From assembly GCA_004022145.1 (NCBI GenBank), contig RCNU01000015.1: a stretch of 64,000 nt of DNA, one strand, 5' to 3'. Position 1 is the stretch's first letter. Every line of letters begins with the position of its first letter. This DNA comes from Paecilomyces variotii. Taxonomy: Eukaryota. The notes beneath the pieces were generated by a model. The model was not told the origin of the DNA. It saw only the letters and a program-made list of their open reading frames with translations, and searched no databases. Shown one piece after another: positions 1-64,000 of this stretch. Both the position numbers and the translations under genes were made by a program.

Positions 1-1322
1 AGGTAGATACTCTCCCGCAACTGTGTTTCCCCCTTGTGGTATCACTCTAGGAAATCCTTCTGATGCGGGAGGATAAACACGTAATGCTTCTTCGAAGCAG
101 GCATTGAGATACGGAAGACTTGACAGAATGGCAAAATCCAACTTCTTCTCGTCATCCAGCTCACGGACCTCGGTCACTACTTTCGCCAGTTTGTCCGGGT
201 GTGTGAGAAGTAGATATGTCAATCCACTCAGGAGAGTCGCTGTGGTCTCGGTTCCTCCAATCATAAAAGCGCTCGCATTGTTATGCATCTCGTTTAGACT
301 CAGCACGTCCTTTCCTTTGGTAAGAACAAAGTTCCAGATGTCCGGCTGGTCTCTTCCTCTCTCATAACGCTTCTTGATCAGTTCGGAGGAGAAGGCGTAA
401 TGCTCTTCCTCCTGTGCAGTCCAGCATTTTGGTGTGAAATAGCCTAGTAAGTTCCTAAGACTGGGATATGCGGCCACGATGTCGAGGATTGTTTCGGCTT
501 TGACTGCACCAAACATCGCATCTATCCAAGGTGCATAGTTGTTGTTCTCCAGTAGACCAAGAGACTCGCCGAACGCCAGATCGCCCATAATATCAAAGGT
601 TGTACGGGTAAACATATTGCAAATATTGACTTCGCCCGTTAGGCTGCTTTCTGCCGTCATCCGGAGCCGGTGGATTAGTTTTTCGACGTACTTTTGAATC
701 AATGGCGCCTGTAACTTGATTGCCTTAGGTGAAAAGGCGTGGGAAAAGAGCTTGCGCACTTGTCCGTGTCTCGCATTATCCCGAATCGACGTTATGTCGT
801 CTTCACCATTCTCGTACGATCCATACATACGCGGGTCTACCAGATTGGATATCTTACCCCCGGTGCTATGTCCGTAGATGTCTTTCCATGCAGGAGCGGA
901 TATGAATGAGAGCCCATCAGGGGAGAAACGCACGATGCTGCCGTAGCGGTTGTGCAGGGAGGTAATCCATTGATTGTAGTCTCCAGTATAGCGGCGATAC
1001 CAAAGCGGGAGGAAGCTTGCGGCGGCGATTTTGGGACCCGGATCTATGCACGGTCAATTGTAGGGGTCGTTCAAATAAAATTATGAATTGAACTTACATT
1101 TTGACAAAGGATGAAAATAGGCGCTGTAAATTGCTCCTACGACATAGAAGAGAACCTCAAAATAGTAGTCAGTGTTATTGCCAAATAGTTCAATGTTCCT
1201 CGGAGCAATCGACGTACCAGCGGCGACACACCGAGCGCAAGCACGTACACCGCAGAGGAAGCGACCTCCAGCGCTGAAACCAAGATGGTGTGAAATTCTG
1301 AGAGCACAAATGATGATGTCAT
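1..1322 (-). CDS. Cytochrome P450 monooxygenase (CYP65/trichothecene-hydroxylase-like type), 3' end outside window
   Basis: Manual splicing and translation: N-terminal TM segment, FHPLSK-YPGPK hinge across an intron, LHNRYGSIVRFSP, FDIMGDLAFGE, I-helix IGGTETTAT, K-helix EALRVYPP; frame open to base 1 (GGNTVAGEYLP). The heme Cys motif is beyond the window. Confidence 0.9.
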
Positions 1323-2520
1323 GGTCTTGAGACGTTAAGAATAGGGTCCTTGGACTATATATATATATATGTGTGTGTGTGCGTATGTGTGTATGTATAT
1401 ATATTAGGTGATGCGATGATCTGGATTGGTAATTAAGGAGCTTTTAAGTCGAAAGGCGAAAGCCTTCCTACACACGCAATCTGTAGTAGGCCGTAGTCAC
1501 GGGGCCTATCTTGGTAATGCCAGTGCGGTTTGACTACTACTTGGTATGTAATCCATAGCTCGATGCCGGAAGGTGGAGCATTTAGTTTTCAGCTGGTAAT
1601 AGCTTAACTGTTGAGAGTAATTGTGGAAACACCCATAGATCATCATGACCATGGGATCATGTAATCATGTAATCGGGTACGGTAACGAAGATACAGTGCT
1701 GCCAGTGGGATAAATCATTATTTCCACTTCAGAGCGCCTGCTATCATCACAAACCTAAATACCGTGGGGTACATCCATTCTCAACCATTGAATGGGAGAC
1801 TTATCTCTTCCTGTGTGTTCCCCAAATCAAGGTTCCGTCTCCACTGCGCCGCTAAGCATCTTGCATTCACCCTTCAAACCGCCGAGGCCCCGTCTCAAGA
1901 ATGGCATAACACAGCACACGAAATGCCTTTGACCTGGCATGTTGGATTTCTACACATTCTACGGGATATTCTCGAAACAATTCGCAAAGATTCGCCTTCC
2001 TCCAATTACCAGTCTTAATACTGGAAACCACATCGGAAGACGTACATTTATACGCTCCCGCGCTCGCTGCAAGCCAGGCATATCTAGTCTGATGCGCTGG
2101 TTGAATGAACAATGATGAGGGCATGCCTTTGCCGTCTCACACAGCCACGCGCAGTCGATGGAGTCAGAATGAAGGCAGCAAACATCAATCGACTAGCGGA
2201 CGCGAGGGGACATAACCCGGCCGGGTGTGAAAAGGGCAGACTTCCTCTCAAGACGGCCGGCAGTCCACCAGATAGCCCATATGATGATCCTATAGCAACT
2301 GTTGACTGCCGCTATTTACCAGACCTAAGGACCAATCTGCCACCAAAACTACGGTCGTCCATATAACCGCTATTTATCATACCCGAATTGAGACAGATCG
2401 GGGTTGAGCACAGCGCCTGCGGGATACGCCGTTAGGTCATATGGGCACCCAAAGCCTATTTAATTATAAGGTATAATTTGTTCCAACTAAAGGTAATCAG
2501 CCCCATAGTATTAGGTCCTT

Positions 2521-2550
2521 GAATCCTTGCCGAATTCATTGAATTATCTA
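2521..2550 (+). repeat. 30-bp dispersed direct repeat, copy 1
   Basis: GAATCCTTGCCGAATTCATTGAATTATCTA; 28/30 identical to 21624-21653. Confidence 0.85.
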
Positions 2551-3103
2551 GTAGGTGAAAACGGGGGGCTGGCCTATGTATCCCGCATGAATGAGGTACT
2601 CTCGCTTAATATTTTCTAAGAAGTTCCGAAGTTATATTAGCAAAATGGTCGGTCACTTCGTTAGAGTAGGACGTACTCATTAATTGTCCCTTTCCGAAGA
2701 CGAAGCTGCTGTAGCAGAATTAGTATACTTCTTTAAAGATACTAACCTAGATATCTTGGAGTGAAACTGAAACTTACTAATCGTCTTTGGACTTTGGCCC
2801 TAAATATAGGGACATGGCAGCTTGCCATTTTCCTCCTGGCCACCATTGGTTGTGAGCATCGGCGAGGACCCCAGCCTCGGCCCATGCTTCTCGGAGCAAT
2901 ACTTGCTGTCTCTTGGTGCAGCTATAGAGGTACGGGCTAATTGCCCCCATTGTTACAGCGGTAGACAGAGGTGAGATGTAACTGCCGGATGCAGTGGAAG
3001 ATGGCGGCAATAACGGTGAAGTTATACTAGTCAGAGGGACAATTGGCACATCATTCGCTATACAGTTGATTTGCATATACCAGACTCCTAAAAGGAATAA
3101 CAA
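2550..3103 (-). pseudogene. Truncated gene for a probable secreted protein resembling the N-terminal part of an M35/aspzincin-like domain
   Basis: Hydrophobic N-terminus, S/T/P linker, then SCTKRQQVLLREAWAEAGVLADAH..WWPGGKWQAAMSLYLG; two short GT-AG introns follow, then the frame ends at ~2550. No HExxH found. Confidence 0.4.
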
Positions 3104-3189
3104 GACTCTTAGAAGCTCCGTGACTGCAATTGAATACGAAACCTATGGACAGGTATAAGTCTTACTTTGCAGCGACAGTCTATCAAACT

Positions 3190-3334
3190 ATAGCAGCTCC
3201 TGTTCCTCTTTGAATTCGATCCTCGTTTTAGGACTTTATCTGCTGAGCTCAGTAGCTCCTGCTCCACTTTGAATTCGATGCTCGTTCGAACACCCGTCTG
3301 ATTAGCTCAGTAGCTCCTACCCCCCTTTAAAATC
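3190..3334. repeat. Degenerate tandem repeat, ~58-60 bp unit, ~2.5 copies
   Basis: AG(C/T)AGCTCCTG(T/C)TCC(T/A)CTTTGAATTCGAT(C/G)CTCGTT recurs at ~3191, ~3251 and partially at ~3309. Confidence 0.75.
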
Positions 3335-3463
3335 TCATGCGTAGATAGGATAATAGTAGTAAAAGGGAGGGGGATATAGTTAAAAATGGTAGTAATTTAC
3401 ATATCGCGTCTAAGATAATGTAGAGAAAAGGGGCCTATAACTTATTCTAACGCCAGTCATCCT

Positions 3464-4709
3464 TCAGAGAAGACGTACTCGCTCTCTTTTCCTTATCGCT
3501 TCGCATTCATAGGGCTCTGTGCAGTGGGCCTGTACCTCTTGTCGTCTTCGGGCATATAGTGCTGCACCTCGAGAGGCTACAAATATTGGATTAATGATTC
3601 TGGGCACAATAGCAGCATCTGCATGGTCTCGAAAGTGTGTTTGAAGATTCACAGGCGACATATGAACCATTTCAGACAGAGCATCTCTCAAAGTAGCTAG
3701 AAAGCGCGGGTGAGTGGCACTCTCCCCAGCCAGAAGAATATGAGTAAGAGGATATGGGTATTCTCGAGGAAGGGCCAATAGTTGCGAACGAAGGCGGGAC
3801 CATGGTGTACCCTGGGACTCGTCTGTCTGGACAAGATTATCTAGCCCGACTTCAAAATCCAGAACTTGCGCTTCATCCGTATTAAACCGAGATAAAGCCT
3901 CGCCATTGATAGGGGCTATAATGCTAGTGTATAGAAGATGCCGACTGTAGAAGACATAGAAAACATGGGCATTGGGCGAATTATAAAACTCGTCTGTGCA
4001 TTCCCAAAGATCCTCATAGTTTGCACACAGTCCATATCCGTTTGCTGCATAAACAGCATCGGCCTCCACTAAGCGTTGCGGGTAAAAGCCGCTGTCGCCT
4101 ACCCATGTCCGTAAATCCAAGTCCTCGAGTGCAGCGTTAACTATTGAACTAATAGAGCTGATATCAGGGGTTGCAACCGCCACCCTATCAAGTGGCTGAG
4201 ATATTTCTTTTTCGGTGGAAACTTTCAGTTCTTGGAGTAATTTGCTGATGATTTCGACATCGCTGTATGCTTTGATCGGACGACCGAGCTTCTTGTTAAG
4301 CCAACGCCAGCAAGCGCCCCATGAAGTAGTGTCAGATAGAGAGAATCGGGGAAGGATAGTGTCATAGAGAAATTTCTTGGTTCTGTCTAACCGTGGCCTG
4401 GGGTCGCCTGCAAGTCGCATCATAAGCTCAAGGTACTCGGGATTTCCATGGATATAGGCTAGTTCAACGACAGTTCCGTTATAGTAGTGTACTGAGGCTG
4501 TTCTTTTTTAAATGTTAGAGAAGTCGGGATGTTAAAAGATAGACGATATTTACTCACCCGTATGAGGGAGTCAGGTCAAAACCGATCCCGGGGGCATCGT
4601 GAATCTGCGCAGGGAGGCATATCTCACACAACGGGCGGGGACAATCGTAGAAAGCATCTATAATGGAGATATATTGAAGAAATAGAAAAACTATCAACAG
4701 CCCATTCAT
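3464..4709 (-). CDS. Putative secreted protein with an Hsp70/actin-like ATPase-fold domain (2 exons)
   Basis: Signal-like MNGLLIVFLFLQYISIIDA; GIGFDLTPSYG-TASV (cf. Hsp70 IGIDLGTT), VAVATP, ILLAGESATHPRF (cf. VLVGGS-RIP), INPIFVASRGAALYA (cf. NPDEAVAxGAA); intron ~4503-4557. Confidence 0.65.
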
Positions 4710-4849
4710 TTTGAACGGGAATTTGGGTTTCGTCGCATTTGTCAATAACAATAGTTAATATTACGTTCAGGTTTGGGTTCAAGTCCAGGATTTATAGTTC
4801 ATCCGCGGTCCGCAAACTAAGCCTATTGGCCCCTAATGAGCTCATAATC

Positions 4850-7313
4850 TCGGGAATCATTGGGCATAGATATGTAAAGGGCATTCGTCACTTCAGTGCT
4901 CGATCTGGTTAATCTTGCCGTTTCTAGGTCGGCGTCCCAATACTTCTTCACATCGCCCGGACAGAAAGAGAGACTGTTCTACCTCTTTCTTCCTTCTTTC
5001 CCGTCCTTTAACTTCTCTATCTTGGACTTATGCGCCCTCTCTGCCTTCACCGACCAATATGACCAAGCGTTCAGCCCGACGCACTGCCCTTTTCTTTTCC
5101 CCGGAGATGCCTCTTGATCTGGCACCCAAATCGTTCCATCACAGAGCTGCAGAACTCAGACTGGTTCGCTAGACGCCGCATTCCAATGGGAGAAGCCTGT
5201 GCTGGAAAATCCGAGCGCTGGGACTCAATATTATTGACAGGGCAGAACGGAGAATGGTAGGTCTCAAAAGAGTTATCGAGATGCCTTTCCAAAATATCGC
5301 AACCCTAAACCGGTGCAGCGTTGTCGTGCAGGCATTTCTCACGACACTACATCGCTCTACCAGCCGGAAAGAAGACGGGTTTATTCGCATGGCTTGTGTT
5401 CTAGGGTGAGATCTCTCGTTGCCGCATAGAGTGCCGTTTTAGCATCGAATGTATGCACTCCTGGGCACAGAGACCGCCCTTCTGCAGGGTTTGCTGTCTA
5501 TGGATGGTAGTGCGGTCAACACGAGTGTACCATTGGGATCTGACTCCGGGTAGGGTCAACAAGCGTGGTTTCTCTGTGAGATATCCCGGTCTCGCTGTGT
5601 GTCCTTCTGGCGCGAAAGAGGATTTGCAGTCTCTTGTTATCTCTGCTCAGGCTAACGGTGCCCTGATATGCCGCTTCCAAATAGGAAAGAATCAATCTCC
5701 ACGAATGCCTGATGAGGTTATAGAAAATCGAACATGTCTTGGTTCCTCCTCTAGGAACGAAACCGATCTCCCAAACCGCGATCCTTATGTCGTATTCTGG
5801 GATTATACCCACAGATTGCCCCCATGGGTCTCATTTCCAGTAGCGGTAGTATCGACATCGAGTGGTCAGAATCCCACTGCACACAGAGTAGTGGAATTAC
5901 TTGGTTGGGCCGTCCGGAATATCAGCAACCGAAGAGGCCAAGCTCAGATAAGCGGACACATTGGATCGAAGCGACGTCGGTAGTTCAGTAGTTGCGACAG
6001 TAATATCATCGGCTCTCATAAGTAAATAAAAACTTGTCGAGATACATGGTATATTAAATAGGGCTTTACGTTAGCATGTAAGTTGTAGAAGGTGCAAGAA
6101 CACCAAGGGCCGCAGCTGCTTTCTGCGCCGTGACCGACCAACGTCTAGGGTCCCATCTGGATCTAACCATAATTGACCTGCGACAAGGTGACTATCGTTA
6201 TTAACGAACCAGATAATAATACTTGGACTTTGCATACGTATTATTATAGAAAGATCTACTATCCAACATGCTAAATGCCGCATAATATTCCACTGTTATG
6301 CGAGGTCCCCAGATAAGGAGGTAAAGCTGCGCCTTGTTCAGATATAAATACGATAATGAGCCTTTAAAGAGCTAGATACATCGGGCTCTCTAAAGCACTC
6401 GACCAAAAACGACACATCTCTGTTAGTCGCAGTTATAGATCCCGTGTACCGCACAAACCTTATTGACAGAAGGTAGGTAAATAGAACTTCTATCGCGTAG
6501 TGATGGAGAAGAAAAGTAGATCAGTAACGCGAGTTTACACCCGCTCAATATGCAAGAAGAGGAAAATCAACATGGAAGAATATTCTGTTCTAATTATTCC
6601 CCCAAGAACTATTAGTAACGCTGCCTTTCCCCTGATATTTCTCTGCAAGTGCACCAAGTCTTTTATATTGGCCGGCATGTTCCAATTCTTGGCATGTTCG
6701 GCCGGTTACATATAACAATCAGAAACTTTATGGCTTTTCTCAGCCAGCTAGGACAGATATTTATGTCGCGCCAAGGGGCCCATACAACGGATATTATGTT
6801 GGCCTACCTTTACGGACAAATCGTCGAAGAAAGGAATGAGTCTTTGAGCCCAGGCTAGCTCAATTGATAGCAAGCATTGCCCTGCGAAAATGACCGAGTA
6901 CATGAATTTGGGATTACTCACCTTGAGTTGGTTGCAGATATCATCCCCATTAATCCAGCGACTACCCGCATTGATGAACAAGCGAGACAGGTTGGATTGG
7001 AAAGGCATGTTAGTGACGCACTCCATGAAATTATGTGTAACCACATGCGAAGTCTCGGTAATGCGTCACGATAATCTCGAAGAAGGGTATATAGATCTCG
7101 CACAGGCGGTCGAGCTTCAGCACTTTTCCCAGTTTCTCGATGAGCAGCTTGAATTTGAATTTCAAGTAGCTTTTCCAGTGCCTTATCCCATAGTCTGTCT
7201 GTTTCATACTGCAAAGGATCCGTCTTCTCTCGTGGGAAATGATCAGTAGTCGAGACAAAGGAGTAGCCCCATTTGTTGATGTGGTCTCTAACATTCGGGT
7301 TTGGGCTCAGCAT
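4850..7313 (-). pseudogene. Degenerate gene relic(s), unknown product
   Basis: Overlapping protein-like ORF pieces in different frames (6918-7313, 6748-7044, 5516-5812) separated by frameshifts and stops; no motif recognised. Confidence 0.3.
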
Positions 7314-7891
7314 AGCGTTAAGTCACTTAAGGAAAAAAGCAACAAGAGAGGAAGAGAGGAAGAGGACGAAGGAGAATAGGGTTTCGTGACCGCGTGTGAA
7401 GACAACATTATTAGGCCGGTTTAGAGCCTTCGACCAAGACCCCAAGTCCTTTCGATATCGCTAGCTGATAAGCGCCCAGTAAATTAAATCATGGCTTCCT
7501 GATATTTTGACTAGCGCAGCACAAGACTTACTAGTTTTAGAAAATATATCTGCATTTAATTTTTACTTTCAGAGTCTGAACCAAAGCTTGCCTCGTTTGC
7601 AGAAATTTTTCTAGAGCCATTTAACACTCTTGGTTTTCATTGAAGTCAAGTTCTGGTATGCCCGGCGCAGTCAGAGGTATCATATAGTAATGATATAACG
7701 AATGTCGCTTGCTTCTTTAGCACTACCTTGTCGCTGGTATTGGGATAAAATCTTTTCCCGCAGGATCCATTCTGGGCTAAAGAGCTTGACCACTTGATCA
7801 TTGATTTTAAGTGATATATACCCTATCCGCTACAGTCATTCAGTCTCCCCGAGTCACACTACGCTTGAATACTTGCATCTTCCCTCATTAT

Positions 7892-8821
7892 CTAAACATA
7901 CTCCACCAGAATCCCAGACCCATCATACACAATGCTCGCTTTAGCCACGTATTTCTCCGTACTCAGATTCACAAGATCAACCAGCGCCACCGCCGCTTCA
8001 TCCTCCTCATCCTCCACGGCAAACGTCAAATTCCCAGCCGCAGCTCCCGCCGTCACACCCGTGAATGTGACGGACCCAAAGTTCAAAAATGACACTGTCT
8101 CCCCGCTACTCTGGTAATCCTCGACAGTCCACTCGGCCGACTGGCCAGTCAGGGTGCTGGTGGCGGCAGGTGCGGTGACCGTCGCTGTGGCCCGTTGGCC
8201 GTTGCTCTCGTTCTCAATCACAGCCACCCCAGCGGACGAGGAGGTCGCATACACGGTGGCCACGATGACATCCCCGCCCTTGATCGCCAGCACCTCCGGG
8301 GAGAAATCCACCGCGTTGGCTGGGTACCATTCATACCAAGCGGTGTAGACGTACTCGACTTCCTCTTCGGTGGAGGAGGATGCGGTAACCACGTCGATTC
8401 CCGCTTGTAAAATAGCTCCCGTGTTGACAAAGCCGTCAATCCCTACCCAGATCGAGGCGGCCTCGCCGGCCATGTTACTGGAAACAGTGGGGATGGGCGC
8501 AGTGAAGGCTGCGGCCACAGAGGTGAGGATGGGGGTGGAGGCAAGGTCGGCGCTTAAGAGGGCGGCCCCAGCCCAGTTGGTCGTGTAGTAGTAGGGGGTG
8601 TTTTGCTGGTCGGTCAAGGGAGACTCGGATGCTGATGAGTTGGTGAGAGGCCCTTGCTGCACCTCAGTGTGTGGGACCTGCTTTATCGGCTGGTGCTGGA
8701 AGCGAGGGCCGTTGCATTTTGCTAGGTTGCTGCTGCTGCTGCTGCTGCTGTAACCGCTTGGGGCGCCGTGAACAGCGGCTAGTTGGGCAAGCCACAAGGT
8801 CGTGGAAAGGAAGTTCTTCAT
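7892..8821 (-). CDS. Secreted glutamic peptidase, family G1 (eqolisin/aspergillopepsin II-like)
   Basis: Signal peptide; NWAGA, SIWVGIDG, ILQAGID (catalytic Gln), AWYEWYP, AEWTVED (catalytic Glu); single exon. Confidence 0.95.
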   Translation of the reverse strand: MKNFLSTTLWLAQLAAVHGAPSGYSSSSSSSNLAKCNGPRFQHQPIKQVPHTEVQQGPLTNSSASESPLTDQQNTPYYYTTNWAGAALLSADLASTPILTSVAAAFTAPIPTVSSNMAGEAASIWVGIDGFVNTGAILQAGIDVVTASSSTEEEVEYVYTAWYEWYPANAVDFSPEVLAIKGGDVIVATVYATSSSAGVAVIENESNGQRATATVTAPAATSTLTGQSAEWTVEDYQSSGETVSFLNFGSVTFTGVTAGAAAGNLTFAVEDEEDEAAVALVDLVNLSTEKYVAKASIVYDGSGILVEYV

Positions 8822-9436
8822 ATTGTACTATGGTTTCCGCAGCCTGTGCTCGTAGTAGATAGGTATTTCTCAAATGGCTCGTTGTACGCCGCGTTCAAAA
8901 GAAGTCTTTTAGGGCCACGAAGGTGAAAGAGATTATTAGAGGTCAACCAGGGCTAGGACGCTGCTTGTGGTACTTATAGTGCCAGGAGCCCCTTTCTGTC
9001 TGTCAATTCACAGCTCTTGTGTGGGTTCAACTTGACCTTCTTAGGGTTACCTACCATAACTTTCAGCTATCCGCAGACGTACGTATCCATAAGGTGGGTC
9101 ATACCTGAAAACTGCTGTCTCGCGTGGTTTATAGGCACCACTAGGGAACTGCGGGCGAGTATGTTTCTCGATGCACGGGCCTTGGTATATGTTATATGCC
9201 CGGAACTGGAATAATATTTTTTTGCATACTCGCTGGCGGTGGATAGTCCACTCTCTGCCCGAGTGCTCCCGTCACAATAGTAATTGAAACATGATCTCAC
9301 ACTTAATCTCGAAGCTATATTTATACGAAGAAAAGATGTTCCAGCGTCAACTGGTACAGGAACGAAAGTGGAAAGATGAGCTGCAAGACTTCCATGGAGC
9401 CCCACTCACGCTCACCCCAAGCGGACAGCCTGCAGC

Positions 9437-12400
9437 CTATACACTCATGGTTGCATTATTGTTATTGACCGAGACCCAGGGAATTGCCGAGGGGCTGCGG
9501 GTCAAGAGTGGCGAGGAAACAGTCAGAATTGCAGGGCTGGTGGACACGGCCGCCGTCGCCGAGGTTGTATCATCATCATCACTGTCGTCCGGATTGAAAG
9601 TTACAAATTGTGCTGGCCCGTTGTTGTCTTGCGTACAGCCGCTGACATAGTCCACGCGCATGTGGCAGCCGTTGGAGAAGAGAACTTGTCCGCAGATTTT
9701 GCAACCGCCGAGGTCGGCGTCCATAAGGTGGTCGAATGCACTATATCATCATTTCTGCTCGTTAGCGGGTAACTCCGGCTACCCTTTGGAAAGAGGAGAG
9801 GCGACGTACGCTTGCATTGCCGTGCCCTTCAATTGGCATCCTTCGCCCTTGACGAAGACGCCGCACCCGAAGCCCGCATTCATGTCGTCAGTATAGCAGG
9901 CACCGGAGTTGGAGTTCGCCGAGGTCGTGCTGTGTAGAAAGCTCTTGTCAGTATACATGTTTTCGTTTCACCTGTGGATGCTGAGAGGACAGATTCTGGA
10001 AGGAACACTCACCCATAGATCTCATCGCCTCGAAGGTACGATTTGGCCACCTTGCAGAAGGAGGCGAGGTTTTCGAATGTACCGCATCTCTTGGACATGC
10101 CAGAACAGCTGTAGCTGACCTCGTTTGGAGTCGTATCGGCCAAAGACGTTGCTGCAGGTCCTGTCGTCGTCGACGTGGTTGAGGTAGTGGTGGAAGTGGA
10201 AGTCGATGATGTCGTCGAGGTCGAGGTCGATGTCCAGGACGACTCAGCGGCGCGGAAGGCTGCGTCGATCTTGCTGGCGGCTGATGCCATAACAGCAGTA
10301 TCGGTTTCGGCAGCCCAGGCCATGAAGGGGGTGGCGGCACTCTCGGTGTTCGATATGGTGGTAGTTGTGGTTGTTGCCTCAGCATAGCAGGCAGTAATGG
10401 TGTTGCACGAAATACTCGTCTCCGTGGTGTAGGTCGAGACAGCGGTATCCAAGGTGCTGTATACAAATTCAGTGCACATATCCGCCTCCTCACTCTCGCA
10501 GTCGGTCTCTTCGTTCGTGCAGCCCTCGCCCGAGCACACCCCATTCTTGCAGTTGGTGCCGGAGCAGGAGACCTTATGGCAGTCGGAGCCGCTGCACGTC
10601 CCATCGCTGGTGTTGCACAGCGCGCCTAGGCAGCCGATAGAAAGACAGTCAATTCCAAAACAGGTACCACTGCCACTGCTGCAATCGCTACCGATGCAGC
10701 CCACCGTCTGGCACGATGACCCCTTACAGATGCCCTGGCCGCAATCGTCGCCCATGCAGCCCGTCTCCTCGCAGTCCGAGCCCAGACATATACCGCTATC
10801 GCTATCACAGTTGCTTCCAGAACAGCCAAACTCGGCGCACAGGGATCCTGTACATTCTCCATTCTTGCAGTCTGGGCCAGCGCACTTCTGATGGTGCGGC
10901 GGGTCTGGGTCAGACGGGTCATCGAACCCCGTGGAGTCGCCCCCGTATCCAGAGTTGCAGTTAATCATACAGGGAGCTTCACAAAAGGTAGTGCATTTAT
11001 TTCCGCAGTTAGCCGTACACGTCGGACTGGGTGGGGATCCTTCAGTAAAGTGGATGATCGGCCCTGTAGGAACAGTCGTGGGGAGGGAGGTGGTCGACCA
11101 AGGCCAAGGGGGCACGACGATAGTTCGGTTGGAGGTAACCGTGTGCGAGGCGGTGCCCATACCCAGCGGGTTAGGGTTATCTTGAATCACTATAGGGCCA
11201 ATGCCAATGCTAGGAAACAGAGTTGTTGTACCAGTGGTCTGATTCGACGCGGTAATGTTCCAGTTCCACCATTGCACGGTCCCAGTAATAATCGGATTTA
11301 GCGTAATTGTGGTAGTCTGGACCACCCGAGTGACTGTAGTAGTTATATAGACAGTATTGTTGGTCGTAATGGTGGTAGTGGTTGGCCAGGCCACTTCTAG
11401 CGGAGTGATAAAAGGTCCCGGGTAAATAGTAGTCGGCGATCCCAAGGTACTAGGAGGGAAGATCATATTGATAGGACCAATCCCTGTGACGGTACCATTA
11501 TCCGAGTTATAGATCTCTTGACCCACATAGAAGTCCCCTGTGCCATCGCTCCCACCCTCAGTGCTCGCTCCAGCCATAGATGTGTCCAGAGCATTCATTT
11601 CGTTAGGGTTCGCTAACGATCCCGGCCCTCCGAGGTCAAGTGCCCAACTGAAAAGGCCCCCAAGGCAGAGGTCATTGGCGAAATCAGCCTTTTGCTTAAA
11701 TGTCTTGGCATTGTCGAAAGAAACCCTAAACAGAGAGGAAATTAGAGCAAGCACATTATCCTTCACAGCAAAGCGACTGAAGCAATAAACATACCATTGG
11801 TTTTCGTTCCAGGTAATCCAGTTCACTGCAGCGGCTTCATTATACTGGATTATAGGGTCATACTCTTCCAAAACGCGGTTGATCTCATAATCCGATAGAA
11901 TTCCACTGGTCTGCGTGCACTGACCAGGGGAAGCTCCACCGGCAGTAAAGGCAGATGTATCAAAGGGACATCCTGGAGTGGTGCAGTTGGTCTCGAGCAA
12001 GGTGAAAGAACGGCCATAAAATCCGAGACCAAGAAGTACTTTACCGGGGTCAATGTTGTTGCGCCACAGCAGGTCTAGGCCCTCGCTTATTTCTGTTATA
12101 TTCTCAGTTTAGCTTTTTTCCTGGCGAAAGTTAGGAGAGCAGTGCATGTTTCTTACCCGTAAGATTAGTATGCGGATTGACCACCGAGGACGTATAGTTA
12201 CTCTCTCCATCCCATGTCCCGTGAATATCATACGACATGAAGTTGAAGTAGTCCACGTATTCTGCCATTGACGAGATATCGAAGCCCTTGAGGTACCCTA
12301 CAACATGGCTGAGTGATGAGCTCAAGGTAATCTGCTGTGCTTGACTTACAGTAGGAGGATGGCAAGGTGACTGTAATCCCATACGTATCACCACACTCCT

Positions 12401-13498
12401 CCCTAAGCTCCTTGAGGAAAGAAACATAATTCGCCGTGTCCGCAGTTTTGCCTCCTGGAGCAGAAAGAGATGCAACGTCAGCCCGCAAGTGCAAGAACGA
12501 AGAGAAATATAGTTATTTTACTTACCACGATCACTGGCGGCTGGATATTCCCAGTCAATGTCGATCCCGTCGAAACCGTACTTCTTCATAAAGCTACTCG
12601 CCGAAGTAATAAAGGCCGAACGTGTGCCAGGGAAGCTTACCATCGAGGAAAAGACTTCTCCTCCTAGGTCCCAGCCTCCAACCGAGATGAAAGTTTTTAA
12701 TTCCGACTTCTTCTTCTTCAGGGCCGTAAACTCGGGGATATATTCCTCGTCGTTGGCGTATAAAGTCTCAATCTCGGAAGTCTCACTGTTAATTCCAGCA
12801 AAGGCGTAGTAGAGATGCTAAGACATGCTTGTTAGCTTGAGTTATCTTCGAAAGAATTCGGTGGGTGGGGCTTGAGCATACCGTCCAAGGTGCAACATCG
12901 ATATCCGAAGGGTGAATTACATCACAGGGATGTTGATAATTCCAAGCCTCATAGTACCCTATGTAAACCGCTTCGCTGGAGGTGCCGGAGCAAGATCTAT
13001 AAGGCTGTGTCAGAGTAATCGCGAAAACATATTTCGAACGCTGGACTCACGGCTCAGTAACTGCATCACAATTGCTTTGGCAACCGGTACCACAGAAGTC
13101 TTCTGTCGTTCCACAGAACCTAATCATATGGTCAGAGGTGTTATCAGACACGGTCAGGATATCTCTCTCACCCATAAGGCGAGCAGCAGACATTCAACGG
13201 GCAAGTAGTGTTGGCGACCTCAGCATATGCTATGCGGAAATGTCAGTGTGTCAATGCGTCGAGCACCAAATGCAAGGGGGAACCGCATACGCCCACACTC
13301 CGCTAACGCGTCACAAGTCGATATACACACATCATCGCCGCAGAAGTCTGGGCCGAAGCCGCAATAGCCACTGGAGCTACAACAACCGCTGACACACTCT
13401 GATGTTGAAGAGCAGGTGCCGGATCCGCCTGTGGCTGCAGACACCAACGTCCCCAACAGTGAGCCGAGCAAGAGCCCTCTCGAGAGAGTTGCGTTCAT
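9437..13498 (-). CDS. Subgroup C GH18 chitinase: signal peptide, hevein/CBM18-like modules, GH18, Thr-rich linker, CxGxxC repeats, C-terminal KP4-like domain (multi-intron)
   Basis: ATG 13498 MNATLSRGLLLGSLL; CCSSSGYCGFGPDFCG and CPLNVCCSPYGFCG; ISVGGW; intact catalytic FDGIDIDWEYP (~12540-12580); MSYDIHGTWD; LGLGFYGRSF; CLGGLFSWALD. The junctions I checked (GH18 C-half and last exons) splice in frame to stop 9437. Confidence 0.93.
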
Positions 13499-14779
13499 CC
13501 TGAACCCGATGGAATATGGAAATGGTGAGGGAACACAAATCTCGATGGGCGTCTGAAGGGAGCTCTCGAGTTTAATATGTTCTCTATTCAACCTTTTGCA
13601 ACTCATCGGGAGACCATCAACCGCTCGCCTCTCGCCTTCGTCTATCTTACTTCAACGCAGAAGCCTTCGGATTAGTCTCCACCTGTATCTTTCTTTTTAC
13701 TCACTCACACTTCCATGCCTTCCTTTTTCCATGTTGGATCGCAATCTCCGAAGCTCGACCCAAGGACACCAGTGATGCAGACTATTAGCAAGCTAATTTA
13801 GCCCACCGGAGAAAGCGAATTGCACATTGCGAGCATTCGACCGTGTATAGCGCTCACGGAATACTGACTGCGCTTTGAGAGTAGAGTTTTCATGCCTGGT
13901 TTCTTTTTTTTTGACGCAGTTCGAGTGTCCCGTGGTGGTATGGTCTTCACCACGAGCCAACCAATTTAGCGGTAATTAATCGGTTTGTCACTTGCATCTT
14001 CGCACAGACTACCTAGGTAGTTCACACTAACAGAGGAAAGGGTCTTTACTCCTTGAACTGGTTAGTTAGTTAGTATCTAGTAGTTAGATAAGCGGCACGG
14101 AGATACCAAGAGCCCTGGGCGGGCCGTAGGCTGGCTGGCTACCCTTTGGGAACCGGGCGCTCCGGAACGCTCGGTTCGGTCCGGTGAAGGGACGGTGGGC
14201 CGAATAGACTACGTACAATAGGGAAAGGCACGTGGCGGCTAAAGGTAGGTACCTAAGATACACCCGAATCTAGCCTCCATATCCCTCTAGGGTTCCGCGC
14301 CGACTTCCTACTCGTCGCGTGGTCTACGGAGATATAGGCCGTAGTACGCTAGCGCGTGCTTTAGCTTTTATCCTCAGTCTACGGAGTATACTTTTGCAGT
14401 AGACTAGTAGTAGATACGTAGTGACTAGATCGTAGAATTCAATTCCGCATCTGTCAGCTCTGTCGGCTCAGTGGCGGCAGGTCACAATCGGGCAGCGGGC
14501 CAGTTCCGCGGGTCCATTACCCTTACCGCTTGCTTGACCGCCCGCCGCTGGCCGTTAACCTCGTTAACCTCGTCTAGCTCTAATATCATTATGTATATTT
14601 ATGTATATAAATGCGCGATTGACTGAAATTCACTCTCTTTAACCTTGGAACACTCTTTCTCCTGCCGTTCTCGGCCGAGCGTCTGCCGTTTTCGCTCCCG
14701 CGCACGGGCTCCCGCAGCCTCCCGCACCCTAGCAAGACTACTCTGTAAAGGCCTTAGCTATACAGTTGTGTGGCCAAAC

Positions 14780-15260
14780 GCCTTGTCTAGATAACCAGAC
14801 GCCCAGATACTTAACTACATATGTATTTAGAGTGGATATCAGTATTCTAGATTTAAAAAGACCCTGTCACGGGCCCCATAAGCCGGGGGAAGTATTAGTG
14901 CTTTGAGGTGAAGTGGATCAGGCCATATTTACTACCATAGGTGCGAATCTAGATCCGTGCTTTCGCTCCTAGATCTCGGCTAAATAGTTGGTGTGCTTCG
15001 GCCAGCCGGTAACAGTTCCGGACGGTGGAGTTATTCCAGACTAGCATGCAGATATCGTCAATATAGCCCGTGACCATAGTTCGTTTAATTAACGATCATA
15101 TCGGGGCGTTTAAAGGTCTCCTTCTCACTAGATACTCTCGCAGCGATTTAGGCGTTCTTTAATGGCCTGGAGCTCATGCTCTAGGGTCGTAAGGGTTAGA
15201 TCCTCCTCCTGGACGCGGTCGCCAAACGTAACTAAACTCCTAGTGGCTGGTATTAAGGGA
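14780..15260 (-). mobile_element. Non-LTR retrotransposon (LINE, Tad1-like) reverse-transcriptase relic
   Basis: Minus strand reads VTGYIDDICMLVWNNSTVRNCYRL (YIDD at 15054-15065), frameshift, AEI*ERKHGSRFAP, KYGLIHFT (~14910-14930), VKYLGVWL (14792-14812); stops, frameshifts and deletions present. Confidence 0.8.
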
Positions 15261-15677
15261 TTTTAAGCCCAATATTTCTACTAAATGTATCAAGTATTTC
15301 TGACATGGTAAATTACCGTACGTGCATTGTTTTTGCGGTATAGCACACCGAAGAATTGTAGACGCTTCGTTTTCCGAAGGAAGCTGTATGTTTAGAAGCG
15401 AGCTCTCTATATGGTTGGGAGCTTCTGTCTCGCTCTTACCGGTGATTTATTTAGATAATAGTAGTCTAGGGGCAGGTGGATCGGGGTTACCTTCTATAGT
15501 CTACTAACACAGGAACAAAAATTAGCATAATCACGATTGTCCCTTAGTCACTAAGGGAAAGGCATATATTATCCTTGGTGAAGCTAGAGCTTGAGCCTGC
15601 GTTTTAACTATTCTTTGCACCCAGGAGCGCAAACGGTATTCATTAAAGCACGAAAGAGCCAGTGAGAGAAAGGTATA

Positions 15678-17088
15678 ATGCGGTCAATCTTCAATACCAA
15701 GGGCCTTCTGGCTGCATGGATCGGGCTATCTACCACTGCCCAGCTGTGGCCCGGGGTGTCGGCTCAGTGGACAATGCGGAACATCGTGCTTGACTCAGTA
15801 TCTTGTGATACCGCCGCTACAAACTATCTCGCAAAAGCCATCTACAACATTCAGAGCATGGTGAGCATAACCCTGGGCATCGGAGCATGCATCAGTGCCT
15901 GCACTATCTCGTGGAGGCTGACAAGATACTATACAGCTTTATAGCACCATATCGGGCCTTTCGACAATTAAAGACAACCTTGGTAAGGCGCGAGAGGACT
16001 TGGAGGCGGCCGACCGAGCCAAGCTAGATCTTTTCATGGCTATGTACGGGATATTCGACCCTGTCGATACGGACGCGATTTCGACCGCGCAAACAACCGT
16101 TGACACAGTCGCCAGTAAGTCTGGAGTGCCTAATGACGCTCAACGGCAGGGTTCGAGACCTAACACAGGCAGCTTTTGCGAACCAACTTCTTGGCGGTCT
16201 GGAAAACGACGCCCTTGAGATCGGGGTCTGCTGTAATAACGATCACTTGAGAGAAATCAAGGGGGTCTGTGAGTTCGCCTTATCTAGGAGTATATTTGGT
16301 TTCGACTATGGCTAAATACTACTGCCGAACATAGATCCTGTCGTATACCGCAGTACTGTCTACCCTGACATGCTGCTTATTCCTGCCGAGGACAATTGCG
16401 ACGGTAATCTAAGAGCCATGATGCAGGAGACCACCACATTCACGAGAGATATTATGACTATCTGCCCGGACTCTTTGCCTATGACCAACCCAGACACAGA
16501 GTATGAGGAAGCCTGGATTGCTCACATTGACCAATATGACACTGGCAGTTTGACCGGAATTCAGGGTGAGTATATGGATGATATTGTGGCCACTACCGGT
16601 GAGGTGACTCTGCTCCATGAGCTGACACACACCGAGTCGTTCTTTGGCGCCAGCGGTGTTCTGGGTATGCATTCCTCTTTCTTTTTTTCCCCGTCTTTTC
16701 CGGGTCTACCTTCCAATACCATGTTAACACACCGCTAATTCTCTTCTTACTACCATATTGAAGAGGATATGTTTACCTCCGAAGAGGAGAATGCCTACCG
16801 ATGGGAGAAATGCTTCGATCTGGCGGACAACCCTGAGACCCGGGCGAATGCGGTAAAAAATGCTGGCAAGTTCTACTAAAAGGCCCTTGATGTTGTCCCT
16901 TAGTATCAAAGCTAATGCCTATACTATCCAGAGACATTCGCATACTTCAGCGCCGGTAAGTATGACTCTGTCTGTATTGGCCTCAGGAAGAAGTGAAAGT
17001 GCTAATTGGGAAAATTGGTATAGGTCTATACTTGGATCAGTGCAATTGGCGGAATGGAGAATGCGAGAACCCGGAGGATGTGGACTAA
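15678..17088 (+). CDS. Secreted zinc metalloprotease-like protein, M35/aspzincin type (multi-intron)
   Basis: Signal peptide MRSIFNTKGLLAAWIGL..VSA; MTICP; LLHELTH (HExxH); spliced continuation GVLEDMF..AYRWEKCFDLA..AVKNAETFAYF parallels the M35 D..Y...C..LA...NADSY pattern; stop TAA 17086-17088. Confidence 0.8.
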
Positions 17089-17328
17089 AAGCATAGGGAC
17101 TTTGAAGACTTGCCGCTGGATTGGACATATTCAATGCTGATACTAGTATGGCAGGGGCAGCAGTTAACTAACTAGTTAGTTAGTTAGTTGACTACAGTTG
17201 TATTAGTCAGACGGACGGAACAATATCCGACAAGATTAAATTCATCATATTTGCCCTTAATTTTCGCCCCTTAGCCATTTCTCTATTCCCATTATCCTTG
17301 TCTCCCCTTTAAGCATTACACTGCCTCT

Positions 17329-18528
17329 ATGGGCTTTAGCGGACTACCCAGCGAGCTGCACCAGCTCATCGCAGAGTCTTTGGACTCAGAGGATGCCATC
17401 AATGCGCTAGCGCGCACTAACCGTACCTTTTACACGCAGTTCAACTCCTTTCTGTATAGATACCACCTTACAAGACATGCCAAGCGACCCCCAGCACCGG
17501 CACTTATATGGGCTGCTCAGAATGGAAGGCACGATACATTAGTCAGGCTCCTCGACGCGGGCGCAAACCTATACCACCCTCGAATCTGGCAGGAGAAGCC
17601 AACTTCAACCGGGTGGACTGGGCTTTTGCCTAAACATCCAGTCCGGCTTGCTGCCGAGAAGGGTCATGTCAAATTCCTTCAGACCATCTTGGATCGGGAG
17701 CAAGAGAGTTTCGGTAGCCGACTGGGTCCACGGGGTCACGCCATCCTTTTTGCGCGGGCAGCCCTCAACAACCACCTGCCCGTGGTGCAGATGCTGCTCG
17801 CCCGCGGTGTCAACCCCTGGGGTAAACATACCTCATTTCTTTCCCAGGGGGTGCAACGGCAGAAATTCAGCCGGGAGATGCTGCAAGTACTGCTCGAGGA
17901 CGCCAGGCATCGAGAGCATCTGCAGCCCTTCACCACCTGGGAACCCATTCACATGGCACTACGGTATGCGGTAGAGCGGGCCAAGGACATCGAGGTCACT
18001 AGGATGATCCTCGCGACCGGGGTCGATGTTAACTTCCTCTATTCCGGTATGATCGTGGAACGGCGACCCTTGCATTACTGTCACCAACTGGACTTATATC
18101 AGCTCCTGCTTGAGGCGGGTGCTGATCCAAACATCGACAACAACGATAAGTGGGGGCCTCTCGCCTTTGCAGTAGGGAACTTTTACCCGCAGCACGGCCA
18201 ATATCAACTCTCGCCAAAAGCCAGGAGCCAGCGGTGGGAAAAAATTCAGCTGCTATTTCAGTACGGCGCAGACCCAGCGCGAGCCGGAGGCGGTTGGGCG
18301 CTGCATGGCGCAGTACGGGACGCGGATTTTAAATTGGCAGACTTCCTGGCCGACCACGGGGCGAGCATAAGCGTCACTGAGCTCAGCGATGCGGATCAAG
18401 CTCTCTTGGACCGTGCAGTAGAGGAGCGTGCGTGGGAGACAGTGATGAGACTTACTCCAGTCAATTGGTCCATAATAGGATCTGCTGGGTCTGCAGCTCA
18501 TCTCTACCCCCGCCGAGCTTTCGCCTAG
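17329..18528 (+). CDS. F-box-like + ankyrin-repeat protein (399 aa, single exon, no signal peptide)
   Basis: N-terminal LPSELHQLIAESL..INALARTNRTFY; repeats ALIWAAQNGRHDTLVRLLDAGAN, PVRLAAEKGH, AALNNHLPVVQMLLARG, LLLEAGADPN, ALHGAVRDADFKLADFLADHGA. Confidence 0.9.
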   Translation: MGFSGLPSELHQLIAESLDSEDAINALARTNRTFYTQFNSFLYRYHLTRHAKRPPAPALIWAAQNGRHDTLVRLLDAGANLYHPRIWQEKPTSTGWTGLLPKHPVRLAAEKGHVKFLQTILDREQESFGSRLGPRGHAILFARAALNNHLPVVQMLLARGVNPWGKHTSFLSQGVQRQKFSREMLQVLLEDARHREHLQPFTTWEPIHMALRYAVERAKDIEVTRMILATGVDVNFLYSGMIVERRPLHYCHQLDLYQLLLEAGADPNIDNNDKWGPLAFAVGNFYPQHGQYQLSPKARSQRWEKIQLLFQYGADPARAGGGWALHGAVRDADFKLADFLADHGASISVTELSDADQALLDRAVEERAWETVMRLTPVNWSIIGSAGSAAHLYPRRAFA

Positions 18529-18599
18529 GGGTAGCAGCATCGCGCACCCAGCTCGGAGAGGGGTCTGCCCGGCCTGGAGAAGGGTTTACGCCGTCGTAT

Positions 18600-19760
18600 C
18601 CTACTTGTGGAATGTCTATACGAACTAAAGTAACAGTAGGATATAGGATATATTAGAACGAATCGCTGGCTTCTAGTAAGATAGCGATCTAGGATCTATT
18701 TATATAATAATCCTCCTGTACTTTATAGCTTTAGTATTATATAATCTAGGCAAGCGAGAGACTATAGGGTTTAACTTTATATAAGCTAAGTAATATTAAG
18801 CGAATACTGTTAAAAGCTTAATAGGGGTAGAAATTTATCAACTAAAAATTTCTAACCCCTTAGAACTTTTCCCTAAAACCCTCGAGCTATAATCCGGGAT
18901 ATACTAGTCTAGGTATTAATATGGGAAAGGCACTGATAGCAGGGATAATGTAAGGCGCTACACGGGAACTCGAGCTATAAGGCGTGACTAGGCATAGAGA
19001 ATAGAAGAATTATAGAGCAATCTGATACTTATAAGTAGAGCTGTGGTATATATAATAATAAGTAGAGAAGTGTCAGACTAGGTATATGATATAGCCGGGG
19101 GAGCGGACTAAATATAACTCCGATCATATTACGGGTTCCCCGTAACAGTATAATAAAGGACATAAACAATTGGACTTGGCCGTAGATACTGTAATAGAGC
19201 GTCTCGTAGTCAAAGCTTATAAGGGGTGTCAGCCCGTAGTAGCCGTTAGGCTACTGCTATAGTATGTATAGCCTTTTAGCGCAGTGGTTTCTAGGATTTA
19301 GGCTGGCACCTAGAGATCCCTGTTATATCTCGGGCACGCGAAGCTGAATGATAAAGATGCTTAATTCTCCTAGGATCGAGCTCTGAAGCTCTGAGCTATC
19401 TAAACTACTAATCAGTGCGACTAGCTAAGCCTAAAACGGAAGGAGGCAGGCGATACCTAGGTATCCGCCTGGCCTACAGGCCCAAAATTGTACGTATATT
19501 CTACCAGCCAGTGAACAACCTTCAATAAGATACAGGGTTTTCACCAGAAGAGATTGAGTAGGATATAGCTAGTGTGACTAGTTTATACAGTATAATTAGG
19601 TACTCATACAAGCACGTATAAGCATTTACGACTATTGAGACTAGTCCGATGTTCTCCGCCCCTACGGAGGACTAGGGCATTACTACTCCACTAGCCCTAC
19701 AAACGACTATAAACGGCGTTTTATACAAAATTGCCTTATTAAAAGCTGGCATGCATGGTA
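18600..19760. other. RIP-like mutated, TpA-rich spacer (probable repeat relic)
   Basis: Visible excess of TA/CTA/TAG and scarcity of CA/TG, with CG retained; no ORF in the track. Confidence 0.6.
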
Positions 19761-19856
19761 GATAATCAATTCCTGTTTCGAAGATGATATTAATCATTCT
19801 TATATAGGCTCCTCCTACCTGCTCTCTTCTTTCCTCGTGTCAGAACCTCAAGGATT

Positions 19857-21514
19857 ATGCAGTTCTACCCTTTTGTCCTTTCTTGTCTTCTGGCGCAGGC
19901 CGCGGCATCCCCCCGGATCCAGAAACGATGGCTAAACGGGGACACTGCCACTGGCACCACCGATCCAGACGTGACCAGTGACTGTGAGTATTGGGCCAAC
20001 GACATCTCCGCGACCGATACCTGTGCGGAGCTCGAGATGTACTTTGATGCCACTGTCGCTGAGCTCCATGCCTGGAATCCCTCGCTGCTGGAAGACTACT
20101 GCGTGCTGATCGAAGGATGGAGCTACTGCGTCGAGGGTCCGGCCGTGACTGTCACCGCGGCTGCGTCCACTACGACGAATACCGCGATCCCAGTTGTCGG
20201 TTTCACCGAGGTGACGGATTTTGTGACCAGCACGACCCTCGCGGCTGCGACTGCTACCTCTGCATCGGCCACCACTGTCACCACTTACTCGGGCGGAGTG
20301 CCTTCACCAACGCAGAGTGGCCTCGTGGGGGCGTGCAATGAGTACTACTATGTTAAATCAACAGATACTTGCTATACGATCCAGGATCTGTACTTGGATT
20401 TCACACTCAATGAGTTCTACACTTGGAACCCGTTAGTCTTCCCTATATCTTGAGTCTTGGCGAGAGCAATTCACATGTAGGAATGCAAAGCTAACCAGGT
20501 CACATCCTTTCAGTTCTATCTCGACAGGCTGCGTCGGTTTGGAGCCAGGCTACTATGTCTGTGTTGGGGTAACCGGGGGTACTTCTAACATTGCCACTGC
20601 TACTGCCACTATCGCTGGAACAACAACCGCAACTGCAACCTCGTCCTTACCATACGAGCCTCAGCAGACCGGTCTTACATCGAACTGTGAGTTTCCTCAC
20701 CCCATGAATATAGCAATGTTATTGTCCTTCCGCGCAGTACCTGACAGCCAAGCTTAATGGCAGGCGATGATTATTACTATGTAAACGAGGGCGATGCCTG
20801 CACCGCTATCCTCGAGGAGTTCGATATCACCATGGCTGAATTCTACGCCTGGAATCCCGCGGTAGGGTCCGACTGTAACACTATGGAATATGGGTACTAT
20901 GTCTGCGTGGGCGTCCCTGGTTCGTCCTGTCTTTTCCCTTCACCCTTAATGAGATCAAGGAAGCGATGACATTCATTCCTAACATTAATTCTACAACCCA
21001 ACTAGGCTCTAATGCAACAACTATGACCACGCAGTCCATAACCCCCCCTACTGCCACCATCGCCTCAACTACTACCACCGCATCTACTTTAATTCTAACC
21101 ACAACAACTACAACAGCAACTATTATAGGCCCCTCCCCGACCCAAACTGGCATTACCACTAACTGTACCACCTACTACGAGGCCACCGCTAACGACAGTT
21201 GCTGGTCAATCGTGACGGAAAAATACGCCTACCTCACCGAGACTGAATTCATCGACTGGAACCCGGCCGTCGGGTCTGACTGCACCAGCCTGTGGGCAGG
21301 CTACTACTACTGCGTGGCAACTACTACCGTCGCCCCTATGCCGGACATCACCGACAGTTGCACTAGTTACTACCTTGTCGCCGAGGGGGATAGCTGCTAT
21401 TCTATTGAGCAGGCGTACGGGATCTCCGCCGCCGACTTTGTGGAGTGGAATCCTGCCGTGGGGGACAGTTGTGCGTCGCTGTGGGAGGGGTATTATGTTT
21501 GTGTGGCTGTATGA
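19857..21514 (+). CDS. Secreted LysM-domain protein with five fungal-type (Cys-containing) LysM modules
   Basis: Signal peptide, IQKR (Kex2-like), five C..Y....D.C..I.......F..WNP....C..L..GY.YCV modules separated by Thr-rich linkers; 3 introns. Confidence 0.95.
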
Positions 21515-21623
21515 TTTAACTAATAAATCTCGGGATCGTTAACGGGGAGTAAGGTAGAGTAAAAGTGTAAAAATGTGGTCGGTACATTAATAGCAAACTG
21601 ACTGCGATTTTAAGCTGTTATAA

Positions 21624-21653
21624 GAATCCTTGCTGAATTCATTTAATTATCTA
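21624..21653 (+). repeat. 30-bp dispersed direct repeat, copy 2 (inside a possible 160-bp solo-LTR-like segment 21616-21775)
   Basis: GAATCCTTGCTGAATTCATTTAATTATCTA; 28/30 identical to 2521-2550. Confidence 0.85.
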
Positions 21654-21929
21654 TCAACATGCCTGGTACTACAAAGTCAAGATAAGAATGAATACAAAAC
21701 GTTTAGTATTACCGAGTTAGCCTTCCTGGCTCGGTAAGCTGTTACTCATGTTTCCTTTAATCGACGAGACTAACAAAATTGCAGAGAAGGAAGATAAGGC
21801 ATAGAGATAGAAAGAACAGTGTTTGAGAAATCATAAGGCAGCGTGGGGTTTAGATGCGCCTACTAGGTGAGATTAACTTCACACATTCCCTTATGTTGAT
21901 CGCCAATATCTGACAAATATAATGCTATA

Positions 21930-22530
21930 GCATGCCAAGTTTCAAGAATTCATATAGTTCTGGAACAAATCAAGACTCGTGAGGCAATCGATGGCGAAGC
22001 TCGACACGCTACACGGACAATCATGGGCAGTCTAGCATTCCGGGATATCGAACGGGGCATTAATGTGCCAGAGGCATTGCTAAATCTTGTAGAGCCTTGG
22101 ATCGGCTGACGCAGAACGGTGCCTATGGTCAGATCAAAGAGTCACCAAGGGGAGAGACGGATGATGTGAACCGTCAGGTCAAGCTACTAGTGAAGCTCAA
22201 ATCCACGATCAAGGAACTAGAGGATGCACTCACAAAGGCAGGCGATCTTCTGAGCAAGCACAAGACAGGATCGATGCCGAGCAAAGAAAGGGTCAGAGCA
22301 AGATCGAGACACCGACGCAGGAGTTGGAGCTAGCTCCATTCGACGGAGAGTATAGAGAGGAGATGGAAAGGCATGACCTTGTTGTCGCAAAAATTCAAAC
22401 TCTGAAAGACGTCTCAAGCAGGAACAAAAGTAGCGAAGGAGAAGATTGTGAAGCCGAAGCAAGCCAGCACCGACGTGTGTGTGAACGACAAACTGCTGTT
22501 CTTCGACATCAAAACCGACTTGTTTGGTAA
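21930..22530 (+). pseudogene. Disrupted coiled-coil-like coding relic
   Basis: Helical, charged ORF pieces (VNRQVKLLVKLKSTIKELEDALTKAG; EYREEMERHDLVVAKIQTLK) in shifted frames. Confidence 0.3.
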
Positions 22531-22839
22531 ACCGGGCAATTTTCATATGGAGTGAAAACCTGGTAGAAGTTCGTCGAATATATGGGTGTGTTTCAGATGA
22601 TATCGGCCGCTGGGAGAAGAAGATAGAACAGGTCTCGTGGTATGTAATACTAAACGGGGGAGTGAAGCTGTTTCAAAAATAGCAATATTATACGTTTCTG
22701 TCCCAGGGAGAAAGATAATGACCTGCAAGGGGGAATTTTAACACCTCATCGACGAATTATGTAAGAGTCTTCAATTGTACTGGATGTTTGAACTCTTGAC
22801 ATTCTGCGACGTTCCTTTTCCTAAAGAAAACGAATGGTT

Positions 22840-24265
22840 TTACCCCTCCCATGTCGCCTCGAGGATTGAAAGTATAGAACCCGGTGGCTGCTTCGCACCT
22901 TTAAAATGGAACCTTGGATCAGCTTGTTCAAACAGGGATTGCCATTCATCAATGTCGCGTTCTTTGGCGTTTCCGATTTCTAGCATAGTGATGTCCATGG
23001 CCCTGAATGGCTTAGTACAGTACATACTTAGTGGTGCGGAAACGATAATATCGGGTTATGAAACACTTACCTCAGCTTTCGTTCAACATTATTAGGGAGC
23101 ACACCTGGAGGGGGCATCACAAAGTCCATAATAAGCACTCGCGAACCTGGCTTCAGAGCGGGGATTAACGCCTTCAGGGCCCTGATACAATACTTATCAG
23201 GCCAGTTATGTAAAGTCCAACGATAGAGATAAACGTCTGCGTCCTGCACAGGCTGCTCCTCGAAGAGATCATGCGTCATGAATTTCACGTCTAGGCCGAC
23301 TTCTTCCTTGGACTCTGCGACGACCTGAGGCAGCTCCTGGACGATTAGGTGTAGACTTGGGTATTTACGAGCCAATGCAAACGCTGCATCGCCATGGGAT
23401 CCACCCAGGTCGATAACAGTCCCGGCGCCTATCGAATCCCAGCAATATCCATCCGTGAGATGACGCAGGGAATATCCTTCGCCTGTGGTGAAAAAGCTCA
23501 TAGCGCCAGCAAACCGGCGCGCTCGATCGGGGTTTTTAGCTAGTTCGGCATAGAAAGACTGATCCGTACCGTTGGCCAGTGAGAAGCCCTACCTATCATT
23601 AGCGAGATACCACTGGGGATCTGGAAGCGTTCGCGAAGTGTACCGTTTGATTTGGCTCTGCGGCAAGTGGCCATTTTACAAGGGCATCCACAACTTTCTC
23701 GGCCGCGGGCCACATATCATCTACATTCGCCCCAACCCAGCTTGCGACACGGGCGTCTTCCGCGATCTGTCTGGAAGCTGCAGAGTGGGCAATGACTCCA
23801 GGGCGAGGCTCCTTGAATACGCGGTGTGCGATTCCGAGACGGAGAATAGAACAGAGTGCAGCACGATCAATACCAATAATAGCTGCCAAATCCGTGAATG
23901 TGATCTCTCCATCCGTAGGCACTTTGTTTGAAATATCGAAGCGCGAAATTAGTTTCAGATACACCACCGCATTGTGTTATTGTAGCGTTAGCTGCTATCT
24001 GGGCTCCATCGTTGGTAGATAAACGGACCTCGTGATTGAAAAGTAGATCCCTCGGTCCTTGAAATAAGTCATTGAGCTCTTGGCTTGCTTGGAGGGCTAC
24101 AGTGCGTGACTGTTCGATATGAGGCGGCAGACTAAGGTCAGCTGGCCCATTGGCCTCGAAAGATGGATATGGTAACCCCTTCTCAGCAAGATAAGAGTCA
24201 ATTTGTTGAGTGTGTTGCGCCACGGTGGTTGCCAGCTCGACGATCCGTCTCGGCGATAGAGACAT
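22840..24265 (-). CDS. SAM-dependent O-methyltransferase (fungal secondary-metabolite class)
   Basis: N-terminal dimerisation region (YLAEKGLPYPSF..GP), VFKEPRPGVIAHSAAS, VIDLGGSHG, HDLFEEQP, YRWTLHNWPD, GNAKERDIDEW; 3 introns. Confidence 0.93.
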
Positions 24266-25070
24266 AGTGGTTAAACGAGATCGGAGGCTGACAGCCTCAG
24301 ATTCATCTATATATGTACTGTGGGTGGTTTGAAAGAAAGGAAAGGAACCGTCAATACTTTAACTATTGTCAAATAGTGTCCTCAATTGAAAACGGGCTCG
24401 CGCCCGTAGGTACAAATTATTAGTGTATTGAAATAGTTGGCAGCCTAACTACAAACCTGTATCATTTTAGCGGATAAAACCAAGGAATCTAGGCGCAGAG
24501 ACGCCCTACGTACACGGCTCTTTTCGCCCCCATAGCAGGCAGCCAACAACAACGATACAAGTTTAGAAAGGCCATTTCATGCTGAAACTAAAGTTCGACG
24601 CTATTTGATACGGGTTCTTATCATGTCAGCACTACTGCAATTCTGCAACTGAAGGCGTGTATAATGTTACATTGTGTGGCGGGACTCTTATTCCTGATAA
24701 TGTCTCGAGCTGACTGATACTTAGGAAGCTTGAATTCGGATCCTGACGCCGTAGTCAGGATCGGCTATATCTGACTAGATGATTAGCTACTTACTGTGGT
24801 GGCCGGGTGAGCGGCGAACTGCTACTAGGAGCTTAGGAGCTTTGAAACAATGCAAGTGGTCATCTAGGCAGCCCGAAGCCGACTATTATTGAGGAGTGCT
24901 CCCCAAACGTTGAAAGTGGACCTTACTGAAACCTAATCACTTGTTCATTTGTTCACTTCAGTCTATCACGATGAATCTCTCAATTTGGTCTCAGTCTCTG
25001 GGGTTCAAGAATGTCTCTTTGACGTATTGATCTCTTGGCATAAATCATGCGCTATTCGAAGGTCGTCGCT

Positions 25071-25589
25071 TTACTGGCTTCCGGCGACTGGAGGAAAGAA
25101 GCCAATATAATAGTCCCGCTTGCCCAGCGGCACCCCCTCCTTTCGCAGAATTCCATACGCGGTGGTAAGATGGAAGAAGACGTTGGGTAAGGCAACAATA
25201 TGGGCATACGTAGCGCCGCTCATCTCAACCGTCTTCTCTGGACCAAGCTTAGTGGTCGCAAGCATGTCGCCATTTTGGTTAACGACGTTCTTGTCGGCCT
25301 CGTTGAGCACTTTCAGAACCGTCTCAATGCGCTCGTAGCATTGGGAAAATGTCGCGGGTTTGCCTTCAAAGGTTACCGGCTCCCGAGCTGTCAATCTTGC
25401 GGCCACATTTTCCGAGAACTGGGTCGCGAGGCGGACTTGATCTGTGAATGGGTACATGTCCTCGTGTAAACGAGCCTCGAGCAGACTGCTACCATCGGGG
25501 CGTTGCTCGGCTTGGTGGAGGATGTGGGATAAGGAGTTGAGGATACCTTGGAGGACCACAATGGTTCCATCGTACAAAGTATAACCCAT
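25071..25589 (-). CDS. DUF1993 (DinB/YfiT-like) family protein, intronless
   Basis: LLEARLHEDMYPFTDQVRLA and LPNVFFHLTTAYGILRKEGVPLGKRDY signature; ATG at 25589. Confidence 0.88.
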   Translation of the reverse strand: MGYTLYDGTIVVLQGILNSLSHILHQAEQRPDGSSLLEARLHEDMYPFTDQVRLATQFSENVAARLTAREPVTFEGKPATFSQCYERIETVLKVLNEADKNVVNQNGDMLATTKLGPEKTVEMSGATYAHIVALPNVFFHLTTAYGILRKEGVPLGKRDYYIGFFPPVAGSQ

Positions 25590-26049
25590 GTTTTCTTGGA
25601 GGCTCTGGGGGAAGATTGATGGAATGCTTGATTCTCTAGGAATTGAGCTCAAGAGCTCGAAGCTACTTATCTGCCGGGTTCTCTTTTCCTCCGATCTTTC
25701 GGGGTTCAATCTGATTAGTGCTGACAGCCTCACGCACGGAAAAGTAGCGACTACCAAGCCACTTCGTCATTAGCCTATAGCCAGTGTTTCCCACCGGGAT
25801 AGCGTCGTTGGCTGTGTCTGCATAGACCGGGATTGGCTTCAGTTCCTGTTCTAGTCCTAGGGTTAGATGGATCGAGCTATTAAACCCCGGAATGGAAGGT
25901 CCCTTACATAGAGGGACTTTCCAAGGTATGCCTTTCCTCGAATATTGAGAGTATACACGATTATTTCTGGGTGAAGAAGTGACTTGGGAAGGAATTCCCA
26001 AATAATCCTATTTTGCCGAACTTTAACTAGAAGGCGTCTATCATCTAGA

Positions 26050-26345
26050 CTATCCTAAGTTCCAGGGACTGTCCGCCCTAAGTATCTCTATTACTTCGTA
26101 TCGCCGCATCCTTAATGCCAGCATTAACCACGTCTGCCCATTCCAATTTCTCGCATCAACCTTTACACACCCTACTGACAAGATCTTCTGAATTTCTTGA
26201 TACCCATTCTCGGCTGCCAGCAATAACGGTGTATTAAGTACACTAGTAACAGGATCCACATTTACCCCGTCAATAGCTACCTAGGTAGTAACTTTCTTTA
26301 AATCCCGGTATGTCCATTTCCAAAGTCCCATCCAGATAGCAGGGA
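26050..26345 (-). pseudogene. Ankyrin-repeat gene relic
   Basis: IDGVNVD..NTPLLLAAENGYQEIQKIL..VDARNWNGQTWLMLA; upstream frame broken by stops. Confidence 0.6.
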
Positions 26346-26713
26346 GTATTAAACGATCAATAAAGCGCCGCGTTTGAGAGAGTCAAACAATTGTTGAGGG
26401 ACTAGCGCCCAGTTGTGATGCAATGACATACGAGTAATCTTCGCTTTTCATCATTATGGCTTCGCAAAACACTCTTGTATTGATCTCTTCGTTGAATCGT
26501 TGTATATTCACATCATTCTATCAGATAGGAACGTATATATAGGGTGATTATACAACTGTATATAGGCCCAGGGTGGCCAGAAACGCAATGGTGGCTATTC
26601 AGACTGCTGGCAATCTATTGTGCAGCGCTGGATCCAGTTAGGGTAGATGATGCGGTAGGGAAACCCTTTCCTTCAATATATACGACGATGCTGCGGGCGT
26701 TGGACACATCTTT

Positions 26714-27542
26714 CTATGGTATCGTTGCCTTATTGATTGTCGAAACCAGCCAGGAAGCGGCATCGTCGGTGTAATTGGTAAGGTACGTCAGATGCGTATT
26801 GAGGTCGTGTCCTCTGCAGCAGATCGGGTCGTTTTTGTCGCAGTATGAACGCATTCTGCTTGCGTAGACATCGAGAGCATCGAGCATGTTCTGCGTCCGA
26901 ATAGCGTAACCATTTATATCCCAGCCACTCAGGAGATTGTACGATTGATTTGCAGTATGCCGTGTATCGCCAAAAACTATAGCAGCGGCAACTATACGTA
27001 TTGCATCGTTAGTACGGAAATTAGTATATAGATAAAGGGCGAAAAAAAAAGAAAGAAAGAAAGAAAAGAAAAGAAAAGAAAAACGTACGATTCCTGCTAG
27101 CATTAGTAGATGTATCCAGCGCTGCACTGGCAGATTGCTTGCAGAGGTCCCATAGCTGGCCGCCTCCTCCACCGAGGATATCTGTGACCACCTGGGCACC
27201 CTGAGAATATCCGCTAATTACCAGCTTCGAATCCGGACATCGGTTGGCGTAGTCGATAAGCTGCTGGGTTCCGTTTTGCACGCCCGATTCGACAGACCAA
27301 CAGAATCCGTCGGTGCTGTTCGAGGTGGCGGGGTATATGATATCCTCATAGTCGCAATTTCTCAACTGGCTGCAGGTTGCATTCACAAGCTGGCCTTGTG
27401 TACCTGGATATGGTTCGGACGTGCCACGGGCGAGGAAAAAGTGCACCGAGGAGCAACTTTGCGTACGTTCTGTGATCTGGGTGGCCCAAACAGCATGGCC
27501 CGTTGTAAGGCCAATGCTCAATGCTCTCAGTATCGCAACCAT
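26714..27542 (-). CDS. Secreted CE5 acetylxylan esterase/cutinase-like protein
   Basis: FFLARGTSEPYPG, nucleophile elbow GYSQGAQV, FGD, YCDKNDPICC (Asp), HLTY (His); one intron with a poly-T tract. Confidence 0.93.
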
Positions 27543-28744
27543 ATTTCCGCTTCAGGACAATTATGTATATGTACAGTACGCTATACTTGGCGTATGTTCT
27601 TCTCAGCCCTCGTAGCGCGGCCAAAGGATGTCGAGCACCGGGCCATCTTTTATAGGCAAGTCATTGCGGCGACGAATGCATGCGCACTGTCATCGTGCAG
27701 TTCGGGTCAACCGCGAGACGCCCCAGAATCGCGGTCTACCACTAAATGCTGAGGGCTGATTTGTGTACCTGCCAGGAAATCCATCGCCAAGTGGTTCCAC
27801 CAGCCGCGATCTCATCGGTCATCGATAATCGGGATCGGTGGCTTTCGGGGGCTTTAGATTACTGCCCTAATTTCCAAGTTAAACCTCCAATAATAGCGAT
27901 ACATAACCCGAGCGGTCCGACACTAACACGTGGGAGTTATATCAGGTCTTGTCACTGGCTAGATTGGGCCTTTTGACTGTTTTCCAGTCCGGCTGTCGTT
28001 AATGAAGATCTACAGTGTGTTAACGCCATCTCCACCATGATATCATGGTCCTGGCTATATTTAAATTTGTATGTAGCAGCTTTTTGAAGGAAGCGGGAGA
28101 AAGCTTGCTTCATTGGATCTAGGAGCTAGGCGAAGCCTATATGGGCTCGCTAGGTCACGTGATCACTAGGGAGCAGGGCGCCGAAAGGGGCAGCCGGAGG
28201 GGGCCTTTAACACTTTTAACCCGAGTAGCTGCCTTGGAGTCTTCTTTTTTTCTTCTCCTTCTTTTTCTTTTTTTAGTTGCTACTCTGAAAGAAAACTCTG
28301 ACTTTCTCTTCTCTCTCCAGTGTTTAATATCCTTCGTACAGCTAATAAGGTTCAGTGATGCGCGGGATAAAGTAAAGCTCTTCGTGGATAGGTAATACTG
28401 CTAAAAGTGGGGAACCCGCCATAAGTATCAGTCGTGGGGCATACCTGTAACATCAGCATTACTTACTTGTCTTCTAAACATAACTCGTACACCCAGGATC
28501 TCTACTTACTCCCCTACTAGGGCCGGTGTGGGGAAATACCGATAAGGAGAACATCAATAGGTTAGCCCAGGTTCGGAACCAAGATAGCACAGAGTCTCTA
28601 GCGCTGTCAGAAAAGTCGCGTTTAAACATAACTGAAGCTCGTAAATCTGAGAGCAACCTCCTATTTATACCAACTCCAATCCTTGATAACAATAATCAAC
28701 GCTATCAACTCAAAAAAGAAAACACGCCATTAGTGAAGCATCAG

Positions 28745-31355
28745 TCATGCATATCCCATGGAAAACGGATCTACGCCCGAAATAGCTTGCATCTGCATCC
28801 ATGTATCCATCCACGGCATCTTGTCTTCCTCGACTGGGCTAAAGTCTCTATTGCCTAGCGCTTTCTGTATCACTAACTCTATGACGGCCCAGCGTTCCGG
28901 TCCCTCCGGCGAAGAGACGTGACTGTTAGTCGCATTCTCGGGTTGTTTCTCTGTAGCCTGTGCATCCTTCTCCAGCCAATCGTACCACACTTGGCACACA
29001 CGGTCGAGGGATCGTAGTTGCCATGCAGCGAGTTCATGTGACTTGGATGCCTCTTGCAGCGCATCGCAGCACGTTTGGAGGTCGGAAACTGCACGGGCAT
29101 GTACCTCGGAGCTCTCGGATGTGCAAGAAAGGTACAAATGTACCATAGCAGCAGTGAACATGTGATGTATGCCCTGGATGTTAATTCGACGCAGCGACCA
29201 TAGCCGTTTATAGATGCCTATTATGCGAGTAATAGCCTGCGCCGCATCGACATACTTTCGTCGAGAATCTGGTGACTGACCAGCACCTGCACCTGGTAGT
29301 GTGATGAACGGATGGTTCGCAAATATCATAGCCTCATGATACTGGGCATGCAGCAGGAGGATATGGGGAAGATAGACCGCGCATTCATTGTCGATATCAA
29401 TCATTAACTCATGCGGCAGTTCTTCCATCCATTTCTCTAAAGACCACGTGATCGCAGTGGTGTGCATTCGAAGCTGAGATATTGATCCGGTCTTTTTATC
29501 ATAGCTATCCTTCAGTTAGAAAAGTCGAGCTATTTCCAGCGTACGCGAGATGGACTTACAATGTATTCTGGAGTCTTTCCAAGATATTGCAGAGTTTCAA
29601 TTGGTAGTCCCACATAGACGCCAATGGGCTCACATATCTTCGGACGGTTGTCCCTGTATCTGTCAAATCTCCGGTGTAATTCTCCCAGTAATGAGGTGGG
29701 CCATTTCTATCTTGGGACGGCGTCCGCGCTGGGATCCTATTTACATGGGCGACTGGCATAACGCGTCGGCCGAGGTAATAACTCCACGCAAGGTCGATGA
29801 CGAAGGATCCCCAAAAAGCAGTGCTTCGGACGTTTGCTTCCTGGCGGGTCATTTCCCCTGACAACACGTAAGGTTCCACGTCCAGATGGAGCCCTAAATG
29901 AACCGCTAGTCGTGAGGCCATACCATCGTATAGCCAACCGCGGGAATCTCTGCTTCGACTCGCTTCGCTGCCACTCATGATGGTCAGAGCCTGGACCGTC
30001 GCGATAGTCGGGTCGTCAATATCACGTTCAAGGAGTGCTCTTGCTCGAGCAACAAAAAAGTCATGAAGTCTCTCTGGAAGTTCTGGGAATTTCCGATCCG
30101 TGAAGATAGCGCCCCAGGAACACCTTTTGATGCGTAAGAATTATTGTCAGCATCGGGGATCGTAGTAGACTCACATGGCATTCACCAATAGCTCTGAATA
30201 GTAGGATGCAATTACGGTATTCTTAACTGGAAAGCCTGAGAGCGCTTGTTTGCGGGCATCTAGGAAAGCATCTTGATGGACGACGTTCGAGTATGGATTC
30301 TCCCAGGTAAAATAGAGCTTGATAAGGTGGTCTTCCACCTCTCGTGGGACTATGCCCCCAACTCCCGCACGTTGGAGCCAAGTCTCTGGTACGTCATCCG
30401 CGTCGGACCATCGATGAATATCGGGCTGGAATGGGGTGGCAGTTCGCAAAAAATGTACATTCGATGTAGCGCCAAAGAATTTCAACTGGCCATCCTCTGT
30501 GAACTGAAGGGATCCTGTTCGCTTTGCCAGTATCTCTATCTCCGTGTCCAGACCGGAGACCTTGCTGTTTCCTCGGTCGATCCCTTGGATAAGAGCTCGC
30601 TCTCGGTCTCCACTTTCCTCGATCGGACCGACTGCCAAAGCCGCTGGAGACGTCGAGGTGGAATAAGAGAGAGCAGCTGGAGAAGAGAAACTCGATGGCA
30701 CAAACTTGTCAGTCGTTAAATCCTGCTGACCAGATCTCGAATGGAAAGCTGTAGCTGGCGGGAATGGGATGTTGTTCTCTCTCAATAATCTCTCGAGGAA
30801 TTGGATCCTTTCGAGGAGCTCGCTCACGTCGACTCTTGACACCCTAGACGGTTTAGCATGGTTGCATTTCCAAGGCGAACATTAAAAGGAGGAGTGCCAG
30901 GATTTGAGGTTCTGTGAAAGGTTTCTCGCTAATAATGCCGAATGCTTTGTGAAAGAAAGAATAAACAAGAAGTAAAACTGAAAATAGGGGGGAGGGGAAC
31001 GAGCCATGTCTCTTAACACCATGAAATCAAGGCAGCGGACAATGCCTGCCACATGCGCCCCTTGGTCTCAAACTCAACAGGTTTAATTGAGTCGTAATAT
31101 TATACCCAATTCTCCCCTCTTTGGCATAAAGGAATAACAATTGAACTCAAAAGAAGCCAGAGGGGCAAAGGTCTTCCGTTAGGTAAAGTCTGGTACTTAC
31201 TTCCGCTTATCTGGGCGTAAATATGTACACTGTTGCTGTAGTTTCTCACAGCTGGCACACCGTGGAGAAGCTGTGTCGCAACGGATTTTGAGACGGTAGC
31301 ATTGGTCGCAGGCTGTTGTGACAAGAGATGATCTTCGTCTTGACGGAGTGGACAT
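28745..31355 (-). CDS. Zn(II)2Cys6 transcription factor with fungal TF middle-homology domain
   Basis: ACDQCYRLKIRCDTASPRCASCEKLQQQC; FFGATSN, HLIKLYFTWENP, GWLYDGMASRLAVHLGLHLD, FWGSFVID, YYLGR; first intron ~350 bp. Confidence 0.93.
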
Positions 31356-32325
31356 GATCGAATCGCTGCCGGTTAAAAAGGAAAAAGGAAAAGAAGAAGA
31401 AAAGAAGAAATCCCCGCGAATCAACTGCCCTCGATCTGAACCCAGATCACAAAGCAATAAGAAGCACGGCAATTTTTACTAGTTAACGAGTTAAATAGAC
31501 GTCCATTCATCAGACACCGCATTAGTTACTCTGTAGTTTCTAATGAAGGCCTAGAATTTCTGGCTGCCGCACGGTCACCTGACTGCGGGCTATTGCGGGG
31601 GAGACACCAAAAGCCACCAAGAGCCACCGGGGCAGCGGATGTGCAAAGATGGAGAGCCGAGTCGAACAACTGAAAGAGCAACAATCTTGACTCCAGCAGT
31701 GCATTGGCCCGAGGACCAATGTCCATTGATTCGAACCATATGGCGGTGTTGACCACATTGATAGATGCTGTCCCGGGAGGCTATGAGTGATCCGTTCGGG
31801 GCGGATATCTCCATGACTTAACGAAATGGATTCACGCGGTTGTGTTGCCTTGTCGAATGTGGCAATATCCCTTCAAATTGGCCCTGCACAAGATCCGAAC
31901 TTGCAAAACACGTGTCCTGAAGTTCTGGTAATTGCCAAACTGCCAGTAAGGGACTGTCAAGACTCAAGACAAGCACTTCCTCGACCATAAGTATCTTGGG
32001 GTAATCTGGTAACTGTATCGCTCAATTTGCGGGGGCGTTGCCGGTAACTTTATTACCCCAGATCCACAATAATAATAACTACCGGCGGGCAGGTACATAC
32101 TCGGTACGGCTATCTTGGATATGATCAGAAATTACAGCTTATTGCCATCATGAGAATATGCGTCTGATTTGAATGATATTGACATATGAGACAATCACGA
32201 TACACTATTGCAGAGAACTATACGCCATGCCTAGGAACCATACAAGATGCTTTTTTTTTCTTGGCCGCCGGAACCACAAGACCCAAGGAACTATACACGG
32301 TATTCGAAATTAATCAAATTCTGCT

Positions 32326-34633
32326 TCACTGCTTCGCCTTCTTGGACTTGGCACTTGAACTCTTGTTCGAGTCCTTCTGCTGTCCATTGGAGGGCTTCTT
32401 CTTGCTATCCTTTCCATGGGACTTTTGCGACGCAGTTTCTTTATCGGTCTTCTCTTTCACCTCTGTGCCATCCTTCTTCTCTCCAGCAGAACCATCGGCC
32501 TTTGATTTGTCTAACACAGCTTTGGGGTTAATGCCCTTGCGCCGGAGACGGTTTCTCTCAGCACGAGCGATAATCTCGGCATCTGCATCATCTTCGAAGG
32601 GGCCAAACGTGTCGCCTGGCGTCTCGATCGTTGTTCCATCCTCGTTAGTGATAGGGGTCTTGTCGATGATCTCATCGCCATTTGTTTCAGCCAAGCCGTC
32701 TGCTTTCGGTGCAGCAGTGCCCGAGGCAGATGCTCCTGCCTTTGAGGCTGGGCTAGGGCCGGTCTTCTTCAGCTTGCAGACAAAGAACCCATCCACGTTC
32801 TCCCGGTGGGGGAAGTAGCGTCTCGTCAGGTTCATCTTAGCATCAAACTGCTTGCCCATATAGCTCTTGAAGCCTTCGCTGCCGAAATTGCCCAGACCGG
32901 TGTCAACGATCTTGACGTTAGGGCGCTTCCGCAACACGTACTGAACAACAGCTTCGTTTTCCTCGACCGTGACGCTACAAGTCGAATATACAATGTAGCC
33001 ACCTGTCTTGGATGAATGGTCCGTAGAGTCGATGGCAGCAAGCAGAAGCTGTCGCTGCATATGGGGAATTGCGAGGAAGTCCCGCTCGGTCTTGGAGGTC
33101 TTGACACTGGGGTCCTTGGAGATAACACCGGTACCGGTGCATGGCGCATCAAGAAGCACACGATCAAATCCACCCAGTGCTTTGGGGAAAGCCGTCCGAG
33201 CATCAAGGTTTGTCACAATAGTGTTCTTGCAGCCAAGACGGTGAATGTTACCAATCAGACCCTTGGCACGAACTTTGCTCGCATCGTTCGCGATCACACA
33301 GCCTGTGTTGCGCATCAACGCGGAGATATAAGTCGACTTTCCACCAGGAGCAGCAGCCATGTCGAGAACTCTTTCATGCGGCTGAGGAGCCAGGGCCATG
33401 ACGGGGAGGAATGATGATGCGGCCTGGAGTATATAGTGACCTGCGAGATATTCCGGGGTTGCACCGAGAGGTACAGCGGACTCGAATACCTGCAACCCGA
33501 CTTTAGACCACTTTCCGACGGGCTCAAGGACGACACCTCGGTTGATCAGCGCTTGTGCGAGAGATCTCCTGTTCGTACGGAGCGTGTTGGTGCGCAGCAC
33601 GACTGGACGCTGTGACGAGTCAGTAAAGAAGTTCGAGCAGGTCCTTTACATAGCAGCAGAGAGCATCTAGAGCTGAGAAACTACAACAGATGGGGACGCG
33701 GAATGAATTGAGCAGGAAGAGCATTCTGCTACAGAACCAGGAAACGAGCCGACTTACCGGAGTTTCGTTTGCCTCGAAGAATGCAAAGGCCTCCATCGGA
33801 GTGAAAAGTGAGAACAACTTTTCGGCCAAAAATGGTGTGTAACCGTAGTAGGTGCAAATGTCTGATATGAGGAGATCGACATAGTCCGTACGAGACTTTC
33901 CTGGTTGGCCGAGCTTCGCCAGGTCTCCTAGAATTCGAATCGTATCCGTAATGCGCGTACGTAGGAATTGGAGATCGGGAGCGAGCCCGGGTCGTGCGCC
34001 TTCGTCGCCGAATACGTCCGGACGGTCACCAGCGATATTTGTCTGCATTGCCGACTCCTGCAAGTCCCGCTGTGCCTCCTCTTCTTCGGCCTGTCTCTGC
34101 ATGTCCAGCTTTTTGGATAAACCCTCAATGTTTGCAGCAGTCAGCTGCTCTTCGGCATCGGACACATCTTCGTCTTCCGAGAATAATGTCTCCCGTGCAT
34201 GATCCTCCTCAGAGTCAAAGACAGAGTCGTCATCCACTACAGAGCCCTCATCCTTGCTTCCCACAGATCCGTCGCTAACTCCATCCAGATCGTCGAACTC
34301 ATCACCCATCAAATCCTCGGCGTCATGATCGGAGCTAAGTTCGTCGTCCGATTCGAAGAACTGAGCGGGGTTTTTGGGATGATTTTTCTTCTGTCGCGTT
34401 GAGCGTTCAGGCCTTGAGGCACCATTCTTCGCCTTTCCATTGGTGATCTGGTTAGCTTTCGTCTTTGGCTTCGATTTTCGTGTTTCATCGTCCGCCTTCG
34501 CTGTCCGTCGCTTCTTATCCGATGCTGGTTTGCTCTCCGCCTCGCTGGCCTTGCGCTTTTTCAAAATGGTAATTTTCGACTCATCAAGAGGGGCCGGCGG
34601 CCCCTGCTTCTTCATGCGACGACCGACACCCAT
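32326..34633 (-). CDS. NOP2: 25S rRNA cytosine-C5 methyltransferase Nop2
   Basis: MGVGRRMKKQG start; YYGYTPFLAEKLFSLF; VLDMAAAPGGKSTYI, FDRVLLDAPCTGTG, VYSTCS; one intron ~33610-33756. Confidence 0.97.
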
Positions 34634-34916
34634 CTTTGCGACAGGTTGAGGGGAGTAGAATAAGCGGGACAGCAGTCTCTGATGCTCTTGTGGGCCGCAG
34701 ACAATCCCAACTTTTTTTTTTCTCCGTTGCGGGAGTCGGCGCCGGCGAAACTCCTCCCGCGGAAGGCGGTCTGGCCCTGACATCAACCCCATCTACCTGC
34801 CTAGATAGTTCCATACTGCTATTACTACTAACGGAGATGCGCATACTTCAAGCTTCTGCAGAACCTCGTTGACCGTCTTGAACTGCCCTGCTATCTCACT
34901 TTTCTACTATCCCACC

Positions 34917-35749
34917 ATGTCCGAACTCGCTTTTTGCAAATCCTTCTTGTCTGCACTTGACACTCGCCCTGTCAAGCTTCCAGCGGACTATGTTTTTGAT
35001 CCGCAGACAGTGGGACTGCGCGTTCCTGTGAGTAATGCAGTCCTCCCGTCTTGTTCCCCCGCTATATGGCAGTCTAAATACCTTGGCTTGATGATATGAG
35101 GTGCTCCTTGTAAGAGATATTGTGAGAAAGTGATTGACCGTTTACGCCGTTCTAGTACACCCTCCCCCGCCTACCACCCCCGCACCCTTCCATGCCAAAG
35201 AAGATCAGGCCCACAATTGCCCCTGGCTCGTCCAAATCAATACGGGTTCATCTGAAATCTGCTCGGAATCCTGTTTTGCAGTTCAGTCTCGACCAGACCC
35301 CGGTCTCTACCACAACTGTGGAAGACCTAAAACGAGCAGTCCAGGAGCGTGTGGTATCTGATACTCAGACCGGCGCCAAGGTTCCATTAGACAAGATCAA
35401 AGTTCTGTACAAGCGGAAACCAGTCACTGGAAAGACAATTGCTGAAGTTCTAGCGGACGAGCCTGATGTGCTCACTGGAGGCAGAGAGGTGGAATTCGGG
35501 GTGATGATTATGGGTGGCGCGACTGTCATCGATGAACAACCTCCAACACAAACAAAACAAAAGGAGAATGAGCCACCTACCGGTCCAATTCAACCAAAGC
35601 CTGCTGTCGGGCCCAGTGGAGAGGAGGTTTTGAAGACAGAAGCATTCTGGGATGATCTCCAGGGTTTCTTGGCTCAGAGGATCAAGGACGAGAAGGAAGC
35701 GGCTCGGTTGCGACAAGTCTTCCACACTGCTTGGGCAGGAACACAATAG
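34917..35749 (+). CDS. Get5/Mdy2-like ubiquitin-like protein (Blt1-type N- and C-terminal domains)
   Basis: MSELAFCKSFLSALDTRPVKLPADY, YTLPRL, Ubl-like region (VHLKSARNP..TVEDLK..KIKVLYKRKPV), C-terminal FWDDLQGFL; one intron; divergent from NOP2. Confidence 0.8.
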
Positions 35750-36728
35750 GAATGGAATGCAACTGCTACTTGTAATAGTTTCTTTATATGATTAATACCA
35801 CATCTCTTGGAAATCACCTTATCGATTTTGTCTTTTTCGCGATTCTCTGGCTATTTGGCAGCCGTAATGGCTAGAATTATTCTTACTGCTATGGGCAGAT
35901 ATCAATGTATCTGGCCCAACCTTCGCATACTGCATAGGCATATGTACACATATTTCACAATTTTGGATAGCCACCCAAAACATTAGCTTCTCAAGATACG
36001 CACATTGGACTGGCTCAGTCAGATGCTCTGGGAGCGATTCAGCCTATGTTCTGAGTGAATTGACCACAAATATCAGTTCTCTCGCAGCGGCAGGCAGAGT
36101 ACACATTCCACTTCATCAGGCTAGAAAGGTGACCAATCCTAGAGAGGATTTATCCGGGAGTTCAGAAAGTAATATGGAGCTGTTATACACATTCATATGC
36201 GCACGAAATTAAAGGAGGCATAAAGACGCAGGTAGAGAAGGAGACACGAGGGTCAGGATACAAGCTTCAATCCCTTCCATGCAAAACAAGGACCAAGTAG
36301 AAAGATACATAAGTAAAGTCGTCGGCGCTAGAGTCAAAGTCCCATTAGAAGAGCTCAAGTCTCAAGAGCATCGCCGGGAAAACGAAGGCGACCCAAAAAA
36401 ATGTGCTAGCTCATCAAGGTACTGGGCATTTTATCATCTTCACGATATCAGACGAAAGTAGGATTATCACGTGTTAGACTCTGTTATGGCGCACGTGATA
36501 GAAGAGACTGCCCAGCAATAATAAAGGGAATAAAGGGGAGTGTGAGTATCACTCAGGGAAGAGACACTAATCACAGAGGGGAACATGTGCCATGCAGGCC
36601 ACCATTCCAAATGCTCAAATAGGTCAATCGGTTAGCCATTCATACTTTTCTCTGTATAATGACAGATTGTATCGCGTTCATGAGAAGAAGAAATCGAATC
36701 GTATATTGGCGTCATCCATGGAGAGTCA

Positions 36729-39406
36729 TCATCTTGAGAATGCTTTGACGACACCATCGCCGCCACCACTGACGACCCAACGGCCATCGCGGCTCCAGAC
36801 GACTGCGCATACTCCTTCGCCTCGCATTAGCCTGTGGCTGGTGATCTCTTGGGTGCAGCTACGCTTCTCAAGGGACCAAAACCGTAGACTAGCATCGTGA
36901 CCGGCTGAGACGAGTTCGCGCCCATCAGGCGAGAGGGATAATGAAGAGATGGCAGACGGATGAGCTAACATCGTGTATGTGCACTGGCCTATGAATAAAA
37001 GAAAGAGTAAGTTTCCGTTACATCGGAACGTCGGGTCTATTGACACTTACCACTATTCGCGTCGAAGAAACGGATATATCGATCTTCGTAGCCACTAATA
37101 ATCACACCCTCCACGCCACCGCTGGATCCAGTAGCTCCATGAACCACTTCTTCATCGGCGAGCGTTCTGCTTGGGTCGAGGTCGGCGGTCCCGTCGAAAC
37201 CAATTGTAGTTGCAACTACAGAGTTCACGCCTGTCGATGGAGTGCCATCGTAGGTTTCCAGACTGGCCATGCCCACAACCTCCTCTCCAGTTCTGGTATC
37301 ATAAACCAGAATTGATGCGTCCGTGTAGGAGACGACGAAATTGACTCCTGCAAGTGATAGAGGACTAATGCATGTGGGAGCTGGCGAATCGGTCCTCACA
37401 ATGTGATGAACGAGGGTAGAATAGAACGGGGTAGTTGTCGCAGTGCTCGGCTGCGGTGACGACGGGAAATTCGAGCCCGATGAGATGGAATTCGCCCGTC
37501 GACTTCCGCCTGCTCTTCGAGAACCAGCTTGGGGAGACGTAAGTTGAGGTGGTGCACTCACAGCCCAGATCAATATTCTACCGTCTGAGGCACCAGAAGC
37601 AAGCAGAATTCGGTCAGGCCCTCCGTAATTGCTGCATTGTTCTCCGAACACCGATCCTGCGGTGCCAGGAAGAACGCAGAGCCCCCATACCGCATCTGTA
37701 TGGCCATCCAAGGTGGCTTTCGGGTCAACTCGTCCACGCTCCCAGACTCGCACACTGGCATCTTGTCCTCCGGAGAACACCCAGCCATCTCCGAGGGCAC
37801 GGCCACCGTTGGAGAAGTTCTGAGAAGGCGGGCAAGCCGCTAACGAAGTCACTGCTCCAACGTGTCCGCGGTGAGTGAAGTAGCTTGTGATATCCAAGTC
37901 ATTACCCGGGTTGGTGCTGTATGGGCCATATCCGCCATAGGTAGCTGGAATGATCCACCGCTTGATTGTGCCGTCATCACTGCAGGTGCAGATTTCAGGT
38001 TCTGACGGCGTGCCACCGCCCGTGAAGATGACGGCACGCACTACATCCAAATGGCCTCTAAGTGCAAATCGGACCTTGAAGTTAGAATCGGTCTTCTGCG
38101 CAGAAGCACCACTGCCATCTTTGCTCTCCGTGGATCCGTCACTCTTCCGCCTGGCACCCGAGCTTTTCCTCCTATGAGAGCCAGAACCTCCCCTTGGCGG
38201 CGATTTCGGGGGTACAAAGTTGGCATTCGGGAACGCGTCTGTGTCTGGCCTATGGGACGGGACAGGTTCTGACTGTGCAACTGGTAGTGGCCGGTCATCG
38301 AAGTTCCATCCATCCGAGTCATCAGCAACCTCCTCTACGCTCTTCTGGGGCTTTGGGTCTTCTTTGATCGCTATTTGTCTTCCATATGCGTCAAATACGT
38401 GTTTGACCTGTTCCCCACGATCTCCAGCTTGCATGGGGTCGAAGGCTTGTTTCCTGCTCTCCGGAGCTTGCTGCAGCTCGATATCCCTTCGATCAGCAGC
38501 TTCTCTGGAGGTGGACGCCTGGCTGACTTGGTTTTGGGAACGTGCCATTTCCGTAGTCTCCGCGTAATTAGGGATCATAGCCTGATGGTTCTGGTATGCC
38601 GCCTCTCGAACCATTATATTGTTGGCCTGCTGCTGCTTCTGTCTCTGTTGTTGTTGTTGAAGGTACGCCTCTTCCAAGCTCTGTTGCTGCATCCCCTGAT
38701 TTCCATATATGTGGTTCGATAGGTCCTGATCCCCAAGGTCCGGGGGAGGGTGCGACGCAGGAATGACATGATACGCGATTTCCTGTGAACATTTGTTCAA
38801 GTAAACCCGCGACTTATCACGCTCGGTATCCTGTCGGAAGTCAGGGTGATTCGGGTCTTCCGGTTCCACATCCGTGTGTATTGTCGAGTTCGATGCTAGA
38901 AGAATATGTTAACATCTGCCCGTGGAAATTTGAGGAGAGAGGCACACATTTGTGGATGGACTTGAGGTTCTCCTTAGCTACCTCCTTGGCATCTCTCAGA
39001 TCCTCAACCTTTTCCCCGTTCATGAGGCTCTTGACCTTCTCGCGTTCCCTCTTCAATGCGGTTTCAAGGAGCTTGATGTGCTTGCCCAGAGATTCATGCA
39101 AACGCTTACTAGTCCGGGCGTCTCCCTCTAGCCTTCCAATGCGAGACTTCATTTCAGCCCGTTCAATCTCCCATGCATTGCGTTCCCGTTCATGTCGGTG
39201 CCATTCTGTCTGGAGGAAGCGCATCACACCTGCGGACGAGAAGGATTAGTCTTCTGTGGACATGATCACCAGCGTAGTGAATAGAACTGCAACTCGCCTT
39301 GTAGGGTGTATTCTGTGCCCTGGGGATGTCCGCCATTGGGCATATCACCCGCGCTTCCACCAAGTCCTCCACTTCCAGCCATGGCAGAGGGAGACTGCCA
39401 GGCCAT
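36729..39406 (-). CDS. strA: Striatin (STRIPAK scaffold; StrA/Pro11/Fsr1 orthologue)
   Basis: [33 protein letters not shown] striatin motif, coiled coil, C-terminal WD40 repeats ([31 protein letters not shown]). Confidence 0.95.
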
Positions 39407-40538
39407 GCGGAATAAATATGTTTAGCGTCTGTCAGCACACTGACAGATCGCGTCCAGATCCTCCGGCTAATGCTTCTGTAAGGAAAGACGGTCGCTTGGA
39501 TGATCTTGTAAACCGCCTTCAAGCCAAACGCTCTGCAAGTTGTAAGCGATTCAAAGTGATTCGAGACGTCGGGAGGATTCCGGACTTCCCCAAAGCCTCA
39601 GGAATGGGAGATTGTGCTGGGACCGGGAAAATGATTGGAAAAAAATTCACAGGCGATGAGCATGCATCAGTAGAGGATGAATCGGCGAAGAGCCAGAAAG
39701 GCCAGGGTCGGGATCCGACCTCGAAAGCTGTCGCGCGTCCTCCGTGAGGTTCGGACTTTCACTTGCTGGTCTCTTGGTTTTGTCCACAGCGGTTGGTCGC
39801 GTAGCCGCGGTGCGGTCATAGCCGCCCTTAGCGCTCTGTGGCCATCAGGACAGACGATCCATTCGAATGTTTACTTCGCTTTGAAGAATGAAACATCTTC
39901 CACATTATTCATTGCACATGGCTTCTTCTACGTCTTACGGATTCGTCAGACTAAGATAACTATGTTCTAATATCCAGTAAGCGATCTTACATGACGAAGC
40001 AGTGGCTCCACGACTTGACACACGATCGAGAAGTTTGTTTATTATATTTTAATCGCCCTTGTACATAAAAGAGTAGCTATTTTCTAGTCATACATTTAGC
40101 TTACGAGGAGACGTTGTATAGGTCTAGTACACGGGTCATGAGATAGTAGCCCCTTTCAAAGAGCCATTGAGAGCTGCCAGCCCATATCATGGTCTACTAT
40201 ATATTTATGTACGTCACTCCGTGTTCACCGATTTTCAAGAGCCCTCCAGTTCAATCATGTGCTCAGCATGCTTCCGTCGGCCATTTTGTTAACCAGGATG
40301 CAATTGACACACCCCAGCATGCGCCAACTTCAACAGCATCACTCGCTGCAGACGGCCATATGGCAGGTTATCCTATGTTTGTTCTCTGTGCGCCGACAAA
40401 TTAACCAGGGCTGCCGGAGTTGCCTAGGGAGGAGCTTAAGAGGAGGATACCCTGTAGCTGACAAGATGTCAAGTCTTAAACTTGCCTTTTACCAGACTTG
40501 GTTATAATGATTGCCGATTACTTACGCTTCTATACATA

Positions 40539-41704
40539 CTATACAAGATTGCGAGAGCCAGAGCCTGCTCCGTGGTTGCTATCAAGTCCCGGGCCGTCAA
40601 AGTCTGTCTCTTGTGGTCCCCTTTCCTGACCATATAGCACTTCGCATACACCGCCCACTGGTACGTCCATGACTGCATCTGTGCCTTCACTCCAGATCTC
40701 CTTCCAATTTATCTTGCGATTCTGAGAGCCCATTATGTGGGACGTAGTCGCCCCCGGTTTCATTTTCTCAGAGCCACCCGGGCGACGTCTGCCCTTTCCA
40801 TCGATTACAGCGATATTCGCAGCCTCATCCACGATATTCTCTATACTATTCATCGGCAAGGTGAGATAGCCTGTGTTATATGATGCCAAGGCAACGTAAA
40901 TGTATACAATTGTCATGACAAGAAACGACGGGAAAGCGAGTGACCACCAACGATTTGGGTAGTAGTATATTCCCAGTTGATGAAGGAACGGAGAAGGGAG
41001 ATAGGACCAGAGGAGATATATCACTGGCTTCAGGTCAGACTCAGACATTGCCTACCGCGACAGGATTACTACTCACAAAAGGCCAACGACGAGGCTAGAT
41101 ATAGAACGAAACCATAATATTCATACGTAGGGACTTTAGGACTCGCTCTTGGAACTGTCGTTGCTGTCCGAGCTGATTTAGCGACGGCGGCCTCGGTATC
41201 GTTGGGAGTCTCCACGTCGGAGCTATCAGGCGTTGTCGGACGCGATGTAGTCGTGGAGAAAGGGGGACGGAGAAGGGATGTCAAAGATGGTGACGGCGGC
41301 AGAGGAGTAGGAGGCCTGTTGTAGAATGGAGGAGCGAATGCATTGGGGCCGTGAAGCGAACTGGACGACTGGGAAAAAGGGCGACGCATCGCAATGTTGT
41401 CGTCGTCCGGTCCAAGGTCCTCGGCCTCGGATGTGTCTTCAGAAGATTGATTACCCAAAGAGTAGTGTGACTGAAAGTCGGCATCATCGTCTACCTCAGC
41501 ATCATCCTCGCCTCGAGAAGTAACGCTGTGGTCATCCTCATCGTCGTACTGGCCGTCGGGAAGTCCCTGCTGCGGCGACTGTGGGCCATCTGGTGCAAGT
41601 GGTGGAAATGGTTGTTTCGTCTGGTACGAAGAAAATGTGGATGAAGGTGCAGCTTGTGAGGCGGTATTAGAAGCCCGACCTGGTTCGCTCATCTGGCTAG
41701 CCAT
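40539..41704 (-). CDS. GPI19: GPI-GlcNAc transferase subunit PIG-P/Gpi19
   Basis: YEYYGFVLYLAS, IYLLWSYLP..LHQLGIYYYPNRWWSLAFP, AVMDVPVGGVCEVLY; one intron. Confidence 0.9.
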
Positions 41705-42218
41705 CTGGTCAGACCATGAAATTCCCGACTGAAGTGGTCACTACGGACCTCCGACAGCACTTGGAGCGATTGCTATGTGTAAGTAAGTACTGCCGTCACT
41801 GACCGCTCAGGCCAGGCGGTCCATTATGATTGTGGAGACGGACGCTACTTAGAGCTTCTCTATCCAAACATACTCACTCCCTTTGGGCCTCGACAAGCTC
41901 GTGGAGCTGCCCTCATGACTAACTCATATTGAAATATCACTACTTGAATCTGTCTGCGACCACCCAGTCATCGAGAGGATCGCCGAGGCTCGTTAAAAGG
42001 TGTCGTATACGTTCACGGATTTCTCGTGTCCTCACTACCGGCGTATTGTACATACATGTTTGGGTTCTTTCACTTGACAGACATACGAAACTTCTGTGAT
42101 GTTCAACTCTGCAGTTTACAGGAGGCTTAAAGTACCCAGACGGGTTCGATGTGTTATTCACTAGGGAACAGAATGTGGAAGACGAATTGACATGGCTCAT
42201 TAAATATTAAAACGTCAC

Positions 42219-45096
42219 TCAATACAAGATCTTCAACTGCCATATTGGAAGTCCAGTATCGTTCATGTCCCAGATTATTTTGTTTTTCTCATTAAGATGG
42301 GCCCCGTCATCCGTGATTGGTATAACCTCGCAGGTCTGTCGAACTTCCTCCTGACTCACCCCTCCCTTATCGCGCGGTATCCACAGTGTTGGAGTCGGAG
42401 ACCATATACACGGCTCAAAATAAGCGTTATACATCTCTTCTTCAGTGTAAGAGATTCGTACGACATCCCTGCGGACTTTTCTGCGAAGTGCAGCATAGTC
42501 GCGATAGACGTTAGGGTGGAACCACTTCCACACAGATTCCCACCGCGACTGGTTCGGATGTAGGTACCCTGCATCTTCTTTGGCCTGGAGGTCCTCCTCT
42601 TCAGAGTCCAAAGACCGTGGAAGAAAAGTCATGAGAGGTGCCATGGCTTCGTTGAGAGAAATGTGCGCCAGTACAGTAAGGATCAAGTACATAACCATGA
42701 TGACAACAGGTCCGACAGCTCCACGAATGGCAAACAGGCCGATCATACACACCACGGCGAGATATATGCCTGTCATCAGGTGCTGCAAAGCTCTGGGGTA
42801 GACCAGACCTTTGGTGTCAATCCTGAGGTCATAAACATAGAGGAGGTTGTATCGATAGGCTTGATAAACGAGGTAAAGGCCCACGAAAGCGAAACCCAGG
42901 ATCAACGGTGCAATGCAAGAATAAGTCAGTGCTAGAGGACTGTCAGCTTTCTGCATTTTCCAATGGGCCTGAAATATTGGATCAACGGGGACTTACCAAT
43001 AACACCCATATTGGCAAACACAGGAAAGACAGTTCCCCAGCTTAGCCCGCTGAGCTCGGTCCACTGTCTGAACAACCTTCTAGGTGTGTGATCGAAGAAG
43101 GTAGAAATCAATTTGAAGACCACGAGCCCCATGATTTGCACCACAGCAACAGAACTCATCGTCAGGCCCTGGAGAAGGAAATATGACACGTAAAAGTTGG
43201 ATGCTTTCGGCAAGTTCTGGGCGAGAAGATCTTTGACTGACATCGGATCTTGAATAATCTTTGCGGTCGCAGCTGAAGCCGCAGATGTAATTGTTGTAAC
43301 AAGGAAAACCTGCACCACCTGAAAGCAGAAGTGTGCATTTTGCGTGAATAACTCGACTGCCGCCCTGGAGGGTACGCCGGCATTTCTCGCCAATACTAAT
43401 ATCTATGGTCAGATAAATACTTGGAACTGTACGACAGAGCCACTTACTACGACAGATGATGGGAACCAATGACATCAAGAGCACCAGTGCCGCCGAGGGG
43501 AGTAAGCCTGCGATGGCGCCCTTGATCACACTGGGCAGATCATTCAGGAACCCCAAGAAAGGAACGACACTCGAGAGATATTGTATGTTGGAGATAGTAC
43601 CGACGATGGCAGAAGGAATGGACCAGAAGATAATGAGTGCAGCGATAGCTCCCTGCATCAAGAATTTTCGAATAATTCTCTGCCACCAGCTCAGGTTCAA
43701 AGAAGACCAAATCACCTCTCTAGGAGGGATGCCAATGAAACGGGGTGTCATATGAAAAGGTTGATGATGGGAGAGCGTCTGTAATGCCACTTGAGCATCG
43801 TTCTGCGTCCTGAACTCTACGAAAATGGCGGACAGGTACTTGGCCTCGCCATCACGATGCTTCCGCTGAAGGGTCTGGACTTCCTCGATCGTCGAGGCCA
43901 GACGAGAGCGTAGCCAGTCGATCGAATCAACTTTCTTGCCGAAAAACCGAATACGATGAGTTGGACGCGGGATATCCGGCGTCCACAAAGGTGTAGCACG
44001 TTCGCAATCAGCAGACACATCGGGATATTGCCGCTTCTTTATCGCTTTCAAGCGGGCAGAATTGGCCCTCCTGATGAACCGTGTCTCTGCCGCCTCGAGG
44101 CGATCAGCGAGACGGTCTCGCTGAGAGACCTTCTCGGCCAACTCTTTACAGTCAGAGGTGATCCAAATTCGCACTATAGCGTCACCGAAGACCTGCCGGA
44201 GCTTTTTCTCGTTTTTATAGGCATCCGGGACAGACATGAATAAGACCGTCCTCGATGAGATACGATCAGCATAGGCGGGCGAGTTCAAATACGCTTGTCG
44301 CAGATTCGCGTAGAACAGACTCTCTCGAACGAGCACATAGAAGACGTAGGCTACAAATAAGGTCAGTATATTCCCGCGGGAAGCTGAGGAAACAAACGTA
44401 CTGAAGAACGTAATTCCGATGACAGTATGGGCGTAGTATCTTTTTGGATTGGTCACATTGCTGAAACTCAGCGCATCCAGCTCAGTATTGCCTGCACCAC
44501 CAGTAACATGGATCGGGAATAAGACGGGCCAGATAATCAGACATCCAATGGCACAGGTCGTGCACATTACCCGGAGAAAACGAAGAAAAAGGTATCCGTC
44601 AAGGGAAGAATGGTGCAAGACATGGTTGTCGGATATCCGAACGAAGTCCCAAAACCAATTCAACCAGCCTGATGGGAGAGGTGGACTCCGTTCACTGTTG
44701 CATTGTTAGTTATTGATAACCACTGAAGAACCCATGTCTGGGTGAGACGTACTGTGAGTGGAAGCTCGGTAGGTGTGCCCTGGGAGCGTACCAGCGAAGC
44801 TGAGTACGGCGACATATGATAAAAAGACCGAACCAGAAACACGCGACGACAAGCGCCGGCACCAGTGTCGATACTAACGCAGAAGCAGACGTTGAGTTGC
44901 CCACTCCCAAACCATTGATCACATCTGATGCGGTGGAAGATGGGTTGCCCCGAGCTGAACCAATGTTGGGATCGCTACTCTGACTCTGTTTGGAAATTAT
45001 CAGCAAAAGTAGACTCCATATCGAATGCGTTTGAGCGATACATACCAGAGGGTTCTGCCGCTTGGCAAACGTAGCCAAAGCCTGGAGATGTTCCAT
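42219..45096 (-). CDS. OSCA/TMEM63 (CSC1/RSN1, DUF221) calcium-permeable channel-like membrane protein
   Basis: YAPR, SLDGYLFLRFLR, SSRTVLFMSVP, AIFVEFRTQ, FWSIPSAIVG, NLPKASNFYVSY, YRYNLLYVY..DTKGLVYPRAL, TLWIPRD; start codon uncertain. Confidence 0.92.
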
Positions 45097-47899
45097 GACT
45101 TGTCTCGTGGTCGTCCCCCGAATCCGCGACACATCCGCCCCAGTCAACGAGATCTGGGGTCAATATAAGGAGCGGAGTGCGTGTTTCTGCAGCCAGCCGG
45201 ACCCCGCGAGCTCATGTCCTAGGGTAGGATATTTGAGCTGTCACTGGGACGCCACCGGTGCTTGACGGGGCCAGTTGGTCATGACCCGATTGGAGATGGC
45301 GATCTGGTGGACTCAGCACCAAGTTCTGGATCGAAACGCGAGATAATGGGAATCTTTTAGGACAGCGAGATGAATCCTAGTGCGCCCATAATGGGCATTG
45401 CTGATTCGCTGTTCATGGTGAAGTCCGGACCCGAAGATAGGGTTACGGGCCGGGGAAAAAAGTAGTGAAGCACTGATTCCTTGAACAGGTAGATACAGGC
45501 CCCAGGGAGACAGGCGCGGTTCAGCTCCTCCAGGTGCCGATCAGGGACGCCGCGGACGAGGTCCGAGCCCATTGCCTGAGTGGAATCGAATGAGATTTGC
45601 CTGATCGCCCATAGACTGGTTCCTTTTGCAAGGATGATGCATTGGAATGGACATCTCAGTCATTCTCGCTGCTGAAACGCGAAACATCCATGGCCTTGGT
45701 TAGGCGACATGTGAATTTCCTATCCCATTAGGAATGTACACGCCCAGGACTTCAACGGGATAACTTACGGGGACGTATGGGGAAGAAACAGACGGGGTGG
45801 TTGGTGATGAACGGCGATTCGGGAATGGAAAGGCCAAACCCAAGGGGCTATCCCGCCCCAAGTGCGCCACGCAACCAGACCCATAAGTCAATTAAGAACG
45901 GTCGAATCTAGATGGCCCTTCTGTGGAAGGAGAGACAGTTGCGAGAACCCCTTGACAAGGCGCTTTCAAATTCAGCCTCGATGAGCGATCTAGATAGGTT
46001 GCGATTTTCCCGAGAGCCCATCGGCATGGCTCAGCCTGGAAGCTAGAGAGTCCCGTCGTAGATCGTCTTGACTAGGGCGTGTTGGGTATCGACACATATG
46101 TCATCTGAAAAGGTCCCCCGAAGGTCGTTCGCCGGTAGCTGGGCATCGTCAATTGTGTAACAATATCATTCTCCAGGACCGTTCAAACTTCACTGTCAAA
46201 ATCCTCTGGTCCAGACGGTCCGGCGCAAGGGACTGAGTCTGCTGTCCTATTATCGTTGAGTATTCTTGTTGAGTCGGAGCCATCTGCAACTATGGAAGCA
46301 GAGTCAACCAGCGTGCTTGCGAGCCACAATTGTTACCACATGTCTCCTCAGCCGCAGAACCTAACTTGAAGTGGTTGAGAGGATGCTGGCGCTGTTCATT
46401 ATTGTTCTATTTTATTTGGTCCCAGTATTTTAAACACGGCGCACGGCATGAACTCTAGTCTGCCGAACAGTTCGCCTATAGAGTTCATAAGCGGAGTGAG
46501 TTCCGCACGTTTACCCTATGCAGTAGAGATTTACGCGAACTTCACTGGTGATGGAGACGCTATCCTTTAGCGGATCTGATACCTCGCGATTTGCGGGGCC
46601 CTAGCATCTCGAAAATCTGAAATATCGAATATTTCGTGCTTTCCCCTGCGGACACGCGGCCGTTGACACAGTTGACAGATGATATATGTCGGTTGGCAGT
46701 TGCGGGCCGGTAGTGGAGGAGAAACGACAACGGCAATCTCTATCAAAAGATGCCGTGTTTCTTCAAGAAGGAATTATTGACGACGAGATCTGAGCTCTCC
46801 GGCTTCTCGGCGGCTCGGGACTACGGAGTATCCACATTTGGGTTGGATGATGATCTTTCGCCTAGCGTATCTCTCTTAAAACAACAAGCCTGCCTGGGCC
46901 CTGTGGTAAGTTCGCGATTGGCTCAAGTAGATAGATAGTGGCCATGCATGGTGAACTTGTGCTTGCCAACGTCACGGTCGTCTCTGCGGTTTTTTGACTG
47001 CTCTCACGTCTCGGCCAGGAGGGGGTGCATTTGAGCTGTATATTTGAGCTGTATGCATCTCAGCCATGGCTATCTGCATCAGTTGAGCACAAGCTTGCGA
47101 TCTTCAAGAGGTTCACAGACTCGGAGCGTGATAGCTACTCAGGAATCGCATGCTCACCTGTGCTAGTTGAGTAGTTCGCGGACACCCAACAGTGTGGATA
47201 GTTTCTGATTATTATCTAGCCACTTAGATAGACTCTGCTCTTAAAGTTGATGCATGCTCTAGAACTGTGATTGGCGGTCCTTACCATCGCAGAGGATCTG
47301 CAATGTCACTGTGGACGCGGCTCGACGTGACACATCAAGTATGACACCAACTGTGTTCTAGCAATCAGGTAATCATTAGTTCAACTCCCCTCTCGCGTCA
47401 ACGCATCATATCGATCCTGTCTCTGCAGAGTTCGATTCATAATGCTTTCAGCAATGCAGGTGCTGGGATTCGCTCACTCTGCAGCATGCGCAGTTGACCA
47501 AGTCGTCTTACTGGAACGTCATGAGATCCCCTTCCCCCCCCCGAGAGAAAAAAAAAAAAAAAAAAAAGAAAAAAAAAAGAGTCGAGCCAGTTCAAACTCA
47601 AGGAAAGGCTTGAAGTAGGCCATAACCTACTATGATTTTGGCGCACTTTCAGCATATCTCAAATTGCAGCACCACTCTCATGACTTCCAGTCGTGGTGTG
47701 GCTCACTTTATTATCATGTTGCTTCCCCATGATGTTTCCAGATGGGGTTCTAGACTTTTATGTACCTCCATATCTACCCTTGATTAAAATGGGGTTGGGT
47801 CTTTGCATAGCTGTGGGCCTGAAGAATACCACTAGACTACATATTATTGTGCTTCAATGAGCCAGCTCAGATGTTACATGCAGTCCTAACCGATTCAGG

Positions 47900-50300
47900 G
47901 TAGAGCACGTGCATGGGCTGGATGAGTGGAATGAAGAGTGCGCATAGCAGCGTTTCATGCGCCAAAGGAAACGATTTCCTCGTCTCTTATGGCTCGGAGC
48001 GGTCATGAAAAAAGTGGATGGTAACTGTCGTCCGACGAGTACGAAATCTTGGTCGTAGGATAAGTTCTCAAAGAGTGCTTGTCAAATTGAACACGGTAAA
48101 CAAAATTACCCGAATAACCAATAGTCCTTGAGTATCACTGTATTCAGAGCGTTGCAGTTCGTTGAGCCTATTTATGACGAGATGATCTTTTGAAGGACAA
48201 TTATCCCAGGTGATTCGTCAGTTGCTAGTGAGAAGATTGTATTCTTGAGTTGACGCATGCTCTCTATGATACGCGCCAGTTCGTGGACGCCGTCCTCATG
48301 TCATTAAAGACTTCCGCTGGTCCAAGGCCTCCAACCACAACCAGACCATTTCTACGTGCCAATTGTCTAAACGCCATTTCCGTAAAGGTCGCAATTGGCA
48401 TCCCGTGCTTCTGTCCAGAGGGACGGCAGGAACAATGACCAGGTTCAATCAATCCAGTGCTGACATGTTAGCAGATAGTCCCCTCCACTATAAATATAAA
48501 AGCTTTTCTTACAATATTAAACCAGTTATTGATTGGTTTTTCAGGTTGGGAGGCTGTTGGGCGATTTATATATTCCGCAACACAGTAATCCAGTTCTTTA
48601 AGTCCGTGATTCATCAACAGAAAATATGGGATCACCGGGTTCAGTTGTCAATCTCTGATACTTAAACATACCTAACAGAGGATCTTTCTGCTTCTCTTTG
48701 CGCCAAAGAACTCAGTTAGAATTTGCCCTTGTCTCGACATTTAATTCCTAGGTCCACAGAGCATTCGTCAGTCTGCCTCCAGGCAGGTCCAAGGACGGGG
48801 AGGAAAAACTCATTAGAAATCTTGATAAAATAGTTGATTCTGGCTACTCTCTGGAGCATAGATAACACATTGAATCAGGTTAGCGTAGAGATACGCGCCG
48901 TAAATAAGTAGTATGGCGTGGCAGGTCAATCCCAAAGCAACCCAAAGCCTTGATAATAACATCCTTCATAACATCCTTCAGATGGATGAGCTGCATTCTC
49001 TTGTCTTCTGGATAGGACAGAGAAACAATGCACATTAGATCCGCGCGCAGAGACCTGTAATGGATGAGCATAGGGAGCAGCTGCATCTGAACGCATGATC
49101 CCAGTCTTGCAGCGATCCTACTGAATAGGCACCTGACTGGCCATAATGGCATTCGGTGGCAAACTGTCCAAAGCTTGGCAGCGTTGCATAGACTGCAGGT
49201 TAAAAGCAGGCATGTAATAAGCTCCTTATGGAATTGCTGTTAACAAGTATAGTATAGCCTGCTACCTGATTTGTACCGGCAGTGCCTCGAGAACAGGCGG
49301 TCTGCACTGGCTATGTACCGGGATTCACAACAACTTTACACAAGGGATTAGACACAGACAGTTAAGAGAATGTTTCTTCCCAAACTAACACCAGAGCACG
49401 AGTCAGTCACATTCCTTTCCCATGTCCCTTGAACAGCAAGCACACAATGTCTTCGCGCATTATGTGATGGGAAACATCAAGGACTTGAGAATTTCTTTAA
49501 CTGATTTCGCCAAGACGCCGGAACACCTCAATTTTTGCATAGATGCTGTTGATCTTGCATATCCCTCGCATTTATTCAGCCCAAGTGAGATATATCTCAG
49601 TCTTGAGCATGATGAAGAAAGCTCTTCAGCCACCTAAACAGATAGAAAAGATACTACGCTATTGACATTACTTTTGTTGGATATCATTGAGAAGATACCT
49701 TAGAAGCTACTTTTGAGTACATCTTGAACTACTCGTGCGGATGGTGCCCTCGCCTTTGTGTGAAACTGCGCAGTCTAGGGGGGCAGTCTTCAGTTCGGCT
49801 TCTCACGCGACTTAGCACAAACCTCCTCACCAGTTATGTTCTAAGGAACTTCAAAATCCTATAAGCCGCGTGTGCTTCGTGTACATGTTTGCTATTACAT
49901 TGATAATACAGACACCAAGTGGCGGCTATCAGATGTGATGGTGCGTGATGCCAATTTCCGACATTCTGTTCTGAACGGCGGCCTATTTACCGAGTATCTA
50001 GATTTCGACGACAAGCTGCGAGACATTTATCTTAATATGCAAGAAGTATAGAGTACAATTCCTGGAATGGGACTGGGAAAGAGTCTACTATCGGGTCTTC
50101 AATACTGACACTGACAGACATTTAAATCAGACATGCAACGTGCTTTGATCAACCAGGGTCCTTCTCAACGAAGTCATTCGAGTACTGCTCTAAGAGTCCT
50201 AGGGATCTCATCGCGAAAGCCAGTTCTGGATCTCGGATATCATTCGCAAGGAACGATATCAGAACTCTGACGGAGATTTGCGCTTCTGGACCGTAGTACG
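47900..50300. pseudogene. Probable degenerate gene relics (minus ~47900-49250; plus ~49422-50300)
   Basis: Protein-like stretches interrupted by stops (HEDGVHELARIIESMRQLKNTIFSL; MSLEQQAHNVFAHYVMGNIKDL; FTEYLDFDDKLRDIYLNMQE); no family recognised. Confidence 0.3.
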
Positions 50301-51719
50301 TTGGCTACTCGGACATAGCATAATTGTCAGCAGCGAGCCGCCAGCAGTGCTTATGAAGCAGACCGCCATCTCCTTTATCTACCTTATAAACTGGATTGCT
50401 ATACACTTACTTTGCCTCTCTGTCTGTGGGTCCTCGAAGTATTCTCCGGTCAGTATAGTATCCAACCTTGGGGTGACCAGACAACTGCGCCATATGGGTA
50501 GTCATTTCGGTATCCGTAATGCGAGAATGGTTGCCGATGTTCTCGAACAAGCGCCTGATACTTCGCCGTACTGTTCATATGCGATGCTAAGAAGCTACAT
50601 GTTTGGTGCTTGATCTCGCAACCGTTCTTATACAACGGTATGTGGCATATATATATACATACATATATATATATGTATACCATACGACAAAATATGAGAC
50701 CACATTGCATCCTATCGTATACCATAGTTGCGCCAGTTTCACCGTCTTGGAGATTTTCGGGACAGACTGCCCGATATATACTTTCCAATGTACAGATATG
50801 AGACCTTATTGCGGATGATGTTCGCTTCCGGCGCAAAGAGCTAATCGGCCAATCAGCTAGCAGTAGACATGGGAAGTATGGAACTCTCGACGAGGAGCAT
50901 CCTCACCTGCCCTAACAACCAAGGAACGACAAACAAAAAAAAAAAAAGAAAAAAGAAAATACCTTGTCTATCTGCTTAACATCCTTGGTAGAGTAATAAA
51001 AATACTTAATGTTTGTATCTGATAGCCCTTAGGAGATTTTGAAGTAACAAAGACATTCCATTCCACCTGTGGATATTATTCTTCTGGCTGGACCGTTGGG
51101 ACCCATCTCGAGACCACGGTCGACTCGGCAGCGGATTCAAGCGGTCAACCGGCGCTTGGCTAAGCTCGGTGGGATAATTTGCCCGATTTCTGGTACAATT
51201 GCGGCGGAATTACTAAGAATCGGCATTTCATCTTTATCATGCTTTACCGGTTCCGATCAAAAGCCAATACCGGTTACCCGAGCCCACTGTGCCAATAATA
51301 ACGGTCTCAGAGAACAAAGATGTTCCATTTTTACTTGATCTTCACCAGCAAACAAGCCAATCGCGGTCATGATGTCGCCGGGTTGGGGCCTGTTAGCCAA
51401 CAAGATGAGAACCAGAAAGACGGTAGAAGAATCCCGTTGCAGACTCGGCCCGTGCGAGAAACCCACTGGTGCCAGTAACCTAACGTCACCACTTGGGGGA
51501 AAGGAATAGTAAAGCAATGTTAACTTGTGTTTCAAAGACATTCGATTGGGTCATTGGATCGTCGTCCATTCGCGGGAGAAGTGGATAACTGTCTGCGATG
51601 GCAGTCCTTTGTCGGCTATAAAGAGAGACCATGATCATTCCTAGCTGTACCAGGTAGTTCTCCAGATCCAGTGCTCTCTTCTGCCAATTCGAAGCAAGCA
51701 AGCAATAATACCTATCACC

Positions 51720-52766
51720 ATGTCCGCTGAAAAGAAGGTCCTCGTTACCGGCGCCTCCGGCTTCGTCGCAGCCCACATCATCCAGGTATTCCTCGAGGCC
51801 GGTTACGCCGTTAAGGGAACAGTGCGATCTGAATCGACGGCCGAGAAGGTCCGTTCGACCTATCCAAAGTATGCCGACAAGCTGAGCTTCGCCATCGTGC
51901 CCGATATGGCTGTGCCCGACGCTTTCGACGAGGCCGTCAAGGGCGTTGAAGGCATCATCCACACTGCGACTCCCTTCCAGATCCAGGTCGAAGATAATGA
52001 GCGCGATCTCCTCCGTCCGGCCATCGACGGCACCGTTAACATCTTGCGCTCCGCCAAGAAGTTCGCTCCTCAGGTCAGGCGTGTTGTCATCATTTCCTCC
52101 TTCGCCGCCATCGGGGATTTCTCCAAGGGCAACCGGCCTGGATACACATACACCGAAGCCGACTGGAACCCCATGTCCTACGAGGAGGCTGCGAAGAAGG
52201 AAACACCAGGTGCCCTGGCATACTGCGCAGCCAAAGCCCTGGCAGAACGCTCGGCCTGGGATTTCATCAAGAACGAGAAGCCCAACTTCGATCTGGTTAC
52301 CCTCTGCCCGCCTATGGTCTATGGACCTAACATCAACGCCACCACCGATCTTTCCAAGTTGAACACCTCGTCCGCTGATATCTATCAGCTGATGGCCCCT
52401 GGTAGGAAGCCCACCGACGAGATGCCCAAGACCTCCTTCTGGTCGTGGGTCGATGTGCGTGACGTTGCCCTGGCCCATTTGAGGGCGTATGAGATTCCCG
52501 AGGCTGGCAACCAGCGTTTCTTCCTCTGCAACGGTAACTTCAGCTACCAGATGATGTGCGACATCCTGCGCGAGAATATTCCCGAGCTCAGGGATCGCGT
52601 TCCTATCGGCAAGCCTGGGTCCGGCTTTGGAGGTGTCGAGCTGTACAAGACCGACGCTTCCAAGGCGGAGAAGGTGCTGGGAATCAAGTTCCGCCCATTG
52701 GAGGTGCCCGTGGTTGATGCCGCGAGATCCTTCCTGGAGCTTGAGAAGAAGGGCGGTAAGGCCTAA
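51720..52766 (+). CDS. NAD(P)H-dependent aldehyde/methylglyoxal reductase, extended SDR (Gre2/Ari1-like)
   Basis: VLVTGASGFVA, IHTATP, SSFAA, catalytic YCAAK, PPMVYGP, VDVRDVA; single exon with strong C/G third-position bias. Confidence 0.93.
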   Translation: MSAEKKVLVTGASGFVAAHIIQVFLEAGYAVKGTVRSESTAEKVRSTYPKYADKLSFAIVPDMAVPDAFDEAVKGVEGIIHTATPFQIQVEDNERDLLRPAIDGTVNILRSAKKFAPQVRRVVIISSFAAIGDFSKGNRPGYTYTEADWNPMSYEEAAKKETPGALAYCAAKALAERSAWDFIKNEKPNFDLVTLCPPMVYGPNINATTDLSKLNTSSADIYQLMAPGRKPTDEMPKTSFWSWVDVRDVALAHLRAYEIPEAGNQRFFLCNGNFSYQMMCDILRENIPELRDRVPIGKPGSGFGGVELYKTDASKAEKVLGIKFRPLEVPVVDAARSFLELEKKGGKA

Positions 52767-53152
52767 GCGACCTGCCAACCTTCTAGGAAACTATTTCCAT
52801 ATTCTTCGAGGAGGGATAGGGGTATAGTTTTTGCTATATGGTACAGTACCTGTGGTGGATCGGATGACGTATGATATCACGACTATGCGATATAGGAATA
52901 TAATAATATATGTAAATATCATACAATCTCTTGCTCTGTGGAAGCCCAAATAGAGTGAAGTTGTAGTTAAGCTTACAGAGGAGAAGCGGGGTAAGCTGGC
53001 GCATTACGGAGTACGTAGTTAGACGCGGAATTAGGTGTATCTAGTTAGTCTAACGAACGGACCTGGGACGTGCTCTCAGAACCGAAGTCGTGTTGCAGGG
53101 GGTAGATCGGTCCGAAGTAGGTCGGCCTAGGTAATGCGTAGTTCCAAGGAAG

Positions 53153-53156
<4 letters not shown>

Positions 53157-53187
<31 letters not shown>
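53157..53187. repeat. (TA)n microsatellite
   Basis: About 15 TA units. Confidence 0.9.
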
Positions 53188-53191
<4 letters not shown>

Positions 53192-53637
53192 TACATCTCC
53201 GTCCAGAGGATTCTCCGATGGATACGGATTAGTAATTATGGCCAATGGAAATGAAGAATCTCTCTCTTGTATTCCCTCGAAGACATGCAACAACGCCAAA
53301 TAATGGTCTAGTTATATAGGATAGAAGGGGAGAAAAAGTCAAGGCCATTCCACATTCATCATTAGATTTCGCGACTGACATACTAGCGTTGGTGACAAAA
53401 GAGAAGATGAAGACGTAAGAGGTCAGAACGTGACTCTAAAGTACATAAAAGAGGCAGATGCAGTACTCGAATATTTTGTACAGTAATCAAAAAGAATAAG
53501 CATGATATGTAATCTGAAGAAGGGGGACTTGTGAGGTTACGGCCTGCCGCGGACAAAATCAAAGATTTACCTCCTTATTAAACGAAACCAGCGCAACGCA
53601 TGATCTCGGGGAAAACCGCTAACGACGAGAAATAATC

Positions 53638-54510
53638 TCATCTTTGTCCAGGAAGAGAGCCAGGATTAGATCCTCGGCTATACGCGCGGTGATGACCCGG
53701 GGGAGGAGGCCCGCTGGGCTCAGCCGGATGGCGCGGTGGGAGGTGGTGCAGAGAACCAGGGCCTGGAGGAACACCACCAGGATATCCAAGACCTCCTAGT
53801 GATGGTGTGGGAGCCGGATGCATCGCTGCGGGCGGAGTATATGGCCGTCTGCCGCTCAAGGACTGTGGCCCAGGAAGACTTGTTGTCGTTGTAAGCGGCT
53901 GTGTCGACACTGGCGGCGTGCTACCGCCGTATTGCGACATCCCAGGAGTACCCAAACCAAGAGCCGATCGCTGACCTTGAGGTGGCGCTTGCTGCTGGAG
54001 TGCTCCACTCACCATGGCCTGGACGTGCTGTTGATACGTCTGATGACTTCCGGGACCATGTTGTGGCTGATGTCCCATCTGGTGCATGACAGTCGGCTGT
54101 GGGGAGGGAGCATAGGATCCGGAGGACTGACGCGGTGGGATATTCATTGGTGACTGCACAGGTGTAGGCGGTCCCTGCCGGTTACCATACCCAGATATGA
54201 CACCATTCCGCGGGGTGGGCGAGCCGATCGACTGACGGTAAGAATGAGTCTGAGGCGGCAGCTCGCGCGACGAAGAGAGGACACTTGGAAGGGCCGCGCT
54301 TTGAGGATGGGGAGCTACGGGGGCGGGGAACACGGGCTGATGGGCATGACGCTGCGAAGGAGTTGGGGGAGGAGCAGGAACAGATGCCTGGGACACGACG
54401 TTTGGCATGCTGGAGACAGGTTGGGAAGCAGCTGGATAGGATGCAAACGCTGATTGAGGCGCGGATGCTACCGAAGCACGCGATGCTGGAGAATCAACCT
54501 GTTGTTGTTG

Positions 54511-54541
<31 letters not shown>

Positions 54542-57500
54542 TGTTGACCTCTGGGGTCGAATCTCGCCATCCACTCATGATTCACTGGGCCGCTGCTTGG
54601 TCCAGGGATGGATGAATATCCTTGGTAATCCGAGTACGAGCGTGACTGTAATTGCGGTTGCTGCGAAACTGCCTGCTGTTGACTGGTTGAAAGGTAGGGC
54701 GTCTTCACCTGCATGCTCGGCATGGGTGCTTCCTCATGTCGAGTCTGGACACTCGGTTGTGGCATATAGGCTGGCCGCGGGGAAGGCACACTGTAGCTGG
54801 GTGCACTAGCCGCCTGGTCACTAGCAAAGCGTTTCCGTGGTTGAGGTTCTTCGGGCTCGTCATTCAGAATATTCATGATATTGGACCGCTTAGCGGGAAC
54901 TTGGCGCGGAGGTTCAGCAGTCTGTGCAGGAGTTGAGCTCGGTCGAGGAGCCTCCTTGGACGGCGATAGAATGGGGGGAGGCTGCTGAGCACCGGCATAC
55001 TGTCCATGGATCGGATAATACGGCCTTTGGGCAAAGGAATCACGACGCACGGGGGAGAAATCTGGCTCGTTTCTCTGGAACGGCTGCGCAGGAGAACTAG
55101 GCGCTGTGGTCAAGCTGGCATGCCGGGAATGTGAACCCCCCTGGGATGCTGGAGGAACCTGCATATAGGCCGCTTGAGCAGAGGGGAGGCTAGCCTGGGG
55201 TGGCAGTAGCGGCGAGCCGTGAACTTCTGATGGCGGGGGAATGGTCCGCTGCCGTATATTGGATGTGTGCAAGGGCTCTATCCGGGCCATCTCTTGAGGC
55301 GGTACTGAAGTCACTCGCTGCGGAGCCTGTATTTCCATCGGTCGAGGCGGCGGGGCCCCGACGACGGTGGCACGGGGGTCTCTGCGTTCTTCAGAGAAAT
55401 ATCCCACGCGGGGCCCTTGCTGTGGCCGTGGTGCTGGTGTAGCATGAGGTCGGATCGCCCTCGGGGGCTCCTCGCCGAGCAGCGGGGATGCAACAAGGCC
55501 GCCGCTGGCTGCCTGGGCGAGAGGCGGATATCGAGCAATATTTCGGTCCTTCTCTGCTGGAGCTCGAGCATGGACCTGAGGTGGTTGAGACGACACCAGA
55601 GACGGGGCGAGGGGTTTTCCTTTGGACGCAAAGCGACTCTCCTCTGGCTCAAGGACCTCCGTGTGCGGTGCCAGCGGGCGGGGAGCAACAGCCGATGGCG
55701 TAGCTTCATACCGCCTCTTGGGGGCCACGCTGGGCACAGGCAGAGGCCCGGTGGGCTCGCCTCGCATTTTCTTGCCCTCCGCAATTTGAACAATCTCTTC
55801 AAATTCTTTGTGGCCGGAATCGACTTTACGCTGGAAATAGTTTTTGACCTGAACAGGCGTTTTAAGTTAGCTTTCCCTCGCGTGTTTCAACGGAGCTACC
55901 TAAAAAAAAAAGCGGGTGCTGCTTACCATGATCGTCGTCTTCGTTTTCATGGAGTTCGAGATTCCCTCAAAGTCCTTGCCAAAGTGTGCGAGAAGCACGG
56001 GGAAGTCCCGCTGTTCAGGCACGGACCAGTAACTGGTAGGTTGCAACGATCCATAACCCATGTCGGACGCTGCCTTCGTAACCACAGAATCCGGCTCGAT
56101 TGTATCCCCCACATGCATATTCTCCTTCCCTCTCGTCCTCGAAGACTTGATCTCGGCAATATGTTGGTCCTTTGCGCGCAGCGCGGCGAGCTCACCAGCA
56201 CCATCCATCGAACTATCCAGCTCGGGCTTCGGAACGGGTGCAGCTTGAGCGATAACAAGCGGTTGGATCGGTGCACCAGAAGGAGAAGGCACTGGTGGTT
56301 GCTTTTCTGATTTCTCCTGCTGCTGTTTCTCCAGCTGTTGTTGGTGTTGTTGCTGCTGTTGCTGCTGCGCCGCCTTCCCTCGGCGTCCACCTCGGGAGCC
56401 TGGCCCGGTGCGACCTCCTCGCCTCGTTGGCTTTTCGGTATCGCCATCCTTCGCGTGGCCGCGTCGTCCAGAGCCATGATCGTTGTCGGCGGAGGATTCA
56501 CCGAAGGTTGGAGCAGCGGCTCGCCGTGGACGTCCAGTGTCCGTCACGGCTGGAGTTTCCTCCTCTCCGTCCTCTGGTTTCACAACGCCGAGGTCGGCCA
56601 TGAGAGCGTTCGACTTGGGGTTCCGCGTGGACCTCCTGGCACGTCCCCTCCGCGTCCAGCGCTTGTTCAGTTTGGCCTTGTATTTGATCTCCTCCTTTGT
56701 GAGATAGTAGTGCATGATACATTGCTGGAAGTCTCTGCCCGGCAGCTCCTCTGCGATCTTGCCCCACTTCTTGGGATAGGCCATGAAGGCATCGGTGAAT
56801 GCTTTGTGCTCTTCAGGAGTGAAATCGTCTGGTGGCGGATAAAATGAGAATACCTCGAAGGCATCAGCTGGGTCGACGATATTATTTGTATCTTGATAGA
56901 CACTGGCCTTCTTCTCGTGGGGTTCCAACATGTCGGGGATTTCAGCCTCGCGCGTCAGATCCGGTTTGGCGGTGGCTTCCATCTCTCGCCGTCGCTCCAG
57001 CTCCTGCTGAGCAGAGATAGCCGAGGCTTTGAGAGCGTTCTGGAAATCAAGTTCGGTGTTACCCTTGTGGCGTCTTCCTTCAGGGACCGGAATGGCCTCA
57101 GGAGGTGTTGTACTGCCAGGGGTCAGGGCCTTCTTCTTCTGCTGGCGATCAAGTTCGTAGACTTCCAACCTCCATGGTTTGTAGTGAGCGATGTATTCCT
57201 CTCGCAGCTCCGCATTCTTTTGCGCTGTCAGCTTCTTCTGCTTCGCCAGCTCCTCTCGTAGAGTCTCTTTAAAACGCTCGTGGGTCTTGATATTCTCCTG
57301 AAATACCTCTAAATCCGACAGAGGCGTCGGCGGTCCTGAGTTCAGGAAAGGCAGGCTTGCGATAGAAATCTTATCGAGACCACCAACTACATGTGTCACA
57401 TGCTCCTCAGCAGGTAACTTCTCCTCGACGCCATTCTCTTCTTTGTAAGGAACGGTAGCAGGCTGTTCAACAGCTTTATCGACATCCATAGCAGAGACTG

Positions 57501-59910
57501 GCTCCTCCAGCTCTCCCGGAATAGCCCCGTCGGCAATCATGCCAAGCAGCTGGATCTTGAGTAGTAGCTCGACAATGATAGGATCTTCCAGTGGCGGGGG
57601 TGGCAGCTCAGCCTGTAAGGCACGCATGTCTTTCTCGAAGATCGCCTTTCTTTCATTCAAATATTCCTCAGTGAAGACATTCTCGTCTTCATCTTCGTCG
57701 CTTGATCGAGTAAAGTCGGGTATCAAAGGCGCCTGCTGCTCTTCAGCAGCCTGGGATTTTTCTCCTTCCGCAACAGCATCCTCCACATCCTTCTTCCGCT
57801 TCTCCTTCTCCTTCTCCTGCTCCTCCTGCTGCTCCTGCTCCTGCTCCTGCTCCTCCTTCTCCCTAACGTCACTCTCGGTCACTTTAGTAGCTGCTTCTGG
57901 TCTTGGTGCCTCAGCTGGCAGCAACGGCTCTTCTGTCTCCGGTTTGACAGGTTGATCGGCGTTCCGGGGTTGTTTCTCCACGACTTCTGGGGGAGAGCGT
58001 CGCTCTGGCCTTGACTCCTCGCTCGCGGGTCGTGCACGATGGCTGTCTTCGAAGGAGTCCCGTCTCGGTGGTGGAGGAGCAGCGCTTCCAACGGAAGGCG
58101 CGCGTGTATAACCTGGTCGCACCCACTGCTTGCTTGCTTTGGGTGGCCCTCTGGGAATGGCAGATCGCTGCAATGCACGAGGCCCCGTGGGAACGCTGGA
58201 AAATGGCATCCGGGGAGACGTTAAGGGCCCCGGAGAGACGGCACGTCCACCGGACGGTGGGCCCTTCCCAAATCCCTGGGAGACCGGTGATGATCCTGGT
58301 CTGCCGGTTGGTACCGCTTCCGCATGACTAGCGGGCTCTCTAGCGGCCATGGCAGCAGGTGCAGTCGGTGGAGAGATATCAGGGCCTGCTTTGGAAGACA
58401 AAACGGGCGGTTTACCCGGGCGGGTAGGGATCTCTTCACGCCGGGAACGAAAGTCCGGATGGTGCTGCAACTCAGCTCGTTCCGCCTTGGGTCCTGTGGG
58501 AGGCTGTATCCCCGTCGGAGCAGGCGGTTCATTTCGAATTTTCTCGGGTTTGGAGGATGGAGGTGTCGTGTGCGGCAATGGGCCCTGGGGAAGCTTCTCT
58601 GCTGGAGGAGCTTGGGATGGCACAGAAACAGATCCGAATGCCGGCACTTGGGGAGCAGAAGGAGGCGGAGACCGTTTAGGAACGGGAATCTCTTTGGTAG
58701 CCTCAGGTCGAGAAGGAGCAATGTCAGATCGCTCTGAATCACGGCGGGCATCCCTAGGAGCCGGTCCTAAGGACCCGGACGGCTTTCGCAGTTGGTCTTT
58801 GACAAAGGGTTCAGCGATCCTGTCAGTATTTGGCGGCGGCACAACGAGTGAAGAAGGCGTCACATTCGACATTGAAGTGACCGTCGAACCACTGGGGATC
58901 CGATTTTCGGTCCTGCTAGGCGGACGTTCCCTCTTGGGGAAATCAGACGGTCGTTCCCGATCGTCCCGTTCCAGTCGTCTGTCATCGTCACGTCTCTCAA
59001 AACGGTCACGGCGATCGAAGTCTCGGTCCCGGTCCCGGTCACGGTCTCGATCTCGATCTCGATCAACCAGCCGGTCCCGCTCCCTAATGTCGCGGTCGCG
59101 ATCCCGATCGAGGAGTGGACGTTCTCTATCCAGGGGACGTTCTCGTTCCAACGGGCGCTCCCGGTCTATAGGCCGCTCTCGTTCCAGGGGGCGGTCTCGA
59201 TCTCGATCGCGCGGTGGGAGGTCTCGCTCCCATCGGCCCTCCCGGGAGCGACTACGACGGCGGAAGCTGTCGCGGTCGTCGAGGTATGGACCTCGCCCAC
59301 GGCCGCGTCCGCCATCCCAATCACCGCGACCACGACCCCGGCCAGGGGGTCCATTCCGTGGATGATGGCCAATACCTACTGCAGGGCCGTCTGGGGCATT
59401 CGAGGAGGTTGAAACTAAGCTGTCGCGAGAGTTGCGGCGTAGCCGGGGTATATCTATCTCCCGTCCCGGGAGATCTCGCGCATCACGGAAATCTCTGGCG
59501 GGAGAGCGTGAGCGACCGCGGCCGAATCCAATTCGGCTGTCGCGGGCATCGAAATCACGGTCTCGTCGGCCCCAGTCGCGCTCAATGTCTCGTCGGAAGG
59601 GGGGCCCGTCTCTGCCATCGCGATCTCGAAAGTCGCGATCGCGATCTCTGTCCCTGTCACGATCGCGGTCGCGGTCCCTAAAATCAGCGCGAGGAGGATA
59701 TCCTCTCCCGCGGCCGCCAAAGCCACCTCTGGAGGAGTCGATCAGAGCCTTGGGGCCCCGCGGCGGTTCTCTGCCTAGGGGAATCGAGTTGGCATCATCG
59801 GAGCCCCGAGGGCCCGAGGGGACATGGGCGGACGGGCGGCGGTCCCCGAAACGCTGGGGCGAACGGTCGCGGGGATTGAACCCAGAAGACGGGGGGAAAC
59901 GCGACGACAT
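53638..59910 (-). CDS. SNT1: SANT/Myb-domain Set3C/NCoR-like corepressor subunit Snt1
   Basis: SANT1 FTPEEHKAFTDAFMAYPKKWGKIA..CIMHYYLTK; SANT2 SYWSVPEQRDFPVLLAHFGKDFEGIS..TKTTIM|VKNYFQR across intron ~55849-55927; RD-rich N-terminus, P/Q-rich C-terminus. Confidence 0.9.
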
Positions 59911-60195
59911 GACCAGCGCATGCTCGACCAGCAGCGATGGCTATACAAAAGCTCCCAGGCGGTGGATCGTTGCAAGACCACGAACCGGGCGGAGCGTGCA
60001 CGTGATGGGGGCGATCTCGAACGCGGCAGTCGGGGAGACTAACCGGATGCAGACTAGCTGCGGGAGTCGAGGCGCCAGGCGCTTGGCGCTTGGCGAGGCG
60101 CGCAGGTGGCCGATGGGGATTTATTAGTGCAGAGTAGTAGTTGGGCTGCCAGCACGCAGTGAAGGAGCAGGCAGTAATGACCAGCAGTAGATATG

Positions 60196-60272
60196 GTAGA
60201 GTAGAGTCGAGTCGAGTAGAGTCGAGTCGAGTAGAGTCGAGTAGAGTAAGGAAGAGTAGAGTACAGTAGAGA
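60196..60272. repeat. Pentanucleotide microsatellite (GTAGA/GTCGA)
   Basis: GTAGA GTAGA GTCGA GTCGA GTAGA GTCGA GTCGA GTAGA GTCGA GTAGA ... upstream of SNT1. Confidence 0.85.
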
Positions 60273-61300
60273 GTGGGTGGTCAATCGAGCAACGTGAGCC
60301 AAGCACAGAACGTAGTAAACGAGCTCCCTGGAGGGCACTGGTGCCAGCAATCAAGTCAGTGGGCCGTGAGATTCAACTCGGAAAAAGAATGACTGCAGCT
60401 GCACGGTGCGTGGAGGAATCGATCGCGTTGTCGAGCAAAAAGCGGCCGTTGGATTTGAAGCCCAGATTCGATGCCAGTCGGGCCGGGGAGCCGCCGAGAA
60501 AACTCCTGGACCGCGTCGTGCAGGAGATCGGAGGGCGCAGTAGAAGCGCAGAGGATCGGGATCTGGATCTGCCACAGTGCAGAGGAAATGCGTGTCCTCT
60601 AGGTTGAGTTCCCTTCTCTCAGCTATTACCTGGACGGAAGATGGGATGGACACGAGAGAGCAAAGGGACAGTAAAATACGGTAATGATGAAGAATGAAGG
60701 AGCAAAAGGCAGAGGAGACGAAGATGGCCGATGGAGCAGATCGAGGGTCGTTCTTGGCGGTCACGGCGTTAGACTAGGCCGGCCTGAACTCTAAGGTTAG
60801 TTCACTGGCTAGCCTCGCGGGGGAAGATGTTGATGAACAGCTGGAATCGAATCGCTGGGCTTCTCAATACAATGCTAATAATAATAATACTCGTAGCTCA
60901 TCAAACTCCATTGCCCGGAGATTCTAACGGTTTTGCTGATCTAGTCTACTTACTCCATCATCACCCATTCCAATTCCAATTCGTGCAATTGTAACTACCT
61001 AGGTAGGTAAGTCACCGGCTCGAGTTCCAATCTGGTGCTCGAACCCCGGCTTTACAGGGTTGGTGGAATGCTATAATCTTCTCATGACTACATCTACAAT
61101 AGATAGTATGACAGCAGAGGGCGCACAGTGGAAAGTGAGCGCGATCAGCCCATTGCTAAGCTACTGAATGTTTCAATGTTTCCGCCTCAGGCACCCACTG
61201 CGGGAAAATCTCCGAAAAAAAAGGTTCCTGTCCCACCACAAGCTCTCTCCTCTTCACCTTTCCCAACCCCTCCTCTATACACGCCAGAACAAATTCCATC

Positions 61301-62622
61301 ATGACTGCTGAACAGACGTCCGCTGCCGGCACCGATCTCCCGGCCTCAGTGACGCAGGCTGTCCTGGTCGCGTCGGAGCCGGTGCCCGAGGGCGTGCGTC
61401 AGGTCCGCGGGGTGGATTTCCACCGCACTCAGGGCCGTGATATCACCGTGGCCGAGCTGGTCGACCACATGGGCAGCATGGGCTTCCAGGCCAGTGCCAT
61501 TGGGGATGCGGTACGCATCATCAATGACATGGTAAGCGATCGTCTTTTTCTTTTTGTTTCCTTCTTTTTTTTTCCTTTTCAGTCTTACCAAATTCCAAGC
61601 GGAAAGCGGACACGAAACTGATCAAAGGTGAATCGATTGACCACAGCGTGCCTACCGGGATCCCGAGACGGGGGATCGCACGACCATCTTCCTGGGTTAC
61701 ACGTCCAACCTGATCTCCTCCGGGCTCCGAGAGACCCTCCGCTATCTCGTCCAGCACCGCCATGTGTCCGCCATCGTCACAACCGCGGGAGGAGTGGAGG
61801 AGGACCTGATCAAGTGTCTGGCCCCTACCTACCTGGGCTCGTTCGCAACCCCGGGGGCTGGTCTCCGGGCCAAGGGACTGAACCGCATTGGGAACCTGCT
61901 GGTGCCCAACAGCAACTACTGCGCCTTCGAGGATTGGCTGGTGCCCATCCTCGACCGCATGCTGGAGGAGCAGGAAGCGGCCAAGAAGAAGGCGCGGGAG
62001 ACGGGCAACGAGGAAGACGAGCTGCACTGGACGCCCAGCAAGATCACGCGGCGGTTGGGACTGGAGATCGCGAACGAGGAGTCGGTGCTGTACTGGGCGG
62101 CGCGCAATGACATCCCGATCTTCTGCCCGGCCCTGACGGACGGATCGCTGGGCGACATGCTCTACTTCCACACATTCCGGTCATCGCCGGCGCAGATACG
62201 CGTGGACATTGTGGAGGATGTGCGGCGGATCAACACAATGGCCGTGCGGGCGAAGCGGGCGGGCATGATCATCCTGGGCGGAGGCGTGGTGAAGCATCAC
62301 ATTGCGAATGCGTGCCTGATGCGGAACGGGGCGGAGAGCGCGGTGTATATCAACACGGCGCAGGAGTTTGACGGCAGCGATGCGGGCGCGCGACCGGACG
62401 AGGCCGTCAGCTGGGGCAAGATCAAGGCCAATGCGGAAAGTGTCAAGGTGAGTTAGATCTCTCTCTCTCTCTATAACTCTCTCTAGTTTTCTTTTGCGCC
62501 TCTGTGTTAATTCTATCTCCGCCTGTCAGGTCTATGCGGAAGCAACGCTGGCCTTTCCGCTGATTGTCGCGGCGACCTTTGCACGAGCGGATGGCAGCAC
62601 CCCGGAACCCACGAAGCATTGA
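61301..62622 (+). CDS. DYS1: Deoxyhypusine synthase
   Basis: [85 protein letters not shown]; two introns; stop 62620-62622. Confidence 0.97.
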
Positions 62623-63339
62623 GTCTGGCATATTTATTTATTTTCTTCTTCCTTCCGACTGAATCTACGACTGCTCTCCGGAACATGGCTGGACAGCCGG
62701 AGTTCTCGAGTAGTCTACTCCAGAGTCTAGAAGGAGTCTCTCCTGGAGAGGAATCGCTAACTAACTACTGGGCCGCATATCCGCGGGCGGGGAGGCGGAG
62801 TGGACAGCGCAGACGGGGACCTCCACTCCACTCTAGTCTAAAGAGACTCTATCTACCGGTCCCAATGCTCCCGCCCTGCAGCCTTACCATAGAGTAAGAT
62901 GGAGTGTTAGTACACCGTGGCGGAGAGGGATTTTCATGCAGCGGCTGTCTGGAAGATGGGCAGTGGCACTGTCGATCGGAGCGAGAATCGGCCGTTCAAG
63001 CGGATGCTGCCAGTTCGGATTGCCACCTGGGATGCCGATCGGGGTGGCAACAACAGCACAACAGAACGGTTGTTTTTCTTTTTTTTTTTCTTTCTTTTTT
63101 TTTGTTTCTCTTTTGCCACGAGGAAAAGAAGACGCCGAAACAATTACCATAATGCCATGATCTGGATCTCCACCGATAAGAGACGATAAGGACCCACGCG
63201 GGGGATGATCCATGGGCGCGAAGAGCACGACACGGGCCTATGGGAGACACGAGAGGGGAATGGAATGGAAGAGATGAAAGGGATGGGATTATTATTGAGC
63301 ATAATTGATGCCTTCTTTTCCGGGCTTAATTGAACGAAG

Positions 63340-64000
63340 AGTCAGAGAGAAGAGAAGAAGAAGAAGAAGAAGAAAAAAACAACTCCTCCTCCAGATATAA
63401 TAAGTCACTGTTATTCCTGCAGTGACAGGTCAGCTCCGCCATCTGGACGTCTCTCATTGGCCGATTACCCAGTAGTCTCAGGGGTTCCAGTCAACAGCAA
63501 ACAGAGTCAGTCAGTCAGTTAATTATCATTATCATCATCATTATTATCATCGCACACAAACTGAACAGAAAAAGAAAAAGAAAACAACAACAACAACAAG
63601 AAAATCAGTTTCTTCTCCTAGATAGCCATTTGTTCCCATCCAGCGGTGTGCTCAAGGTCCACGCTTCACCGCATCCTCTCTCCTCTCTCTCTCTCTCCAG
63701 CCCAACAGGGCCAACTAGACTCTGCCGGGTTCGCCTCACTTGCCGCCCCTCTCCGCTGGTCCTGGCCTCGTTTCGTTTCGTCTACTGCCTTTTCTCTCTC
63801 TTTTCTTTTCTTTTCTTTTCTTTTCTTTCTTTCTTTTCGATTTCTCTCTTTCTTTCTTTCTGCCCTTCCAATCCCCTCGCATCTGGCCCGGTCCGCGTGG
63901 TGGTTCCCCCCGACTAGTTCAACCTGCTAAAAAGCTCCACGAGGCCGATCGATAAGATCCGGAGAGCTTCCCGCTTCCTGCTTATCGTTTGTTATCGCCC
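63340..64000 (+). promoter_or_regulatory. Probable promoter/5' leader of a gene beyond the window (TATA-like, simple repeats, CT-rich tract)
   Basis: TATAATAA ~63395, (GAA)n/(ATC)n/(CAA)n repeats, long pyrimidine tracts 63675-63860; no credible ORF. Confidence 0.4.

Follow-up and report, generated by a model that had tools for sequence, protein, structure and literature searches.

An effector-tipped, killer-toxin-like chitinase of Paecilomyces variotii with an MU117 domain at its C-terminus

The nuclear DNA of Paecilomyces variotii encodes an effector-tipped, killer-toxin-like chitinase. Effector-fused chitinases are an accepted kind of protein, with those carrying Hce2 as an example (PMC13556262), and the variant with an MU117 tip appears to be new; no description of a fusion between GH18 and PF15474 was found in the literature searched. 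The gene is one of five at positions 7892..21514 of a window of 64,000 nucleotides, i.e., the whole stretch of DNA that was analysed, and all five are intact according to the gene models read in the window. On balance, we favor the view that the core of this locus is a secreted chitinase of the C-I type, consisting of a head, a stalk and a tip, which would carry a KP4-type growth inhibitor to the membrane of other fungi.

The five genes encode a G1 (A4) peptidase, the 1140-aa GH18 chitinase, a protein with an HExxH motif, an ankyrin protein and a protein with five LysM units (5xLysM). Signal-peptide-like N-termini were recognized in four of them by reading and a crude hydrophobicity rule, the ankyrin protein being the exception, and there is no housekeeping gene among the five. 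An earlier note had reported five adjacent, apparently intact genes, four of them secreted and none of them housekeeping, and this description is borne out. The A4 and chitinase genes are located on the minus strand and the other three on the plus strand, with spacers of 1.3-2.2 kb. At ~32 kb in the window, genes for P450, O-methyltransferase, cutinase and transcription factors give way to housekeeping genes. Secreted-protein genes cluster in variable regions and, therefore, the adjacency of four of them is by itself weak evidence; such a run of genes should not be read as an operon-like unit.

The chitinase gene (9437..13498, minus strand) consists of 11 exons (13498-13291, 13229-13172, 13119-13051, 12996-12882, 12817-12526, 12454-12350, 12297-12157, 12092-11795, 11725-10013, 9929-9810 and 9740-9437) separated by 10 GT-AG introns, and its translation corresponds letter for letter to P0197, a 1140-aa P. 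variotii record in the same cluster. From the N-terminus onwards, the protein contains a signal peptide, two CBM18 modules, a GH18 domain, a stalk, a Cys-rich repeat, a Ser/Thr linker, a tip of the MU117/KP4 family, and an acidic and Ser-rich tail. The Pfam scans for GH18, CBM18 and the stalk were made on P0001, which is near-identical to the window chitinase. The two CBM18 (chitin-binding type 1) modules occupy residues 24-106 (13068..13429, minus strand; Chitin_bind_1, 51.9 bits in two stretches), and the GH18 catalytic domain covers residues 123-459 (11635..12965, minus strand; PF00704, E 2.2e-69, 235 bits), with the catalytic motif DxxDxDxE intact as DGIDIDWE.

Members of the C-I group have chitin-binding type 1 domains only, and C-II members add LysM (PMC2614207; preprint 10.1101/2024.10.25.620242). 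No LysM was detected with Pfam in P0001 at E<=1, and the 16 residues between the CBM18 modules and the start of the GH18 domain at residue 123 are too few to hold one. A LysM regular expression, which catches one of two control units, had no matches in the 120 listed homologues. Judged by its domains, the enzyme is a subgroup C chitinase with the C-I architecture, i.e., two CBM18 modules without LysM. A strong homologue, P0060, is present in Histoplasma, which has a single C-clade chitinase, of the C-I type (PMC8042737), and this suggests the same placement for the window chitinase. Subgroup C chitinases are referred to as killer-toxin-like and resemble the α-subunit of zymocin (PMC2614207), and both subgroups were reported to be induced by other fungi (preprint 10.1101/2024.10.25.620242, Discussion). 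The earlier note had stated this resemblance correctly, but by its architecture the window chitinase is not of the C-II type, the sister group of zymocin α/β, which clusters with γ-toxins. The C-II type, with its pairing to zymocin-like γ-toxins, was also considered for the window chitinase and rejected on account of the two CBM18 modules and the lack of LysM.

The stalk (residues 493-886; 10354..11535, minus strand) comprises a Thr-rich PPWPW region followed by a cysteine repeat of the form GxDC...GC (residues 701-845). It has no Pfam match at E<=1 in P0001 and is common to GH18 chitinases and GH71 α-1,3-glucanases (mutanases); over 398 residues, it is 55% identical to residues 639-1027 of the GH71 protein P0061, the tip of which is unrelated. 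The stalk is present in 92 of the 120 homologues listed and, among these homologues, at least five unrelated classes of Cys-rich tips are found on this ~400-aa stalk, across paralogues and genera. The MU117 tip was recognized with our own HMM in 39 of the 120, and approximately nine more are cut at the first intron of the tip; the tip-bearing homologues come from Aspergillus, Penicillium, Paecilomyces and Microsporum. When 26 relatives of the tip itself were scanned, MU117 was detected in 23, in every case at the C-terminus, and the heads to which it is joined were GH18, GH71, Spherulin4 (three proteins), subtilase S8, fungal lectin and fn3. The median tail after the MU117 tip is 16 aa, and about half of the relatives of 111-200 aa (~14 of 28) look like free-standing secreted proteins. 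These comparisons show a modular swapping of heads and tips. If such proteins are regarded as modular weapons, GH18 and GH71 would be the heads, the tip alone occurring also on Spherulin4, S8 and lectin, and the tips would be MU117 of the KP4 family plus at least four undescribed classes.

The tip of the window chitinase (residues 964-1081; 9617..10122, minus strand) is encoded by three exons, contains ten cysteines and matches Pfam MU117 (PF15474) with 45.6 bits (cut-off 30.4) over positions 2-105 of the 105 in the profile. This tip gave no match to Pfam Kp4 (PF09044), even at E<=10. A search among 1.84 billion representatives yielded 71 relatives at E<=1e-3. All 30 relatives that were aligned match MU117, and 11 of these 30 also match Kp4 at E<=0.1, with P0138 (34.1 bits) and P0169 (30.2 bits) passing the Kp4 cut-off of 27.8 bits. 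By homology through these MU117 intermediates, the tip is assigned to the KP4 family. A PF15474 cluster (kcl38-A) was placed among curated KP4-fold proteins in 2025 (PMC12382754, section 2.8), and Hce2 and PF15474 are both within the KP4 structural superfamily (PMC12382754). With the two families overlapping at the sequence level and the PF15474 cluster listed as KP4-fold, the earlier description of the tip as KP4-like is upheld. The KP4 toxin and the fungal KP4-like proteins (PF09044; UmV-KP4, Fg-KP4L and Zt-KP4-1) have in common with the tip a domain of ~105 aa with ten cysteines, and free-standing secreted members of the tip family match Pfam Kp4, as mentioned above. However, KP4 is a free small protein, whereas the window tip is part of a 1140-aa enzyme and lacks a PF09044 match of its own.

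Zt-KP4-1 inhibits growth (PMC12382754, section 2.3), and the KP4-fold proteins for which tests are available act as inhibitors of fungal growth (PMC12382754). KP4 blocks calcium channels, according to work cited in the introduction of PMC9506348, and a statement in the same article interprets the basal expression of KP4-like genes as cell-wall remodelling. PDB sequence searches with the tip returned nothing meaningful, and no tested function of MU117 was found in the literature on PF15474 and mug117. A Cys-rich domain at the C-terminus of wall enzymes could just as well serve for binding or anchoring. Across orthologues, the tip is 51-87% identical, tracking the stalk; it is nearly invariant within A. 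fumigatus and differs at 2 of 117 residues between two P. variotii strains. Variable chitinase C-termini, which the earlier note had proposed to look for, are found between paralogues and genera, whereas within these species the tips are almost invariant; the tip evolves like an ordinary domain. Bacterial polymorphic toxins (Rhs, CDI and similar) likewise combine a constant N-terminal part and stalk with alternative, unrelated tips at the C-terminus. The likeness is limited to architecture. In the window, the tip is not followed by a cognate immunity gene, and the tips on the stalk vary between paralogues and genera, not within species.

Downstream of the chitinase stop, at 616 bp and on the same strand, lies the gene for the G1 (eqolisin, Pfam A4) glutamic peptidase (7892..8821, minus strand), a single exon encoding 309 aa with a signal-peptide-like N-terminus. 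The exact protein is present in public P. variotii records. The G1 label is well founded: the protein matches PF01828 (Peptidase_A4) with E 1.2e-46 and 159.2 bits (cut-off 22.3) and the PDB entries 1y43_B (9.5e-25) and 1s2b_A (8.3e-16), and, aligned to aspergillopepsin II and scytalidopepsin B, it has kept the catalytic Gln (ILQAG) and Glu (TVEDY), which we take to be Q53 and E136. In the 1s2b_A alignment, the Gln of ILQ(T/A)G and the Glu of (I/V)ED(F/Y) are conserved. The gene directly downstream of the tip is thus a secreted peptidase and not an immunity gene, which speaks against the earlier likening to toxin-immunity loci. Two public models in which chitinase and A4 are merged, namely P0048 from A. 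crustosus and P0125, show collinearity with the window, with the same strand and the same chitinase-then-A4 order, and in P0083 (A. pseudotamarii) an A4 fragment is joined to GH18. Judging from these gene models, the chitinase-then-A4 order recurs in other genomes. At 38-47% identity, the A4 portions of these merged models do not come closer to the window A4 than does an A. flavus A4 without a chitinase attached, and orthology is therefore unproven. The same pattern would be expected from synteny inherited among related genera.

The gene for the secreted HExxH protein (15678..17088, plus strand) consists of seven exons, with a GC donor at 16866 in one of the introns, and encodes 325 aa identical to P0200. 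The HELTH motif agrees with its earlier labeling as a metalloprotease, but the match to Aspzincin_M35 (PF14521; residues 242-303, E 1.8e-4) is, at 22.4 bits, below the cut-off of 30. The downstream Asp-ligand motif of aspzincin/M35 is GTxDxxYG, whereas the HExxH protein reads EEENAYR. A UniRef record names a member of the cluster 'Lysine-specific metallo-endopeptidase domain-containing protein'. One search yielded a single cluster of relatives, from P. variotii, and the complete set of five genes is therefore not likely to be found together outside this species. The neighboring gene (17329..18528, plus strand) encodes a cytoplasmic ankyrin-repeat protein of 399 aa without a signal peptide, which is present in exact form in a public collection. 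Of its earlier designation as F-box/ankyrin, the second half stands, with Ank_2 (59.9 bits) and Ank (56.2 bits) well above the cut-offs; at the N-terminus, F-box-like (13.9 bits vs. a cut-off of 24.3; E 0.046) and F-box (12.0 vs. 20.5) are both sub-threshold. Nothing links the gene to the self-protection that had been attributed to it.

The locus is conserved among P. variotii strains: the chitinase, A4, HExxH and ankyrin genes, i.e., the four that were looked up in public records, stay together. The records of strain DTO063F5 give the locus tags _7075 for the ankyrin gene, _7076 for HExxH and _7078 for A4, and the chitinase protein accession falls between those of HExxH and A4. Between two strains, the A4 peptidase differs at 2 of 308 residues, the HExxH protein at 8 of 325, the chitinase at 39 of 1111 and the ankyrin protein, the most divergent of the four, at 27 of 399.

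The fifth gene (19857..21514, plus strand; exons 19857-20431, 20514-20686, 20764-20919 and 20964-21514) encodes a secreted protein of 484 aa, in which five fungal-type LysM units (residues 43-91, 160-209, 250-298, 369-419 and 434-482) with Thr-rich linkers between them can be read directly, in accordance with the 5xLysM label. Pfam LysM detects the last unit only (36.4 bits), and no other domain, catalytic ones included, was found with Pfam at E<=10. The 'F..WNP' cores of the units are marked by a three-copy DNA repeat family. LysM genes beside subgroup C chitinase genes, as brought up in the earlier note, have been described (PMC2614207; PMC4392113; preprint 10.1101/2024.10.25.620242) and are co-regulated with them (PMC4392113). 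The Trichoderma tac6-tal6 pairs resemble the window in that the gene for a multi-LysM secreted protein is near that of a subgroup C chitinase and divergently oriented. However, the two genes in the window are not direct neighbors, being 6.4 kb apart with two genes between them, and the chitinase is of the C-I type.

Class III Hce2 chitinases, such as ChiC2-2 of A. nidulans, are also large secreted GH18 enzymes that carry chitin-binding modules at the N-terminus and, in addition, a small, Cys-rich domain of the effector type, and they, too, have a LysM-only gene nearby. In the window chitinase, by contrast, the domain is MU117/PF15474 instead of Hce2 and is found at the very C-terminus, behind a stalk of 400 aa. 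Furthermore, the Hce2 chitinases are C-II enzymes encoded beside Tox-P3 genes (preprint 10.1101/2024.10.25.620242), whereas the window enzyme has the C-I architecture without LysM. The zymocin-like clusters of Heneghan et al. offer another comparison, with a chitinase as the vehicle for a toxic moiety against chitin-walled competitors, LysM-only genes in the neighborhood and a location in variable regions. These clusters have a C-II chitinase, a separate, disulfide-joined γ-toxin ribonuclease and often an Imm gene; the candidate payload in the window is fused in cis, belongs to another family and would act outside the cell, and no candidate for a γ-toxin or Imm gene was recognized there.

The chitinase, its MU117 tip, the LysM protein and the proteases might also act on the producer's own wall, in hyphal networking, autolysis or spore formation, with the tip as a targeting or regulatory module and not a weapon. 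We regard this as possible but unlikely. The MU117 family takes its name from an S. pombe gene that is up-regulated in meiosis, the tip is conserved and not diversifying, and the tip-bearing heads GH18, GH71 and Spherulin4, the last of which is linked to wall polysaccharide, act on polymers found in the producer's wall too; the interpretation of KP4-like gene expression given in PMC9506348 points the same way. However, the relatives of the tip reach the Kp4 toxin family with its record of growth inhibition (PMC12382754), and the reported induction of both subgroups of group C chitinases by other fungi (preprint 10.1101/2024.10.25.620242) does not fit well with a role confined to the own wall. 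Rather unlikely, in our judgment, is a chance neighborhood, in which five unrelated secreted or fast-evolving genes lie in a variable region beside a conserved housekeeping block and only inherited synteny links the chitinase and A4. The shift in gene content at ~32 kb, the use of two strands with spacers of up to 2.2 kb, the restriction of HExxH relatives to P. variotii in one search and the common affiliation to the Eurotiales of the species that have merged chitinase-A4 models are all consistent with it, as is the finding that no 7- or 8-mer is common to at least four of the five upstream regions, which is a weak test. Against chance, the pairing of LysM with subgroup C chitinase genes recurs in distant genera, and there are three independent merged models with an A4 peptidase fused to this type of chitinase. 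Moreover, the non-self response of Podospora involves a joint induction of GH18, CBM18, LysM, Ank, protease and Kp4 genes, and the genes induced in it show chromosomal clustering and poor conservation (PMC3689799).

That all five genes work as one antagonism or toxin-immunity unit, as the earlier note had proposed, is unsupported. An integrated unit built like a polymorphic toxin-immunity locus, comprising wall breaching, a payload, chitin shielding and the F-box/ankyrin protein for cytoplasmic self-protection, is very improbable, even though paralogues and genera differ in the tips on their common stalk, the four genes that were looked up stay together and the ankyrin protein is the most divergent of them. 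The divergence of the latter does not track the 'toxin', since the tip differs at only 2 of 117 residues between the same strains, and KP4-type proteins act on the membrane from outside, so a cytoplasmic antidote would not be expected. Also, the F-box match is sub-threshold, the HExxH gene appears lineage-restricted in the one search, no shared upstream motif emerged from the weak test mentioned above, and the gene after the tip is not of an immunity type. Scarcely credible, finally, is a zymocin-like cluster in the sense of Heneghan et al., with a chitinase as α/β precursor, a separate small secreted γ-toxin ribonuclease (with Glu-8 and a C-terminal Cys) and an immunity gene. The likeness of subgroup C chitinases to zymocin α (PMC2614207) and the inclusion of LysM-only genes in some such clusters speak for it, and A. 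flavus has one such toxin gene beside a GH71 gene, GH71 proteins sharing the stalk of the window chitinase. However, the cluster chitinases in that study are all C-II and all but three have LysM (preprint 10.1101/2024.10.25.620242), which the window chitinase lacks. The spacers at 13.5-15.7 kb and 18.5-19.9 kb contain no ATG ORF of >=40 aa with a signal-like start, a search that would miss an intron-split gene, and the flanking ORFs have no Pfam match.

In the preferred reading, i.e., a chitinase that delivers its own tip, the two CBM18 modules would dock the enzyme on chitin and the GH18 domain would cut the wall, while the conserved ~400-aa stalk with its disulfide-rich repeat would hold out the ten-cysteine MU117/KP4-family domain. 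Since the growth of fungi is inhibited by KP4 and its relatives from the outside of the cell, the tip is most likely a growth inhibitor that is brought near the plasma membrane of another fungus once its wall has been opened. The C-I chitinase would thus carry its payload in cis, whereas the zymocin-like C-II chitinases carry theirs in trans. The G1 peptidase, as a recurrent downstream neighbor, may trim or release the tip or may simply be co-secreted, and the 5xLysM protein, fitting the known pairing of LysM with subgroup C chitinases, may act in chitin binding, shielding or modulation. Points against this reading are that the LysM gene does not adjoin the chitinase gene and that no shared upstream motif was found in the weak test. 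We consider the HExxH and ankyrin proteins most probably passengers specific to the lineage, located in a variable region with many genes for secreted proteins, and not parts of a toxin-immunity unit. A bolder generalization, which we consider unlikely but worth stating, is that C-I chitinases are the cis-fused counterpart of zymocin, with swappable wall-hydrolase heads, a common stalk and swappable Cys-rich killing tips that are released at the breached wall by a linked G1 peptidase, forming a eukaryotic counterpart to polymorphic toxins that does without an immunity gene of its own.

Since 2005, the question of which role subgroup C chitinases play has been open. The 2024 preprint (10.1101/2024.10.25.620242) tied the C-II enzymes to separate zymocin-like ribonuclease toxins and left the C-I enzymes without a payload. 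If the MU117/KP4-family tip is antifungal, C-I enzymes carry a payload in the same polypeptide, and the several undescribed classes of tips would be candidate antifungal proteins.

The window derives from the nuclear genome of Paecilomyces variotii (Byssochlamys spectabilis) or of a near-identical strain. The five genes of the locus at 7892-21514, taken in the earlier note as a unit, are all intact, and the outer limits of the locus match those proposed there exactly. Gene models were obtained by reading the splice sites from the sequence and were then checked by script. The chitinase gene (9437..13498, minus strand) has 11 exons separated by 10 GT-AG introns and encodes 1140 amino acids, in a translation identical to P0197, a P. 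variotii record of the same length. Its large exon shows 97% identity to another public record, P0001, which bears the name 'CAZyme family GH18 [Paecilomyces variotii]' and from which the raw exon ORF differs only by one retained in-frame intron and one mismatch. The genes for the G1/A4 peptidase (7892..8821, minus strand) and the ankyrin protein (17329..18528, plus strand) consist of a single exon each, and exact matches to both proteins are present in the public collection. The gene for a protein with an HExxH motif (15678..17088, plus strand) is split into seven exons, one of which uses a GC donor, and the resulting model of 325 amino acids is identical to P0200, whilst the LysM gene (19857..21514, plus strand) has four exons and encodes 484 amino acids.

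Two details of these models deserve mention. The intron at 16866 (plus strand) of the HExxH gene is of the GC-AG type in the public model, identically to the model for the window, and a GT donor located 13 bases upstream would offer an in-frame alternative for this protein that is five residues shorter. At the 3' end of the chitinase gene (9437-9470 and 8977-9195, minus strand), the public P. variotii models disagree, giving proteins of 1140, 1146, 1180, and 1189 amino acids. The C-terminus of the 1140-residue form, which ends at 9437, resembles that of the Aspergillus thermomutatus homologue P0002.

The first gene encodes a G1/A4 glutamic peptidase (159 bits in Pfam), the catalytic Gln and Glu of which line up with those of scytalidopepsin B (Q53 and E136). 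The second encodes a GH18 chitinase in which the DGIDIDWE motif is intact and which carries two CBM18 modules. The product of the third gene begins with a signal-like sequence and contains an HELTH motif, and a member of its cluster is named 'Lysine-specific metallo-endopeptidase domain-containing' in a UniRef record. However, it matches Aspzincin_M35 in Pfam with only 22.4 bits, below the cut-off of 30. Thus, the earlier designation as a metalloprotease is plausible but not established. Similarly, the F-box/ankyrin label of the fourth gene holds for the ankyrin repeats, which are strong, but its F-box-like match is below threshold (E 0.046). In the product of the fifth gene, five fungal-type LysM units can be read directly, the last of which is the only one detected by Pfam. 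N-termini resembling signal peptides were found in four of the five proteins by reading and a crude hydrophobicity rule, the ankyrin protein being the one without. Thus, the observation of five adjacent genes is confirmed, with soft labels for the metalloprotease and the F-box.

The window contains 115 ORFs of at least 110 amino acids, and the surroundings of the locus were identified by running Pfam on 68 of these. On the left are a P450 gene and a number of ORFs that match no Pfam family. To the right, genes were found for an O-methyltransferase (23070-24358), a DUF1993 protein (25074-25766), a cutinase (26717-27551), and a fungal-specific transcription factor (29559-30881), all on the minus strand. 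From ~32 kb on, the gene content turns to housekeeping functions, including a NOP2-like methyltransferase, Get5, striatin, PIG-P, an RSN1-type channel, and deoxyhypusine synthase; hence, the locus is located in a variable stretch adjoining a conserved block. No repeats of at least 40 nucleotides flank the locus, the sole such family being the LysM cores within the LysM gene, and tRNA genes, Rfam families, and tandem repeats are likewise absent from the locus. A stretch at 14949-15095 (minus strand), which by eye resembled a reverse transcriptase with its 'YIDD' motif, was dismissed because Pfam gave no match for it at E≤1.

Several other parts of the window contain open frames. A frame of 347 amino acids at 3464-4507 (minus strand), between the P450 and A4 genes, has no Pfam match at E≤1. 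Just past the A4 gene, a segment of low GC content (0.43) at 6890-7322 carries overlapping ORFs on both strands, one of 119 amino acids with a hydrophobic start on the plus strand and one of 134 amino acids on the minus strand; both are candidate genes without a Pfam match. The GC-richest part of the window (0.59-0.63), at 53641-59940 (minus strand), contains open frames of 742 and 1346 amino acids, the larger of which encodes a Myb domain, together with numerous overlapping antisense ORFs of considerable length.

In the earlier note, the five genes were thought to constitute an antagonism unit, in which the C-terminal domain of the chitinase (here called the tip) would be a KP4-like payload and the F-box/ankyrin protein would provide self-protection. 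In favour of a link among the genes, LysM genes adjoin subgroup-C chitinase genes and share regulation with them in Trichoderma (PMC4392113), and they adjoin such genes also in zymocin-like clusters, according to a preprint (10.1101/2024.10.25.620242). In the non-self response of Podospora, genes for GH18, CBM18, LysM, Ank, protease, and Kp4 proteins are jointly induced and clustered (PMC3689799). Against a link, the LysM and chitinase genes of the window are separated by 6.4 kb and two other genes. Further in its favour, four of the five genes stay together in P. variotii strains: in strain DTO063F5, the ankyrin, HExxH, and A4 genes carry the locus tags _7075, _7076, and _7078, respectively, and the accession of the chitinase lies between those of the _7076 and _7078 proteins. 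Furthermore, in two merged public models, P0048 (A. crustosus) and P0125, a chitinase is followed by an A4 peptidase on one strand, collinear with the window, and P0083 (A. pseudotamarii) contains an A4 fragment joined to GH18. Against the link, the A4 parts of these merged models show 38-47% identity to the A4 peptidase of the window and are no closer to it than an unlinked A4 peptidase of A. flavus (45%). A search for longer, fused A4 forms carries little weight, yielding two proteins and failing to recover the known merged model P0048. The P450 in the merged model P0092 is only 37% identical to that of the window and thus provides no indication of a duplicated P450-chitinase block.

Other evidence, most of it against a link, concerns the proposed immunity gene and the coherence of the set. 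The gene that follows the tip encodes a secreted enzyme, the A4 peptidase, and not an antidote. KP4-type proteins are described as acting from outside the cell (PMC9506348); therefore, a cytoplasmic protector would not be expected. Of the four proteins compared between the window strain and DTO063F5, the ankyrin protein has diverged most, with differences at 27 of 399 residues (6.8%), against 0.6% in the A4 peptidase, 2.5% in the HExxH protein, and 3.5% in the chitinase, where none falls within CBM18 or GH18; these figures refer to a single pair of P. variotii strains. This divergence leans toward the self-protection proposed earlier. In the tip, in turn, only two of 117 positions distinguish two P. 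variotii strains, and since it barely changes in the same pair as the ankyrin protein, the two do not co-vary in this one comparison. Nor is the tip hypervariable on a larger scale: it shows 51-87% identity among orthologues, in step with the stalk (chitinase residues 493-886; 10354-11535, minus strand), and is near-identical in 12 A. fumigatus clusters. For the HExxH gene, the 'longer' length class, to which a protein of 325 amino acids belongs, held 397 candidates, and just one of these proved to be a relative cluster, from P. variotii. Finally, no 7-mer or 8-mer is shared by at least four of the five upstream regions, where shuffled sequences averaged 1.34 7-mers. Overall, the analyses run here give no support to an antagonism unit of five genes that includes an immunity gene; the interpretation in the earlier note as a whole is partly supported.

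Some further observations relate to the divergence of these proteins. In the HExxH protein, five of the eight differences from the DTO063F5 allele are located within 12 residues (156-167; 16335-16400, plus strand). Among the homologues listed, the nearest full-length relatives of the chitinase are P0002, P0003 (Penicillium malachiteum), and P0004 (A. ellipticus), with 76-83% identity in GH18 and 77-87% in the tip, against 79% and 70%, respectively, for the paralogous P. variotii chitinase P0010. All three are closer than this paralogue in the tip and two of them in GH18; an old duplication might account for this, as might a horizontal transfer. Public models of P0010-like chitinases in P. variotii No. 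5 (P0092) and P. lecythidis (P0046/P0082) are either fragmentary or joined to a P450, with a Cys-repeat region that is out of frame, which suggests mis-annotation or decay of this paralogue in some strains.

Subgroup C (killer toxin-like) GH18 chitinases comprise C-I enzymes, in which the chitin-binding domains are of type 1 only, and C-II enzymes, which additionally have LysM (PMC2614207). According to the preprint by Heneghan, Salzberg and Wolfe, zymocin-like gamma-toxin clusters accompany C-II chitinases, with LysM in all but three, C-II is the sister of the killer-plasmid chitinases, and C-I enzymes are without LysM (10.1101/2024.10.25.620242). Since LysM is absent from the window chitinase, which has no space for one, its architecture is, judged from the sequence, that of C-I. 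The strong homologue in Histoplasma fits this assignment, because the single C-clade chitinase of that fungus is a C-I enzyme without LysM (PMC8042737). Moreover, no small signal-bearing, gamma-toxin-like ORF is present in the spacers between the five genes. For these two reasons, a zymocin-like cluster was rejected. Among the kinds described, chitinases with a fused effector domain, e.g., Hce2 (PMC13556262), come nearest, whereas the tip here belongs to the MU117/KP4 family. No description of a GH18-PF15474 fusion was found in the literature searched, although the GH18-MU117 architecture is already seen in precomputed Pfam annotations, in 27 of 120 rows of the listing of chitinase homologues.

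The tip is a ten-cysteine domain (residues 964-1081) encoded by the last three exons of the chitinase gene. By itself, it matches the full Pfam profile of MU117 (PF15474) with 45.6 bits (cut-off 30.4), whereas Kp4 gave no match at E≤10. When 1.84 billion representatives were searched in full with HMMER, 71 relatives of the tip were found at E≤1e-3. In an alignment of the tip with 29 of its short relatives (A1), all 30 sequences match MU117 and 11 also match Kp4 at E≤0.1; two free-standing proteins, P0138 (34.1 bits) and P0169 (30.2 bits), exceed the Kp4 cut-off of 27.8. MU117 and Kp4 therefore overlap as Pfam families, and the KP4-like nature previously attributed to the tip stands as homology through intermediates, but not as a match of the tip itself. 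Independently, de Guillen et al. 2025 (PMC12382754) count a PF15474 cluster, as well as Hce2, among KP4-fold proteins, the former in a manually curated set, and report that Zt-KP4-1 inhibits the growth of two fungi. Sequence searches of the PDB gave no matches at E≤10 with the tip alone, one noise match with the A1 profile (terpredoxin, E 0.48), and only hemocyanin noise (E 1) with P0121.

MU117 was detected by Pfam in 23 of 26 tip relatives scanned, at the C-terminus every time. The heads that precede it include GH18 (P0123), a GH71 alpha-1,3-glucanase (P0186), Spherulin4 (P0155, P0166, P0167), a subtilase (P0156), a fungal lectin (P0148), and fn3 (P0139). Of the 71 relatives, 17 are at most 110 amino acids long, 28 have 111-200, 10 have 201-400, and 16 have more than 400; ~14 of the 28 with 111-200 amino acids resemble free-standing secreted proteins. 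An HMM made from A1 found the tip in 39 of the 120 listed chitinase homologues, and ~9 others stop at its first intron. In a midpoint-rooted FastTree of 67 non-identical tips, the supports of which were not inspected, a single clade holds all tips of GH18-stalk proteins, and the other fusions are intermixed with free-standing proteins. This topology points to a single old fusion with GH18, with several other fusions elsewhere.

The stalk, a segment of ~400 amino acids without a Pfam family, is present in 92 of the 120 listed chitinase homologues. It also shows 55% identity to a Penicillium GH71 alpha-1,3-glucanase, the tip of which is unrelated. When the C-terminal ends of 65 stalk-bearing homologues with at least 150 amino acids beyond the stalk were clustered, 40 fell into the MU117 class, eight each into a 'YYSYRQ' and an Onygenales class, and four into a 'GDPWCWL' class, leaving five singletons, one of which is a merged A4 model. 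A GH71 'GGDCGSS' class, with six members by eye, is just below the length filter of this clustering. Thus, the stalk-bearing homologues (P0061, P0186, P0023, P0060, and P0040 among them) display at least five classes of Cys-rich tips that are unrelated to one another; four of these classes have no Pfam match, and no match was found at E≤0.1 for the alternative tips in the nine proteins scanned. The point of interest of the locus is the chitinase itself, i.e., a killer-toxin-like enzyme of apparent C-I architecture with a KP4-family tip fused in cis, built on a stalk that also bears other heads and other tips.

Follow-up and report, generated by a model that had tools for sequence, protein, structure and literature searches.

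We found that the last three exons of a chitinase gene in Paecilomyces variotii encode a ten-cysteine domain of about 110 residues, set on a Ser/Thr linker, which is real, spliced and transcribed, and which, judged from a predicted model, almost certainly adopts the fold of the Ustilago maydis virus toxin KP4, a two-layer alpha/beta structure, as a distant homologue of that protein. The gene lies on the minus strand at 13498-9437 of the window, the whole 64,000-nucleotide stretch of DNA analysed here, and its sequence is that of a secreted group C (killer-toxin-like) GH18 chitinase that is predicted to be catalytically intact. Because its last exons encode a real and transcribed KP4-fold domain, the enzyme probably bears a C-terminal module with an antifungal or target-binding role, and we hold with moderate confidence that the best explanation as a whole is a group C chitinase with an attached KP4-fold antifungal module.

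The whole coding span (9437..13498, on the minus strand like every feature given below) was placed by tblastn of P0001, the NCBI P. variotii GH18 model, on the window, with the ATG at 13498-13496 and the TAG at 9439-9437 checked in the sequence. From its N-terminus the protein comprises a signal-peptide-like stretch, two chitin-binding type 1 modules, the GH18 domain, a Thr-rich region, a Cys-rich repeat region, the Ser/Thr linker, the KP4-fold domain and a tail. Pfam recovers GH18 on P0001 with an E-value of 2.2e-69 and Chitin_bind_1 in 2 stretches, and the catalytic-domain exons (P0001 123-459) lie at 11637..12970, these limits being approximate and set by hand from Pfam, the catalytic motif, the ORFs and tblastn. 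As in group C, the protein is large and multi-domain, with a hydrophobic N-terminus, N-terminal CBM18 modules and a GH18 domain with the DxxDxDxE motif (here DGIDIDWE). No LysM match was found in P0001 at E <= 1, and in the accessible text of a recent preprint (10.1101/2024.10.25.620242) LysM domains are ascribed to C-II chitinases and none to C-I, so that the domain make-up would fit subgroup C-I rather than C-II.

The linker that joins the enzyme body to the C-terminal domain (P0001 931-962) was located at 10126..10221 from the P0001 sequence. It is followed, at the end of the large exon, by the first coding piece of the KP4-fold domain (10013..10125), which holds residues 1-37 and two bases of Gly38, with Cys7, Cys14 and Cys24; tblastn with the domain as query maps residues 1-38 to 10125-10012 at 100% identity. 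The exon ends in ATC TAT GG at 10013, directly before the gtgagt of intron 1 (9930..10012, 83 nt), which reads GTGAGT...tactgac...CAG with tactgac as a branch-like element and is absent from P0001. Exon B (9810..9929), defined by the sequence, the RNA contig and the splicing script, encodes the middle of the domain (TTSANS...TAMQ) with its GCGVFVKG strand and Cys49, Cys60 and Cys69, and is separated from exon C by intron 2 (9741..9809, 69 nt; GTACGT...gctaac...TAG, the gctaac again branch-like). The start of exon C (9635..9740) completes the domain with the second helix, GCKICG and VDYVSGC, contributing Cys91, Cys94, Cys103 and Cys113 and corresponding to positions 80-105 of the Pfam MU117 profile. 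An acidic, Ser/Thr-rich C-terminal tail of 65 aa and the stop TAG follow at 9437..9634 (X1 RNA contig, tail identities and homologue tails); this tail is poorly conserved, its IPW(V/S)S motif being conserved, and a GPI-anchor reading of it was rejected, its C-terminal end not being hydrophobic by eye. A second copy of the domain was not found by tblastn anywhere in the 64,000-nt window.

When the three stretches were joined by script they gave 174 aa and a stop, and this product is identical to the peptide assembled in the first-pass annotation and equals P0001 over 164 consecutive residues (P0001 967-1130). The two introns proposed there are canonical and exact to the base, as the X1 contig (5574 nt, minus strand) skips precisely 9741-9809 and 9930-10012 with GT..AG ends, and the limits given for the domain were also exact, 10113 opening the Tyr codon of YSCSG and 9635 closing the codon of the last Cys. 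Moreover, in X1 all three domain exons are contiguous with the upstream exon of the chitinase, and so transcripts run through the domain rather than ending before it. This contig has no gap between 9102 and 9740, which means that it reads through to the stop at 9439-9437. A second contig, from the RNA-Seq metatranscriptome X2, spans 9192-9602 and so takes in the 3' UTR and the last part of exon C; the 12 T that precede 9192 in it represent the poly(A) tail of a minus-strand mRNA, which places the 3' UTR at 9192..9436 with its poly(A) site near 9192. No contig in runs X3 and X5 bridged the two introns, and X3 yielded an unspliced contig across intron 2 that may be DNA or pre-mRNA. Comparison with the RNA contig and the splicing also reveals an error at the 3' end of the public model P0001 (1180 aa); the protein of this gene has about 1140 residues. 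The domain had been described as hidden and easily missed; gene models do not hide it, since it is present in P0001, but the description does apply to Pfam scans of full-length proteins, which miss it in 5/10 relatives, the protein of P0001 included, while 4/10 pass the MU117 cut-off.

As a spliced peptide the domain belongs to Pfam MU117 (PF15474), with 45.8 bits and E 1.1e-11 over profile positions 2-105 of 105, where the curated gathering cut-off is 30.4 bits; this cut-off is passed by 30 of the 31 aligned family members, P0066 falling below it at 26.4 bits. Exon C alone scored 25.9 bits (profile 80-105), below the cut-off, and exons A and B alone gave no Pfam match. The first-pass annotation had looked to the Pfam Kp4 model (PF09044), which the spliced peptide did not match at E <= 10; nor did it match Hce2 (PF14856) at E <= 10, or Pfam lectin or CBM families. 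A sequence bridge to KP4 nevertheless appears within the family, as Kp4 is matched at E <= 0.1 by 11/31 members and its cut-off of 27.8 bits is passed by two, P0031 (34.1 bits) and P0059 (30.2 bits), the former being reached from our domain by phmmer at E 1.9e-9. A profile of seven Kp4-matching members, which had been picked for that match, found 1KPT as the best PDB chain over its full length (E 9.5e-4). The full 31-row family profile, searched against PDB sequences at E <= 10, returned two unrelated weak chains and no 1KPT, and phmmer searches of PDB sequences with either the domain or P0031 yielded 0 matches at E <= 10. In the ESM Atlas the nearest cluster is a Kp4 cluster, at a score of 0.81 that lies below the 0.9 level of meaningful matches and serves as a lead only.

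Additional support comes from an AlphaFold2 model of the domain built from the 31-row alignment (pLDDT 88.3, pTM 0.83), for which KP4 is the best PDB match, well above the rest. Foldseek placed 1kpt_A first (E 4.5e-3, probability 1.00, TM 0.59/0.68), VIA-align superposed the model on 1KPT with Z 11.6 and an rmsd of 2.3 Å over 98/105 residues, and among 48,161 PDB representatives 1KPT ranked 1 with Z 11.2 (rmsd 2.3-2.4 Å over both comparisons). The predicted model next resembles Zt-KP4 (8ACX; Z 8.2-8.9), followed by lectins and DUF26 proteins at Z 4.6-6.7 (Y3 lectin 6.7, DUF26 and Gnk2-with-mannose 5.4-5.7, alpha-galactosyl lectin 4.6), with all else at or below 2.7; the SMK toxin is absent from all structural lists, an absence that does not show that the folds differ. 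The KP4 motifs that had been recognised by eye, namely the CxGxxxC start, the FV/YV strand, GCxxCG and the terminal xYVxxC, are all present in the HMMER alignment of the family profile with 1KPT. In this alignment, KP4 and the domain have ten cysteines each, of which six align exactly, a seventh is off by one and three differ on each side. Lys42 of KP4, which we take to be important for activity, aligns to a near-invariant family Gly, Gly47 of the domain. The KP4-like identity proposed for these exons therefore stands at the level of fold and distant homology, from structure and family profile, but the Pfam family is MU117 and not Kp4.

We observe that the domain is about as conserved as the GH18 domain: it is identical to eight relatives at 62-98 of 113 residues, compared with 225-283 of 337 for GH18 and 14-30 of 55 for the tail. 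It ends a recognisable secreted protein in 11/22 long relatives, together with GH18 (5), Spherulin4 (3), Fungal_lectin_2 (1), Peptidase_S8 (1) or fn3 (1), and stand-alone secreted family members of 117-167 aa also exist. A word-index search for stand-alone close relatives found only two proteins, P0011 and P0008, both truncated models or fragments, and one with P0031 found only P0031 itself and P0080. The linker contains no Kex2-type or dibasic site, the sole [KR]R of the 1180 aa being at residue 974, inside the domain and not conserved among relatives, and release as a free toxin is for this reason not indicated.

In comparison with known systems, the predicted model shares the two-layer alpha/beta fold of KP4 (Ustilago maydis virus P4, 1KPT) over the whole 105-residue toxin at 19% identity, but KP4 is free and virus-encoded, whereas the present domain forms the tail end of a chain of about 1140 residues. 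According to the accessible text of de Guillen et al. 2025 (PMC12382754), KP4 blocks Ca2+ uptake, Zt-KP4 proteins are growth inhibitors of fungi, Hce2 proteins share the KP4 fold and fall into Group 2 of the KP4 structural superfamily, and the PF15474 cluster kcl38-A, with 8 proteins, constitutes its Group 3; our domain passes the curated cut-off of the family of this cluster over the full profile. The words 'chitinase' and 'GH18' have 0 occurrences in PMC12382754. The same layout is known from the Hce2/Ecp2 domains on C-II chitinases (A. nidulans ChiC2-2, T. virens TVC3, N. crassa GH18-6 and GH18-8), in which a group C GH18 enzyme likewise ends in a small cysteine-rich effector-type domain and a LysM-only gene lies nearby, as it does here; however, Hce2 is a different Pfam family and structural group, and the present chitinase lacks LysM. 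The preprint (10.1101/2024.10.25.620242) describes Hce2-bearing group C chitinases and reports that A. nidulans lacking ChiC2-2 killed other fungi less well. Both the KP4 fold of a PF15474 cluster (PMC12382754) and the presence of Hce2, itself of KP4 fold, on group C chitinases are thus already published. In the accessible literature searched, we found no GH18 chitinase described as bearing a domain of the MU117 or KP4 type. The alpha/beta subunit of Kluyveromyces lactis zymocin and the zymocin-like clusters of filamentous fungi also use a chitin-binding chitinase as the wall-engaging part of an antifungal system, although the toxicity of zymocin resides in a separate gamma subunit, a tRNA nuclease whose gene is a neighbour, while the candidate toxic part here is joined to the chitinase in cis and its fold is unrelated. 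Finally, lectins such as Coprinus comatus Y3, Ginkgo Gnk2/DUF26 and the Lyophyllum decastes alpha-galactosyl lectin have a similar alpha/beta sandwich, but score far lower than KP4 and show no sequence-family match, and one relative has Fungal_lectin_2 together with MU117.

How the domain functions is less certain than what it is. That the KP4-fold domain is an antifungal toxin payload is a tentative reading, to which we give slightly less than even weight. The chitinase would bind and open the chitin layer of a competing fungus and thereby bring the module to the exposed plasma membrane, where it would inhibit growth, in parallel with KP4, Fusarium KP4-like proteins and the Hce2/Zt-KP4 effectors. 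Because there is no processing site between module and enzyme, the module would most likely act while still attached. The same unprocessed linker, together with the occurrence of the domain at the end of several other secreted hydrolases and the Gly at the position of Lys42, makes lectin-like targeting a serious rival, and it is possible, though less probable, that the domain is a non-toxic lectin- or CBM-like module that binds a cell-wall glycan or surface component and holds the enzyme on its substrate. A C-terminal position after a Ser/Thr linker is the classic one for a binding module, the 11/22 long relatives with a terminal domain follow the pattern of carbohydrate-binding modules, and the structural neighbours after the KP4 proteins are carbohydrate binders. 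Against this, all lectins fit the model much less well than KP4 and Zt-KP4 do, the domain matches none of the lectin or CBM families of Pfam, stand-alone secreted members would be unusual for a mere anchor, and the chitinase already has two chitin-binding modules.

We consider it improbable that the domain acts in the development of the fungus itself, as in cell-wall remodelling during sporulation, and plays no part against other organisms. The name of the Pfam family, whose founding member is from fission yeast, refers to a meiotically up-regulated gene. Chitinases also remodel the wall of their producer, according to the accessible text of the preprint (10.1101/2024.10.25.620242), but the same text reports group C chitinases to be induced by other fungi, and one family member is described, in the part of PMC7589765 available, as a candidate effector that is up-regulated late in plant infection. 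Family members also pass the Kp4 model, and the occurrence of transcripts in food-fermentation metatranscriptomes, whose contigs give no expression levels, argues that the gene is not restricted to the sexual stage. It is very improbable indeed that the domain is a gene-prediction artefact and that the chitinase ends before its exons. P0001 is partly wrong at its 3' end and some database relatives are merged or truncated models (e.g. P0018, P0024 and P0011), but the spliced X1 contig refutes this explanation, and orthologues in Aspergillus and Penicillium conserve the reading frame, the splice signals and the ten cysteines.

More broadly, and as a speculative extension of the antifungal reading, MU117 might be a portable antifungal warhead, with Eurotiales and other ascomycetes, including Aspergillus fumigatus, fusing one KP4-fold toxin in cis to wall-attacking enzymes to form single-chain killer toxins whose enzyme part would open the wall and deliver a membrane-active module. 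The carriers in question are C-I type chitinases, Spherulin4-type hydrolases, subtilases and lectins. If true, such fusions would be the cis-linked counterpart of the trans-acting chitinase and gamma-toxin of zymocin systems, and would assign a part in interference competition to the C-terminal half of C-I chitinases, which has so far been functionless. The name 'killer-toxin-like' for group C rests only on resemblance to the zymocin carrier subunit, and a toxin-fold module on a group C chitinase would make it concrete and testable. The domain also exposes a gap in annotation, in that full-length Pfam scans miss it and the public gene model has a wrong 3' end. Should the module prove to be a binding module, the KP4 fold would have been reused for targeting, which bears on how Hce2 and KP4 effectors are read; if it is antifungal, these fusions would be candidate biocontrol proteins and may explain antagonism by food-spoilage and clinical moulds.

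The KP4-like domain is encoded in the 3' portion of a long chitinase gene on the minus strand (ATG at 13498-13496, stop codon TAG at 9439-9437). The gene product matches the NCBI protein model P0001 (1180 aa; "CAZyme family GH18 [Paecilomyces variotii]"), and a tblastn comparison of P0001 with the window shows the two to be essentially identical except for introns, so the window stems from P. variotii or from a fungus very close to it. Pfam scans of P0001 revealed two stretches of chitin-binding type 1 besides the GH18 domain (2.2e-69), with LysM absent, and the catalytic motif DGIDIDWE is kept. GH18 is followed, toward the 3' end, by a Thr-rich region, a Cys-rich repeat region, a Ser/Thr linker, the domain itself (Pfam MU117) and a 65-residue tail. 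The repeats (~10440-10900, minus strand; P0001 ~701-860) are short and Cys-/Gly-rich, consist of roughly C-x2-G-x-C units without any Pfam family, and are mostly lacking in the P. variotii paralogue P0005 (37/160 identical, 61 aligned). The long open frame also contains a predicted 69-nt in-frame intron (~11725-11793, minus strand), through which the ORF reads (23 extra codons, ..NENQW to VSFDN..) and which P0001 leaves out.

Read from the sequence, the large exon has its last base at 10013 (..TAT GG before gtgagt) and is followed on the minus strand by an 83-nt intron 1 (10012-9930; branch-like tactgac, cag acceptor), exon B (9929-9810), a 69-nt intron 2 (9809-9741; GTACGT, gctaac, tag) and exon C, which starts at 9740. 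Spliced in silico, the three stretches yield 174 aa and a stop, and equal P0001 over 164 consecutive residues. Public sequencing runs were searched with 9300-10400, and contigs of 4 of the 21 listed runs were aligned to 8800-10800. In run X1 we found a 5574-nt minus-strand contig from which precisely 9741-9809 and 9930-10012 are missing, both gaps having GT..AG ends; the RNA label of this run is a guess, and we take the contig as RNA-derived because a spliced contig cannot stem from intron-bearing DNA. All three lines of evidence agree with the splice sites of the first-pass annotation, and transcripts do not end before the domain exons, as the X1 contig skips both introns. An unspliced contig of run X3 spans intron 2 and may be DNA or pre-mRNA, and contigs of run X5 stop short of introns 1 and 2. 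At its 3' end (8977-9470, minus strand) P0001 splices out after ..IPWVS and gains ~50 residues from 9195-8977. Because the X1 contig is continuous over 9102-9740, this extra intron is unsupported and the stop is that at 9439-9437; the protein terminus is ...IPWVSVNNNNATMSV, with which homologue tails agree. In the RNA-Seq metatranscriptome X2, a contig covering 9192-9602 has 12 loose T before 9192, which places a poly(A) site ~245 nt past the stop.

Between the poly(A) site near 9192 and a peptidase gene downstream, contigs of both X1 and X5 contain a 54-nt GT..AG joint (9048-9101, minus strand) that may be an intron in the 5' UTR of that next gene; an X5 contig begins at 9193. The product of the adjoining gene (7892-8827, minus strand) is a secreted protein of the Peptidase A4 family (1.2e-46), and the database relative P0018, in which a chitinase tail is joined to a Peptidase_A4 part, suggests the same gene order elsewhere together with a merged gene model. 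About 6 kb upstream of where the chitinase begins, the plus strand contains a gene for a secreted protein with LysM repeats (19794-21514; LysM 5e-9 in the second frame, and by eye several CxxY..WNP repeats), and LysM-only genes adjoining group C chitinases have been described (10.1101/2024.10.25.620242). Frames at 15666-16738 (plus strand), with a signal-peptide-like start, an HELTH (HExxH-like) motif and no Pfam match, may encode a secreted metalloprotease-like protein.

Residues 963-1085 of P0001 (123 residues) match MU117 (PF15474) at 45.8 bits (E 1.1e-11; cut-off 30.4 bits) over profile positions 2-105 of 105, whereas the Pfam Kp4 model, suggested earlier as a check, and Hce2 gave no row at E <= 10. 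Exon C by itself matches MU117 at 25.9 bits, and exons A and B singly have no Pfam matches. When ten relatives were scanned over their full length, MU117 was above cut-off in four (P0004, P0005, P0007 and P0009), weak in the fragment P0008, and absent even at E <= 1 in P0001, P0002, P0003, P0006 and P0010. Standard annotation therefore misses the domain here, probably owing to composition correction in long, low-complexity proteins, and domain surveys using full-length scans will undercount the GH18-MU117 fusion. The second GH18 chitinase P0005 (1000 aa), encoded outside the window, bears MU117 at 36.2 bits, so P. variotii has at least two such fusions.

Sequence comparison links the domain to KP4 indirectly. 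With phmmer the domain finds P0031 (E 1.9e-9), which passes the Kp4 model, and a profile of seven family members selected for hitting Kp4 has as its best PDB chain 1KPT, the Ustilago maydis virus KP4 toxin (E 9.5e-4, 22.4 bits; profile 33-131 vs chain 3-105). Every KP4 motif correspondence previously drawn by eye recurs in this alignment. 1KPT was not found in the PDB by the unselected 31-row family profile at E <= 10, nor by single sequences. Evidence from the predicted structure is direct and strong. An AlphaFold2 model on the 31-row alignment (pLDDT 88.3, pTM 0.83) has 1kpt_A as its top Foldseek match (E 4.5e-3, probability 1.00), and VIA-align superposes it on 1KPT with Z 11.6 (rmsd 2.3 Å, 98/105 residues, 19% identity). 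Against all 48,161 PDB representatives 1KPT again came first (Z 11.2), followed on the same scale by Zt-KP4 (8ACX; 8.2), lectins and DUF26 (4.6-6.7) and the next chain at 2.7, so that the comparison with KP4 proposed at the outset favors 1KPT by each method. In the ESM Atlas the nearest cluster is a Kp4 cluster (score 0.81), which is only a lead. The domain and KP4 do differ, as 6 of 10 Cys align exactly, a seventh is off by one and three differ on each side, and Lys42 of KP4, a residue important for activity, falls on a Gly that is nearly invariant in the family.

Searched exhaustively with phmmer for the domain, 1.84 billion representatives yielded 70 proteins at E <= 0.001 (20 at 1e-10, 6 at 1e-30). 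The alignment of the domain with 30 hand-picked short matches (94-230 aa, with long fusions and small fragments set aside) has six invariant positions (five Cys and one Gly) and five further near-invariant ones, two of them Cys. MU117 is matched by 31/31 members at E <= 0.1 and Kp4 also by 11/31, two of which pass its cut-off (P0031, 34.1 bits; P0059, 30.2 bits). Among 22 long relatives scanned MU117 is present in 19, always close to the C-terminus, with GH18 (5), Spherulin4 (3), Fungal_lectin_2, Peptidase_S8 and fn3 (1 each) as partners and no other family in eight; the remaining three, P0018 (Peptidase_A4), P0024 (p450) and P0070 (NACHT-LRR), look like merged models or chance matches. Ten named family clusters represent Aspergillus (including A. 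fumigatus), Fusarium, Colletotrichum and Pseudogymnoascus. Stand-alone members (117-167 aa) have signal-peptide-like starts, several with KR or AR immediately preceding the first Cys. Within P0001 the domain is about as conserved as GH18, and the tail less so.

De Guillen et al. 2025 (PMC12382754), whose text mentions neither chitinase nor GH18, assigned a PF15474 cluster of eight proteins to the KP4 structural superfamily (Group 3), and a Colletotrichum lupini candidate effector carrying PF09044 and PF15474 has been published (PMC7589765). C-II chitinases bearing Hce2 are well documented (10.1101/2024.10.25.620242). GH18 with PF15474 is already annotated in databases for some relatives, and our literature search, which did not extend to subscription reviews and supplements, found no publication discussing the fusion.

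Our data show that this secreted chitinase, which binds chitin and is catalytically intact, bears a conserved KP4-fold domain that is transcribed and spliced; we propose that the module may act as a toxin. As the main rival, a lectin-like targeting module would fit the position of the domain, its recurrence across different hydrolases, the lectins among its structural neighbors and the missing release site (the sole [KR]R of P0001 is unconserved and within the domain, and none was found in the Ser/Thr linker). However, the KP4 match is far better than that to lectins, the family includes stand-alone members, and the chitinase already has two chitin-binding modules. For a toxin, the effect of KP4 on Ca2+ uptake and the inhibition of fungal growth by Zt-KP4 effectors (PMC12382754), along with the contribution of Hce2-bearing chitinases to killing (10.1101/2024.10.25.620242), suggest that the chitinase would engage and open a competitor's wall, and that the KP4-fold module would thereby be brought to the membrane and may inhibit growth there.
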